Of a stretch of DNA of 64,000 nt, positions 1 through 64,000 are shown one piece after another. The DNA is from Laetmonice hystrix. Lineage: Eukaryota. The notes beneath the pieces were generated by a model. The model did no database searches and was not told where the DNA came from. It saw only the letters and a list, made by a program, of their open reading frames with translations. Location: assembly GCA_965235115.1 (NCBI GenBank), contig OZ249446.1, forward strand, positions 17,236,001 through 17,300,000, read 5' to 3'. The position numbers and the translations under genes were made by a program. The number at the start of each line of letters is the position of its first letter. The first letter of the stretch is position 1.

Positions 1-273
1 ATCTTTCCTTTGATATCACTTGTAAAGACTGAATTGATCGACGGTGCTGGTGATAAATTATGAGTAGGAATAATCAACTAGGAGCTAGATCTCTGTTGTC
101 CCTTGTACAGTTCTGGGAGTCAAACGGAGATATATGCACAGTCACAGTGAACGAGTATTAGAGCTTCCATTTAAACCAAAGACCTGAAAACAGACTGGCA
201 CAGACACGGTTCCAAAAAGTATTGAGATCAGCAGCCGGATTGGATGCGACCTATCTTCTAGTCCCTATAGGCC

Positions 274-309
274 TATACTAAGATAGGTCCTAGGACCTAT
301 CTTAGTATA
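274..309. repeat. Perfect 36-bp palindrome with no spacer
   Basis: TATACTAAGATAGGTCCT|AGGACCTATCTTAGTATA. It is flanked by further inverted copies GACCTATCTT (248-257) and AAGATAGGTCC (about 317-327). Confidence 0.9.
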
Positions 310-3300
310 AGATATAAGATAGGTCCTAAGACAGAACAAAGGCCCACTCTGTTCGAGTAGTAACGTTTTTACGCCGGTCGGCCCCGAGAGGCCGCCGACC
401 AAAGTTGTGCTAAACAAGGTTTTTTAGGAACCATGATGTAGATGGGGATGGCGTCCTTCCTATGTCAATGTGATTTTTTTTACCTCTAACCTGATTTTTC
501 CGACTGCAGCTCTAAAAGCCGACAAGTCGTTGTTCGATAAAAACTTTCTTATACGTTGAGTTATAACTGCTTATCTTGAGCCAACTTCAATTATCAGATT
601 CTATCAAATAAAAGTTCAAAGACGAGAAGAGAAAAGATGTAACAGACTGCAGACATGTCTTTGCGTAGCCAGTCTTACTTTATTACCCGAATAAATAGGT
701 CAGATATAAATTAAACATCCTGTAGAACGACATCCTACAGTTGTGCAAACTCAAGCATAAAACTCAATCAAAATGCGTAATAAGTGTCCTTCAAACTAGA
801 GTGTAACGAGTTTTTAAACCGCTATATAAGTCGAGGCGTTAGGCCATCTAAACTAGGCCTATTATGTCGCCAGGCGAAAAATTTCACAGCAAGTACCTCA
901 ATTGTCTTTCTTCTCCAGAAAATACTTCGTTCTTGGCATGCGTTTTAATACCATCATCGTTATCTTCTTTATTCACCAAAACCTTTTGTAGAAATTGCGA
1001 CTCTGCACCATCTTTAATTACAGTTTTATGTCCGTACGTTACCAACCCTTTTAATAAGAAAACAAAAGAAAACAAAGATAAAAAGAATATCTTTCCGCTT
1101 TGCTGATAAAATGTTACATCAATCCTGATTTTCAACAATGTTTAACTCATGCAATTTGTACTTTTGTACTGAAGACGCATTTTTAGGCCCTGTTAAATAA
1201 AGATTGAACATTTTCGACTTCAAGGAACACTTTTATATGAGTATTCATTTTGGCAGGCTTGGAGTGAGCCCCCTATAGCAACAATGGTACTGTATTCAAT
1301 TCCAGGAATGACGGGAAGCATTTTTTCTAATGAGCAAAGTGTACACTTTGAGTGACATTATATTTTCTTTAAAGGAATAAATTATACGTTTCCGGCAAAC
1401 GGAGCTAGGAAATCGTCAGAGGGCACCCGATCGTAATTTGGAAGCATTTCCTAGACTCCAATCACGCTGGAACATTTCTGAAGTGTCTGAAATGTTTATG
1501 TCAAAAGTCGGACATCCATTACCTCTACCTCATTTACCATAAGAAGTGACAAAAAACCTGGACAAATTTCACAACTATTTCAGGGTATCCAATTGTAATC
1601 ATAACGAAAGAGATGGGGTAAAAATCAATAAAGGTCTACTAAAACAAGGCAGATATAATATAAATAAATAGTTAATATATTAGTAGTGGATCACTTCACA
1701 ATGGCCCATTCATATTTACAGTGTTCACATGATCACAAAAACCGAACCATTCCAGATTCAAATCTACATTTCTGACACGTTTTGCGTAGCTGCAGGGAAA
1801 TTCCACGCGAGCTCATTACAATATGTGTGTGCTAAAATCATCGCTGTCTTCTTTTCATTTTCTTTCCTCCTTTTTTAAAAATAAAATAAATGTTTTGGGG
1901 TTTTTTTGCAACAACGGAGTCCAGTACTGATGGAAACTCCAGTCTCTAAGGTATAGTAAGACTATCTATCATTCCATGCACAATGTAACCACATGTTACA
2001 CAGAGACTAACGAACTCCAATACGTCTTGGTATCACTATTGTTTGTGGTAGTCTCTTCCCTCTACTGTTACACACTGGTACCAAACAAACGCACTCCTTC
2101 CACCGCACACACCGTAAACCAAGCAACAAAACCACAGCCATCCCTAACCCACACTTCGAAACACATATGTATAAACTTCTCATTCCTCAAATTAAGGATT
2201 CTCATCTTTTATCTACGTTATCCATTCTATTCCAACGTAATCATCAACTACACTGTTACGGCTTTCAATCAGTCAACTGTACAGGGAAAGAGAAAAGTCT
2301 TGCATAATTCCACAGGAATTCTGACAGTGCGAGTCAGGCATCCACTACCAGGCCCCGACGTCTGATTTTCATACAATAATATTATTACCTTTCACCATTG
2401 TAAGGACGGGATAGAGAGGGGACTGTCCGGAAACTCGTGGTTCATCCTACATCATTTGTTTATTTGTAACGGTCGGTACCATCATGGGGTCATGTAATGA
2501 GCAACACTGTTTTAATTTCTATTTATGACGAACGGTGGACAGAATAAACACCCTGCCTTCACTTACTGATTGAGAAATTATATCGTCCGTCAAATCCACT
2601 AACACAGCAGCTATATCACATGATGGATTCTGATCCTCCATAATAACACAGGTGTAATTACAGGTAATTACAGGTAATTACAGGTAAATAAATACGGAGG
2701 AAACGCTGGTTAGTGGCGTCGATACATACAAAAGTGGTTTTGTCGAGAAGGACTCTTCATGAGTTGCATAATGTCCACCTTAAGTTCTATGACGGACCAA
2801 GTATCTAAAGCTATATCCCGAACGATGTGGTTATAAACTGTGCAGATATCTCGACCACTAACTAACCTGATCTATCACCTTGTGTAAGAGAACCAAACAT
2901 TTCAGTCACATGTCTGAGCCACTCAAATACACAGGGGACGAAGTTTTTCCTGCGTTATTTGGCGGGAAAATTACTTGTATCAGTCAACTTTATTTTGCTG
3001 ACATATTTAACCAACGAAAATGCCAATGGCTCTGTGTGAATACAGCTTTAAACTGACAAGTCACATGGACACATGTTCTAGATATTTAACTGATCAGTCA
3101 CATGAAGTTTTTTCATTGAGATTGACGTCATGCACATACAGGTATAATTAACAAGTCACATGTGACGATTCAGTGAGACTGGGGTTCAATAAAACTCAGT
3201 GACACACATACAAGATTCTTCATTGAGACAGCTATAAAATATAATTAGGCAGATAAAAATAGAATTAGATAACACAGTTGTAAAATGTTACAGATGAGAC

Positions 3301-3344
3301 TTCATTGCGACAGATGTTAAATATAATCTACAAGACAATAACTC

Positions 3345-3350
3345 TTTATT
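3345..3350 (-). terminator. Candidate polyadenylation signal of the acid phosphatase gene
   Basis: AATAAA on the minus strand (plus TTTATT) about 580 nt after the TGA stop. Further copies lie near 2990 and 2460. Confidence 0.4.
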
Positions 3351-3926
3351 GACTCAGTCGTAAAACCTTTTACAAGAGAGTCATAAGTTTCTTTACTGCA
3401 ACAACTGGAAAACAAAATGGACAGGACGCATAGTTTCTTTAAGAAGACATAAAATACAACTAATATGTCACATACAACCTAATCATTGAGTTAGCCATAA
3501 AATCAGGAGTGTGATCACGTGAAGCGTTTACCTTTTCGATCAATTCTTGATTAAAAAGACAATGGATTCATTAATTATTTGTAGCTAAAAAAAACCCCTA
3601 AGAAATCGGGCAAACCCCGGAAGAATCACAGGCCTGAAAATTCACTCTTTTGGCCTTTCTTCACCTCGGAAGGCACAACTGGTCTGTGCCATGGTGCTGT
3701 ACTGACAGCCGATCCCGTAACCATGGCAACCCTCCCCCAAACAGCAGAACATCTGTCTTAGACAGAGAGCTAGGAGAGGTTCACAATTTGTATAGATGTT
3801 CAGATAGGTGCACCTTGTATCAAAGATTCGCTTTGCGAATTATTATAAGATTCAAAAGACATTACAGGTAAAAAGACATTGCAGGGGAAGTATCAATTTC
3901 CCGAGTAGATACCCCTATTGCTACTT

Positions 3927-6900
3927 TCACGCACTACCGGGTTCGGAGGAGAAGTTTGCTGACTGATAGGCTATTTCACCTGATTTCTTCTTGTAACACA
4001 TGACAGCCACTACCAGCAGCACAATTATTATTATGATTGCAAAAACTGCAATGGCAATTGGTGCACCTGAAGGAAAAGGAGAGAAGGAATTAATAAATGA
4101 TGATGTGAGAATTCTGTCTGAAATAACAAGTTTATACTTCAATAACATTATTTGGTTTGGGTAATGCTAGCTTGGGTCTGAGCTACAGTATTTGAAGTCA
4201 CTTTGACTGGCAGAGGACGTGGACAAAGGACCTCGACTGTTAGATTTCTGACACAAGTTACTTGAGTAGGTAAAGAACAGAAATCAAAGCTGACAAGATT
4301 AAAACAAGTTTATGACCTGTCTCACGCATCATACATTTTCAACAGCTGCATATTATACGGATTCCGAGTTATTAGAGCAAGAGAAAAAGTCACCTTTATC
4401 GATGCTGATTGCCTGAGCCTTATTCTCACAGTCAGCGAACCAGTCCCCTTCATAAACCATGGGTTTAATGACTCGGTAAAACTGGTCAAGGTCACATTCT
4501 ATTGCACAACCTGGAACAGATCATACAAAATTTGACTTTTCATTCTTTTCTCAAAATTGTCGAGGACTACTTGCATGTGACTATAAGAAGATGATACAAA
4601 AACCGTCCAAGTGATGAGACATATAAAATATACATAGCTTCCTCAGGGTACATAGGCATTTATATATATCCTGCACTACTTATACTACTTACTGTTACTG
4701 AAAAATATATCTGAGTAAATATGGTTTCTGACTTACCCCGTATACTGAGTGGTATTGGAACTGAATCCTGATTGGATGAGGAATCGTTCTTGTAGGTGAG
4801 CTTGACGAAGTAGTGGCCGGAGGGGCGCTGGTGTAGTTCAAACATTAGTGTCGAGCTATACGGTGGGAGGAGCCAGTTATAGTCGTCGAGTGCCATCATG
4901 ATGGCGGCAAGCGTCGTGTCGTGCTGGAACCAGGGGTTAAAGTCGTGGAATAAATACCTGTCTGGACAATGTACTAGTACTTCAAATGTGCGATATCTCT
5001 GCAGTGGATCTCTGATATCTCTGTGTCTGATCAGTCAGTGTTGGATACCCCTGTGTCTGATCAGTGTTAGATATCTCCGTATCTGATCAGTCAATGTTGG
5101 ATATCTCTGTGTCTGATCAACCGGTGTAGGATATCTTTGTGTCTGATCAATTCAGGTAGGATAGCTCTGTCTGATCAGTCAATGTTTGATATCTCTGTCT
5201 GATCAGTTTCTGATCTCTGTGTCTGATCTATCAGTGAAGGATACCTTTGTGTCTGCTCAGTTTATGATCTGATCGGTCAGAGTAGGATATCTCGGTCTGG
5301 TAAGATTATATCTCTGTGTCTGATCAGTCAGTGAAGGATATCTCTGTGTCTGATCAGTCAGTGAAGGATATCTCTGTGTCTGATCAGTCAGTGAAGGATA
5401 TCTCTGTGTCTGATCAGTCAGTGAAGGATATCTCTGTGTCTGATCAGTCAGTGAAGGATATCTCTGTGTCTGATCAGTCAGTGAAGGATATCTCGGTGTC
5501 TGATCAGTCAGTGAAGGATATCTCCGTGTCTGATCAGTCAGTGAAGGATATCTCCGTGTCTGATCAGTCAGTAAAGGATATCTCTGTGTCTGATCAGTCA
5601 GTGAAGGATATCTCTGTCTTCTCCGTGTCTGATCTATGAAGGATATCTTTGTGTCTGCTCAGTTTACGATATCTGTGTCTGGTCGGTCAGAGTAGGATAT
5701 CGCTATGTCTGGTAAGTTTATATCTCCGTGTCTGATCAGTCAGTGAAGGATATCTCTGTGTCTGATCAGTCAGTGAAGGATATCTCTGTGTCTGATCAGT
5801 CAGTGAAGGATATCTCTGTGTCTGATCAGTCAGTGAAGGAGATCTCTGTGTCTGATCAGTCAGTGAAGGATATCTCGGTGTCTGATCAGTCAGTGAAGGA
5901 GATCTCGGTGTCTGATCAGTCAGTGAAGGATATCTCTGTGTCTGATCAGTCAGTGAAGGATATCTCTGTGTCTGATCAGTCAGTGAAGGATATCTCCGTG
6001 TCTGATCAGTCAGTGAAGGATATCTCTGTGTCTGATCAGTCAGTGAAGGATATCGTGAAGGATATCTCTGTGTCACGCCCTTCACACTTTATAGCGCCAA
6101 CATTTAAGAGATTCTGTCACGATGCCCCCAAGCCATACCTCTCTGGTTACGACGTGGTTATATACAACTCCCACAACCCCTAACCTGTACACTTTCAGTG
6201 GCCTTATTAACGACCGTGTGCAAACGGTTTCTGACAATGATTTTTTTTCTGTGTTCTACATTTACTTTAACTTCATCATCAGTTCACTTTCGGAGTCTAT
6301 CATTCACCGTCATTATGTCATCATTTATTGTAGTAACGTATAGATGTCATTCATTCACACTGCTGTCAGATTGGTTGTGTGAAACTACAGCCTCAGTATC
6401 TCTGGCACGTTCCACAAGTCAACACTGAGTAAAAATTGATGTCATTCAGCCCGGTCAGTCAGCATACAAATGAAAACTGTAACTAATTAACAGCCAAACC
6501 TAGAACAACTCATAAGAAGGTCTGCGAGCTTTTACCGGATTAGTACTTCTACAAGACTTCCTGGTTAGTGGCATCAGTGTATCTCATAATTTGACGGATT
6601 GTCGTTTTCCCATTTTGCAACTTTTTAACAGAACACTTCACTAAGAACTTGTTACTCTTATGTTCATGCAGTGCGTGAAAAACAAATTCCACTTTGCACA
6701 TTCCAGATGTGACAAAATTCATCAAGTAGCATTGATTTTTTTTCTTCTTATTGAACAAGCAAATTTATGTTACGACGTGCGGAAGACGGTATTATACCAG
6801 CTCAAAGTTTGAATTCATTCCCATTCTATGCATAATGATCCTGCTTCAATCTGGGCGTGCGTGTATGGCCTGATCTGGACTACGGAGTGAGAATTTACTA

Positions 6901-9900
6901 CACAACAGTATATCATAGAGATGATACTGCACACAATCACACCAAATCACACAATCACACACCATATAGTTTAACATCACTTATCTCGTCATAGAGCCTG
7001 ACGACTTCCCACATCATTCAAACCCAAAGAGATCTCTTACAAATTGGTATAGAGCAGCACAACTTCCAGCTGCTACACCACAATCAAACATACACGAACT
7101 GGGAGCTTGACTTCTCCATCCCAGTCTAAAAACAGTTCATCCTCAACTGGTAAGAAGACACACTCTAGCTGCCAAGGGATGAGGTTTTATCCACTGTTTG
7201 CCACGGACGCCAGTAAGTTATTTTGATCGCCTGGTGAGAATAATTATAATTATTTACACTTAATTTAATTACCCCAAGGCCATCCCACAGAAATGTGATA
7301 ACTAACATGATTTTCCGGGGGGTTCTTTCAAAGTACATGTATATGTAAGAAATATTTTAGTCCCTAAGCACATAAATACATCCTTTTCCCTTCAAGCACT
7401 AATCTATGACGAGTGATCACACCCTTCCAGTCCTAATCAGTATGTAATATCACATGCTTTTCATTCGTTTGAAGTTAGATATGAATAATAAATTGATATA
7501 ATTTTTATTGTTAGGTGTCACGCTGCCCCACGGCTGCCACACCTCATGTTGGAGCAGGCCTACGCTCCTCCAAATTGGCAAGCCTCTCGTGTGAACGATG
7601 AAAGGAGTCCCTCATTCCTATTTACATCTTTTGTCCATTAATTAAGTCTGTTCATCCAGGGACAGCTCCTTGAGCCGATCAGTTATGCTCTCCCCTCCAG
7701 ACATTCCTCATTAGCATAGAATGTATCTATTTCATTATTCATGTTGTGTAAAAATCTGCTCCTGTCCGTTGTGCCCGGTGCCGGGGATTGCGAGTAACGG
7801 ACGCTGCCTGCCGACGTAGACATCCGGGCCTCCCATGACCCATGAACTGCCGTGGTCCCGCTGGCGTCTTCCACCGCCAGGTGGCGCCTCGCCGGTATAA
7901 GTGGTGCGTCGTCTGCAGCAGCAGGCCACAGTAGACGGCCGACCCTCCTCCCGTCAACAACAAACAACAAACAAACACAAGTCCCCTTAAAACACACCGC
8001 CATGGTCCACGTGGCCCTGACGCTCGCCACCGTTGCCATGGTGATAGGCCTGGCAGAACCAGACGGGTTAGGCTTTGACCGATTTCTGACCGCCCGAGAT
8101 TTTGATCTGGATAAAGGCAAAGATTTCAAACAGCTCAATGCAAAACCCCTGATACCCGCCAAGAGAAGTGGGTACACTAACCGTGGATATGGCGAAAGGA
8201 AAAGTACGGGATACCATGGCAGCAGAGGATATGACACCAGAAAGTCCTTGGGTGACAAGCAAGGATATGACACCAGAAAGTCCTTGGGTGACAAACAAGG
8301 ATATGATACCAGAAAGTCCTTGGGTGACAAACAAGGATATGATACCAGAAAGTCCTTGGGTGACAAACAAGGATATGATACCAGAAAGTCCTTGGGTGAC
8401 AAACAAGGATATGACACCAGAAAAACCATGGAATATGATAACAAGGGATACGATACCAGAAAGAACTTGGGATACGATAAAACCAGACATGACACCAGAA
8501 AGACGATACGGTACGATGATAACAAGGGATACGATACCAGAAAGTCCTCGGTTGATAAAGGATATGATACAAGAAAGACCATGGCATATGAAGACAAAAG
8601 GGGCTACGGCATCAGAAAGCCCCTGAACTATCATGGCGACAGAAAATATGACACTGAGAAAGACATCGAATACGACAGCAAAGCCCACGGCACAAACAAA
8701 GGTAGCAGATACGTGAATAGCAAAGAATATGACGCCAACCGACGTCCCAGAAAGTATCGATATGAACAGAGCAAGAGATATAACATGAGGAGAGCCTTAG
8801 ATGACCAAAAAAGGTATAGCAGCAAGGCATCCCGCAGTCTCAAAAAACTTGACGGGAATTTTGGCTATGGAAAAAGTGAAGGTTTGGGCTATGAAGGTAC
8901 CAAAGGATATGGACATAGCCACAGCAGTGATCCGGGATACGGGTATGATTACAACAAAGGATATGGCAGCAGCAAAGGACCTGGTTTTGATGATAGTAAA
9001 GGATATGGTTTTGTAGACAGCCACAAATATGGAGACCACAAGGGACACAGATACGATAACAGCAAAGGATACACAGCACATGGTTATGACGACTGCAAAG
9101 GATATGTGAACGGACACAGATATGAGGGAAGCAAGGAATATGATAGCAAGAAAAGACTCGGATATGGTCGCAGTGAAGGATATGTTCACAGTAAAGAACT
9201 TGGATATGGTGACAGCAAAGGATACGACAGCAGTAAAGGACCTGGATACGACGGCAGCAAGGAATATGTCAGCAGAAAAAGGCCTGGGTATGGTGACAGC
9301 AAGGGATATGATGAAAGCAAGGGATATGATGACAGCAAGGGATATGATGACAGCAAGGGATATGATGACAGCAAGGGATATGATGACAGCAAGGGATATG
9401 ATAACAGCAAGGGATATGATGACAGTAGAGACTTTCAGTATGATAACAAAGGATACACTGGTAAAGGCTTTGAATATCGCAGAAGCAAAGGACTTGGACA
9501 TGTACACAGCAAGGGATACAGCAATGGTAAAGGACTGCATGGATATGATGACAGTAAGGGATATGGAAGAAGCAAAGGACCTGCATACGCTAAAGGTGAC
9601 GGACCCCACTACGATCATGGCCCTGGCTTTAGGCACTCCGACGGACCTAGCCACAGGGTCCTTGGATACGGCCATGGCATTGCCCCAAGACGCCGTCCAG
9701 GACCTAACTACAATGACAACACCCACTTCAGTCGCAACAACGCGTTCGGTCCCCGGCACTCGTCAGGCTATGCACCAATCATTCCCAAAGTTTCCATCGG
9801 TCCCACCAGTGGATACGGTGACGAACGGGCTAAAGACGACTCAGAATACGACCATGTCAACTTCCCCCTGCCGCTTCCTAAACTACCCAGCCTCAAAGAA

Positions 9901-12900
9901 TTCCACGACGGCTCTGGATATGATCACCCTCCACGATACGACGAACACAAAACTGACGTGCAGAGTCCCCAGACAAAGGACAATGTAAGGTATGGTGACA
10001 ATGTCATCCATGTACGGATAAACCCCAAAGGGTACAGTTACACGTATGGTAACGCCAAGGACTATGGTACGTACAGACCCAGCACCCCGACCAAGGACTA
10101 CACCCCCCGGAGCCGAGGTTACCGAGCCGGTTACGAGGGTGGCAGAGATAGACCTGAGCCTCAGTATGGCCGCCAGACCTACGGTCGCTACAACAGGCAT
10201 TTCAGCTAATGGAATAAACTGCAGGTGGGCTACATTTAATTCTTTACAGGAGCCTGGCTGAATCATCTCCGTCGAAAAGAGTGAAACTTTCCAGCCAATT
10301 TCTTCAACTCTGCAGAATTGGATTAGGTATATTACCCAATGGCCCATATGGTCACGCTATATCTTGTATAACTTTCTTTGTTCAGCTTCACCATATGAGG
10401 GTCAGACCTGAAAGTGGGATAGCTGACTTAGGTAAACATAAAGTTTGATGTCGGGAGTGTGTGTGTGTGTGTGGGGGGGGGGGGGGTAATATTGAAACTT
10501 TCAATATTACCCATAATCATAATTTTCATTGACATTGTAGGAGCAAAAAGGTTTTCAAAACATAAATTATACAACATCTCAATGATTGACTCCAAACAAT
10601 ATGTCAGAGAATTCCAGCAGTTCAATCCCTTGTCAATCCATAGTCACACTCATCATCATCAAGTTTTCAATCCTGTTATGTCTTTTTTTTCTATAGAATC
10701 CACGGGACGACGGGCTGAACGACCTCAGTTTACGTGATCTTAAGGCTGAGTTTCTCCCGGTGAAACGTGACGGGCCGGGAATTTAATTCACATGCTAACT
10801 GTGCAAATAACGGATGCGAAAAGAAAAATCTTGGGCGTGGCTGTCATTAAGTGCCATGAAGTGTCACCTCCTTATACCTGAGCGTTGAAATGTCAACAAC
10901 CTTTTAATACTCATATAAGGTTAACACATCTATAACCTTCAGCACTGATACTAACTGCTGGTTTATATATTTCTTATGTATAGAGTTTATCTTTTTGCTT
11001 GAGATTCCTGGACATATCTGGAATGGGTAAAAATAGCAAGGTGATCTGATGACAACCAAGACATACATATATACATCTGATACAAATTACAGGTATATGC
11101 ATCTTTTTTTCTAATAATATATCCTTTATATCATACAGTGTATCATTTTGCTTGAGACTCCTGGATAGATGAGGACTTGGTAAAATGACATAATAATCTG
11201 ACTTACTGCCGAGTACATGTAGACTTTGATGCCCGCCGGGGCAGTCCCCCCTGCTTTATTCCGAGTTTGGTTGACTAGCAGATTAAGGAACACTCCTGGT
11301 CGAATCAGAAAAAAAAGTCCGATCGAGTTACATTTCTCAATCCGAGTTATCATTTTATTAAAATGTCTTATCCTAACATTGGGCTATCCATTCATAATGA
11401 TCTGGGTCCGGTTCACACATAAGGTCAAGTCAATTTTAATTAACCTGGAATCCATTGTAACCAGAATCAAGTAAAACTGACTTCACGTTAATTAAGATTG
11501 ACTCGACTGTTAGCCCAGCCATGTTCCGTTAGTATGGTCACTCGCACTAACTTCCCGGAAACCTTTGATATTTACATACCTACACATATACTGATCCCTA
11601 AAATGGTTTATTGAGGTCCTGTCCATTTAGTACTTGCATAACACGCAGGACCCATTTAAAACGTGAAATATTAATCGCTTGAGTAAATCTTCAGTTCCCG
11701 TCTCAAATTCTGACCATACTTTTCAAACCATTTTCCTATTGCAACGAGTCGTACCTGCCCGAATCTTTTGCATTTCCGGCGTGTAAAACCAAAGCTTTAT
11801 TTGAAAGTCCTTCAGGGCCTGCAGCCGATTAAAGACGTCCTCTGTCACCCAGTCTGGTAACGTCATGTTATGTTCTTTCTGAAGTCAAAAATCATACCAT
11901 TCAGACATTTGTACTATTTCCACCTTACCGTACACATAGTAGACCCTTGCTATGTGGACATCAAGTTTGTTTAAACTCAGTTCAACCCACTGTGTGTGGA
12001 TGAGAAGATTAATATGAACTCGTACCTCACAGAAGAGCGAGTTAGGCACTTTCTCCATCAGGTCGTATAAATCAGCATTCCGTAGCCCCGATTCTTTACG
12101 AACCATTTCGAGAAACTCCTGGAGATATATGATAAAATAACAGTCCTGTGATGGGGGGGGGTCTGGCTTTATGGCGTTCACACAATCACCCAATCACAAA
12201 AATATCGCCAGAATCCACCTGGTTCAAAACACTGATATCTTTAGCCACCGGTAACGACACAATAACACATTCTTACATTCATTATGTGAACCGTAGATTT
12301 ATACAGATGCAGTAAAACTAATGCTCTGATCCTAGCACCAACAGTCCGTCGCAGACACCTAGTGGCCTATTTGATAACTATGATCATCCTATGCTGTAGC
12401 AGAGGAACTGATGTCTATAAATAGCACATCGACCGTTATGATGGCCAGCCTATCGCACAATGCTGAAGGACGACACTGTCGCTTTAAATACCGGTACTCA
12501 TGTTCAATATGCAAAGTGAAATCATTTGAATAATATGTATTCTAATTTTAAACACATAACAACTATAAAGATGGCAACATGGAAATGAAAACAAAATAGT
12601 CTACTGTGATGAATATGCAGAGGCAGAAAGCCAAGGAAGTTTGACAGGAAGAGCATGCACTTACAGCCTAACAGGAAGTAGAAATGTTAAGCCAAGCAGG
12701 TCCTGGCCATTCTAAGGCATGATAAGGAACAAGTAAGCTGAATTAATGTTTTTCCCCCAGTCCAAATCTGCAATGCACGTATCTGGTGTCCTAAATGTAG
12801 GCACTAATCTGTCCGTGACGAGGAGACCATTTCAATAAACGTCAGTTAATGTGCTCATAGGGGGACGCTTTCATTAATTACTTAGACGATGTTGAGGGAA

Positions 12901-15900
12901 CGTTTCAATACATACCGTGAAAACGTAAGGGACAGTTTCAAAAACACTATTCAGTGTGGTACTCTCGAGTCAGAGGAATGACGTTCAACTCATTTTCTAC
13001 GTCACTTTGTCTTCTCTGGGTAGACCATATTAACTACAAATGTATGACGTAATAACTTTGTCTTCTCTGGGTAGACCACATTAACTACAAATGTATGACG
13101 TAATAACTTTGTCTTCTCTGGGTAGACCATATTAACTACAAATGTATGACGTAATAACTTTGTCTTCTCTGGGTAGACCACATTAACTACAAATGTATGA
13201 CGTAGTAACTGTATACACCTTCAGATATACATGTCTGCATGATATCCACGTAACGGTCAGGGTTTTTCTCGGGTGGAAGGCAATAAAATACCAAAGAGTG
13301 CAAAAGGCTGGTTGGAGGCCAATGGGGTAAGGTCTGGCTGGTATCCTAGCAACTAGGTATGTGAGCTGACCAAGGAGCCGTCAATCAAATCCAAATTCTA
13401 ACCGCAAAACTGGGATTGTTTGGACCCATAAATTCGACCAAAACTATTCTATTTAGTCTTAGGGTTCATTCAATACAGGGATGTGTTTCACATATACAAA
13501 AATTTCCCTGGCAATTTTTAGTGAATAAAACTTTCTCACAGGAGATATAATATGCGAAAATTCAAGCAATTCATACAACATGCGAGACAAAAGCACATAT
13601 ATCGGAGCTCCTCACTGGCCCCTTTCATAGTCTTTAACTGTTAGCTACACACACCGACACATTTCTCAACACATTTGATCCAGAATTTTTCCAAGAAAGC
13701 AAGGGATGCCATCTACAAATCTCCCACAACCACTGACATAAGACGTCTGGCCGCAGAGACTGGTATATTGGTTACCTTATTGTTTTCCTCGTAGGTTAGC
13801 GTTTCGTTAGATTGGTACACCTCGTCCAACAACACTGTGTACGTGGGGCAGACGGTGTCGGTGTAACTCAACAGCTACGGGTGACAGAACAGACTAAAGT
13901 CAACCCCGAGCATACTGCATCGGAAACACCTTTCTAGATACAAGTACAAATAGCTGGTCGCTGCAGCCGTCCGACCTGAAAATCATTCCGAACCTCGCCC
14001 GATTCATACAGTTGGCAGGAATCTGTGGTTTGGCCTTGGATTTTGGATTGGGGTTTTACGCAGAGAAAACAGGGTGCACGACTATGACGAATGGATCCAG
14101 AGAAAGGGGGTTGGGTGAGAGATATTTAACTTCTCACACAATGATTAATCGTACCGCAGTCAATGAGACTGTCTCCAAAAATAAAAATATATTTAACTAC
14201 CCCAACATCTTGAGCTTGCTTCAAAGTAATTTTGATAATTTCTTAGAATAGTTATCCTTCGACTCCCCGCCCGTCTCCCTCTCAAACTCTGGATCTGTCT
14301 CTTGACTAAAACCAGCTCTATCACGGCAAACAAACCAACATTTCACACATAAAGTCATCGGCCAGGCAAGGGGGCCTGGTAGTGCTGGCCATTGCCACCA
14401 GAGGGCAGCATCAAACGGTGTACCTTGTTGTCAGCTTCATATTCCTGGACCTCAGGGGAAGTAAAGGCTGCCTGCATCCAGGGAAAGTACTTCTGGCACG
14501 GGGTTCCTGCTCTCAACAACTTCAGGCAACAAATCCGGGTTAGACCCTCTTAATATGTCATCATATAAAATCATTCCATATATTTTTATTTCGTTCGAGC
14601 ATACATTCCCAAACATAACTTTCATAAAAAATACCGGTACAAATATCATGACAGACTCCACATGAACTCCTTATCAAACGGGGTTTCATGTACATACTTA
14701 AATAAACGCCCATATATCTAATTAACTGCGTTCGCTTTTTTTTAGCTCGGAGATCACCCAAAAATTTCTTCAATTTGAGAGATTTTGCACCTTTCCAGGT
14801 GTCATCCAACAGAACCCATCAATTCTAATAATGCTCACGCGTTTATTAAAGTAAATATGGTATTCATAAAAAGGTCTTCTGACAACTAGAAGAAAATTAA
14901 TCAAGACATCACAGTCCATCCCGACGACAGACATAACTAACACAGGAACGCCTTTTAGTTTTCTCTCATGAATGAATTATTAAAAGACGGTGACCACCAA
15001 ATCCAACTAATGCACAAAATCTTAGCAGTAACAATTACGTTACCTGAAGCTTTTTACCTCTTTACAATTACCTTTTTATGATCTAAACTATTCATCATCA
15101 CCAGTCACAGTCCGGACATAACCGGCGCCGCCTAGCGGTGAGATGTAGAACTTACGTTGTCAGTGGCATAAACCACGGTGTGTATAGGTATGGGCTGCCA
15201 CCTGACGGCAGGGTTCCACAACTGGTGACCTCGCGGGGGGTAGAGGCCAGCCAGGACGGAGGACGCGCTCATCAGCGTCCGGTCATTATCTGTGCTCCGG
15301 ACGTAGACCTAACAGGGTCAATATGGAGGTCACGTCAGGGGTCTACTACAGCCTACCAACCAAACTTTAACCAGAACCATATTAATACCGGGCCTTTGAC
15401 ATAATACTAAGGTTCTCTCCCTCTGAAAATAAAGGTTTCTAATACAGGTACAGGATAAATACTATGGGGATAATAAAAAAGAATTCTTCGATTTTTAAGA
15501 GAAGTTATTTTTTGCCATATTTCCCAAATTACATCCTGTGAAGCAGAAGGTTACCAAAACAACAAAAAGAAATTTGCTATCTTTCCATCTCTGAAACTTT
15601 CCACTCACCTCTTGTCTGATGTAGGTCTCATTGAGAAAACCATTATAATGTTTGCGCAGGTATTTCCCTAAGTCATACTCCTGCTGCATTCCAATCTGTA
15701 AGAAACGTGATCTATCAAATTCTGGCCACCATTTAGACGGATTATTACCTCAACAAAAACACACACAAATATATACCTGAGCAGGAACAGCACTCGTCCC
15801 GAGAAGGTGCTAGGGCATTTTTTTTTGGACTACAGATGAAATCCACTTATTTACTGACAGATTGTTAAATTTATTGTTCGACAAAAAAGATATTGGTATC

Positions 15901-18900
15901 CAAAGATAAGACTGACCTGTGTCAGCTGACCGAATCCTTGGGGCCAGGCACTCTCCTGGTGGGGATCTGTGGGAAATGTTTGCGTTGGACTTCGATCACC
16001 ATGGCGAAATACCTGAAACATAAGAAAATCATGCATTTAAGCAGGTATTCCAAATGACAAGGAGAAAATACTTTGATAGCTTGCCGTTTCTTATAATATC
16101 CAATCATAGTCAGAGGGAAAACAGCCTCAGAGATACAATTTTAGCTTTCATCCGATCCCTTAGGGCAAGACTCTGGTCAGTTACAATGAGTTACAATGAG
16201 TAAGGGTAACGATATTACATGAGAAGATGCCTATTTCGGCCCAACTCTTATCTCAAACCGAGGGTTGCCTGGGTCCCAACATCTTAATAAAGACCTTTCA
16301 ATAACTTCCGATCCTATTCCAACATAATATTTACATCCCAAAAGACAATGCCTAAAGCCTCCCTGATTACTCAGACGGGGAGAGCCCTGACTTGGTCCAC
16401 CCCTGACCCATAACTTCACATCGGCTGGCTAGTCCATGTGTCAGAGTTATACACTTGGCGACAGTAAGTGAGTAACCTCCCCTGCCATCCGGGATCTATC
16501 GAGTCGTGTGGTGGGGTGGGAGGTGGAGTCCTGAATATCTATATCTGGTGAACAGGTGTTCCCTACAAGTATCTGCACTCAGGATGAGTGGAGCTGACAA
16601 TGAACCCAGCAGATCTCACGTCTCTGGTATGGCTGGCGCTAGTAGCAGAATAAAGGAAGCTATGTACATTGAATACACATACTGTGGCCAGAGTGGGGCA
16701 CTGTATGACTCGAACTACCGCCGTACATATCTAACAATATAACAGCGGAGTCCTCCCTGATACCAGCATGTACATCACTGAAAGTTATTATTGTATTATA
16801 ATGTATAATACAATGAGTAACGTTAACAATACCCAGCAACCAATGATATGACCTCACAGAGGAACGGATGGGATAGGGGGTAGGATGGAGGTCTATAGAG
16901 AGGGTGGGGGAGTGAGGGATGGAGGTCTATAGAGAGGGTGGGGGAGTGAGGGATGGAGGTCTATAGAGAGGGTGGGGGAGTGAGGGATGGAGGTCTATAG
17001 AGAGGGTGGGGAGTGGGGGATGGAGGTTTATAGAGAGGGTGGGGGAGTGAGGGATGGAGGTCTATAGAGAGGGTGGGGGAGTGAGAGATGGAGGTCTAGA
17101 GAGAGGGTGGGGGAGTGAGGGATGGAGGTCTATAGAGAGGGTGGGGGAGTGAGGGATGGAGGTCTAGAGAGAGGGTGGGGGAGTGAGGGATGGAGGTCTA
17201 TAGAGAGGGCGGGGAGTGAGGGATGGAGGTCTATAGAGAGGGTGCCGGGGGAGTGAGGGATGGAGGTCTATAGAGGGTGGGGAGTGAGGGATGGAGGTCT
17301 ATAGAGAGGGTGGGGGAGTGAGGGATGGAGGTCTATAGAGGGTGGGGGAGTGAGGGATGGAGGTCTATAGAGAGGGTGGGGGAGTGAGGGATGGAGGTCT
17401 ATAGAGAGGGTGGGGGAGTGAGGGATGGAGGTCTATAGAGAGGGTGGGGGAGTGAGGGATGGAGGTCTATAGAGAGGGTGGGGGAGTGAGGGATGAAGGT
17501 CTATAGGGAGGGTGGGGGAGTGAGGGATGGAGGTCTATAGAGGGTGGGGAGTGAGGGATGGAGGTCTATAGAGAGGGTGGGGGAGTGAGGGATGGAGGTC
17601 TATAGAGAGGGTGGGGGAGTGAGGGATGGAGGTCTATAGAGAGGGTGGGGGAGTGAGGGATGGAGGTCTATAGAGAGGGTGGGGGAGTGAGGGATGGAGG
17701 TCTATAGAGAGGGTGGGGGAGTGAGGGATGGAGGTCTATAGAGAGGGTGGGGGAGTGAGGGATGGAGGAGGTCTATAGAGAGGGTGGGGGAGTGAGAGAT
17801 GGAGGTCTATAGAGAGGGTGGGGAGTGGGGGATGGAGGTCTATAGAGAGGGTGGGGGAGTGAGGCATGGAGGTCTATAGAGAGGGTGGGGGAGTGGGGGA
17901 TGGAGGTCTATAGAGAGGGTGGGGGAGTGAGGGATGAAGGTCTATAGGGAGGGTGGGGGAGTGAGGGATGGAGGTCTATAGAGGGTGGGGAGTGAGGGAT
18001 GGAGGTCTATAGAGAGGGTGGGGGAGTGAGGGATGGAGGTCTATAGAGAGGGTGGGGGAGTGGGGGATGGAGGTCTATAGAGAGGGTGGGGGAGTGAGGC
18101 ATGGAGGTCTATAGAGAGGGTGGGGTAGTGAGGGATGGAGGTCTATAGAGAGGGTGGGGGGGTGAGGGATGGAGGTCTATAGAGAGGGTGGGGGAGTTAG
18201 GGATGGAGGTCTATAGAGAGGGTGGGGGAGTGAGGGATGGAGGTCTATAGAGAGGGTGGGGGAGTGAGGGATGAAGGTCTATAGGGAGGGTGGGGGAGTG
18301 AGGGATGGAGGTCTATAGAGAGGGTGGGGGAGTGAGGGATGGAGGTCTATAGAGAGGGTGGGGGAGTGAGGGATGGAGGAGGTCTATAGAGAGGGTGGGG
18401 GAGTGAGAGATGGAGGTCTATAGAGAGGGTGGGGGAGTGAGAGATGGAGGAGGTCTATAGAGAGGGCTGGGGCTGAAAGATGGCAGAGCGCCGTAGCTCA
18501 AGGAAGGGGCGACCCCAGTTTGATTGACAAACCCAGTTTGACTGACAAATCCATAGGAAGTGATGATCCCGATGGTGTATGGTACTCGTTGGTAGGATGG
18601 ATGATTGGGATCCTTGGGGTGCCGGGGCAGTAGATGGGGTCGGGGTGGGGTGTCAGAGGCCCGTGTGACGGGGCCAGGAGCTGGGTTAGTAGGCGTCACC
18701 CCTGCCTGGTAGAGCAGTGAACCCCTGTGGGGTGGGGAGGCAGGGTTTCACTTCCTCCGGTACCCACTGCCACACCTGCCAAGAATCCCGACCGACTGCC
18801 GACCGCTATGACTCACCTCTCGCTACGACAGCCACACCCTCTACTACTGACAACTCCCGTTTTCAAACGACCTCAAATAAATTTACAAATTTAAAGTTGA

Positions 18901-21278
18901 TCTCGGTGTATCTCTTTGTCACATAATCAACAAATTACAAAAACTTGGATTCATGACTAGTTCTGCAAGTTCTTCCGACACAAATGATGGGCCGCACGTC
19001 CATGCTAGGTTTCCTTTCAAAATTTACATAAAGTTTGTTGAAATAATTCCTTCGGTATTGTCTGTATTTCAGAGCCCCGCCACGCTCTCTCCGACAACGT
19101 CAATCCTGTGGGAACTCTAGCTTCTGGTTGGCGGAGCGGTTCATTACACATTTACCCATCCTTGACACCCCCTAACATCTTCGATTGGGGCCCAGGGAAA
19201 ACGTACTTTACATCACATGATCTCATACTGGGCTTCTTTCTAAATTACTAAAAACATTAATCAAAAAAAAAATTATCTGCCAGTATTGTTGTCAAATTCT
19301 AGCATTTTAACCTTAACAGTTCTGATAACGACACAAAATTTATATCATCGGAAATACATTGTGCTTCTGGCAAGATCTGAGATTGCAGGTGGAATAATCA
19401 CCTTTATTAAAAGCCGGTTTATTATAGTCCCCCGACGTGAGGTCAAAGTTCACGTCGACATTGGATGACACCATCGTTGGATATATAGAGACTATGTGCC
19501 TTGCCGATAAGATATGTGTGCATCAGATTTGATAGATTCATGCCTGGTGCAGTAATCAATTAGTCGATAATTTGTGATGGTTTTAATTAAATCAAAGTAG
19601 ATATTCTGATAACCTTTCTATGTCATCTGCTGGTGAAAGCCAGATGGAACACTCCACTGACCGATTTCTCTGTGGGCGTATGAAGTCGGAAAGAAAACTG
19701 GTGACAAACAAACAGCGACAAACGACCACATTATTTATGGATCTCTCGTTAGGCTTCGGAACCTTTTCCCTGCTCTGCCTATTTAGATGAATGCTGGTTT
19801 AACCATGTCCTGGCCAAGCTTCTAACCTTTCTTTTTATATTGACTAACTTGAAATAACTGATAAATAGTTACGAATAAGATTTCCATCTGCCATAATTGG
19901 AAAAATTCACAGCAGAAATTGTATGTTTAGCTTTCTGTCAAAAATGTACGGTGAGTGACCAGTATTAGGTCACTGGCTGGCAAATATCGCCTGCTGAGAT
20001 CAACCTCCACCATGCCTGCGTCACATCAGAAAGGTCAGAGATATATTAAGAAATGTCAATCTCAGGAGGCAGTGACTCACTGTTTACAATCATTTAACAA
20101 GGAGTGGCCGTAATTTGACTGGCTCCACAAGATATCCATGGGAGTACTTGGCTAAGTTCTGCTCTTTCTGAAGGAACAACCCTAGACTTCCATAAACTTG
20201 GGGTGGGGGTGGGTGGGTATTTGGGGTTTTACGCCTTGCAACAGCCAGGGTCATATCACGGCGGTGAAGATGAGATGAAAGTCAGTTTTTTTCTTGGTGG
20301 AGGAAACCGGAGTACCCGGAGGAAACCACCGACCTTCGGGAAGGAACTGACTGACAAACCTTTCACACATGCAGCCCAGGCCGGGAATCGAACCCGGGTC
20401 GCAGCGGTGTGAGGCGATGGTCCTAGGTGTCATGATGGAGCCGACACCTTAGACCACTCGGCCACCCGAGGCCCCCAACTGGGTGGGGAGGAGTTAAACT
20501 GGGTGGGGAGGAGACTTCAAGTTAAAGGACAGTTTAAAACAGGGGACAGCAGAGATCTGTGGGAAGACAGTTTAACGGGGGATAGTTCTGTGGTCCCGAG
20601 TTAAACAGGGGACAGTAGGGATCTGTGGGTGGACAATGAGGGGTTGGTAGGGCTCTGATGGAGGGCAGTGAGGGGTTGGTAAGGCTCTGATGGAGGACAG
20701 TGAGGGGTTGTTAAGGCTCAAGCAGGTGTAAAAAATAAATGGGAAAAAATAGAAAGAAGCAACAAAACAGATATCACCCGGGGCTGGGCCCATCCCTTTC
20801 CAAAAATGCAAAATCCTGGATCCACGCCTGGGCTGGCCAGGCCGCCTTGCCTATTCTACTTCTATTCTAAGTTCTAGTCTACGGTACTCTAATACTATTA
20901 GTTATGGACTGACCAGCCCAAGACCAACGCCCAAGCACCAAGCCACAAACTCACAACTTAAACACAAGCCTACACTCTCACTATGTCTATAGTCTCAACT
21001 CTCAGTGACCACAGCCCACCCGACACCACAACATTGCCTGGGGACGAATGGGGCCCAGTGCAGTTTGCTGTGGTGAGGGGAGGGGGGGTGTCACTGTCAA
21101 CATCCCACACTTTTAAAATACTCAAATTTCACAAAGAAACACAATCAAAAAGTAAAGCAATGCAGACTATATATGTTCAACTTACCAGATGTACCAGTCT
21201 CAGGCTGCTCGGTGCCTGTGCTAATGAAAATCCAACAAATAATGCAACAACGACACTGAGAACACCAAGCGACCTCAT
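3927..21278 (-). CDS. ACP2: Lysosomal/prostatic-type histidine acid phosphatase (ACP2-like), 11 exons, 425 aa, signal peptide plus C-terminal TM helix
   Basis: Exons in transcript order: 21278-21186, 16012-15917, 15695-15609, 15308-15156, 13874-13776, 12118-12026, 11878-11755, 11295-11207, 4923-4737, 4510-4394, 4066-3927. All are GT-AG with matching phases and total 1278 nt. Signal peptide [20 protein letters not shown]. Catalytic motif VFRHGDRSP (RHGxRxP), then [29 protein letters not shown] and MYSA|HDTT (HD proton donor). TM helix [23 protein letters not shown] is followed by a short basic tail. The motifs and TM architecture match ACP2. Confidence 0.95.
5000..6070. repeat. 30-bp minisatellite in two arrays within a higher-order duplication (ACP intron 8)
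   Basis: Unit TCTCTGTGTCTGATCAGTCAGTGAAGGATA. Arrays at about 5311-5616 and 5722-6055 are each preceded by a similar ~100-bp spacer. Degenerate copies extend back to about 5000. Confidence 0.95.
7874..7932 (+). promoter_or_regulatory. Putative core promoter of the nested Gly/Tyr-rich gene (CTCF-like motif, TATA, Inr-like)
   Basis: CCGCCAGGTGGCGC at 7874-7887, TATAAG at 7896-7901, CAGT Inr-like at 7929-7932, and strong Kozak context ACCGCCATGG at the ATG at 8002. Confidence 0.55.
8002..10209 (+). CDS. Secreted intronless Gly/Tyr/Asp/Lys/His-rich repetitive protein, 735 aa (structural, adhesive or sclerotization-type matrix protein), nested antisense in ACP intron 8
   Basis: Uninterrupted 2.2-kb ORF with an optimal Kozak context. 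Signal peptide [18 protein letters not shown]. Repeats [12 protein letters not shown] x5 and GY(D/G)(D/E/N)S(K/R) x8. About 80 Tyr by hand count (about 11%) and one Cys. Synonymous variation between repeat units (GAC/GAT, AAA/AAG) is consistent with coding constraint. TATA upstream and AATAAA downstream. Confidence 0.9.
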   Translation: MVHVALTLATVAMVIGLAEPDGLGFDRFLTARDFDLDKGKDFKQLNAKPLIPAKRSGYTNRGYGERKSTGYHGSRGYDTRKSLGDKQGYDTRKSLGDKQGYDTRKSLGDKQGYDTRKSLGDKQGYDTRKSLGDKQGYDTRKTMEYDNKGYDTRKNLGYDKTRHDTRKTIRYDDNKGYDTRKSSVDKGYDTRKTMAYEDKRGYGIRKPLNYHGDRKYDTEKDIEYDSKAHGTNKGSRYVNSKEYDANRRPRKYRYEQSKRYNMRRALDDQKRYSSKASRSLKKLDGNFGYGKSEGLGYEGTKGYGHSHSSDPGYGYDYNKGYGSSKGPGFDDSKGYGFVDSHKYGDHKGHRYDNSKGYTAHGYDDCKGYVNGHRYEGSKEYDSKKRLGYGRSEGYVHSKELGYGDSKGYDSSKGPGYDGSKEYVSRKRPGYGDSKGYDESKGYDDSKGYDDSKGYDDSKGYDDSKGYDNSKGYDDSRDFQYDNKGYTGKGFEYRRSKGLGHVHSKGYSNGKGLHGYDDSKGYGRSKGPAYAKGDGPHYDHGPGFRHSDGPSHRVLGYGHGIAPRRRPGPNYNDNTHFSRNNAFGPRHSSGYAPIIPKVSIGPTSGYGDERAKDDSEYDHVNFPLPLPKLPSLKEFHDGSGYDHPPRYDEHKTDVQSPQTKDNVRYGDNVIHVRINPKGYSYTYGNAKDYGTYRPSTPTKDYTPRSRGYRAGYEGGRDRPEPQYGRQTYGRYNRHFS
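8227..8406 (+). repeat. Coding 36-bp tandem repeat x5 ([12 protein letters not shown])
   Basis: Read directly from the sequence; in frame with the 8002 ORF. Confidence 0.95.
9286..9429 (+). repeat. Coding 18-bp tandem repeat x8 (GYDDSK-type)
   Basis: GGATATGATGACAGCAAG-type units, in frame with the 8002 ORF. Confidence 0.95.
10213..10218 (+). terminator. Candidate polyadenylation signal of the nested gene
   Basis: AATAAA immediately after the TAA stop at 10207-10209. Confidence 0.5.
12352..12366 (-). promoter_or_regulatory. CTCF-like motif
   Basis: Minus strand reads GCCACTAGGTGTCTG, close to the CCAC(C/T)AG(G/A)(T/G)GGC(A/G) core with a mismatched 3' end. Confidence 0.35.
13004..13207. 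repeat. 51-bp tandem repeat x4 with alternating variants (ACP intron 5)
   Basis: Units start at 13004, 13055, 13106 and 13157. CCATAT and CCACAT alternate, giving a 102-bp higher order. Each unit has TGACGTA(A/G). Confidence 0.95.
14394..14410 (+). promoter_or_regulatory. Strong CTCF-like motif
   Basis: GCCACCAGAGGGCAGCA matches the CTCF core consensus. Confidence 0.55.
16883..18466. repeat. 34-bp G-rich minisatellite, about 46 copies (ACP intron 1)
   Basis: Unit GGAGGTCTATAGAGAGGGTGGGGGAGTGAGGGAT with small indel variants and extreme G/purine strand bias. Confidence 0.97.
20200..20476 (-). mobile_element. tRNA-derived SINE with V/Meta/MESC-type conserved core
   Basis: Minus strand: GGGGCCTCGGGTGGCCGAGTGGTCTAAG (A box), GGGTTCGATTCCCGG (B box), GGTGGTTTCCTCCGGGTACTCCGGTTTCCTCCACC (core), and an (ACCC)n-like tail. 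Confidence 0.85.
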
Positions 21279-21473
21279 CTTTGGTACCACACCACCGGCT
21301 ACAATAAACAATGCACCGTTCTCACAGAGAAACGCACTTATCCGCCACCAGGGAGAGCGGCGAACAGTCCGCCACCTGGCGAGAGCTTGGATAATCAACC
21401 GAGAAAGTCTGGCGGGAGACAACAGTCCGGCATCTCCGCAGTGGCTTCAGTTTGCAATGCAACCACAGAACAT

Positions 21474-21855
21474 CAGGGGCGTAGGAAAAGGGGGGGCCAG
21501 GGGGGCCATGGCCCCCCCACTTTGAAATGAGAGGGGCCAGAGTATCTTTTGGCCCCCCCACTTTTTCCCTCCCCTTGACTTTTGCCATTGGAAGTGTATG
21601 GAAGTCTATGGGGGGGAGGGTATTTTCTCATATTTCAGACCTTGTTTTGTGCTCTAAGATGCACCAAACGTCACCAAATTACACTATAAATTTCAAAATT
21701 TTTCGGGGGGGGGGGGGGCATGCCCCGGCCCCCCTAACATGGCTTCGCGCCTTCGGCGCTCGACCAGTCCCCCCGCCAAACTGTAATCCCCCTCGAAAAG
21801 TCCTGCGCATGGCCCTGTTGGCCCCCCCACTTTTAAAGTGCTTCCTACGCCCCTG
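21474..21855. mobile_element. hAT-like MITE with 5-bp TSD AACAT, about 200 bp upstream of the ACP start codon
   Basis: TIRs CAGGGGCGTAGGA and TCCTACGCCCCTG. AACAT at 21469-21473 and 21856-21860. Confidence 0.9.
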
Positions 21856-22326
21856 AACATAATAGCCTTTTTAGGTAGATACTCTGTGATGCAACTCCCG
21901 AGGAAATGTTAGGTTCAGTTAGCAGGAGTGTAGCCAGGGGGGAGGCCGAAGGGGGCCTCGCCCCCCTCCCAGCTAGGCTTAGAGTCTACACCAGTAAAAA
22001 TTGAATTTTCAATGATGGTGACGGGCACATAGCCATAGGCTAATTATGTGCGCGGTTTCAGCTCGTCGCGGATCTCAGCCCACCCCCCCCCCCCCCCAGT
22101 GAAACGGTCCCCTGGTGACAAGGTAGGCCTATCAATGAGGTGTGCCTTGTTGCAGTTGTCAAGGAATAGGCCTACAGCCTGAGTTGTGGTGGTAGGCAAG
22201 TTTGGTGCAATGTGCCAGGCCGCTTTGCTCTGCGGATTTGGTTGATGGAGGTGCGCGTCATATCCATCCAACACAACTGTGGCACCTTCGTGGTAGGCCT
22301 AATGTTTAATGATGTAGGCTTTGTAA

Positions 22327-23015
22327 GCTTGCTCACATTCCCGAATTGGATCCCGAACTGCTACGATCTCGAGATCGTAGGAAATCGTAGGGAGATCGTC
22401 AAAAAGTTCGTCAGAGTTCGGCACGGCTCGTAGCAGTTCTTGAGAAATCGTAGCCTTCAAAAAAAATTTCGAGCATGCTCGAAAATTTGAAATTTAGTCG
22501 TCGACAAAAAAAAGATCGTAGCAGTTCGTAAGTTATTCGTAGGTAGATCGTAGTGGTTCGTAGGACTTCGTAGGTGGTTTGTGCCTGTTCGTAATGAATC
22601 GTAGAGTTAAAAAATATGCCGAATTCATGCGATTCACCTACGAATTCCTTATACGATCTGCTAAGAATAGCTACGATCCTGCCTACGATTGTAGCAAGTC
22701 CTGACAGTCGTAGCAGTTCTTGACAAGTCTTCACAATTCGTAGCAAATCTTGAGGTGTCGTAGGTAGTTTGTGGGTAAATCGGGACAGTTCGTAGATACT
22801 TTAATTGTGATGGTTTGGCATGAGGCATGGTTCGTGGGGGAGACGTAGGTAATTCCTAAGTACATCGTAGCAGATCGTAGCTAATGCGCAGCCAATTCGT
22901 AGTGTGTGAGGTCACACACTACGAATTGGCCGAGCGACCAAGAACCGTCACGAATTTCAATTCGGGACAGTTCGGCACGCTCTCACGAAAGATTCGGGAA
23001 TGTGGGAAAGCCCCT
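22327..23015. mobile_element. PIF/Harbinger-like non-autonomous element with many internal TCGTAG/CTACGA repeats
   Basis: Imperfect TIRs GCTTGCTCACATTCCCGAAT and ATTCGGGAATGTGGGAAAGCCCCT. It interrupts the Academ-like frame. The TSD is not clean. Confidence 0.65.
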
Positions 23016-23471
23016 TTAGCCTCACACACAGCTTGGTATGTTGCTCGTTTCGGCCAAACGACAGCATGCAGTAGCCTAAGTAGCCTCCATCGATAACAAA
23101 GATGGCATTATCAGGAATTGTGTTCCGACAATCGATCAGGAACTTCATCATTTTCCCCAGAGCACTATAAGGCCTTTTCTGTTTTCCGTATTTGTCCATC
23201 TAGAAAGACAGATGCGGGCTTTAGAGCTAGTTCGTAGCCTAGTGTAGGAAGGTTTCCATTTCAGTAGGCTACTTGTGTTGAGGGTGCAAGTACCCTACAT
23301 GTAATTCTGTTGAACAGTAATGATGGATTGATCACTTTGTCCTCAATAATTTTGAATGTATTGTTCATAGCAGCAAGCGACTTGACTTTGTCTTTTCGGC
23401 GAAGAGTCAATTCAGAGTAGGTCTTGCCTATCATTTTCTTCATTGAACACTGGCCGATTTGAAGAGCATTG

Positions 23472-23659
23472 CAGGGGCGGATCTAGAGTCTATATTCAGG
23501 GGGGGGGGGTCCAGCATAAAAAGGGCAAATCGAGGTGGGGGGTCCGTTGTAAAAACAATAAGGCATTTTGGTTATAAAAAAATAATTTGGCAAATTTGAG
23601 GGGGGGGGGGGAGGGTCCGGACGTCGCCGACACCCCCCCCCCCCCCGGATCCGCTACTG
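23472..23659. mobile_element. hAT-like MITE with 5-bp TSD CATTG
   Basis: TIRs CAGGGGCGGATC and GATCCGCTACTG. Removing the element plus one CATTG restores the transposase frame MHCDNA|LQIGQCSMKK. Confidence 0.9.
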
Positions 23660-25517
23660 CATTGTCGCAGTGCATAGATGCATAGCTCTGCCACGATCCC
23701 AGTTGGAACGTTCGGGAAAAACAAGATGGTGGATGGGCTGCTAGTCGTTGAACAAATGAATCAAGATCAGATTTGTCCCTGAACTGCATGGCTGGACAGA
23801 CATCTTTATGTGTGACGCCAAAAAGAGAGGGATGAACTTTTCCTCTGACTTCTTCAGCCCCGGTTGCTTCTGCCGACCGATAACCAACAGATCATACGAT
23901 CAGGAGACAGCAAACTAGGCTAAGCCCCCCCAAAAAGGGCCACTGATTATCCATCAAAAGGTGCCCCCCTTTTCCTGAAATACTGGATCCGCCACTGCAG
24001 ACTGTTGGTCTATAATGCGGGACGAGAAAAAAACTGACAAATTTGAATTTAGACAGGTCTATACATTGTATATACACCATGCTTTATTATGCTACAACAT
24101 CAACACGGCAGTAAATTCATTATGAGGGCATACCAGATTTCATAGACCCCAACCATACACACAAGCTTACGTCACCATATAGAGCCTACATGCATTCATA
24201 GGCCCGGCCTAGGCCTATAACCTTATCATCCAAAATAGAGCATCATAATAATTAGATAGGTTGGTCACTTCGCCTGTTATTCTCTTTCAAATGTGTGTAT
24301 AAAACCCCACATAGTTGTATTTACTCAGAACCTCTTTACAAGAACGTGATGTAAAAGGCCTTAATAAAAACTTGATCGAAATAGGGGTTAGTCAGTATGT
24401 ACGTTAATGATTGCATCCATTGGTACCAAACACAATCATTATGATAGCCTGCTGCACGACCACATAAAACAAGAGGTAAAGCTATTTGTCTTTCCACCCA
24501 CTGACAGCAGAAAACCGGAAGTACATCTAACATGACGGAGAATTAATCGGAAGTAGGCCTTCACTAAGGTCAACAACACCACTCTAGGCTCTGACAACAG
24601 ATAAATAAAAACTAAGAACTCTAAGCGCATGCGGAACCAAACGTTGTATGGCCTCATCCGTAAAACCTCAATCTTTTTAAAAAGTTCCTAAAAGTTTCGA
24701 ACCTAAATGTTTCTAACCATTAGCATAACATATAGTTTACATGATGCAAAAATGAACTATACTTGTTATTATTAGCACGTGGGCCGGTTTGCGAGGGACG
24801 AGCGTATATAAATCATTCGTGTTTGTTACTGGTTTTAATATATTCAGACCTGCTTGAAAGTATGTACTTTGCTTTAAAACCATGAACGTAAAATATACAA
24901 TACAACATATAAAGTATAGGCCTAGGGTAGATTTTCATATAGAGCGTGCAATTAATATCACTCGAACAACCTGTTCGTATTAGTTGCTTAAAAGAAAATC
25001 TCTTTCTTCAATAGAATGTAAAGTCAATATCCTTTTCACTAAACATGCAACATTCAGTCTTTTCTATAGGCCTACATATCCGAATATATCTATAGAGTCG
25101 GACTAGCCAGTAAAACGTTCTGTGACCTCAAAAATGACATCCTCCAAGGTTGACTGATATGGACGTGATATGTTCTACATAATGCGCACATGAGATGTTT
25201 GTGATATCTAGTGTAGAGTGTATAATTATTATACATGATTAACATCGTCTTATAGTCAGATGATGATGAATATGATGATATAGGCCTACAAGGATGATGA
25301 CAGATGAACAGACACATGTCACACGTTGCTCTTCCACATGGTTCTTGACTACAACCATTTCAAAAATCTCTTGGAGTTAAAGCCTGTCAGGTCCACGTTT
25401 TGCTTCAACAGATATTTCACCAGTTAGTTTCCCGAGACATAACAACGTAGGGGGCTTACGAGTACAAGCACCAAGAATACCGGGGTGGGGTGGGGATTCC
25501 CTCGGCATGACTCTATG

Positions 25518-27997
25518 CTAAGGTCGACAGTGGACGAGTGGTGGGGCGGTGGGTTCGGGACCACTGGTGCTGGCAAACACAACCGTTTTGTGTGGCCCCT
25601 CATTCTCTTTGTCTATGCTGGATTCTCTTTTTCCACTGGATACTTTGAGTTGGACCGCAGGCGACTGGGACGGGCTTCGGTTTACGAGCATTCGACGAGC
25701 ATTCAGAAATGCTGGCGACGTCATCGCAGAGTACTTGGTGAAAATCTGCTTCATTGGAACATCAAACTCCAGAACAAGGTCAAGAGCAGTCTTTCCCTCT
25801 TTGTTTTTGCTTGTGATATCAGCCCTGGCTAGAATGAGCATCTCCACCACGTGGTGAAACTGGTTTTTGGCGGCAAAATGCAATGCCGTATCACCTTGCG
25901 AGTTGTGCTGGTTCACCTTGACTTGTTTCTTCAGGAAAAGGTCGACCATCATGTCGTAATCATCCTTTTTGCGCATGCTTCTATGATCGTGTTTGTGCAA
26001 GAGGACACAGTGTAGAGCCGTTTGGTCGTCGGAATCCAGGACATTGACGCTAGCCCCGAATCTGTCCAGCAGGAAGCGAACCGTCTCGATGAGTCCTCGC
26101 TCTGCCGCCAGGTGGAGGGCAGTCTTCTCCTTGCCGTCTTCAGTGCACGGAACTTTGATGTTGACGTCAACGTAGCGCGAGAAAATGTCAATCAACGGCA
26201 CGTGACCCTCTAGGGCGGCGATGTGCAAGGGACTGGGGCCTTTCTGACCTTCATGGAAGATTGATGCGCTATGCTCCAGCAGAATCCGCACAAGTTCCAC
26301 ATGGCCGTACTTGGTGGCGAGTTGCAATGGGGACAGGCCGTCCTGGTCCAACCGATTCACATTGGCGCCACGGAATAGCAACATCCGCGCCGAAACGTAG
26401 TCCGCTTTCTTGACGGCAATGTGAAGCGCCGACCTGTTGTGATGGTCAAGCCGGTTGACGTCTGCGTTGTTGTCTAGCAAGAGGCAGACTGTGTCCGGTA
26501 GGCCGTTCTTGACGGCAACGTGTAAAGGACTGACATGAGTTTGTTTTCCCGGTGTCGGAGACTCTGTCAGGAAGTTCGCCTGGGCGCCGTTGTCCAGCAT
26601 GTACTTGAGAATGGACGTGTCCTTGAGCCTGCTCGCCTCAAGTATTGCTGTCTCGATTTCCCTGCCCAGTTTCTCGCCAAGGTCGTTGATGTTGAGGAGG
26701 GCTTTGTCCTTACGCTTTAGCCGGGTTTCAATGATGGCGCGGACATCACGGGGGTTGTTGTCCCGGACAGCCTGGATTAAGTCGGCAACATGTCGAGCGT
26801 CTCTAGGCATGTCGGATCGGTGGCTCTCTGCCGGCAAGATTCTGAAAACATAGAAAAAAATGGAGTGTTTCAAAACCAGAGTCTTAAAATAGAAAGGGCG
26901 TTCCTGGATGACGAAGCTTTGGCCACTGTGTGCAGAATTGGTATAGGCATTATGGAATATACCTAACAAATAGCATCACTGTTACCATCACTATAAAAAC
27001 AGGTCGGCCTATAGCCTATACACAGGTAGATCTACACGTAAATATATGACCTTGATAGTCTCTGGGTTGATTCGTTATTAGTTGTCACTGACTCCGAATG
27101 GGTCCATGAGGAACATTTGAAAAACTAGTCTAGTTGGAATTAAACGCAGGAACCCATTCTGACAAGGCTCAAAACACACTTGGCCTACGGTTTTATCACA
27201 TTGCATGTATATCGCGGATCCAGGTTAGGGGGGTTAAACCTCCCAATGGATAGCTTGAGACATTGCCATAGAATTTTAACCCCCCTCTCAACACGTCGAA
27301 ATACAAAACCTGCATTGATCTGGCCCCTTCCAACCTAACCACACCTCAACTTTACATCAGAGGACGTACCGTACAGTGGGATCCTCTCTATAACATAGAT
27401 TTCTCACATTCACTGGCCTTGAGAAGATGACCTTTGATTTGGGACGCTGGTTAATTGATACCAGGCCCTGCCCTCCCATTTATACCAGGCTCCGACCTCT
27501 CATATTGCTGGACTCAAGGTGCTCCAACCTTCAACTTGTTGGGCCTACAATCTCTCGCATTGTAGGCAGTACATTTCCTCTAGTAAAACTCAGAGGGGAT
27601 TTATATAGGTAGGCAGCCAGCATATGGCCGGTAGGGTTGATATCCTGTCTCAGCTCGTCCCTCCTCTGTGTCGTCTTTATGTAAAGCATGCAGAGCCAGA
27701 CACAAGTAGCAGTTTTCGGGTGGAGTCCCCACCCTGGAGTCGCCGGGTACGTTCGGGTGGCCGTCTGGTACAGAATCACGCGGAGTGGCTATAGCCATCA
27801 CTCAGGGGAGTTGGCGACGGACCGCTCCTCTGTACTCTTGTGTCCACCATAACACACCAACCGGCGACCCCTGCACACAGCAAGATGCTGGTACTCATCC
27901 CAGGCCCGTCCATCCTGTACATACTCTGACCACAACTCATTCTTTACCTGCTCTTCTGGAACCGGCCGAAGAACCCGCTCAGTTTCGACCGCTTCAT
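25518..27997 (-). CDS. Ankyrin-repeat protein (about 7-8 ANK repeats), about 457 aa
   Basis: Main exon 26841-25518 follows the acceptor TTTCTATGTTTTCAG and encodes SPLHVAVKNG, SALHIAVKKA, SPLQLATKYG, SPLHIAALEG, TALHLAAERG, TALHCVL, TALHFAAKNQ and KTALDL. A candidate first coding exon, 27997-27948 (MKRSKLSGFFGRFQKSR, donor AG|GTAAAG, phase 2), joins in frame but is less certain. The alternative start is the ATG at 26810. Confidence 0.85.
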
Positions 27998-29476
27998 CTT
28001 CACCGATCTACCGTGTCGGGATGAAGAGAAGGAGGCGTTGGGAATTGTGCCACAAACTGGCGGGGAGTGGGAGGGAGCGGCCGACACCCCGGGCGGGGAG
28101 GGTTAGGACGCCGGCGGGGAGGGGGCCAAGCAGGTTTCTCCTCCACTCACCTGCTGGGTCCCAGTCATGGGGAGCGTGAGGCTGAGGCGGGGGCGGGGGG
28201 AGTAGGGCCGCCCCGCAGCCCCACAGTCACTACGACACCGCTGTTTACCTCAGTCCGGGTGGGATTTCTTCAACCAAGAGAAACTGTTTGGACAAGATGC
28301 CCGCAGAGCAGGCTCCATAGATTATACGTGACCCCACAGACCTGGAGGAATTGGGGTTAGGGGGAAATATCACTCCTAGAACACTTTAAAAAGGGAAGAT
28401 AGAGGTATCACTTCCCAAACGGGGGCAACCCACGCTAACATAAACAACACCTAACTTTATTACGAGAATTTATCTAACACCCTATAACCTGCAGGAATCA
28501 ATGCTAAAAGTATGGTCGCCCAAATGTTGAAATCTAATTTAATGAACTCTGCCCTCCCAAACTCTCCCTGAGTGCCTATGTGCTATTCCCCAGGGGCGGA
28601 TCCAGGAGGATTCGACAGTTTTCCGGAAACCAGTCAAAGTTTTAGCTCCTCCGCTCCCAAACAATGTCTTTACACAATAATCTCTAGTAAATTACTTTAA
28701 ACGTGGCTCCTATAGCAACCCATGCCCACACCACCATCCGTTGAGTCGCTCCTCTGCGTCCATCCGTAGAAAATAAAAAATATTCTAGTTATATAAATCC
28801 ACGCTCCTGTCCATCTCTATAACTCAATGTTATATTACAGACCTTCTGTCTATATAGGCCCCTACGCCTCATGCCGTGGACACATGAAGCCTACTTACCG
28901 TGAATGCACCGCGTGACCCGTTGTGCGATCCTCTGCCCTACCCGTACTGAGAAGTAACCACCTCCTCTGCAGACTCCTAACTGAACCGTTTCCACAGAGT
29001 CTGGCGTTAGCGATCAGCAAACAGCTTCAGACCCTAACAACCATTCGGCTGGTCAAAACTTCGCGCGCTGTTGAAAACACCGACATGAGAATGATGCGCA
29101 TTTGGTGGTCGCATTTACTTATATACACCATCTTGCTCCTGACGACCGACCACCGGACGTGACTCATCTAATATTATTAAGTCGCAGAGATCGAACAGTC
29201 AGTGACACGGATCGCCACGGCGTTATGTATCCAGGGAGAGGAGCCGACCGTCTTCAGATCTGGTTCAGTAGGGCAGCCAATGGTCGGCCAGCCTCTCCGG
29301 CAGGTCAAGACAAAGAGGGATTCTCACCCAGTTTCGCGTTGTAATACGATCTCAAAACCTGGAAATTAACAAGTGGTCATGGCCGCAACCTATTAATATA
29401 TTGGGGAGTTATCCGAAGGCAGGAATCGATAAGACACAATGGCACAGCCACTCTTTATCTGATGACTTCCGCGATG

Positions 29477-29658
29477 TAGTCAGACCTCGTGTATCCGAAC
29501 AACTTGGTGCCTATTAAAAAATGTGTTCGGTAGGTGAACCATATACGGATTACTGAATCATTTTAATTAGAAAATGGTAGAACTGGTTACCAGATATTGT
29601 GTTCGGATTGTGAGGTATATGGAGTAAAGTAGGAAGCAGAGTTAACGAGGTCTGACTG
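29477..29658. mobile_element. Tc1/pogo-like MITE; a second partial copy lies at about 31057-31170
   Basis: TIRs (C/T)AGTCAGACCTCG and CGAGGTCTGACTG. The second copy begins TA|CAGTCAGACCTCG and is about 80% similar over about 110 bp. Confidence 0.7.
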
Positions 29659-31226
29659 GACAAAGGTGTTAATTCTTACGGTACAAAACCTAGGACGTCT
29701 CGATATGACAATCTGTCACGACAGACCCATGAGATTTCTCATTGGGTTGGCGTAAACACACATTGGAACATGGTGACCTTTCCTGCAGCTGATCCGATCC
29801 TAGGTAAGAGGAACTTTTCACCCCGGAGACCTCTAGGTATGACCGAGTTAAAATGCACCCATCAAGGCTCCCCACCGCATCTCACATCCCTGAACACTTA
29901 TAACGAAACTATTTTTCTTGCAACACACTGCTCTTTTTATGTATCGGCGTACAGGTTGAAAATGACTACTCAGTGACATTATTATTAACATGGCCTAGAA
30001 ACCATAAAGTTGATGGGTGATTCCTGTTTTGTCATCATCGAGTTATTTATTGGCAACTAACGTAGAGTCTATAGCGTCTCTCTTTTTTCATCAGAATCCG
30101 CGAATCTTATAGTCGATCACAGATAATTTCCTTACAGGAGCCGCTGGCGATGAACTGTCTGGGACTCAGTAATTATTTTAGTATGGACGCGTGTCTTCGT
30201 TCCCATTTCCGTAACATTTCTCCGCCATTAAATAATTACCACTGCACTCTTGTCCAGAGGTAACACAACACACTATGTTGTCACCCTATAGTCTGGTCAA
30301 TTACATACACGCGCTGTAGATGAAATGTCGGACTCCGGACGATGGAATTCGGTCAATTCCATCTATACCGAAGGGCTCATGAACTAATTGACACAGTTCA
30401 CGGATGGGAGGGGGGGGGGGGGGGTACTTGGGACATTAATGTGAACCTTGCTTTTCAGAAATTACGAGAGGTTCATACGCACAAGTTTAAGGTCTCACAG
30501 CGCTTATTAATTTAATGTTGTAAAAATTAGGAAATCTTGGTGCGATATCTTCGTACAAGATTACCTGTCCATGCAGAGCCGCGAATAAAACCAAATCGGA
30601 TGAGTCGATTGATAATTAAAGCTAGGTTTATGCTCTATTGTATCATTTGATTAATCTTTATTTCCAAACGTTTAGGAACCTATAGTTCTCCGAGAATGAT
30701 GTCAGAAAAGATGGAGAGTTACGTTGATTCCCGCCAGTGTCCGTTTCCCGGGTGATATAGCCGGTCTATTAAAGATACAGAGAGTGGACAATCTCATTAA
30801 CCGAGTAACCTAGATGCCCAATGTCACTGGGTCGGCATGGTCAGACTGACGACCAAGACTATAATGTTACATACGTGACATATCTAGTGACTTTATTAGT
30901 GACGGGTATTTAGATGACACCTACAAGACAATGATTATGACGTCACTGAAATGGCGACACTTGGTTATAAATAACCAGCCCTTATTGTAGATCCTTACAG
31001 TAATTAGACGGTATAGCTTTTCAAAATGCAATGCCACGCACCGAGTAACTTTATTACAGTCAGACCTCGTTTATCCGAACAGCTTGGTGCCCATTAAAAT
31101 GTGTTCGGTTTATGAAACATACGGATTACTAAATGATTTTAAATAGAAAATGGTAGAACAGGTTACTCGAGTTCGTGATAAAAATCGCGCCAGTGTGAAT
31201 GGCCGTGCTCTGTATTGAGCCGATTG

Positions 31227-31383
31227 CAGGCTCGTACCCGGGGGGGGGACCCCCCCCCCCCCTCCGGGAGGGAGCCTCGCACCTGAGGGTACCCAGGCTC
31301 AGGCTACGGCTGTAGGCCCCACGAACTGAATACAAAAGATGGACCCCCCCCCCCCCCCAAGGCCAATCCTGGGTACGGGCCCG
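31227..31383. mobile_element. hAT-like MITE with 5-bp TSD GATTG
   Basis: TIRs CAGGCTCGTACCC and GGGTACGGGCCCG. GATTG at 31222-31226 and 31384-31388. Confidence 0.8.
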
Positions 31384-34300
31384 GATTGAAACATGTGTCA
31401 TTTACAGATATGACGTCAACGACTCTGGCTGGGCGCTTCCATGCCCCCCTTCTCTCATGAGCTGCTAAAGATTTCTGTCAGGATATTGATCACCGTGTTC
31501 AGGGACCTGAATACTTGTATAAGGTAACTTCATTTGTCCTTAATTAGCAAACTATTATGCATGCATACTGACTTGCGTGTAAGTCGTGGATAACTCCGCT
31601 GGTCCGTTACAATGGACCTATTGCATATACTACTCGCTCGTATACAATTGTCGTCCGGTGACAATTCCTTCATGGTAACGTCTTGTTCATTGAAGGTACG
31701 CATGCATGGTCAACAGAGACTTTTGGTCAGTTGATGATTTTCGTATCACTGGCGTAAAAACTCCACTGGACAAAAAGAAGATTATAGATTCCCGTAATGA
31801 CATTATATGGTGCGGCACACTTTGGAAATGTTTGTTCTGAGCAGATGTGGTTTGACAATGTATGCTGACGTTTGGCGCTTACAAAACGCTCTGGTAAATA
31901 TCCACACACGTAAGCCTTTCTACCCGTCGTACCTGCCTGCCTCAGCAGCTGTTGTTACCTAACGTGCCCATCACTCGTGTTGGTACATGGTGCACGCTGG
32001 TGCAGACTGCGTGTATTGTCAACTTTATATTGGAGGGCAGACCGAACAAAGGTTTACCATCTCACGTGCGGCTGGGGCCTGCAGCCGTCTTCGACAAACA
32101 ACCCCACACACAACTTCACGGAGAGGACAGATGGAGAAGGCCCGGTTATCTAGGGAGAAATCCCTCTCCGACACAGGGGTAAATAGTCACCAGGTTCAAT
32201 GCCAACCATGACGAATTCACTTACCAACGTGTTGCATTCATTACAAAACACCACAGAAAGTTAACACCGGGGGCGGATCCAGGTGGGGGGGGGGGGGTGT
32301 GCACCATCAAAGATACTTGTGAGGTCCCCAAAGTATAGGACTGTGCATCGGTTCTTATCCCTATTTTACGTCTACTTAATACCAAAAAAAATTGCAGTCA
32401 GGGTCCAAAAGGAAATGGTACTATCACTCTCAAGTTGGCCTATTGAAGTTGGGTCAATGTATAGTTCTCCATTTAGGCCCCCTAGTTTTTTGATGAGTCT
32501 ACAGTCTTCAACTTCTTAATACCACCTTTCCTTTGTTTTATCCTATTACCATCACACGAGGTCAAAGGGTGGCGAGACTTAGTATAAATAGCCCTATCTT
32601 GTCTCTTCTCACTCAATACATGGGACACGGAGTCACAGGTGACCGGTCGGGGCGACCTCCTACCCGGGACGGTGTCACCGACTCCACCAGACCGAGCTGG
32701 CCGGTGGAACCCGGCGTCCACCATTATACCCTGTCCGTAATACACACATTCTATTACTTCCTATAGGGCCTACTAATGATACTATATTGAACCAGTATGG
32801 TACATGTATATGACAGAATGCTTGTTATGCCTCACTTACCGTTGTTGGCTCAATATAAATTAAAATGTTGGTCTGCACAGCGACACGAGGCCCGGAGTTG
32901 TCGCGATCTCAGAACATGCAGTGCGCGGCAGTGCAATGTTAACCTTGACAATGAGATTCGGATGGCTGCACCTGGACTAAATAACTTCTCTTCGGATGGG
33001 TGAGGAAGGTGACAGTGTGTGTGTGTGTGTGTGTCGGGGGGGGGGGGGGGGGATTGGCAAAGTGCAGGTGCGGAGTAATTTTGTGAGACACCCAGCATAT
33101 TGAAGGCAACTTACACTGGGATTGGCCAATTATGAAATACGTGACCAACGCGACGCAGCACATCACTCTTTGTCTCTAGTACTTTCCACGTCGCGTAAAT
33201 CTCAATTTTATAAGTAGATCAGAGCTGCAGTCATGTCTTTCAGTTTTGAACGGATATAGGCCTACTGTATACTTTTTTCTTAGTTAATTAATTACTTTTA
33301 CATTACTTTCGAAAATAAAGAAATTATGGCGAAATTTATGGAAATTATCAACTCTTGCCTTAAAATGATAATGAATACTATATATAGTCATTACAAGAAT
33401 AGTTTCATTTGGTAAGTGGAGGCCCACGATTCCCCTCCCCTATAAGCCACGCGTATGGACGGTCTTTGTTCATCCGTGACTCCTGTCGCCCGCTATGATT
33501 AGGCCAACACTGATGGTTGTCACGACCGTCATTACCACACACAGTCATGTGGGGCCTGTCTTACTAACGATGGTCCCCAGTAAAAGTCCCAAGATCGGGG
33601 ATATTCCCGTTGTGACGTGTCTTACTAAATGTGACCTCCCGTTATGGGGATGTCCCTGATTTGGGGAGTGACATTCTTAGTAAGACGGGCCCCAGTTGGA
33701 TCCGTCACTGGTCAGGGGTCGTCCCGGTACCGTACACCGCGCGGACCGGTATCCGCGCTCGATGTCGTCTGCGTCTCATGACGTCACGCAGCGGTAGGTT
33801 CGTCCTTGGGAGTCTTCCAATTTTTGTCAGTGCATTAATCTGTATCTATCCTAACAGTTGAGGCCCCGAATCCGATGATATTTTGATTCGGGCTTGGACT
33901 GAATTTGAATCGGAATCGGAAGTACGGAGTGCCTGCTTGAGCGCCCCCCCCCCCCCCAAAAAAAAGAAGAAAATCCACCCCTCAGCCCCCTACTCCCAAC
34001 AATATTAGCCAACAAAAGGAACGTGCCCGTATCTCATCATGTGCTAATCTCCCCTTCACATTTTACAGCCACCCCGTAGCCCCCCCCCCCCCATCCCCCC
34101 ACCCCCCAACTAAAACGGACTGAAGGCCGCCACTGCCACTACCGGGAAAAACAGCCTGACGGAAATCTTAAACACCCCCTCCGGGATATATGTCAGCGGA
34201 AAGTAAACTTTCATTTGTCACAAACAGAAATGTCTAACTAGTTTATGTTCCACTTTATTGTTCGCAAAATCAGTCATGAATCCAGTCAGTGATATCACGC

Positions 34301-35882
34301 GTACAGCAGACAAATAATTAGGGGTCTCAGCAAATCGTACACCGCATTTTAATTAGCACGTCAGTCAGCTCGCAGGGACAATGTCATCCACTTCTATACT
34401 TGGTCCCTGTTATGCACAAAGAGGCTTGGGACTCATCATGGCAATTTTAAATTAGCGTACCGCGTATGAAGATAGCACATCTTGTAGAAATCAAGATAAA
34501 AAAAACCTTATGTCCTAACAGGGGACCAGCAAAGCGGAAACACCTCTGATCGGAGCCTGCATGACGTTTCGTAGTTTTATTGTACACATGGAAACGCTCC
34601 CATAGGAAATAGGCATAAACCATCGAATCGGAAACCGATAACGGAAACGGACCCATAGAAACCCGGCTTAAAGCACTTATATTAGTTATAATAGTAACTA
34701 CCATGCATTCACGTGCGTCAAAGAGACAGGTCCTTGTCCAGCACTTGTCTTGCGCCACCAATGAGAACCTTACTCAGTTACTGCCCATGAAAATCTCTTA
34801 CTCTCCTCTGATTTCAATAAGTTCCTGATAAACAGGCTATTCTTGACAGATTTACCGCGCGTTGAACCCAATTGTTTTCACAGTGAGGTTACAAAAACAT
34901 GTAACGTTGTTTGGTGGACATAATCTCCCTTCACGTCGTTATGTATAACATTGACAATGACGAATGATACCAACCATACCATACCATACGTGAATGATAC
35001 CAACTATCTCATACCAGATGTTGGAAGGAGAGGGTGTAGAAACCACATTTTACACTCAAATATTTCAACCGTAGCCCAAGAGGATGGAATGAAGAGGTTA
35101 TAGACCACATCGCTTCAAGTCTTATATAATTTCTTTAAACCAGTTTGTGTTAGTTTCAAACTATTTAAGTATTATTGACTGAGTTATTGTTGATTCTATA
35201 ACAAAGCCTCTTCCTAAGTTCAGAGTATTTATTACACAATATGACTTGGATATAAAGTTAATAGTACATGTATCGAGAATTTCTAACTAAGGCATTGATG
35301 TGTTGCAACACTTTGGGACCTGATTGAAATTCCCTTTGAATTCGTTAATTCCTGAAACTGATGTGGCGACAGTGAAACATATATTACGTTTCCTGTGAGA
35401 AAAGAGGATCTTGCATTTCTATCTCCATGCCTCAATGAAACCTTGAAATTATCCATGCACGATTAGTAGACATCTTTACTTGCCCACAAAACAGATATCC
35501 TTTCTGTCACTAGTGTCAGATAGTGTGTAAGGCACGTGATGACTGACTGAGGCATTACACATGAATCATGTTATATTCGACAAGTGGACCATAATAAAGT
35601 AGGAATTGCAATCAGTATTACTCATTTTCCCCCCGATTCCTTCCCCCTACCCACATCCTTATGAATAATGTAATGTGAGCAGTATGGTTATAATTGACAT
35701 TAGTAACACAGCAATTGCTTTGAATCCCTTTCTTCAGTTTCAGGACTGTTTGACCATGATAATAAACCCTTAACCCACCCTTTCTGTGACCCTCCAATGA
35801 CGTCATCAATGGATTTAGTTATCCGCTGACCACAAATCTTGCAGTATTCTGAGACTGTTCCACTAGTTCCAGACAGGTACGT

Positions 35883-38823
35883 TCAGTTTCGCAGTTTCGC
35901 AGACAGTAGTCCAATCGCAGCAGCACCGACAACAGTCCCAAGCCAAATCTTCCAACTGCTACTGCGGACATCTTCAGTGTGTCTGAAGAATTCCAGAAAA
36001 TCATCCTGGAACAAAAAAGGAAAATTTCATATTATGATTACTTACTAACCAATAAATGGCACAAGATTTACCACTTTACAATTATTATTATTTTTTTACT
36101 AACAGCCGTCTGATCCCTCATTGGCCATGAATTGAATTTTTTAGTAGACAGACACTTAAAATTATTTTTTCAATTTTTACTAAACATTCATTACACTTAT
36201 ATTCGAAGACCATACTTATATACCAGTCAAAGTCAATTAGTAACAATTTCGACTGTCACGGGGGCATAGACTACAGTTAGCCATTAAGTGTAAAGTCCTA
36301 GAACCTGTGAAGATAATTTGCCTCGGTCAAATGTTGTTTTTTTCGTAACTTCACCTTTAACAAGCAAAGTATTAGACTATTACATAAATTTGAAAGTGTT
36401 CTCTTCGTCTCTGTTTAAAAATATAATACATGTACATGTAGTTGTTTTTAATAGTAAAAGTACAACCCTGACATGACAACATGATCTTGTATTCAGACCC
36501 AAGCGCCACATGTAAGGAACCCCTTGCTATCCGCCTTAATGGTCATGCATAGTGACTACCGGCGGTTTGTTACACAGCTGGGTCACTAAGTACTGTTGTT
36601 TGCTGTAGCCAGGATCACAGACAGCTACCAGTGGGGCAAACCACAGGAAATGTTTGCTTAACCTAATTCTCCAATTGTACAAAATCTGACAGTTCAGTGA
36701 CTATATTAAAGCAATATATTTCCTCACTTGTCCCCTCATCTGCCATTAATGCTGAATTAGAGGACTTATATAATACGCATTCCTGAATGATTCTATCACA
36801 GGGATGTTGACACAGCTAAGATGGAGCTTGAGTAGGCGTTACAGAAATAAACTGGTCTTGGCATAGGTTATAATACGGACCTTCCTGTTAAAATGAACTA
36901 TCTTATACACTGCCCAGGATATGAAAGTCTGACACAAAATGTCTACTGCTGTGTGAGACTGTGACCAATATTCTCATTCTATGTCACATCATTAACAAAT
37001 TTCAAACTGATGTATGACAAATGTCTTTAGTTTTTCCCCCCCAGGCTCAGTCCAATGTTTTGTTTAATGTGATCCAAGATGCCAACAGTTGTACTCATTC
37101 TTGCCATGATTCTTGCAAAGCTCTGTTCTAATAATAACATCTCACATCTGTCATTGAGGAGTCACATGAAGATCACAGTATAGGTTCGTGAAATTTGCAG
37201 TTTAAAAACACTTTTCCAAACTCTCGCCATGCCTCGTTGACCACAATTCCCAACCACATCTTCCAAGTTTCATCATGTCCCCAGCATTCCACAAAATTAT
37301 CCTAGAAAATAAAAAGAAAAAAAAAACTTGAAAAAGAAGGCAAATATAGGCGTAGGAATGCACATTCCACATTCCGGCTGCACCCAATTTTTTTTACCCT
37401 AGGAGGAGGTGATGATGACACCTGCATCTGGACACTAGGACAGCTACTTTTTACACTATGGCCAGGCTGGCCTGGCGCAGCATCTAACCGACCTGTTTCA
37501 GGATGTTACCACCAATCGAGAACCCTACTACAAAACCATTATAATATTATGAGATTTTATTATTCATAATATTATGAGATTTTATTATTCATAATTTTAA
37601 GTAAATCCTTTATCTGTCAAGAACTAGTTGTCATCTCAGGTGTCAGGACCCGTTTCACTAAGCTGGCGACATCATAAATGTCGTCTGGTGCGGCCAACGT
37701 TAAAGCAGTGGAGGACGTCGCCAGAACGGGTACCGTAACATTTTACCTTATATGGGCCGGCCATGTCGCCGGCTTAGTGAAACGGGGCCCAAGTATCCAC
37801 CATACTTACCCAGCCACCTTCACTCTCGATCCATTCTTTCAGCTCCTCTTCGATGTAGCTACCAAGGAAATCAGCAATATCCTTGGTCAATCCTTTCATT
37901 CCCTTCTTGGCGCTACCCTTTGCAAGCGACGCACAGAAAGCATACACTGCAACAACTCGCCCCCAGTTTGGTGGTGGATGAGCCTTCAAAACCTCATCCA
38001 AAATGTTTCGTAGCGTCATGAAGCCATTTATCTCCTCAACTTTAATGAAATTCAAACAACTCTCAAAAAATTCCATGTGGTTCTTAGTCACTTCTGTGAC
38101 CTTCAAGCGCATTGTTGCTTCATATTGTGAGCTGGGGGCAGGAGCATTTTCTTCACCCAAAGCAATATAGTTTACAATATCATGGGCAAGGGATCTGGCA
38201 ATAAATCCGCTGTTTTTATCAACCGATGTCTGTGGCACATTAGATGCTCTTGCACTATCGATATCGTCAATATTTCGGAACTGTTCAACCATTCGGACAA
38301 CATCACGTTCACTGAGCCCTGCTTTTTCCATCGCTTTTTGCAGGTGTTGAAATCGTCCCTCATCTTTGTCAACGACGACATTGGGTCCCGCCTTGTTCTG
38401 ATCTTCTTTCACTTTCTTCAGCTCGCCTTCATAATCCTTCAATACTTTGTGTTGCAGCCACAGTTGGTTTTGGAGAACTTCAAGTTTGGTCGAGTAATCC
38501 AGCTCGTCGTAGCCTTGAGGTTCCTCACTACTCTGGACATCAGGAACAGACTCAGGGTCAGTCTCACGGATTCGCTTTTCTAACCAATCGTAGTCCTCCA
38601 ACAGCGCCTTGCAAAACGACTCAAACGACTGTTTTTTCACCAATATTTTCATTAGTTTTCGCATGGCCTCTTGTTTCGTCAAGTGGATCAGAGTGACACT
38701 GTCCATTTCGTCATCAGTCACCATACCATCCTCGTACAGTTGGTCGATCACACACTTCACGTTCACAATCTGTATAATCTCTTTGCAGTTGCCCCGCAGC
38801 TTTTTTTTGGCTACCTCATCCAT
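35883..38823 (-). CDS. CARD + coiled-coil + Bcl-2-family fusion protein, membrane-anchored isoform (378 aa)
   Basis: Exon 38823-37810 (338 codons) encodes an Apaf-1-like CARD (MDEVAKKKL...VIDQLYEDGMVTDDE...LMKILVKKQSFESFCKALLEDYDWL), a coiled coil, BH4-like SLAHDIVNY, BH1 NWGRVVAVYAF and BH2 WIESEGGW. It ends at the family-typical phase-0 intron (TGG|GTAAGT). Last exon 36005-35883 encodes DDFLEFFRHTEDVRSSSWKIWLGTVVGAAAIGLLSAKLRN*, which completes BH2 and adds a tail anchor. A likely 5'UTR intron is at 38919-38837. Confidence 0.92.
37173..37301 (-). CDS. Paralogous alternative terminal exon of the CARD-Bcl-2 gene, without a hydrophobic anchor
   Basis: Polypyrimidine acceptor ending TTCTAG, phase 0, encoding DNFVECWGHDETWKMWLGIVVNEAWREFGKVFLNCKFHEPIL*. 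It shares D.F.E...H and WK.WLG.VV with the distal exon. ATTAAA lies about 100 nt downstream. Usage is unproven. Confidence 0.6.
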   Translation of the reverse strand, partial: DNFVECWGHDETWKMWLGIVVNEAWREFGKVFLNCKFHEPIL

Positions 38824-38947
38824 TTTCTTCAAAGGACTGCACACTTTATATTTAACTAAAGTGTAAACTATCGTCGATTTGTGCTGTGTAATGCTGTGGC
38901 ATTTGATTTCCGTGCTCACCTCCGTCCAACATTATCTTTCAGAATAC

Positions 38948-39070
38948 CACTTCCGTTTTGGCAGTCACCCTCGCTGGTCCCCTGTCCTAACAGACGCTCC
39001 GCGCGCCCTCTTGCGTCAATGATAACAAGTACTTAGGTATACTCACCAGGTGGCGCTTACGGAAATCCCA
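38948..39070 (-). promoter_or_regulatory. Motif cluster at the 5' end of the CARD-Bcl-2 gene (ETS, C/EBP-ATF, CTCF-like, kappaB-like)
   Basis: CACTTCCGTT at 38948-38957, TTGCGTCAAT at 39011-39020, TCACCAGGTGGCGCT at 39043-39057, and GGAAATCCC at 39061-39069. These are motif matches only. Confidence 0.4.
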
Positions 39071-39082
39071 GGGAGAATTTAA

Positions 39083-39899
39083 AGGGGCATATTAGGCCTA
39101 TGAGGAAACGTGAAAAATCGGTATTTCAAAGATCTTTTGCTGTTTTCATAAAGAGATCCTTCATTAATATTGCTTGGTAAACAAAGACAGACTTATCAGT
39201 TTAATTTTGTGTGAGAAATCGAAGTTTATAAAGCTCCCTTGCCCGCTTTTCTGCCGATTTCGTAAAATATTTTTTTGGGTGGCATTCTGATGGTGGACGA
39301 ACGAGTGCAACTGCTGAATTGTTTACAAATAAGCGAAGCACGTGACTAAGCACATGCAGAAAGTGCACACGCAGGATGTCACACAGTAGGCCTATGCAAT
39401 TACACGGGTTGATGGGAGGTTGTCTAGGGCCTATAGCATATTATGGCAGGAGATGTGCTATCGGGAGAAATCTATAGATAGGCCTATCAGGGTGGTGAAC
39501 TGACACCCCCGCAGTCGGCACTGTGAGCGCGCGTAGCGCACGAAGCCCTCGCAACCGGAGGGGGCCGGTGGGGGGGGGGGGGGCTGATCTGGCAAGATTT
39601 TGGGCCGCAACGCCTTCCTCTCTGAGGCATGATTTCTTCCCGTTCTGCAGTTGTCAAAGCTCGTCGGCCCTATAGCCACTTTTGGCATGGTAAAGCGAAC
39701 GTTCTTCTGAGGATTTCCATACTTTTATACAACAAAACTCGACATTTGATATGTAATGCAAAATTGCAGGACACGGTTGAATGTGCGACTTTATAGTAGG
39801 CCTACTCTATTGTTGCAATATTTTTGTCCCTGGAGTTAATGTTTGTAGGCCTATATGTAGGATCCGTTCGCTTTGGAATCTAGGCCTAGCCTATGTCCT
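39083..39899. mobile_element. Kolobok-like non-autonomous element with TTAA TSD
   Basis: TTAA|AGGGGCATA ... TATGTCCT|TTAA, with short imperfect TIRs and purine-purine termini. Confidence 0.55.
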
Positions 39900-41029
39900 T
39901 TAAATATTTTACGTAGAGAAAGTCTACACCTTTAATATCTAGGGTCGGAACAAACGGAAGAATGTCTGCATGATATCGTCGCCAAAGAGCATTTAATTCA
40001 TTATACTGGTCACATAGGCCTAGATAGGCTACACAATAGGCTATAGATCTAGCCTATAGAGAGGTCTAAGCCTAGATACAAAGAACCGTTCACTTATTTC
40101 TTAATCTTTAGGCTATATCATGCCATCACATTAAGAATCATTCCTCATTTTGTCCCCAAGTTTGAATACCACCGGTAAACCAATAATTGCTATAATAACA
40201 TTACCGTTTTATAGTAGGCCTAATAGGCCCAGGCCTAGACTCTATAGGCACTATTAGGGTCCAACAAACCACATAGCGTAGCCCACCCAAGATATAGCAT
40301 AACCGATCAGACAATCAGGAGATGATTAGCCTATATAGACCACGATATGCAGTGTGTTCTTTATATAGGAATGACAGGCAACCCTTATGCTATCATTAAT
40401 ATTGTTAATAGCCTAGCCTATTTGCCCAACAAGTTTCAAACTCAAGCCTGATGTCTGAATCTCCGTGCACGGTAGACGTACGTCGGACCCGCGGAACAAG
40501 GCAGCCCGTAAAATATCCTCCGAGAAAATGTTGTGGCAGGTCAAACTGAAACATAAAGAAAAACGTTTATTTTTCGTTACTTTTTCCTCCAAGGAGACTG
40601 CATGGGGATACAGCATGCAGATGGCGCCGGGGCGGATCCAGGATTTTCGCTTGGGGGGGGGGGGGGGGGGGGGCTAGTCGGAAGTCGGAAAGGGGTTAGC
40701 CTATATTTGGCAAAGCTATGAAAGTGCACATATATATAGGCCCCTAGGACATGGGTGTTACCCTGAAGCTGAAATCTGTGAAGTAGGGCCTACTAAAATA
40801 AATTGAAAATAATTAAAAGAAAAGAACAAATTAACTGAAATGATTACACGAAATCAATTTTGTCCCAAATTTAGGGGGGGGGCTTGCCCCCTAGATCCGC
40901 CTTTGGATGGAATACATGATGGTTCGTGAAATTATCCATCGACAGTGTACATAGAATGTTAATAGGGCATAATCGAATGGTGAAATACACCAACGATCAG
41001 TTATACATATATAAATAACGTCATAATAA

Positions 41030-44000
41030 TTAAGCTATGCTACGCAGGACATAGAAATCTGGTATCGTGATTGCACTTTCTGAAGGAGAACACCATAGTA
41101 GGTTAAGTATAGGCCTATATAGTTACAGAGAACTTACCAGTACAGCAGACACCAGCATCAACCTGGGTCCTGTTGCAAGTTGTTGGTTCAAACAGACTGC
41201 AAAATATGGCATTATCTACACAAAATCCCAGAGGTGTCGTGTTGGGCGGACAACTCACTGAAAAATAAGGCAACATAATAAAAAATAAAACCTTCTAGAA
41301 AAACATCAATGCGCTTATAATAATTCGCCAAACATCTTGCCTTCTGCCTGTAGAATATGTCGCACTGGCATAATGTTAACCGTCTTACTCTATATAGGCT
41401 ACACACGAGTTTCACACGACCTACGAAGCGTGCACGAATTTTTCGTCGGTCGGGTGAAACTTTCACACGACTGACCGACACAAGTTTCAACCGATTTTCT
41501 GTTTTTCAATATGCAGAGCGGTTTTCACACGACCGATTTTTTTTATTGTGAATTTGTCATGCAGTTAAATCGGTCGTGTGAGCATATAGACTGCATTATA
41601 GGACCGATTTTGCCACACGATTTTTTAAAATATTTTGAATTTGGCGCTAGATGAAGAGATTCACGATAAAGCATCCCTAGCTTCGTATTGTCACATGACA
41701 ACAAAAGAACCGTACCGCATAACTCGGTTTTGCAATGGAAGACGATTTAACGGGCATTTTTTGCGGCCATGGCGGCTAGTGCCGCTGTTGCCATATTGTG
41801 TATACATGTATGCAGTCTCCACCGGTTCCTGGTCTGACCAAAGCCCTCTATATACTGGCTTTGGTCTGCCTCGGCGTAAGAAGAGGCGAGTATGCGCTTT
41901 TGGCTCCGAGATCGGTATACAAACTACATCAGGAACTCATGCACAGTGCAGGGCCGTCGGAACGTATTTGGAAGTGGGGGGGGGGGGGGGGGGCAAGCCT
42001 GGGCAGGGGCGCCGCTGCCTATTTCAAAGTGTGGGGGGGCAATCTGTGTTTGACCTTTTCCCCCGAGATTTATGTACCATAAGAATTGCAAAATAACAGT
42101 GTATTCACACCCCCCCCCCCAAGGGGCGGACCCAGGATTTTCTTTGCGGGGGGGGGGGGGGGGGGGGGGTGTCAGAAGGTATGCCTTTAGTGCTCTTTCC
42201 ATAGCCAGTGGGCAATAATGCGATAGAATCATGTTCATTATACAAGTAGTCCTACCATGTGTCGTTTTGTTGTCGTTCATGGGCGCGGCCATATTGCTTC
42301 TTATAATTTGATAAATTTCCATATCACGCGCCGATTTAGGTAAATTAAGTGATTCATTCTTCTTCTTCTTCAAACGTTCCCCTTCATACCAGAAATTTAT
42401 ATTTGCACATACGATGCCAAGGAGCAGGTTTTAATAATACACTACTTCCTGGCTCGATGGGATATGACGGTTCACTCAGTGCCTCGCTACACAGCTCCAT
42501 TTTGCCGTGTATCTTGTTGCCAACATGGCCACTAACTCACCCGAGGGTATATTCGAATAGCAGGAAGTAACGTCACTTATCACTTCAATTCAGTTTCCTT
42601 AAAGATTTAAATGTATATCTAATTTGAGTTGAAACAGTTCAAACTACTTTGCTGGACTATTTTTTTACTTCTTCACTGCATTTCTATCTCTTGGGTACGG
42701 CCTTTCGCCTGCGTATGCAGTTACGATTGCACCAGTGCATTGTGGGAAGTCGATTTGATTCCCACAGTACCTAACCAGCAGGGTCGTCGTCTCCAGAGTA
42801 GGCCCTACCAGCATGCGCAGTTTGAACTCGGTTGGTGCTGTTGTGATCCGTCTACGATCACCGCGTCGATATTAGCCAATCAGAGAGTAGCAGCGCGACT
42901 CATTAGCAAGTGATCGGCTGCTTGCCGGGGCGAGGTCGCAGCATGCAGCGATTCTCATCGATTGTCATGTGCGATCGCTAGGAACCTGAGTGGGAGCTCA
43001 CGATTTGCAACCGATAGTCTCTGGCGGGCATTACGCACTATAAAGTGCTGAACCCACCAAGGCGATTCCCCTTGCGACGCCCATGCGATTTTGACATTAC
43101 ACTTTTATTTTACTGTAATTTTGAGATTAAAGGATGGAACCCATTTCCTGAAACGGAGAAGGCCAGCCAGGAAAAAATTTAGAGTGAAATTCCACCATTA
43201 AATCAAAAACCGCATGGCCGTCGCAAGGGGAATCGCCTTGGTGGGTTCAGCACCTTATAATACATGTATGTATACTCACCTGGGCAGCAGATGCCCGTAG
43301 AAATCGGGACTGTGTCGCAGCCTGTACCATCAGCACAATCTGTATTGTTGACACACGGTCCCATGGTGGCAGGGGGTAGACCGGTCCTACAGACGATTGG
43401 CGTGGTGGTGGTGGTCGGCGTGGTGGTGGTGGTGGTCGGCGTGGTGGTGGTGGTGGTCGGCGTGGTGGTGGTGGTGGTCGGCGTGGTGGTGGTGGGGGTC
43501 GGCGTGGTGGTGGTGGTGGTCGGCGTGGTGGTGGTGGTGGTCGGCGTGGTGGTGGTGGTGGTCGGCATGGTGGTGGTGGTGGTGTTGGTCGGCGTGGTGG
43601 TGGTGGTGGTCTTTCCTGGAATTTACAAACGGACAGCACTAAGACTATAGATTAGTAAGACTATAAAAGTAGTCTTAAAGCAGTCTTGAGTCGCAAGTCG
43701 AAGTCGCGAGAAAATGAACGGACGGCAAACATGCAGCAACACATGACACACACAAGCGGCGAAACCAAAACGTCCATTCGTCGCAATAAATTTTCTTCGC
43801 CAAACCCCCGAAATAATTTGTTTGCTGGACTCTGAATTCGTTTTGCAGCCCTGTTAAATGATTTGCAGTGGTTCTAGAGCGGCTGGGTGTAATGTCTGCA
43901 AAAAAATCAGGTCTGTGGCTATTGGGAGAGCAGTGCAAGGGACACCCTGTCGTGACCCCCTGAAATACCGCATTTACGCCTTTTTAGGATATATGTCGAT

Positions 44001-45311
44001 GATGACATGATAAAAAAGTAAATGTGCCTGGTACATGGGTTAACCGGGTTCCTACTGCATATTGCACTCAAAAACGAATTCATAGTCCAGCAAACAAATT
44101 ATTTCGGGGGTTTGGTGGAGAAAATTTATTGCGACGAATGGACGTTTTGGTTTCGCCGCTTGTGTGTGTCATGTGTTGGCGCATGTTTTCCGTCCGTTCA
44201 TCGAATCAGGTAACCGGGTGCGTCAAACGCACTCCGATTACCGCACTGTGTCACCGGCTATACACTCCTTCTCAGACCAAATTCAATTGTGTCTACAAGT
44301 CGCACGCTTGAAAGGTACAATTCACTCTGGTAAAGCGGATTTCTTCTGAGGCAAAATCTAGTTTTGTGCATGAAATATGTAGGCCTACACCCTCCCCCGT
44401 TTAAAGTTATGTTATGTTTTAATGGTGTAACTTTTCTAATGGCCTATTTTTGTCCTCGTTATTCTCAGCAGGGTAGATGTATAGATATTCCATTCGCCAG
44501 TACCCGCTCTCGTGCTACATGCCTCATCTTTGCCTCTAGCGTCTAAGGGCATGCAGCCCTCGGGCAATCCCTCCGGCATGAAACATCCTCTAATTAGTGC
44601 ACTTTTGCAATTGATATTGCAGTCCGCTTCGCGTCAGAATTTTGATAATGTGGCTATTAAGAAAGCATTTTGCAGGGTGTAATATCTACCAAACTTACAA
44701 CTGCAACAGACTTAATTGTAAATTTTACATTTGGACGGTTGACATACCTCCGATGGGCAAACCTTCTTTTAAACGTGATTATATGAAGCAACATAGAAAG
44801 TAAAATGAATAAAACCATTACCTTTTTTACATACATGTTCACATAGTTTCTTGTGGGTGAATTTGTTGTAATTTCCACCGCAGCCACTGTACCAGAATGG
44901 CTCACAACTTCCCAATTGGACGTCATAGTAATATCTGACTTGATATTCGTAACTGTGCCCGTAACATCGTCCTCGTTTAGGGATGAGAAAACATGTGTGT
45001 TCAAGATCTGGAATAATATCACGACGTAATCTAACTTGTGTGTTCAGCTTTGATGTTCAGCTTAAAATTAAAACGTTATAGAAAAATACAGTGCCCAAAA
45101 TTAGTAAGTCTCGATAGAGATACGACACTGAGTGACTGTTGTAGTGTTAGTACTTACCGCTGTGATGCCCGTACTCTGACTGCTGATGATGACTGACGTA
45201 CCGGTCCCCGTACCTGCCGCCACCATACCTTCCCGAAACTAGAGTCCCCTGTTGTAGTAGTAGTACAGCTACCAGGATGCCACTTAGGCATATTGTCGAT
45301 ACGAGTGTCAT
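41030..45311 (-). CDS. Secreted multidomain protein: signal peptide, Gly/Tyr/His peptide, Kunitz domain, Thr-rich mucin linker, two lustrin-type Cys-rich domains (about 281 aa)
   Basis: Phase-1 modular exons: 45311-45158 (MTLVSTICLSGILVAVLLLQQGTLVSG|RYGGGRYGDRYVSHHQQSEYGHHS); 45007-44822 (Kunitz CFLIPKRGRCYG...CEPFWYSGCGGNYNKF...CEHVC); 43615-43280 (T6P-type repeats plus VCRTGLPPATMGPCVNNTDCADGTGCDTVPISTGICCP); 41257-41138 (CPPNTTPLGFCVDNAIFCSLFEPTTCNRTQVDAGVCC). A tentative last exon, 41079-41030, follows a 58-nt intron and is low confidence. An upstream acceptor at 45357 implies a non-coding first exon. Confidence 0.85.
43041..43257. mobile_element. MITE with about 55-bp TIRs and TA (or TATA) TSD; related ends at about 61366-61450 and 63290-63330
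   Basis: TAAAGTGCTGAACCCACCAAGGCGATTCCCCTTGCGACG...CATGCGATTTT is mirrored at 43200-43257. It lies about 20 nt from a splice donor. Confidence 0.85.
43714..44201. repeat. Long inverted repeat (about 130-bp arms, about 225-bp spacer) in an intron of the Kunitz gene
   Basis: Arm 43714-43844 is the near-perfect reverse complement of 44071-44201. Confidence 0.9.
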
Positions 45312-45603
45312 GTTGACCACACAAACAAACTGTCTTTGAGGAGGGTAAAAAGTTTATCTGGAAACAAGCAAAATAAGTTGACCGAGCAATACTCACATTA
45401 CGTGTAAATGGGCGATTTTCATGAAACGGGGACACATGGGCAAAAAAAATGGGCAAAAACATTAAAGAGAACATTAATTTCATGTCTTCTGCAGATTTAT
45501 ATATATAGGGTAACCTATATGCTGGGGGTGTCGGGGGGTTTTAACATCAAAATTTGTCTCTCATGTGACAGTTTTTCTTGTCGTGTCGTAGGAAATCGTA
45601 ATG

Positions 45604-46471
45604 TGTGAGGACACCTGTGTTATAAACCGAGATAGACGAGTGGGGCTTATGAAGTGAGGACAACTCGGGGTTTTAAGTTGAAACACATTTTGATACACAG
45701 TGACACCCTAACATAACATCATTTAATTAACATTCAGTGACACCCTAACACCAATAATCTAATTAACAAGTCCAGCAGAGAAAGTCCCTGACTGGAAACT
45801 GAGTCCTCACTGGACTCCGGATTCCGCTCAATTGGCTGTCTTCAGATGGTCCCCAGAACGTAACCACACCAGGTCCCCAGACGTTTCACACACACGCCGT
45901 TCCGAGTCACACTATACACTGGCCTACACATCATTGAGGCTACCCGCGCCCCTCACCGCGTCCCGAGTCACACCCTATTCTGGCTTACACGTTCCTGGGC
46001 CCACCCGGCTTCCCTCACTGCGTCGTATCGTCGCCCTGGGCCTCCAGAAACTGAGGGCTCCCACCGGATCACCCGGCGCCCTTCTCGCAGCGTCCCCACT
46101 CACACCAGCCCGTCGACCCAACGATGAGGCCTACGACCAGTCTGCCCCAGTAAGTCTACGGGTCGCAGCCTTGGTCACCCGGCGCCCTGCTGCAGACATC
46201 TGTCTCTAACCCGTCTGGCCGTTCTACACTCACTGACTCCGTGGCCCGACTCCCCGTCTGGTGTTCATACGTCTGGACCCCACTAGCGACTGGCCCTGAA
46301 TCTATCACAGGCCGCCCTTATAAAGGCCTCCGGCCCCTAAAGTTGGCTGTCTGTCCACTCAAACTCTGCCTCGTCCATGTTTCACAGCAGTGCCTCGTGT
46401 CACGGACGAGCACAGTCGATCCTGACGTTGACCTTGGTCAGATTGGATCTGTCAGATTGGAATTTGTAACA
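45604..46471 (-). mobile_element. 3' LTR of a Ty3/Gypsy element
   Basis: On the minus strand it begins TGTTACA directly after the polypurine tract AAGAGAGAAGGGA and plausibly ends CCTCACA at 45604. There is an internal TATAA at 46322-46318. The left boundary is inferred, and no partner 5' LTR was seen. Confidence 0.65.
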
Positions 46472-46527
46472 TCCCTTCTCTCTTGGGGGAAAAAAGTCCA
46501 TACAGACTTCCGCCTTAACTTTCCTAC

Positions 46528-47330
46528 TTAAGCTTTTAACAAAGCATCTGCATTACAATGGGTCTTACCCGATTTATGACGAATGGTCGTCATGTACTGT
46601 TGAAGGATAAGACTCCATCTCAACATTTTTTGATTGGACTCCTTCACTCGATGTAGCCAAACCAAGGAATTGTGGTCGGTTTCCACAACAAATTCCCTGC
46701 CATAGAGATATAGTCTTAGCAATTCTACTGCCCAAACTAAAGCAAGACACTCTTTCTCTAAAGTTGCTAATGACTGCTCATGGGTAAGCAACTTCTGACC
46801 GCAACGACTGGATGCTCCAAGGTATCCACTCCAGTCTGCGACAGAACAGCACCCAATCCACGTTCCGAAGCGTCTAAATGCACTGCAAATGGCCGATCAA
46901 AGTCAGGCAAATTCAGAATTGGCTCATTTGTCAAAGCTTTTCGAAGTGCCTGGAAGGCATCTTCACAAGCCTTGGTCCACTTGACCTTGCTTGGTTGTCT
47001 TTTCTTTGTTAAGTCACTCAGCGCTGCTGCTTTTTCCGAAAAGTTTGGAATGAACCGCCTGTAGTACCCTACCAGGCCCAACAACGACTTTACCTGTTTC
47101 TTAGTGTTTGGCCTAGGAAACAATCTAATTGCCTCGCCTTTAGCCTGCAATGGCCTTTCCAATAACACACTTACCCGCTCTGGCCACCAAATCTGCTGTT
47201 TTTAAGTCTCTCCGTGCAGAAACTGGCCTTACAAGCTTGAGGTATTCGATATCCTCTCTGCCTAATTGCCTGATTCTCGTGAGTCTTGATGGAATGAACT
47301 GCTGCAAAACTTTACACCTCACCTCCAGTC
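46528..47330 (-). mobile_element. Ty3/Gypsy pol remnant (RT thumb/linker plus RNase H), frameshifted, with the RT core and integrase deleted
   Basis: VKSLLGLVGYYRRFIPNFS, WT..CEDAFQALR..LT..PIL..PDFDRPF..HLDAS..GLGAVLSQ, EKECLA.VWAV....YLYGREF..ETDH..L.WL, RW.L.LQQY and NADAL. Frameshift near 46790. Confidence 0.95.
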
Positions 47331-47347
47331 CGGCGTACCTTCACTTG

Positions 47348-47470
47348 GGAACGTCCACGTCTTCACGACTGCCGCCTTAACTTATATGGGAACGTACACG
47401 TCTTCACGACTGCCGCCTTAACTTATATAGGAACGTCCACGTCTTCACGACTGCCGCCTTATCTTATATG
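47348..47470. repeat. 41-bp tandem repeat x3
   Basis: Unit GGAACGTCCACGTCTTCACGACTGCCGCCTTAACTTATATG, starting at 47348, 47389 and 47430. Confidence 0.9.
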
Positions 47471-48306
47471 TATTATAGACGAGCATAGGAATTCACATCA
47501 ATGCTTTGTAGATAATAGAAAAACTATAATATTTTATTACCCTGTCTAGGTGGGGCAGGTGGGGCAGGATATCAGACGTGATGTATGCAGACCATCGGTA
47601 CCATTACAGAGAATCAGCGGTGTTCAAAGAGCCTACATTTCACAATGTTCATGCAGAAACTAAACTCCTTTTTTCTGGGGGGGGGGGGGGTCCTGATATA
47701 GAGCTCTTCATGATATCGCCTTTACATAATGGTACACAAAATTCTTTCATCTTTTCTTTGCAGTCCCTTTTCGTTTGTGTGTTTCCAGTCATTATGGAAG
47801 GAGTTAGTAAAAATTAATTCAGAGTGTTTTCCTTGGTTTGCTGTCGATGATTTATATGGAGTCGTATCTGAAGTGATTCGTTTTACTATGGGCCGAATAT
47901 CTGCAATTCTTTTGCATTATAACTTATGACTCGGACATCATCATCTGCTGAATAAAAGTACCAACGAAATCCCATACCTATCAAACATGCATGTTCTCAG
48001 ATTGACTGTACATATAGTTGGCAATGTTCCTTGATCTCCGTATAATAAGTCGTTGTCTAGTTCGAGGCTATGACAGCGACGGAAACCTGTTTTTGTTAGA
48101 TGTCACGAGGGTAAAGAAAAGACAGATGATTAGACCTTTATTCAATGAACATCAAGCAGTAGGAGATGTCCGATCCATAAGTTATAATGGAAGGAGCCAC
48201 GCTATGTTATAACAAGGTCGTGTTTTGGGTAGCTAATTAATAGGGTAAATTATATTAATTAAATAACTAGAAAGGGTTTTAGGGCTAGTACATCAGCATC
48301 CGGTGG

Positions 48307-48500
48307 AAGTACATCTGCACTGAGTGTAAAGGTTATCCGATAGAGTAGTTATTTGGTGAAAGTACATCTGCACTGAGTGTAAAGGTTATCCGATAGATTA
48401 GTTATTTGGTGAAAGTACATCTGGACTGAGTGTAAAGGTTATCCGATAGAGTGGTTATCTGGTGAAAGTACATCCGCACTTTGTATGGAAGTTATCCGGT
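48307..48500. repeat. 53-bp tandem repeat x3.5
   Basis: Unit AAGTACATCTGCACTGAGTGTAAAGGTTATCCGATAGAGTAGTTATTTGGTGA, starting at 48307, 48360, 48413 and 48466. Confidence 0.9.
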
Positions 48501-48594
48501 AAAGAGTGCACTTAGTTCAGAATAACAAGTTTGATAGACAGAGTTCCGCAAAAACCGGACATGTCTCGACTGGATGGATCAATCAGGTGCTAGT

Positions 48595-49113
48595 GGGAAA
48601 ACCCAAAGCCATCATGTGATGAGCACATGATACTGGGGAAACCTCTGCGGCGGCCAATCAGAGACAGATGGGGAAACCCCAGGCCCTGGTTTTTAGTTTG
48701 CAAACCGAGTCTTAAGATTCAAATCTTAAGACTGGACTCTTGTTTCAGAGCTTCTGATTGGTCCTTCAAATGAAGTCAGCCAATGAGAGACCATAACACA
48801 TGTCAGTCTTAAAATTCCGGTCTTCAGATTGGTAAAATGACGAACTAAAAACCGAGCCCTGGAGTCATGTGAGAAGCACATGATGCTGGAGAAACCCAGC
48901 AGGGACCAATCAGAAACGAATAGGGAAAACCCAAGAGCGCCACTAGCGCCTAATTGGAGGATTAGTGGGGAAACCCCATCACATGATGATGAGGTAATGT
49001 CTAAAAAAAGTGGCATACGTAATGGTCTAAAAATAGCTCTCTATAAATATAAGGGGGAAAGTGACTGACTATAAAGGGGGCAGGCTTAGCTGCTAAGGCC
49101 ACACTCATCACTT
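48595..49113 (+). promoter_or_regulatory. Cluster of Rel/NF-kB-like sites, CCAAT boxes and two TATA boxes
   Basis: GGGAAAACCC (48595, 48923), GGGGAAACCCC (48670, 48967), GGGGAAACCT (48635), CCAAT (48654, 48780, 48906), TATAAA (49042, 49070). Confidence 0.5.
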
Positions 49114-49412
49114 GCTGTAATACTCGGCGCAACAAAGAAGTATCTTCAAAACAGAAACTGCTGTTGTCGTTTTTTGGGTCCACTCATCTACTAATGTACT
49201 ATGTATGTATGACAATCTCGGACCCATCCCAACTTACAACACAGAGAACGAACCGTGTATGTCTGGGAGTGTCACAACTGCCATTCATGATTCATGACAT
49301 ATTGACCAACGGCAACGTGGAATTTGCATTGCCATTTAGCCACGCGATGGGCACCTATGGATGTCTCCGTGGACCATGTCGACTGTACTAGTCTCTGTAA
49401 ACGCTGTGTCAC

Positions 49413-49834
49413 CGGGCGCGAATCCAGGATTTCTTGAAGAGTGGGGTTCAGGGACTTTTCAAAGGGCACCTACCTACAAAACAGGCACGGATACAGCACT
49501 GCAACGGGGAGACGCCCTCAAGCGCCAAAGGCTGAGGCGGACATCTGCAGGGAAGGGCCTGGACACCTCCCCCAGAACATTTTTGAATTTAGAAGGCAAA
49601 AAAACCCCCGCTATTTCCTGGCATCTGGAGATAGAAATTGTGGCAGAATGCGAAAATTTCTCAAAACATTTAGGCCTAGCCTACCAATAATTTTGTCACT
49701 TCTTCAAAAAAGGAGAGCGTGCGCCCCTGCACCCGCCCCCTTTGATTCGCGCCTGCAAAGGTTAGCCAAGAAGGGCACTTTGGAGCCCAAGGGGGGTCCA
49801 ACCCCCGACTCCCCCCCCCCCCGATCCGCGCCTG
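49413..49834. mobile_element. hAT-like MITE with an imperfect 6-bp TSD
   Basis: TIRs CGGGCGCGAATC and GATCCGCGCCTG. Flanks TGTCAC and TATCAC. Confidence 0.65.
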
Positions 49835-49923
49835 TATCACGAAATGAATCGTTAACCCTTTCCAGGCCCCCTATTATTTTGCAATATCTAATTAATTATA
49901 CTTATTAATTATACTGACACAAA

Positions 49924-50980
49924 TATATTTGGTTTATTTGTGGCAATGTTTGCCCGAGTTCTGCCAGCACCACTGCTTGTGTTGTGTCTGTGTCTACAGT
50001 TATATTTGGTTTATTTGTGGCAATGTTTGCCCGAGTTCTACCAGCACCACTGCTTGTGTTGTGCCTGTGTCTACAGTTATATTTGGTTTATTTGTGGCAA
50101 TGTTTGCCCGAGTTCTGCCAGCACCACTGCTTGTGTTGTGCCTGTGTCTACAGTTATATGGCGGTCTATTTGTGGCAATGTTTGCCCGAGTTCTGCCAGC
50201 ACCACTGCTTGTGTTGTGTCTGTGTCTACAGTTATATTTGGTTTATTTGTGGCAATGTTTGCCCGAGTTCTCCCAGCACCACTGCTTGTGTTGTGCCTGT
50301 GTCTACAGTTATATTTGGTTTATTTGTGGCAATGTTTGCCCGAGTTCTGCCAGCACCACTGCTTGTGTTGTGCCTGTGTCTACAGTTATATGGCGGTCTA
50401 TTTGTGGCAATGTTTGCCCGAGTTCTACCAGCACCACTACTTGTGTTGTGCCTGTGTCTACAGTTATATTTGGTTTATTTGTGGCAATGTTTGCCCGAGT
50501 TCTGCCAGCACCACTGCTTATGTTGTGCCTGTGTCTACAGTTATATTTGGTTTATTTGTGGCAATGTTTGCCCGAGTTCTGCCAGCACCACTGCTTATGT
50601 TGTGCCTGTGTCTACAGTTATATTTGGTTTATTTGTGGCAATGTTTGCCCGAGTTCTGCCAGCACCACTGCTTGTGTTGTGCCTGTGTCTACAGTTATAT
50701 TTGGTTTATTTGTGGCAATGTTTGCCCGAGTTCTGCCAGCACCACTGCTTGTGTTGTGCCTGTGTCTACAGTTATATTTGGTTTATTTGTGGCAATGTTT
50801 GCCCGAGTTCTGCCAGCACCACTGCTTGTGTTGTGCCTGTGTCTACAGTTATATTTGGTGTATTTGTGGCAATGTTTGCCCGAGTTCTGCCAGCACCACT
50901 GCTTGTGTTGTGCCTGTGTCTACAGTTATATGGCGGTCTATTTGTGGCAATATTTGCCCGAGCTCTGCCAGCACCACTTT
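49924..50980. repeat. 77/78-bp minisatellite, about 13.5 copies
   Basis: Unit TTATATTTGGTTTATTTGTGGCAATGTTTGCCCGAGTTCTGCCAGCACCACTGCTTGTGTTGTGCCTGTGTCTACAG. A 78-bp GGCGGTCTA variant occurs at about 50160, 50392 and 50932. Confidence 0.97.
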
Positions 50981-51699
50981 TAATACTTAGGCCCCTTACC
51001 TAATATAGACTACATACTTCTAATCATGTTAACTAGTTTTCTTGCTGAATTGACGTAAACGGCAATGTAAAAGATTATACACTGCGACACGGGCCGACCC
51101 GATGTCACACCATCCATAGGCCTATCAAATCTACGTAAGCGTATAGCTAAAATCGCCACGTGTGTGACCGGTTTAACATTGAAAGTAAGCCGTGTGTAGA
51201 CCTCTATGATGCCCTGGACAGACGGTGGGAGTTCCACTGACTTGTATTAGAATTAAACTTCCTGGTTGTCGCTGACCCCTGGAGGAGACAGACTCTAGCC
51301 TACCTATATATAGGCCTACACCTGCCTGAATCTTCCCACAGATCATAGCGACCGTTTCACATGACATTGGATTGTAGCTATCCGTAAATATTAGAGGCAT
51401 TTAGGTCCCAACCGTGACTGCCAAAACTTCGTTATAATCATTTCTTGCTAGAGAACCTTTCTGTATACTTTGAAGTATTACATAAAGTGACAGCTCATGG
51501 CTCATAGTGACTTACATCACACGTGGCTCTGAGCCATCCTCGTCTGACTGCATGCTCCAGTTAACCGCCACAGATCTAGGCCCTATGCCAACCGTTAACT
51601 GTGAGGACACATTTCTTCCTTGTCTGTGGTTCATCCGCGAGTTGAGATCACGGTTTGTTTGAAATAGTATGGAAAGGTACGAGTAGGGCATACCATATC

Positions 51700-51885
51700 C
51701 AGGCCCGTAATTTCTATCAAATTATTGAGGGGGCTAGATAATTTCCATTGAATTATTGAGGGGGCTCGACGAACAGAACCAAGGTTCTCCCTAGTAAATT
51801 AGGATAATTATTAGGCAACACTGAAAATATTGGGGGGGGGGGGCTTAAGCCCCTAGCCCCCCCCCCCCCAAGAATTACGGCCCTG
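51700..51885. mobile_element. hAT-like MITE with 5-bp TSD ATATC
   Basis: TIRs CAGGCCCGTAATT and AATTACGGCCCTG. ATATC at 51695-51699 and 51886-51890. Confidence 0.9.
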
Positions 51886-52003
51886 ATATCTGTTGATATA
51901 TAACCACAATGAATGCAATATTGGTTTTCTTTGTGGTAAATTGAACCATGCAGTGAATTAACGTTGCATCAATGTTGCTTCACTGCACTCGCTAAGTGAC
52001 CTA

Positions 52004-52612
52004 AAGCCTAGGTCCACTGCAACGTTTCGGTTGCGTTTGCTGGCGGTTCTTGACGGCCGACGGCGGCGCGTTTTTACCGTCACATAAACGCTGAGCAGAC
52101 GCCACGTTGTGGTCAGCTGCACGCACGTCATTTTCAGCAGATCCACCAACGTTTACTGGCGGCTACCTGGCGGTATGCTTGGTAGTAGCATATTGCATCA
52201 CGACCAATCAGCGAGCAGCTTGAATTTAGTGCACGATGTGGAAATAACAGCAGAGGCTAGGTCTTTGGCTCAAAAATAAATTAAGATTTTTCTTAAGATT
52301 TCTAAGTATAAAGATCATATAAAGTAGGAAAAAAATACTGCCATCGATGATGCAGGTATGCGGACTTGTTGCTACTCGCCGCAAGCAACCGCCAACTCAC
52401 CGCCGATATTAAAATGATTTGATATCAGCGGTTGTGACGCCAGGTGCCCGCGAAACAACGTCACCTGAGGCTAAGCAGCCGTCACTCGAACGCAGTATCA
52501 GATCCATAGCAGCGTCTGTCCGACGGCCGTCTGACGGTCGAGTCGCCCGTCAGACGACCGTCACGAAAACGCAACATTACCGCCGCTTCTCCGTCGCAGT
52601 AGATCTAGGCTT
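52004..52612. mobile_element. PIF/Harbinger-like non-autonomous element
   Basis: TIRs AAGCCTAGGTCCACTGCAACG and CGTCGCAGTAGATCTAGGCTT, 3-bp flanks CTA and TTA, and subterminal GACGG/CCGTC repeats. Confidence 0.65.
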
Positions 52613-54455
52613 TTACTTCAAATGGCACCTATTCAGGTTAGATACCCTGTCCAAATGGATGAATGTGTCCAGAGGGAGAGATCTACGCTGAAAGGGTGCA
52701 CTAGGCCTATATAGGTCCCAGATATCGATAGTCGAGAATAATTTCCGAAGATTTAGATTTATCCGTAAGATCAGCTGGCTATATCCCCCACCAGACATAT
52801 CTACCCGTGCTGACATTAGGCCTATAACCAACCCAACCACCACAACGCCCGCCCCCTGTTTGTGCTTTCTGGAGATGTTTTCTTCTTCCTCGTTGGCGAA
52901 ACATTTTATTGGAGTGAGATCAGTAAGCCATGGATCCTAATGACAGCGACGGAGACTGTCTGTAGAAGTTACCTGTTTGGGGCGACCGTTAAAATGATTA
53001 GCACTAAAAGGATTAACACTAAAGCATGCAGAGCATAAGGATAGGCTCTTTAAGCACTGCAATCGCATCTTGTTTATTCAACTTGTTAGTATATTATTAA
53101 GTGGCCCACTCATCCTTAATCTCCTCTTCGTCGATCGATCGATGGCGCTGCGCCATCTACCGATGGCTGCGCTAACGATTGGATCCATTGATAGCGCAGC
53201 ATGCATTAGTATAATCATAATAAAACCATGCCGAGCGTAGCGAGGAAAAAAAGGAAATTTAGCCCCCCCCCCCCCATTATCAAAATCCTGGATCCCCCAC
53301 TGAAATGTTTTTTCAACCCGTAGGCCTATACAGCACAATTAGACTGTAGTGATGTGCCAGACCGGCCACGAGAAGGTCGATCTGCAGTCATCGGCCTTGC
53401 CTAAGGTTGGTCCGGTGAACAAGCCGACTTGCAGCAGCACTGAATCGTTTCATTGTTTGATACTAATGAGAAATCACATTAGCTATATAGCTAAGTGGAT
53501 TCTTTTTCCAATTGTAATCATGAACTTCTGAATACGCGTATAATGTATACATTTATGCACATTTCAGATGTGAAAATTGACGTATATTTTATAATTAGAA
53601 AGTGGGTCTATGATAATCCCATGTGCTTATTAGAAATATACATCCACAATGTATTTGTTATGACACCTTATTTGAGACATAATAATAATTATTTACCAAT
53701 AGAATTTGACAACGTGTCCACTTGCTGACCTATCCCCACCGGATGTGTCCTACATATCTGCAGGGGTCTGACATTGGACAGTATTGCACCAACTGGGAAC
53801 CAACAAGGAAGTTTAAATGTGGGCAAATCGTCTAGGCTAGGTTAACGTGACGTCCAAATACTAGTCTAGGTTACCTCGTATACCTATCCGACATGTTTAA
53901 ATAGATTATTATTATGAGGAAGAAATCCTGTTGTGTTCCACACATGTAAACACTATGTATGTACGTATAGATTCTATATTATGTTCGTCTTGTGTTGACA
54001 CGGTTAATTCAATCGGGATTTAATTAACGTATAAATTTTGATGAGTCCCCCTCCCCCTCATCTTCCGTCAATATGATATCACGAGTTCTCACCGCGTGAC
54101 AATATTAAACACGTGATCCCTATTTATAATCCTGAAGTAGATTGAGTCCAAATATAGAGAGACCTTACAGCAAGGGGCGGCGATTATGTCAAGGAGGTCA
54201 ATTCACTTAAAGCAAAAGGGTTGTTCTCGTGTGTAACCGCGATAACGTCATGTGATAGGGCCACAATCCTGAAGTGTAGGAGCGAACTTCCTTGGTTGTA
54301 AATCCCAGTCAATGGATCGAGACTGATATCGGATACATTCCTGGTGCGATGCAATATGCTACGAGTTTTAAAAAGGCGCGAAAACTTTCAGCCTTCTGAG
54401 CGAACATTTTATGTCACTGCACACGGATAAACTGCAATTCAACTCTGTTCGTTAA

Positions 54456-54795
54456 AGGGACTCCGCCAATTCCCCTCAAATATGAAACGTGCCTTACATC
54501 CTTAGCAACGTGATATTTAAATATGGCGATCAAATAAAGTCAACAAATAGGCCTATAAGAAAATTACAAGTTCAGTCCCCTGAGCACGGTTCGTGGAGAT
54601 TACAAACCACCGTCATGGCAAACTGGCGTGGCTGCGTGAAGCGAAGGAAAGCAATTACCGATGGCACACGCTGCTCCGTATTACAACTACATGCGCAGTT
54701 GTTTTGCTTCCAATTTATTAAGAGATTGCAGGTAAATCTAGGCTGTTTAATATGAGAGGGGGTCGATTTCGTGGTTTTTAATTGACGGGGCCCCT
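54456..54795. mobile_element. Kolobok-like MITE with TTAA TSD
   Basis: TTAA|AGGGACTCC ... GGGGCCCCT|TTAA. Confidence 0.55.
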
Positions 54796-56331
54796 TTAAA
54801 ATTCCCATCGAAAACACTTGATAACTTTAACGAACGGAATGTCGTGATGCCATGCAATAACCCCTGACCTCGAAACTGGTGGAAAGGAACAATAATCTAT
54901 CACTTGCACTGGACCTGACCCGAAAGGCTACGATTCTCTTGTCCTTATGACAAGCGTTATTCGAATCGCAATAAAAACAGAAAAACTATTGCCACTTTTC
55001 GTAAGTGTGCTGCATGTTACTTTCTCCAGATATCCTAATTCCTTTCAGATGACACAGTTCATTCAAGTTTAGTTCCCTCTTGGCAAATATACTTATGTAA
55101 ACATATCTTTACTTACGCTAATTTGATTTGGAACTATGCAAGTCTGCAAGTCTATTAACCTGACAATTTGCCATTATTAAAACACATCAGTAAATATTTG
55201 CGCATGTGAGTATAGGGATTTACACGAATTCGAGAAGACATGAGCAGTGAGCTGAAGATGACTATAATAAAATTAACGAACTTAATGTACATATAGGTCG
55301 GACACATGACATCCCTTGTGTGTCCCCGTTTTAAGATTACCCCGTATACAGTGTAGACACAAATATGGGACATGCATCATGCATGGTTGCCGCGCCGGCC
55401 TTCGATCGACTCGGTGTCATCTGTCAACTCACTGTACAGAACGGTGGCTACGTATGACTAACTAGGTTATTGTCCCTTCCCTGTTTTTGCATTTCTTTTT
55501 GCGCGCAATTATAGAAAGCCCTTCCGGGTTGCCGTTATTAACTGCTGGGAGGATCTCAGCTATGTTGATCATCCCAAATTTCTCAGAATTGCGCACAATG
55601 CCAGACTACAAACTTCAGAGAAAGTATGTCAATTCATAAACGATGGAGGTGAGCACTATGGAAGGTGTTGGGGGGGGGGGGTATATTTGGTATGCTTTAA
55701 GGAAATCCTTAAATGGAAGGAAATGTGGACCTAACCTGTCGTTCGCGACCACAATATTTATAACGTCTAACGTCCCTGATAACCCGTGGGCCTATTAACT
55801 GATAAAATCTCTCCGAAACAGTGGCCCTTTCCTATGCACATTTCTACTTCACTAATGAAGGCGTTTATAAGTTTGTTTGTAATTATTTTCTTCCTTCCAC
55901 CAGGCAACGCGACAGTGTACATGCATGAACGGCCAGTCTCTTCCTGGTTGTGATAAACAAGCGAGACTAGACCTATCCTCAGACCATCACAGAGTCCACA
56001 TAGTGTGCCATCGGTGGGAACACGGCCAGGGGCTCTGGCTGAGCTCAGTCTGCGCGCCGACCGTCAGAGGGCATGACGTAAAGAGCAGCGTCTCTCATTG
56101 GAAGTAACCAACCCTACTGGCGGGCCCTGGATACATTTCATTGCAACAGAGTAGGCGTAGGCCAGTATGTAGGCGTAGATTCTACGTCTATAACAGCATG
56201 GACTGTCACAACGCTGCTACCGCTGTTTGTTGAGCCCTAATCCCGTGGGCTTATTGAGCCTTAGGCCCTTATACGACAGGTTAGTAACAGGGCTATTCCT
56301 GAGGCTACATGCATGCTAGGCCTGTGTCAAA

Positions 56332-59300
56332 ATGGCGGAGTTGATAGCCGCAGCCACAGACGGGGACATTTCGCGGGTGGTCGGTTTGCTGAAGACGGGG
56401 GCTGACCCAGACGGCACGAACAACCACTCGGAGACGGCGCTGTTCTGGGCGGCCTGTTTTGGTCACTCAGACGTCTGCTACGTCCTCCTGAAGCATGGCG
56501 CCACCGTCGACACGTCAAACGCGTGTGGCCTGACGGCGCTACACGCCGCCGCCGACAGCGGCCATGCCGGATGCATCCGGGTCCTGATCGGAAGGTGAGT
56601 AGTGCGACAACTGGCAGGGCAGGGTCAATACCACTTCTCGAGAATACGCAATCCCTAACAGAACTCCTCACTCCGGGCGAGCTAGGGGCACATATCATTA
56701 AGAATATGGAGTTCTATCGATTTAAAAGGGTCCCTGCTGTTCAGAAAAAAGGGGCCCTTAGGCTCGTGGTGAGGGATTTTAGGGTTCGGCACACTGATTT
56801 GTGCATCTTTTCAGTGGCTTTAACCTTCAAAGCTATAACCCCAGTCTTTAAAGAGTAACCAGATTACCCCACCCTACTTTGCATTTTTTTCATTGGTTTC
56901 TTTCATGAGGGGCCAATGCACTCTATGTGATACGATTTTTCTTTCATCAAAAATATTAAAATAATGCGATTTGTAGTGAATAACTGAACATGACCACGTG
57001 GTCTCCTTCAAAACCGGGTTGCAGCGCCACCTTCCGTCTGTGACGTCATAACATGAATCACAGCCACGGGACGTAGTTAGGCTAGGCCTAAAAACATGGA
57101 CAAGTACACGGGTTTTTCGAAAGTTTCCTCAGTCTTAGCTGACATGACTGATTCTGGGAATGATTGTGAGGGTGACGGTGTTGGTGTCACCATCGGTTAC
57201 CAGTTTTAGCAGTATGATCGAGTCATCAGCGAGCGAGGATGAAGGGGGAGATGCTGGCGAGCAACCGGAGCCCACGGTCAGGGGCGGATCCAGAGGGGTC
57301 GTTGCCGGAGGGCGGCACCAGCTTTTGCCGGGGAGGGGGGGGGGGGCGGGCCAACGCCAGAGGCCTAATTTTCTGGGAAATAAGAAGGGGGTTCTCAGTT
57401 TTGCCGGGGGGGGGGCGTACCCCAATGCTGCCCAGTTGGATCCGCCACTGACGGTCTCAGTCTAACCACTAAGAATGGAGGACTTCGTCTTACATTTAAT
57501 AAGATGCTATTGAACTTGGCAAAGAAAACAGACCTAGGTCGAATGCCCGTCATTTCGTAAAATTCTGAGACTGAGCTCTGCTATGCAGTGACCTAACCCC
57601 AAGCAGGCCTAGATCTATTCTGATGGGGCTGACGTTGGTGGCCAGAATAGATTCATGTTATGACGTCACGCACACGAGATGGCGCTGTATGTACTTTTTC
57701 TAACAGACGCTTCTCTCCCACTGTCTTTATGGTATTTCAGCAAGCGACAGAAAAAAGAAGACTTCATTTGTGTGTATCTCCTTCACTGAAGGAATGTTAG
57801 AAACAATTAAAAACACATATCTAGTCTTGAAACACGTAATTTTTAGCGATCTGGTTACTCTTTAACTGTTTGACCATTGCTTTCAGTGGGGCCGACCCGA
57901 ACAGTAGGAACACCAACCTCAGTACGCCACTCCACCTGGCGGCCTACCGCGGTAATGGTGACGTGTGCAAACTGCTACTGGCTTCTGGTTCGTCCCTTGG
58001 CGTTCTCAACAACTGCGGGAAATCTCCTGTTCAGGAGGCGGAGAGCCAGGGTCATCACGCCGTCGTTCAAGAGATCGGCAAGTGGTTAGAGTTACAAAGT
58101 AAGAACGACTCAAAACATTTAGAATTCAATTTCATACATACCATGCACTTAATCTATGTCATGATCACGAAAACATAGTCGGAATTTACTCATGGATAAT
58201 ACGAAACTCCGAGCTCTAAAATTAGTCTAATTGGGCTTGTCTTTTTTTTTGTTTACATACGTACATTAACAGGGATGCCAGTTGGCTATGGTAAAATTTC
58301 CTGAAATATTTTGGGGGGCCCTAAAAGTCACAAACCATACATTTTAACACTAGAACATAGGTTGATTTTGGCATGTTTATGCTGGAAGCACATGTTTAAA
58401 CAACTTAAACCTAAAACTAAGAATTTTTTTTTACCTATGTGGAATATTTCAGAGGGAGCTGAAGAATGACGGTTTTTCCTTATTCATGTCCTTCAGTGAC
58501 TATGATAATCACGTGGAACACACGTCGGAGGATACCCTAAATATCCCAGCTATTACCGGATAACCACCCACTCAAGCAAGGTTGGCTTCAGTCAGACCTA
58601 ATCTGCGTAACCGTACATTGCACGGCGATTACGGAATTAGTACCAAAAATTTACAAAATTAAAAAATGTTTCCCACCAATATATAGCCTCTAATGAATAA
58701 TCTAGTAAGATATGAGATGTGTTCAAACATATTCACAGTGAAATATTTTCATGATATTTATTGAAAATATTTTAAATATTTTTTCAAAATTACCGGTTTC
58801 AAATTGCCATACTGGTCCATCCCGATTATTAGTTTTATTGGTAGCAACATCCCGGCCCGCAGTAAACGTTTTAAAATATTTATTCTGCGAATATCCACCA
58901 ATCAGAGAAGAGAATTTGCTTGGCATTTTGCCCTTACAGCAAAAGTGTGGTTCCTGAAAAAATACCACAAACACCGCAGATTTCCTACACGCTGCCGAGC
59001 AGCGCTGACCGGACGCGACCAGAGATACGCGGCCTTACGGTGCCTGCTCACGGGCGCACGGCCCGGCTGCCGAGCAGCGCTGACTGAACGTGGCCAGAGA
59101 TACACGGCCTTACGGTGCCTGCTCACGGGCGCACGGCCCGGCTCGCGGTCGTATGCATGCAGGGCCCTTGCCGGCAGCCCTGACGGGAGGCAGGCGGGTA
59201 GACACGGTCAACACACAATACATGTTTAACATGAAAAAAAGATTAAGAATCTACTTTATGGCAGGAAACATTATACCTGTACTGTAGCTGTAGGGCCAGG

Positions 59301-60177
59301 GGGAATGAATATGAAAATGCCTAAAATTAGGAAAAATTGATTTAAAAAACGGAAAATAGACTAGACTCTACAGGAAAAAATATTTAAAAAATCAAAAACT
59401 GAAAATTCCTGAAATCAGGAAATTTACTACAAACTGGCATCCCTGCATTAAATCAAACAGAAATGTAGATTTATGACTCCACTGCTAACCCTTAATGGAT
59501 GCGAAACACGCCACATTAAATACTTTTTTCAAGGGCATTTGCAAGATTCGGGTAAAGGTCAAACCCGCGAAGCGGAGCACCTCTGTACGGGCACGCGAGA
59601 CCGTCACGCGCACCTCACGACCACGTTTACCGAACCAATCCACCGGTTAGACAGCGGTCTGAGCAGCTACCGAAACTTCTCCCTCAGCCTGCCACCTGCA
59701 GCAAGTCCAGCCCCCGCCCAGACAGTGACCTGCCGGCGTGCGCCGTCCGAACAGAACGACACGGACTCCACAGACGACGTCAACTCTCGCGAGACGTACT
59801 CACAGGGCGTCAACTCTTGCGAGACGTTCAATGAACATAGCGAAAAGCGAGTAACCGGAAATGCTCCGCCAACGCAATGCCGGTACAAGACCGGAAGTGT
59901 GACGACGTCTCGCGAGAATGTCACAAAAGCGCGAAATGTGAGCGAGAACCTGAATGAAAAAAGGTCCCGAACGAGAGATAGTGACCAATACGCTATCGAA
60001 CTAAAAGAGGCGAAGTGCAACGTTAAGAAACTTTCCAGGAGAGTGGTTGTGTTAGAGGAGTATATAGAAACGTTGCAGATGGAGTTGGTCAGGTGGATGG
60101 AAAAAAGTGGAGATTTGGAGAGAGAGAACACGACGTTACGACTCACACTTGGGAGACCCCAACGGTCACCTCCTTGA
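56332..60177 (+). CDS. Ankyrin-repeat (4-5 ANK) protein with a disordered linker and C-terminal coiled coil, 3 exons, 372 aa
   Basis: Exons 56332-56594 (Kozak CAAAATGGCG; TALFWAA, TALHAAA; donor AG|GTGAGT), 57887-58098 (TPLHLAAYRG, KSPVQEA; donor A|GTAAGA) and 59534-60177 (Ser/Thr-rich linker; heptads YAIELKEAKCNVKKLSRRVVVLEEYIETLQMEL...LERENTTLRL). Phases 2 and 1 match, total 1119 nt. Confidence 0.88.
57279..57450. mobile_element. hAT-like MITE with 5-bp TSD ACGGT
   Basis: TIRs CAGGGGCGGATCC and GGATCCGCCACTG. ACGGT at 57274-57278 and 57451-57455. Confidence 0.92.
58270..59445. mobile_element. 1.18-kb non-autonomous hAT-like element with a perfect 6-bp TSD CATTAA and an internal 2x75-bp GC-rich repeat (58991-59140)
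   Basis: TIRs CAGGGATGCCAGTT...GTAAAATTTCCTGA and TCAGGAAATTTAC...AACTGGCATCCCTG. CATTAA at 58264-58269 and 59446-59451. Confidence 0.85.
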
Positions 60178-61655
60178 CCTGGCTGGTCTTTGGTGACCTC
60201 ACGCGAGATAAGACTGACGATGGCTTGTAAACACTTCCTGAATGCATACTCTTCTTGCCAACTGTGTAGTATGGGGCACAACATGATTGTCCTGAATGCA
60301 CGCTTATTTGCCATATTTATAATAAATGTTTGTTAAGACGAATCATTTATGTCTGCATTTTCTTAATTCAAAGTAGACAGAAGGAATCCTGCTCCATTAT
60401 TCTGCCGTGAAATGACAAAAGGAAGCAAGTCCAAAAGTTCAAGTTTCGAGAAATGGACATAAACAAGTTGTCTCTACAGTGCAGTTGGATGGACATGCTT
60501 CCTTCTGTCATGTGACTGATAGCTTCATAGAAGGATGTTTAGCAGAAATACACCCATTGATAGATAGGACTTACTTCCCTGAATCCAAATTTACACTTCA
60601 GTCGATTTTCATGAAAGTTGGACTTGCTTCCTTTTTGTTATTGCACGGCAGTATTGACGTGCATCAGATCTAACGCGATTAAATTTGAGTGTTCCGAGGT
60701 AGAAATTAGTATAATCTTCCGACCATTACTGCTCCCTTTCGCATAAGGTCTCGCCCTCAAACTTACTCCGACACCGCCACATCCCTCTAAGGCTTTGGTG
60801 GTGAGGGACAATCGACGGCCCTCCCCCCAAAACATCTCAGGGGCGGCCCCATTGGTGCAAGTCTGTATTGTGACACAGTTACTTGTTCAGCCATAAAACG
60901 ACACAATCGGCCAGCCATCTGGCGGCAAACGTTAGAACTAAGGTCTGGCCCTCGCTGCCTACACGAGGACATCAAGACGATTATCCACAACCGAGACAGG
61001 CGCCATAACCAAGGTCAGGACTTGTGTTGATCCTGGTTAGCGGTGTACCTGATCCAAAACATTGACTGGGTGAGGGGGGGAGGGGTGTTGTGGGGTGCCA
61101 AGAGGGGTTTGTGGGTGCCGGGGAGAGGTTTTTTTTTATGTTTGCGGTTTGCAACTTTCAAGCAGAAAAAAAGAAAATCTACTTCGTAACCTCCGTACCC
61201 CCATCCGCCAGTGGCTTCTCATGGTAACCGATAGGTGGTGCTGGTGTGTAAGTGAGGCAGTCTTTCTCATCATTACCCCCAACGGGTCGAATAGAGGGTC
61301 TTGACGTATTCGTAATGTAATGTCTAACGACACCTGGATGAGGGTTCTGCGGCCGACTATAGGGCTTGGATTTCCCTTGCGACGGCCATGCGATTTTAGA
61401 TTTAATGGTAGATTTTTACTCTGATATCTTCCCTGGCTGGCCTCCCCTGTTTAAAGGAACACTCTTCTCCTGCTTATTGAGTTATCAGATGTTAACTTGA
61501 TAGTACTAGAGCCCGTCTATACCATATTCATATTTTTAGGCTGCCCTTGTAATTAATGATTATTAATCAAAAACGGGACTTAGTAGTTGATAGTCTTTTC
61601 GCCATCTTGCAAAAAGGACACATGCTGACGCCTTGCGGAAATCTACAGAACTATA

Positions 61656-61670
61656 GCTGCCACCTGGCAA
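61656..61670 (-). promoter_or_regulatory. CTCF-like motif
   Basis: Minus strand reads TTGCCAGGTGGCAGC. Confidence 0.45.
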
Positions 61671-63069
61671 AATGCTGGTAGTGACGTCACGAAGGGACAA
61701 CAACTTTGGTAGGCCTAGGCCTACAGCGTAGACTGAAGGCGTAGACTAGCTAAACTTACCGCGAGTTTGGCCCACAACAAGGAGTATTCCAGGACTTTGT
61801 GCGGCAGTGGGGTTGTAACAACCGTAACTGGATTAAGAATTTGGATCAACAAAGGAGCTTTCATGCTTTCCCCTCTAAAATAAAACCTGTAGGCTGTATA
61901 ATTCTGAAGAGGTGGGTGCACAACAATACATGCGTCGAGGTAGGCCTAAGGCTAAGCTAAGGCTAAGCTAAAGTAAAGTGGATTTGTTCCAACAGCGATC
62001 CACCCGCATAGTGTGAATGTCTCGATTTTTTTCTGTGACTAACTAAACTTGTCAGTCTTAAACTTCTACCTAACTGATTAGGCCTAGACTCCGTTTCTGC
62101 TGTGACTAGAGTCGAGAGTGCAGTCTAGTGACTATAGTCTAGGCCCCGTAGATCTATAATCTCATTCTAGTAGGCTATTTCTACTGTCCAGTCACCAGTG
62201 CAGTGGCAGTGATTAGTAAATTGGCTGAAGGAGGGGGCAAACGGCCCATTATACCACCAATTTACACTTTGAAAATTCTGAGGGGTGGGGGAGTATTTAC
62301 CAAAGACCGGTTTTCCAAGACAGCCCGTGGGCGTGACCGGCCTGTACTGTAGCAGGCCTACTGTAGCAAGCCGCCCCCGCCAACTCCGTCGCCAAGCTGC
62401 ACGCCGGGCTCAGCAGGCACTGAGTGAGCCGAGGACAGACACCCATACCAAGGCCATTGGGGGGGGGGGGGGGGTGATCCAGGATTTTGCATAAAAAAAT
62501 AATTTTGCAAGGGGGGGGGGCTTGATCTAGCTAGGTGCGCCGTAGTCTGACATAGACACACTGCAAAATGATAACCCTCAGCCTGGACCGGCTGGAGTCA
62601 GCCGGGGGGGGGCTTAGCCTACTACTAGTAGCCTACTGCTACTGCTGCCCCCCCCCCCCCCTCAGAAATTTCTAGATACGGCCCTACATACGTGTAGGGC
62701 CTACCTCCATAGCTTATATTATCTTGGAAACCGGCTAGGGCATATTTTCGACCTACTTCCTTAGGCTAATGCTATGGGTATGGCTATGTCTATGGATGAT
62801 GGATGTAGCCGGGGGAGGGGGCGGGGGTTCCGAGGGTTCTGACGAACCCCTCTCACTTTTGTGGGCCACTATTAAAATAAATACACTATAGAACTAGATA
62901 TCATTGCCGAAACTTATTTAACAGGTCCCTATTTAAACTATCAGGTCGCTACATGAGCAGACCGCCTACTTGTCAACACTTGTTTTTAAACGAGGGCCGA
63001 GGCATATCCAGGGCTGAGTGAGTCCCTTCGTTACGTAGTCAAAGATGTAGCCAAGTAATTTCTATTATT

Positions 63070-63084
63070 GCCGCAAGAGGGCGC
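63070..63084 (+). promoter_or_regulatory. CTCF-like motif
   Basis: GCCGCAAGAGGGCGC. Confidence 0.45.
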
Positions 63085-63614
63085 GCGGTGCGCCAATGGC
63101 GGCGACTATGAATCTGCATTAAAGTTCTTTTTGACAATATAATATAAACTGTTTGATGTTAAAAAAATAACATGGGTTGTAGAATTATGCCTTCTTCAAT
63201 TCTAAATATGATTTAGCTCGAGAAAAGCATTCCTTTAAGGAAATGGGTTACATCTTTTAATCCCAAAACCACAGTGAAATAAAAGGGTGATGTCAAAATC
63301 GCATGGACGTCGCAAGGAAAATTCCCTTCGTGGATCATACAATGGGCTGTGTCTTTAATGCATATCATATCCATTGTTATACATAAATGATTTTGCGCCT
63401 GAATACCTTCGTTACAACTTACTTAAAGGTGCTATTCGTGAAAAAAAAAATCATTTTTTTTATTTTTAATTTTGTTGACGTTTATGTGATCCCACCTATC
63501 ATGGAAATAGATTCACAACAAAGGAAATCAAAATTTTTCATGGATAACGGCACAAATGGGGCTCTCTCAGAAGGCCTGTGGAGACCCTGACACGCCCCAC
63601 CATAGGAAATGGCT

Positions 63615-63638
63615 CTATCTCGGTGCGCACCGAGATAG
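63615..63638. repeat. Perfect 24-bp palindrome
   Basis: CTATCTCGGTGC|GCACCGAGATAG. Confidence 0.9.
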
Positions 63639-64000
63639 GTTTCAAATGCTGCACACAAACTAATAGAAGGTTTATCAGGCCAATGGTATCGGTAGGAATT
63701 TTTTCTAGTACTATGTGCACAATGTATGATAGGAGAAATGCCATTCTGTGCGAGACGAATAGCACCTTCGGCTACACTGATATCAGCGCCACCTGGATTA
63801 TACTACATACGTCCTGCCGTGGGGCGCGGTCAGCAGAGCTGTTGTCACATTACAGTCTGCCTTGTCACAGACCGGACCAGCTGACTGAATGCTGACCGGC
63901 TTACAGCCTTCAAACACCACGTCAGCAGACTGTTGCCTAGCAGTGCACGCGGCGCCGCGTGCGTTCCGCGTGCGCACGTGCCCAGCGTTCCGCCGTGCTG

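Follow-up and report, generated by a model that had tools for sequence, protein, structure and literature searches.

An intron-free open reading frame (ORF) of 735 codons plus TAA was found on the plus strand of a 64,000-nucleotide stretch of the Laetmonice hystrix genome (contig OZ249446.1; this whole stretch is called the window below and all positions refer to it), where it has the appearance of a genuine gene with features of secretion. At present it is a candidate orphan gene that lacks annotation and is partly supported by RNA. As the best explanation we tentatively propose, as something that may quite possibly hold, a single-copy, nested, intron-free gene whose product is a lineage-restricted secreted substrate for the oxidative cross-linking of tyrosine. 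We infer the cross-linking role from the composition of the product, and what is said below about the modification of its tyrosines, its tissue and its material is likewise meant as a suggestion. The features on which the analysis is based are collected in Table 1.

Table 1. Features of the orphan gene candidate and of its surroundings in the window.
Feature	Positions	Strand	Basis
Host intron of a histidine acid phosphatase gene, 6.3 kb, with the ORF antisense within it	4924–11206	-	Borders from spliced contig of run X4
GC-rich patch just 5' of the ATG, putative core promoter region	7801–8000	+	GC 0.61, CpG o/e 0.95
TATA-like element TATAAG, 106 nt 5' of the ATG	7896–7901	+	Sole TATA-like plus-strand hexamer in 7500–8100
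Coding sequence, 735 codons plus TAA	8002–10209	+	0 stops in frame; shuffle maximum 305 codons; start context gccATGg
Predicted signal peptide, residues 1–18, likely cleaved after G-L-A	8002–8055	+	Hydropathy, small residues at -3/-1
Five tandem 36-bp units of 12 residues each, identical peptides	8227–8406	+	TRF 8226–8423, period 36, 5.5 copies, 98% matches
Basic Y-D-x-x-K/R units of 5–13 residues, derived in degenerate form from the 12-residue unit	8407–8800	+	TRF periods 39 and 72, 66–87% matches, 4–9% indels, frame kept
Degenerate hexapeptide-type (G/E/R/K)-Y-(D/G/E)-x-S-K units with His patches	8863–9285	+	Unit layout; TRF periods 42 and 84 at 9130–9312
18-bp array of GYDDSK and close variants, 8 units	9286–9429	+	TRF 9289–9425, period 18, 7.6 copies, 95% matches
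Span of X4 contigs	9319–10200	not readable from contigs	0 differences to the ORF
C-terminus of 199 residues, free of tandem repeats and rich in Pro, His, Tyr and Arg	9610–10206	+	No TRF repeat; single copy in genome
AATAAA polyadenylation signal, 4 nt past the stop codon	10213–10218	+	Sole AATAAA/ATTAAA on the plus strand in 7500–10700

In a six-frame comparison each of the remaining five frames carries 5–92 stops, and the open stretch even comprises 785 codons when counted from the preceding stop. In 1000 dinucleotide-preserving shuffles, which keep the T-poor composition of the region, the longest frame had a mean of 152 codons. The same region could also be an old and partly decayed intronic minisatellite complex without coding function, its RNA being a non-coding transcript or host pre-mRNA, a reading that we regard as improbable. 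It would be stop-poor because it is T-poor (AT skew 0.34), two further frames are open for 288–320 codons, and the many minisatellites of this genome give open frames of 600–800 codons, the inspected own-genome matches of the ORF being of this type. However, composition does not reproduce the length of the frame, as no T-poor shuffle exceeded the maximum given in Table 1, and near-perfect tandem repeats make up only about 15% of the ORF, while the remainder is degenerate or unique and still open. A genuine minisatellite leaves several frames open, or none after it has decayed, unlike the ORF with its single open frame. The 30-bp minisatellite at 5014–6054 in the same intron, which we call neutral, has 14–32 stops in each frame, and the degenerate repeats of the ORF (66–87% matches, 2–9% indels) keep the reading frame.

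Further points in favour of a non-coding origin are the lack of a homologue, the codon usage, which is A-rich (AGA, GAA, GGA) and differs from that of two neighbouring single-exon ORFs, and the variation within the individual. The second chromosome copy has 19 listed SNPs; in favour of coding, it shows neither a stop nor an indel in the contig-covered parts of the ORF, all three listed indels being located outside of it. Seven of the SNPs in the ORF are synonymous and 12 non-synonymous, which is near neutral (not significantly non-neutral, P = 0.074), and the SNP density in the ORF equals that of its flanks.

The signals at both ends of the frame speak against a minisatellite remnant. The ATG is preceded by a GC-rich patch, which we regard as a putative core promoter region and which is embedded in intron sequence with a GC content of 0.35–0.45. 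No upstream ATG was found between the TATA-like element and position 8002, and the first ATG lies in a context rated as good. The ends of the ORF coincide with the TATA-like element, the start context and the leader encoded from the first ATG on one side and with the AATAAA on the other. The gene seems to possess a promoter and a poly(A) signal of its own.

RNA cover was obtained from one small, strandless run (X4), which behaves as RNA. Since one of its contigs joins the host exon 11207–11306 to 4894–4923 and 11766–11795, X4 contains spliced RNA, and the host exons match Pfam His_Phos_2 colinearly. Contigs without any difference to the ORF cover 9319–9366 and 9546–10200, which corresponds to about 700 nt inside the last 900 nt or about 30% of the ORF, all of it in the 3' part, and the cover ends at the ORF end. 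None was found in 6300–9206, including the 5' 1.2 kb of the ORF, or in 10233–10694. We infer a 3' bias of the cover, and the pattern fits a plus-strand poly(A) RNA terminating at the AATAAA. The bare 5' 1.2 kb would also agree with a non-coding transcript or host pre-mRNA, but the cover halts at the end of the ORF and is missing from the adjacent intron. At its low-coordinate edge no T-run was found that would indicate internal priming of host pre-mRNA. A hypothetical transcript starting near 9300 would be without an in-frame ATG. The k-mer depth is 3–18 for the ORF versus 31.7 for the host exon, contig-based depth being a poor measure, and such a low value is not expected of a dominant structural protein. 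From 10695 upward the X4 cover begins at a genomic A8 run (host strand) and spans host exon and intron alike, for which internal priming or host pre-mRNA read-through is a better explanation than splicing. A splice that would join a donor at 10067/10068 to position 10696, where a strong acceptor-like site lies, an idea prompted by an X4 contig ending exactly at 10067, was dropped, with no joint or loose end reported.

The translation of 8002–10206 contains 108 Gly (14.7%), 82 Tyr (11.1%), 82 Asp, 79 Lys, 64 Ser, 61 Arg, 29 His (3.9%) and one Cys, with 48 GY, 34 YD and 23 GYD, so the estimate from an earlier sequence-only reading of about 80 Tyr (about 11%), many of them as GY, was accurate. 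Its single Cys was also found, although it is polymorphic (Cys365 is Ser in the other chromosome copy), its His-rich patches are present in the translation, and the two repeat classes it had noted were recovered by TRF, one with a 12-residue and one with a 6-residue unit. The five 36-bp copies differ at only two sites, both of them synonymous third positions, and about 35 degenerate x-Y-(D/G)-x-S-K units surround the GYDDSK array. Tyr is preceded by Gly at -1 in 48 of 82 cases and by Lys at -2 in 27 of 82, and is followed by Asp at +1 in 34 of 82.

The same reading had proposed a near balance of Asp versus Lys/Arg, which holds for Asp and Lys alone; because K+R (140) exceeds D+E (105), the product has a net charge of +35 and a pI of 9.41. 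Its suggestion of a coacervate-like charge patterning was not borne out, as the kappa value of 0.13 lies below that of shuffled sequences (0.18 ± 0.017), meaning that the charges are mixed more evenly than random, and a single 40-residue window (residues 441–480) is net acidic beyond -0.1. The product is a net-basic, well-mixed polyampholyte that is not blocky, with a charged-residue fraction of 0.34, a GRAVY of -1.64 and a mass of about 82 kDa.

The product is probably secreted, judging from its N-terminus. The proposed signal peptide agrees with a hydrophobic 18-residue leader at the first ATG, predicted as such from a mean Kyte–Doolittle value of 2.15 and being the sole hydrophobic segment (best later 19-residue window 0.18); it is without a basic n-region, and AlphaFold2 places a helix at residues 5–13. 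The mean pLDDT of 38 with no fold predicts an intrinsically disordered protein, and with such a value matches from a fold search would mean nothing.

In order to find relatives, we searched a library of 1.84 billion proteins together with Pfam, an embedding atlas and the own genome, and neither an orthologue nor a paralogue was found in any of them, in line with the sequence-only reading, which matched the repeat units to no named protein. A word-indexed protein search with the full-length product gave no matches at E ≤ 0.001. An exhaustive phmmer search against the 1.84 billion representatives gave 43 matches with a best E of 1e-42, but all 16 of the 43 that were inspected belong to unrelated proteins that carry 12- or 6-residue repeats of their own, among them GTPase-like proteins (repeat SHDTKEGVVQAQ) and bacterial methyltransferases (repeat KPYGEKKSFGD). 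We rejected them because they are periodic and of low complexity and confined to the repeat parts, the inspected matches aligning to query residues 43–215 or 351–514 only. In the own genome 49 full-length matches were obtained, and each locus inspected is a minisatellite open in several frames and not a paralogue. A retrocopy origin was rejected because no parent gene was found in the own-genome search. The unique ends, which the sequence-only reading had singled out for a homology check, are single copy in the genome, and the C-terminus has no match in Pfam, the atlas or the protein library. Scanning Pfam at E up to 10 with the complete protein and with each unique end gave only Galanin (E = 0.16, far below the cut-off), and the best atlas similarity of 0.78, to arthropod ‘keratin-like’ and ‘hornerin-like’ low-complexity clusters, is below the useful threshold. 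Nothing relevant was found in the literature on the repeat motifs of the ORF and on the composition of polychaete tube proteins. Low-complexity secreted proteins of such kind occur in many marine invertebrates.

A further reading is that the ORF encodes a multi-copy neuropeptide or hormone precursor from which short peptides are released at basic sites. In such precursors conserved copies of the peptide lie between KR or RR sites, often with a Gly for amidation. The signal-like leader, the five identical 12-residue units each with R-K and a total of 28 dibasic pairs (KR 6, RR 5, RK 15, KK 2) would be compatible with it. However, we consider it highly improbable, as 735 residues are far above the typical precursor length, the pairs are mostly R-K, the 12-residue units have theirs internally and without a preceding Gly for amidation, the hexapeptide half has single Lys only with highly degenerate units, the Tyr spacing and not a peptide core is conserved, and the Galanin match itself is insignificant.

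A secreted and disordered protein that is not cross-linked, for example a mucus or egg-jelly polyampholyte, a Tyr-sulfated protein or a mineral- or metal-binding matrix component, would share all evidence for the gene with our best explanation, and we see it as unlikely, if still worth weighing. Most Tyr residues are preceded by Gly and Asp follows in 34 of 82, an acidic, turn-rich context of the kind that favours tyrosine sulfation, but Lys or Arg is found two to five residues from nearly each Tyr, which is unfavourable for this modification. Asp (11%) and the His patches could bind calcium or metals, whereas its net basic charge sets the product apart from mineral-binding proteins rich in Asp. 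With charges so well mixed, the chain is expected to be soluble and expanded, and the modest expression in the single RNA run and the few tyrosinase genes also fit a protein that is not cured, but precursors that can be cross-linked are marked by just this strict periodicity of Tyr in combination with Lys and His.

The DOPA- or quinone-tanned precursor put forward by the sequence-only reading is partly supported: the composition is alike, but the eggshell domain is absent and tyrosinases are not expanded. Trematode eggshell precursors, with about 12–15% Tyr and no Cys, have their Tyr converted to DOPA, followed by cross-linking to Lys/His through tyrosinase or by metal binding of DOPA (PMC11727788). 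They are Gly/Asp/Lys-rich and the nearest match in composition, and in composition only, to the ORF product, which we counted as agreeing with them at 11.1% Tyr and one polymorphic Cys; yet they are of about 29 kDa, come from another phylum and show no sequence similarity, and their eggshell synthesis domain was not found in the ORF product by Pfam with E up to 10. On contig C2 of the same genome, about four loci match the tyrosinase domain PF00264 above the cut-off. This is near the level of the non-cementing Capitella and Riftia (three loci each) and without the expansion of sabellariids, with 28 loci in Sabellaria (PMC11667028).

The annelid cement proteins Pc-1 and Pc-2 are basic, repetitive and rich in Gly, and part of their Tyr is converted to DOPA, which serves both bonding and quinone curing in sabellariid cement (PMC12621633, PMC9999432). 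Together with Sa-1 and Sa-2 they resemble the ORF product in coming from the same phylum and in being secreted, basic, domainless and built from short Gly/Tyr/Lys(/His) repeats, as the product combines a leader predicting secretion with its basic pI and two repeat classes. The phmmer search showed no sequence similarity to them, the Pc/Sa content of the library not being established. They are also shorter (about 230 versus 735 residues), and sabellariid cement uses separate coacervating polycations and polyanions, whereas the 14% acidic residues of the ORF product are evenly interleaved with basic ones. Mussel foot proteins, such as MFP-1 with its decapeptides and MFP-5, have heavily DOPA-converted Tyr (up to 30 mol% in MFP-5; PMC9999432) and are similarly secreted, disordered, basic and Tyr/Lys/Gly-rich, often with tandem repeats. 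In contrast, they are Asp-poor with Tyr beside Lys or Pro instead of the K-G-Y-D context, show no homology, and MFP-3 and MFP-5 are much smaller. Resilin-type elastomers owe their curing to di- and trityrosine formed by peroxidase (PMC9999432) and share secretion, disorder and short Gly-rich repeats with one Tyr each, but resilin is an arthropod protein with weakly charged Pro/Ser/Gly-rich repeats, whereas one third of the residues of the ORF product is charged, and Pfam gave no match to the chitin-binding (R&R) domain of resilin and cuticle proteins.

If the product is indeed a cross-linking substrate, it would most probably serve as the starting material for a structure or an adhesive outside the cell, candidates being a tube lining or cement, a cuticle or chaetal matrix, or an egg envelope. 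Because short units of the K-G-Y-D-x-S-K type make up nearly all of the protein, Tyr would be exposed every 6–8 residues or so with Lys or His nearby. A tyrosinase may convert Tyr to DOPA and further to the quinone, which would then form adducts with Lys or His or bind metals, or alternatively a peroxidase may form dityrosine, and either oxidation route would cure the secreted protein to an insoluble network.

A bolder reading, which we regard as quite improbable, is that of an orphan gene born recently, in which in-frame growth and decay of minisatellites within an intron of a housekeeping gene led to a promoter-to-poly(A) unit encoding a new class of annelid biomaterial. If true, acidic and basic residues would flank each cross-linkable Tyr of a K-G-Y-D polyampholyte, a chemistry unlike that of the purely cationic DOPA proteins of mussels and the sandcastle worm.

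Should the protein be produced and its tyrosines serve to cure it, it would represent an 82-kDa annelid structural protein of the DOPA or dityrosine type with Asp and Lys interleaved around Tyr. This would be relevant for designers of bio-inspired adhesives and hydrogels, and the gene would be a clean example of a lineage-restricted gene derived from in-frame tandem repeats and located antisense in the intron of its host.

The candidate gene for a secreted tyrosine-rich repeat protein (ORF) lies antisense within the intron 4924–11206 of a histidine acid phosphatase gene, referred to here as the host gene, in which the exons give colinear matches to Pfam His_Phos_2. The frame comprises 785 open codons if one starts from the stop that precedes it, and its translation contains 14.7% G, 11.1% Y (82 residues), 11.1% D, 10.7% K, 8.7% S, 8.3% R and 3.9% H, with 48 GY and 23 GYD. 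When the protein is aligned on its tyrosines, nearly all of it resolves into units of 5–13 residues of the type (G/E/R/K)-Y-(D/G/E)-x-(S/T/R)-K, with Tyr-to-Tyr spacings of 6 (24 times) and 8 (16 times) being the most frequent and K(-2) G(-1) Y D(+1) being the favoured context. Translation and Tandem Repeats Finder thus bear out the sequence-only reading, which had described a Tyr-rich protein with many GY pairs, two repeat classes and one Cys, with the addition that this Cys is replaced by Ser in the second chromosome copy.

Features of the ORF and of the host gene in the window
Feature	Position	Strand	Description
ORF	8002-10209	+	single open frame, 735 codons
36-bp tandem array	8226-8423	+	Tandem Repeats Finder: 5.5 copies, 98% matches
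Degenerate 39- and 72-bp units	continuing the 36-bp array to ~8591	+	Tandem Repeats Finder
18-bp tandem array	9289-9425	+	Tandem Repeats Finder: 7.6 copies, 95% matches
Degenerate 42- and 84-bp units	5' of the 18-bp array	+	Tandem Repeats Finder
RHGDRSP exon, host gene	15854-16036	-	Pfam His_Phos_2 match
HDTT exon, host gene	ends at 4923	-	Pfam His_Phos_2 match
Transmembrane-type exon, host gene	3930-4166	-	after the HDTT exon

The question whether this frame is a gene or a chance product matters because long open frames born from minisatellites are common in this genome, which is rich in minisatellites yielding open frames of 600–800 codons. The other five frames of the ORF contain 5, 14, 18, 22 and 92 stops, its own frame being stop-free, and in 1000 dinucleotide-preserving shuffles, which kept the T-poor composition, the longest frame had a mean of 152 and a maximum of 305 codons. 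Near-perfect repeat accounts for only about 15% of the ORF, and the frame is kept through the degenerate parts (66–87% matches, 2–9% indels) and through a repeat-free C-terminus of 199 residues. The host intron also contains a 30-bp minisatellite (5014–6054, about 1 kb, 35 copies, 81% matches), which served as an internal neutral control and shows 14–32 stops per frame, with a longest open stretch of 133 codons in any frame. The five 36-bp copies vary at just two sites, both of them synonymous third positions. The DNA runs show heterozygous differences, of which 19 listed SNPs fall within the ORF (7 synonymous vs 12 non-synonymous), no stop or indel was found in the other chromosome copy in the contig-covered parts of the ORF, and all three listed indels between the chromosome copies are located outside of it. 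The synonymous excess is weak and non-significant (P = 0.074), so that individual residues are under little constraint today, which is usual in repetitive structural proteins. Given these results, and the transcript cover described below, a non-coding frame derived from repeats is rather unlikely despite the abundance of such frames in this genome.

Signals expected for a gene were taken directly from reading the sequence. TATAAG at 7896 is the only TATA-like hexamer in 7500–8100; it is found 106 nt upstream of the ATG within a 200-bp patch of 61% GC, whereas the surrounding intron has 35–45% GC, and no ATG occurs between it and the ATG at 8002, which has the context gccATGg. Residues 1–18 form a hydrophobic stretch (mean Kyte-Doolittle 2.15) that closes with G-L-A ahead of E-P, with no further hydrophobic segment in the remainder of the protein; a false leader in front of an intracellular low-complexity protein accounts for a small remainder of the probability. 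AATAAA begins 4 nt after the TAA and is the sole AATAAA/ATTAAA on the forward strand in 7500–10700. Jointly, these signals mark out a transcription unit that is compact, lacks introns and extends from about 7925 to about 10235.

The stretch is present in four sequencing runs, all from one sample. Three of them are DNA, since their cover is even and shows heterozygous differences. The fourth run (X4) behaves as RNA, as one of its contigs carries 11207–11306 flanked by letters exactly matching 4894–4923 and 11766–11795 and thereby joins separated segments into spliced mRNA of the host gene. On the ORF, X4 covers 9319–9366 and 9546–10200 with zero mismatches and a k-mer depth of 3–18, which is below that of the host exon (31.7), and no cover was found over 6300–9206 or over 10233–10694. 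This cover stops at the ORF end and poly(A) signal and is thus not a general intronic pre-mRNA signal, and a T-run is absent at its low-coordinate edge, so that nothing hints at oligo-dT having primed internally on the host strand. The X4 contigs carry no strand information and leave the first 1.2 kb of the ORF unsupported; both X4 blocks have an A-rich 3' end and reach only about 0.7–0.9 kb away from it, a pattern suggestive of a strong 3' bias in the library. Taken together, we are fairly confident that the ORF is a real, transcribed gene.

A second X4 block extends from 10695 to beyond 11400, is continuous over host exon and intron at about half the exon depth, and its start coincides exactly with an A8 run in the genomic sequence of the host strand. 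The block resembles host RNA that was primed or left unspliced; the cover at 10695–11400 probably arises from internal priming or from an acid phosphatase isoform with intronic poly(A). A strong acceptor-like site on the forward strand (a T-rich tract followed by AG at 10695–10696) is located at the same edge. Inside the ORF, a consensus-like 5' splice site (G|GTACGT) is present at 10066–10073, exactly where an X4 contig ends, with the depth dropping from 13 to 3; none of the X4 contigs is reported to form a joint at this site and alternative 3' splicing of the ORF transcript is possible but unsupported.

Elsewhere in the window, a 34-bp G-rich minisatellite (16883–18472, 46.8 copies, 94% matches) lies just upstream of the first recognisable exon of the acid phosphatase gene and causes the extreme GC skew of 0.56 in 16001–18000. 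The tandem repeat region 49441–51003 has all three forward frames open for about 340–350 codons each, with Cys/Leu/Val-rich translations, and looks like a minisatellite rather than a gene. Two long single-exon ORFs on the reverse strand encode, according to Pfam, a 483-aa ankyrin-repeat protein (25518–26969) and a CARD plus Bcl-2 fusion (37774–38919).

A word-indexed protein search with the ORF protein gave no match, and phmmer, run exhaustively against 1.84 billion cluster representatives, yielded 43 matches, all confined to the repeat regions; every match inspected was an unrelated protein with short repeats of its own. The unique N- and C-terminal parts, which had been proposed earlier as queries for relatives, were not matched among the phmmer results and are single copy in this genome. 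The apparent paralogues inspected from a full-length search of the same genome were all minisatellite arrays with several frames open at once. Pfam (E <= 10) returned nothing and the embedding atlas nothing usable. The searched libraries do not contain the ORF protein, which thus appears to be unannotated. As judged from these searches, the missing relatives point to a putatively lineage-restricted or very fast-evolving gene, and unannotated orthologues may exist in related genomes.

The mature protein has about 81.5 kDa, a GRAVY of -1.64 and one third charged residues with a net charge of +35. The near balance of charges noted from the sequence has to be corrected, as the protein is net basic (K+R 140 vs D+E 105, pI 9.41). 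The coacervate-like charge patterning suggested in the same reading is contradicted: kappa is 0.13 compared to 0.18 +/- 0.017 for shuffled sequences, meaning that acidic and basic residues are mixed more evenly than random and are not blocky. AlphaFold2, run without an alignment, gave a mean pLDDT of 38 with just a helix in the leader and a weak one at residues 256–273, a prediction consistent with intrinsic disorder.

Such a protein would be secreted as a fluid and then cured via its tyrosines. Features common to tyrosine-cured proteins would be regularly spaced exposed Tyr, Gly flanks for flexibility, nearby Lys/His and near-zero Cys. Trematode eggshell precursors have about 12–15% Tyr without Cys, and their DOPA forms Lys/His cross-links or chelates iron (PMC11727788). 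Pc-1 and Pc-2 of sabellariid cement are basic proteins with Gly-rich repeats and partial DOPA (PMC12621633, PMC9999432), and DOPA is used by mussel foot proteins and dityrosine by resilin (PMC9999432). The ORF protein lacks the trematode eggshell domain and the chitin-binding domain of resilin and shows no similarity to cement or foot proteins; it stands outside every named family and at most works like eggshell, cement or foot proteins.

The enzyme class needed is present, with about four tyrosinase-domain (PF00264) loci in the genome. Tyrosinases are absent from some annelids, e.g. Alvinella (PMC12403961), and number 3 in Capitella, 3 in Riftia and 28 in the cement-maker Sabellaria (PMC11667028). 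The count is thus at the level of Capitella and Riftia and not of Sabellaria, so that a sandcastle-type cement is not specifically indicated. All matches are located on contig C2 of the animal's own genome (G000), at 18.48 Mb, 45.95 Mb and 52.94–52.96 Mb; the two or three matches within 20 kb at the last position may be a small tandem cluster.

With a putative leader, regular tyrosines and tyrosinases at hand, we tentatively consider the ORF protein to be a secreted cross-linkable matrix or adhesive precursor. A secreted protein with another role, being hydrated, sulfated or mineral-/metal-binding, is rather unlikely, and a peptide precursor is very improbable. As a class, the ORF protein belongs among the lineage-specific Tyr-rich secreted repeat proteins, in which its K-G-Y-D context combining acidic and basic residues is mildly unusual, as is a gene that is nested, intron-free and looks to have grown from in-frame minisatellites.

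Follow-up and report, generated by a model that had tools for sequence, protein, structure and literature searches.

A tandemly duplicated terminal exon, probably skipped and decaying, in a CARD-Bcl-2 gene of Laetmonice hystrix

The CARD-Bcl-2 gene and its anchored transcript

Here we describe a gene on the minus strand of a 64,000-nucleotide window of the Laetmonice hystrix genome (contig OZ249446.1), the window being the whole stretch of DNA that was analysed. Its first exon (37810..38927, minus strand) was delimited by an open frame with its ATG, by Pfam matches and by a contig of the sequencing run X4 (record 23, covering 38927-37809). After a 5' leader of about 104 nt, the coding sequence starts with the ATG at 38823 and runs through 37810, amounting to 338 codons that specify a CARD, a coiled linker and the BH1-BH2 part of a Bcl-2 domain up to GGW, the protein end of the exon being ..ESEGGW. 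The CARD (Pfam PF00619) occupies residues 8-86 (E 5e-7, 30.0 bits against a cut-off of 23.9) and the Bcl-2 domain (Pfam PF00452) residues 243-339 (E 5e-21, 75.7 bits against a cut-off of 31.4); the latter match spans positions 5-100 of the 100 in the profile and stops exactly at GGW. Directly after these codons lies a phase-0 splice donor, GTAAGT (37804..37809, minus strand), whose joint is present in X4. The gene is under clear purifying selection, as all eight SNPs found among DNA runs in the main exon (8/8) are synonymous.

Two index searches turned up no run registered as RNA. X4, a run of unrecorded type, resembles a transcriptome, with 58 Mb of contigs, no coverage of introns and a canonical GT..AG joint. 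Its record 23 (2524 nt, depth 85.6) joins 37809/37810 to 36004/36005, with CT..AC ends on the plus strand that correspond to GT..AG on the minus strand, and this spliced contig confirms the anchored mRNA, in which 37810 is spliced to 36005. The coding part of the distal terminal exon (35883..36005, minus strand), established by translation, by the splice in the X4 contig and by hydropathy, follows a phase-0 acceptor at 36005 (..gttccag/GAT, 80% pyrimidine) and consists of 40 codons (DDFLEFFRHTEDVRSSSWKIWLGTVVGAAAIGLLSAKLRN) closed by a TGA at 35885-35883. It holds the end of BH2 (DDFLEFF) and the tail anchor IWLGTVVGAAAIGLLSA, and then KLRN and the stop; its best 17-residue Kyte-Doolittle mean is 1.91, with no charges.

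The CARD-Bcl-2 protein would be tail-anchored: with the GGW donor at 37810 joined to the distal acceptor at 36005, the distal exon completes BH2 and adds an uncharged helix of 17 residues, after which comes K-L-R-N. Such a helix with these residues is the usual signal for post-translational insertion in the mitochondrial outer membrane or the endoplasmic reticulum, to which the protein is predicted to be targeted.

The 3' UTR of the anchored mRNA (34901..35882, minus strand) was traced by positions 1120-2229 of record 23, which lie on 36004-34901. It runs about 295 nt past 34901, to about 34606, and has a length of at least 1.27 kb. A previous interpretation made from the letters of the DNA alone, hereafter the sequence-only reading, had given each terminal exon a candidate poly(A) signal. 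Both motifs are present, an ATTAAA at 37068 and an AATAAA at 35233, but the latter does not mark the end of the RNA: the X4 contig reads through it and ends near the next AATAAA, at 34581.

Two paralogous terminal exons

The distal acceptor is preceded, in the direction of transcription, by a second one. The proximal copy of the terminal exon (37173..37301, minus strand), recognized by translation, paralogy, frame analysis and hydropathy, is introduced by a polypyrimidine tract with an AG acceptor (37302..37340, minus strand), the last 19 nt or so of which align with the distal tract. The acceptor (..ttttctag/GAT at 37301) is intact, of phase 0 and, with 95% pyrimidine in the last 20 nt against 80%, seems in no way weaker than its distal counterpart. 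The frame behind it is open for 42 codons (DNFVECWGHDETWKMWLGIVVNEAWREFGKVFLNCKFHEPIL), up to a TGA at 37175-37173, and completes BH2 as DNFVECWG, keeping the residues D-x-F-x-E..G.

The sequence-only reading had regarded these two phase-0 exons after GGW/GTAAGT (acceptors 37301 and 36005) as paralogous and as completing BH2 in both cases, and direct comparison bears it out. BLASTP aligns them with 13/29 identities (E 6e-7), and their score of 62 was reached in none of 20,000 shuffles (mean 20.4, sd 4.3). At the DNA level, when the distal exon is compared with the whole window, its top match apart from itself is the proximal exon, with a score of 41 against a background maximum of 26. The homology extends from about 19 nt of the polypyrimidine tract through AAACTGC(A/G)AA, where it had been said to end, and slightly past it. 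The two tail exons are true paralogues, arranged in tandem with same-phase acceptors.

The copies differ in their 3' halves. The distance from GTC to AAACTGC is 35 nt in the proximal exon and 30 nt in the distal one, a net change of +5 nt, and therefore the shared AAACTGCRAA is read in different frames in the two copies (K-L-R/Q versus L-N-C-K). The proximal copy reads the homologue of the ancestral KLRN-stop out of frame, and its stop is shifted 8 codons downstream. Conservation is better in its 5' half. The 3' half is frameshifted and carries no hydrophobic anchor: the best 17-residue Kyte-Doolittle mean is 0.68, with 4 charges, and the new tail has a strongly amphipathic character, its hydrophobic moment reaching 1.33 (Kyte-Doolittle scale). 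Tail-anchored Bcl-2 proteins are marked by a hydrophobic, uncharged stretch of some 17-20 residues with basic flanks at the extreme C-terminus, which the distal exon encodes and the proximal one does not, just as had been proposed from the letters. The charges in the proximal helix, which had been put down to substitutions, are indeed there, but they stem from the frameshift and not from substitutions alone.

Synonymous divergence between the two exons is high (dS about 0.77 over 24 codons), and a search with word size 7 found no significant homology between the copies beyond the exon, with none left past about 160 bp; on both grounds the duplication is old. The pair dN/dS of 0.42 is lower than one neutral branch would predict, although 24 codons with only 13.5 synonymous sites (the interval includes 1) are too few to separate neutral from constrained evolution. 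When the whole genome was searched with the two tail peptides and with the DNA of the proximal exon, each query returned itself only, and by these searches the proximal exon is single copy in the genome; the peptide searches also missed the sister copy, the weak paralogy lying below their reach, and it was instead tested directly. The spacer 36010-37170 is likewise single copy in the genome search, and transposon insertions as its source were rejected at detectable identity. Neither tail exon carries variants, an uninformative result given that about 0.5 would be expected at the local intron density.

The distal exon is the ancestral tail anchor, judging from its resemblance to the tails of relatives: global BLOSUM62 scores against six of them range from 23 to 65 for the distal exon and from -5 to 12.5 for the proximal one, and the relatives' tails themselves have Kyte-Doolittle means of 1.78-2.37 and no charges. 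In three distant relatives, L008, L010 and L013, what follows the GGW donor first is a tail exon of the anchor type, and the sequence examined for them contains no further copy of it.

The CARD-Bcl-2 family is widespread among relatives. Its annelid set includes Capitella teleta ELT87488.1 (a hypothetical protein), Intoshia linei OAF70731.1 and about 35 representative clusters. The closest relative is P0001/P0153 (ENA ERZ26222911), with about 50% identity. The proteins of the annelid set share with the present one the architecture from CARD to GGW, the intron position and, where the tail is known, its anchor type; they differ from it in identity (28-50%) and in that the sequence examined for three relatives has a single tail exon, unduplicated. 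The intron position after GGW is common across the family, in which most homologues are read-throughs (GGW followed by V..) and others continue with D-x-F-L-E. A distant member, L009, is transcribed in an anchor-less form; soluble forms do occur in the family. A search of the literature found no published description of the CARD-Bcl-2 architecture or of the duplicated tail-exon pair.

Use or skipping of the proximal exon

In X4, the contigs have zero depth across 36065-37616, which contains the proximal exon, though the depth of the gene is 85.6. A separate index search with 37030-37301 matched three DNA-like runs only, X4 being absent from the matches, and the candidate poly(A) signal ATTAAA (37063..37068, minus strand), found by pattern scan 105 nt after the proximal stop, has no RNA coverage in the X4 contigs. 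Of the two possible transcripts, the distal junction alone is seen. As a negative this carries little weight, since the RNA comes from a single sample of assembled contigs, which drop rare variants and show presence rather than absence.

The proximal exon is probably an old, lineage-specific duplicate of the terminal exon that is now a skipped relic. Duplication of the terminal exon would have taken in the acceptor, the net +5 nt change would then have destroyed the anchor-coding half of the proximal copy, and the exon would be skipped in the sampled tissue. The likely reason is that it has neither a 5' splice site nor an efficient poly(A) site, and hence would not be defined as an exon; we infer that the copy is functionless. 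The sequence-only reading had held such a decaying duplicate in reserve, behind a switch between anchored and anchor-less isoforms. The fallback is the better reading, and the switch is not supported: the X4 contigs do not contain the proximal exon, the sequence examined for three relatives has a single tail exon, and the proximal frame is shifted from the ancestral one.

Several features of the locus, however, count against a relic. The acceptor at 37301 is strong, intact and in the same phase, the 42-codon frame is open and finishes BH2 with the D-x-F-x-E..G typical of the family, conservation is higher in the 5' half, with a pair dN/dS of 0.42, an ATTAAA stands 105 nt past the proximal stop, and the distant member L009 has an anchor-less transcript; moreover, the RNA comes from one contig sample. 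All these features except the last also favour a regulated alternative last exon, used in some tissue, stage or stress, with 37810 spliced to 37301 and cleavage after the ATTAAA at 37068. Its product would be a soluble or peripheral, amphipathic, anchor-less CARD-Bcl-2 protein, acting beside the anchored form either as a decoy in the cytosol or as a relocalised adaptor, which would suit the strongly amphipathic new tail (moment up to 1.33) and the fact that vertebrate anchor-less Bcl-2beta is made at the same intron (PMC2691663). We consider this possible but rather doubtful. No RNA contig lies on the proximal exon in the sole transcriptome-like run, at a gene depth of 85.6, the sequence examined for three relatives contains no such duplicate, the C-terminal half results from the frameshift instead of being conserved sequence, and ATTAAA is frequent by chance, occurring twice in the 1.2 kb spacer. 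That the duplicated, frameshifted last exon would be a regulated switch freeing the CARD adaptor from the membrane in a soluble or amphipathic form, and thus a lineage-specific tuning of caspase recruitment through exon duplication, is unlikely.

An improbable variant is that the acceptor at 37301 is used occasionally and unproductively, no protein function being selected, with transcripts that end at a weak poly(A) site or run into the distal exon and are then degraded. A strong acceptor that comes first in the direction of transcription is likely to be used sometimes, a donor-like GTGAG at 37145, after the proximal stop, would place a junction downstream of the stop codon, and contigs drop rare variants; yet no read or contig of such a form was seen, and contigs cannot separate noise from complete skipping. 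As for the origin of the pair, the D-x-F-x-E portion of the match is common to the whole family, and genome searches with either peptide missed the other copy, as they would if the exons were not mutual duplicates and merely shared a general BH2 motif, or if the proximal piece had come from a different Bcl-2 gene or from a repeat. Against this very improbable origin, the match includes W-K-(M/I)-W-L-G-x-V-V, a stretch that is no motif of the family, the DNA match enters the polypyrimidine tract and passes the stop, and the score was reached in 0/20000 shuffles. Furthermore, neither exon matched elsewhere in the genome, as protein or as DNA, which leaves no alternative donor gene or repeat family, and no closer match to the proximal exon was found in the genome.

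Known systems and significance

In vertebrate Bcl-2 genes, an intron splits BH2 after GGW at the same place, and the anchor-less form arises by alternative 3' processing or failed splicing, not from a duplicated exon. The likeness with vertebrate Bcl-2alpha and Bcl-2beta, and also with the C-terminal isoforms of Bcl-x and Bax, is that the two forms would be identical up to the BH2 tryptophan and diverge only behind it. Bcl-2beta has no transmembrane domain and resides mainly in the cytosol (PMC2691663). Unlike these isoforms, the anchor-less form is absent from the RNA contigs here, and the protein has an N-terminal CARD, which vertebrate Bcl-2 proteins do not have.

Tandem exon duplicates are common, and only some of them are expressed (PMC9013439, PMC9741552). 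The present pair resembles them in its two homologous tandem exons, in the same-phase acceptors and in the upstream copy being unannotated. It differs in that one copy is frameshifted and without RNA contigs, and in that both are terminal with their own stops, so that a choice between them would be one of alternative last exons and not of mutually exclusive internal exons. Both anchor-less Bcl-2 isoforms and tandem exon duplicates are already known kinds.

MAVS and BinCARD likewise hold an N-terminal CARD on the mitochondrial or endoplasmic reticulum surface by means of a C-terminal anchor, and splice forms of BinCARD exist with and without it. Neither protein has a Bcl-2 fold, and the resemblance to CARD-Bcl-2 is only an analogy of function.

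Were the proximal exon used, an anchored and a free CARD-Bcl-2 protein would come from one gene, and the role of membrane tethering would be directly testable in a lineage reported to be without APAF-1. As the evidence stands, the locus contains a terminal exon duplicate that is skipped and decaying in spite of its good acceptor, and it cautions against taking exon pairs in a DNA sequence by themselves as a demonstration of alternative splicing. Of greater interest than the exon pair is the CARD-Bcl-2 family. Annelids are reported to lack APAF-1 (PMC10959488, PMC11463336), and without it a CARD-fused Bcl-2 protein could form a direct connection between CARD caspases and the surface of mitochondria.

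Two paralogous terminal exons of a CARD-Bcl-2 gene

On the minus strand of the window, which contains no N, the gene has one long main coding exon of 338 codons, from the start codon at 38823 to 37810. Its product matches the Pfam profiles of CARD at residues 8-86 (E 5e-7) and of Bcl-2 at residues 243-339 (E 5e-21), and this second match ends exactly at the final residues GGW, whose codons are immediately followed in the sequence by GTAAGT. In three DNA runs the SNPs of this exon, which fall within 37915-38809, are all synonymous and in third position (8/8), and the single indel there, at 38224, deletes 3 nt and thereby exactly one codon of the linker (codon 200), in frame; the gene as a whole is thus constrained.

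Downstream of this donor there are two phase-0 AG acceptors on the minus strand, at 37301 and 36005. The proximal terminal exon opens a 42-codon frame, DNFVECWGHDETWKMWLGIVVNEAWREFGKVFLNCKFHEPIL, followed by a stop and by a candidate poly(A) signal (ATTAAA, 37068), and the distal one a 40-codon frame, DDFLEFFRHTEDVRSSSWKIWLGTVVGAAAIGLLSAKLRN, also closed by a stop, with an AATAAA hexamer at 35233. Re-reading the sequence confirmed all the coordinates, peptides and poly(A) hexamers of the sequence-only reading. Its claim that the exons are paralogous is upheld: the peptides share 13/29 identities in BLASTP (E 6e-7); in 20000 shufflings of the distal peptide, their local score of 62 was never attained (mean 20.4, sd 4.3); and the top non-self DNA match of the distal exon on both strands of the 64 kb is the proximal exon (score 41, background maximum 26). 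The match extends past the family-wide BH2 motif D-x-F-x-E, through W-K-(M/I)-W-L-G-x-V-V, and at the DNA level includes about 19 nt of the polypyrimidine tract 5' of the AG, as well as AAACTGC(A/G)AA near the end. That such a resemblance would be due to chance, or to an origin other than duplication, is essentially excluded. Protein and DNA searches of the 627 Mb genome returned no further match to either exon, which rules out that the proximal copy is a member of a repeat or was captured from another Bcl-2 gene. Outside about 160 bp no homology is left between the copies, and the 1.16 kb spacer that separates them is single copy.

Transcripts and surroundings of the gene

Two index searches found no public run of Laetmonice hystrix recorded as RNA, and four runs of unrecorded kind, from one study, contain the locus. 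In three of them, X1-X3 (contig totals 517-599 Mb), coverage extends over introns as well as exons, and these are DNA runs; the fourth, X4, with contigs totalling 58 Mb, has the character of a transcriptome. An X4 contig of 2524 nt (mean word depth 85.6) covers 38927-37809, restarts at 36004 and ends at 34901 plus about 295 nt, omitting 1804 nt whose ends are CT..AC on the plus strand, i.e., GT..AG on the strand of the gene. The splice from 37810 to 36005 is therefore real and the anchored CARD-Bcl-2 protein is made. The 3' UTR of its mRNA, of at least 1.27 kb, reads through the AATAAA at 35233, the next one being at 34581. X4 depth is zero over 36065-37616, a stretch in which the proximal exon lies complete with its candidate poly(A) signal, and an index search with 37030-37301 gave matches only in the three DNA runs. 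The X4 data are assembled contigs of a single sample, able to show that a form is present but not that it is absent; a short branch of low abundance might have been trimmed in assembly.

A second X4 contig (744 nt, depth 45.7) matches 39978-40546 on the minus strand, continues for 175 letters into sequence outside the window, and is another expressed exon upstream, either of a neighbouring gene or a 5' exon. Just 5' of the transcript start, a very high-copy repeat occupies 39000-39560, where contig depths in the DNA runs add up to 1e5-6e5, and at 39054-39587 the DNA-run contigs have 137 other letters in place of 532 nt, thus differing structurally from the assembly. Within the intron, 37646-37789 holds an apparent small element of MITE type, a 27-nt inverted repeat with arms 93% complementary and 90 nt apart, whose depth is raised 2-3x in the DNA runs and at which X3 has a strand-switch joint; at 37541-37590 a 25-nt unit occurs as two perfect tandem copies. 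Farther away, all on the minus strand, are found, at 44772-45056, a probable exon of some neighbouring gene, whose open frame encodes a Kunitz/BPTI domain (Pfam E 1.3e-14); at 46531-47201, a retrotransposon remnant, in which two overlapping frames, separated by a frameshift, match reverse-transcriptase RNase H domains (E 1.7e-18 and 2.6e-20); and at 43206-43650, a long simple repeat with Pro/Arg-, His- or Thr-rich runs across all three frames and no Pfam match.

Loss of the anchor and status of the proximal copy

To account for the proximal tail, the sequence-only reading had invoked charged substitutions in the helix; at the DNA level a frameshift is seen instead. Between GTC and AAACTGC, shared by both copies, there are 30 nt in the distal exon vs 35 nt in the proximal one, so that the proximal homologue of the distal K-L-R-N-stop is out of frame and read as L-N-C-K. 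In a three-frame reading, the stop at the ancestral position is gone and its replacement lies 8 codons downstream; by our estimate, the 18-codon open frame that follows the frameshift is unsurprising by chance (probability roughly 0.3-0.4). Among 17-residue windows of the distal tail, the most hydrophobic is IWLGTVVGAAAIGLLSA, with a Kyte-Doolittle mean of 1.91 and no charged residue, and the tails of relatives reach 1.78-2.37, likewise with none. Owing to the frameshift, the top window of the proximal tail drops to 0.68, with four charged residues; this tail is strongly amphipathic instead, its hydrophobic moment reaching 1.33 on the Kyte-Doolittle scale. The copies further differ by 15 nt, in frame, in the 5' half. 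Over 24 alignable codons dS is 0.77 and dN 0.33 (Nei-Gojobori), a ratio of 0.42 that hints at some constraint on the proximal copy in its 5' half but rests on 13.5 synonymous sites, far too few to exclude neutrality. Neither exon carries a variant, which is uninformative given the approximately 0.5 expected in 129 nt at the local intron density.

In a full HMMER search, 1.84 billion representative proteins yielded 381 relatives, of which about 35-40 align across the entire first exon, from CARD to GGW. The majority of these are gene calls that run into the intron (GGW|V..), hence the intron position is common to the relatives; the sole named members are ELT87488.1 of the annelid Capitella teleta, a hypothetical protein, and OAF70731.1 of the orthonectid Intoshia linei. 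Judged by these two names, the organism of the window would probably be an annelid or close to the annelids; the nearest relative (P0001/P0153) shares about 50% identity. All known tails of relatives are of the anchor type, namely those of three homologous proteins (P0003, P0006, P0029) and the exons located in the DNA of three further relatives (L008, L010, L013). Against these six tails, global BLOSUM62 scores are 23-65 for the distal vs -5 to 12.5 for the proximal peptide. Moreover, in L008, L010 and L013 the anchor exon comes directly after the GGW donor, and the sequence covered beyond that donor, 2.5 kb, 3.6 kb and 0.5 kb respectively, contains no second tail copy. Taken together, the closeness of the distal exon to these tails and the single anchor exon of the three relatives point to a lineage-specific duplication, of which the proximal copy would be the derived one.

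Probably, then, the tail anchor is supplied constitutively by the distal exon, which is also the ancestral one, and the proximal exon is a duplicate of long standing, deprived of its anchor by the frameshift and skipped in splicing; this favours the decaying duplicate that the sequence-only reading had held as a fallback. Skipping would likely arise from a missing 5' splice site and the lack of an efficient poly(A) site, leaving the exon undefined despite its good acceptor. The main proposal of that reading was a switch between anchored and anchor-less forms: its anchored form stands, since X4 joins 37810 to 36005, while the switch is unproven, no X4 contig lying over the proximal exon. A real, regulated alternative last exon seems rather unlikely to us; it would agree with the intact and strong proximal acceptor (95% pyrimidine), the retained BH2 residues, the ATTAAA downstream of the stop, the amphipathic new tail, and the existence of soluble forms both in vertebrate Bcl-2 (Bcl-2beta; PMC2691663) and in the CARD-Bcl-2 family itself. 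In the latter, the spliced transcript of a distant member (L009:31-1155, Logan SRR12232907) ends ..ADGW GSFLQFLDKLS-stop, followed by a 3' UTR of about 330 nt, and represents an anchor-less form occurring naturally in a species other than this one. Quite improbable is an occasional use of the proximal acceptor at noise level.

The locus among known systems

In vertebrate Bcl-2 genes, anchored and anchor-less isoforms that diverge only past the BH2 tryptophan are known (PMC2691663), and alternative exons are known to arise from tandem exon duplicates, of which many lack annotation and only a part is expressed (PMC9013439, PMC9741552). The present locus would join both, a combination whose operation here is hypothetical and whose novelty is modest. 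What is unusual is the CARD-Bcl-2 architecture itself, which, as far as the homologous sequences indicate, defines a family, and for which a literature search found no describing publication. Since APAF-1 has been reported to be absent from annelids and molluscs (PMC10959488, PMC11463336), the presence of a CARD on a Bcl-2 protein merits study.
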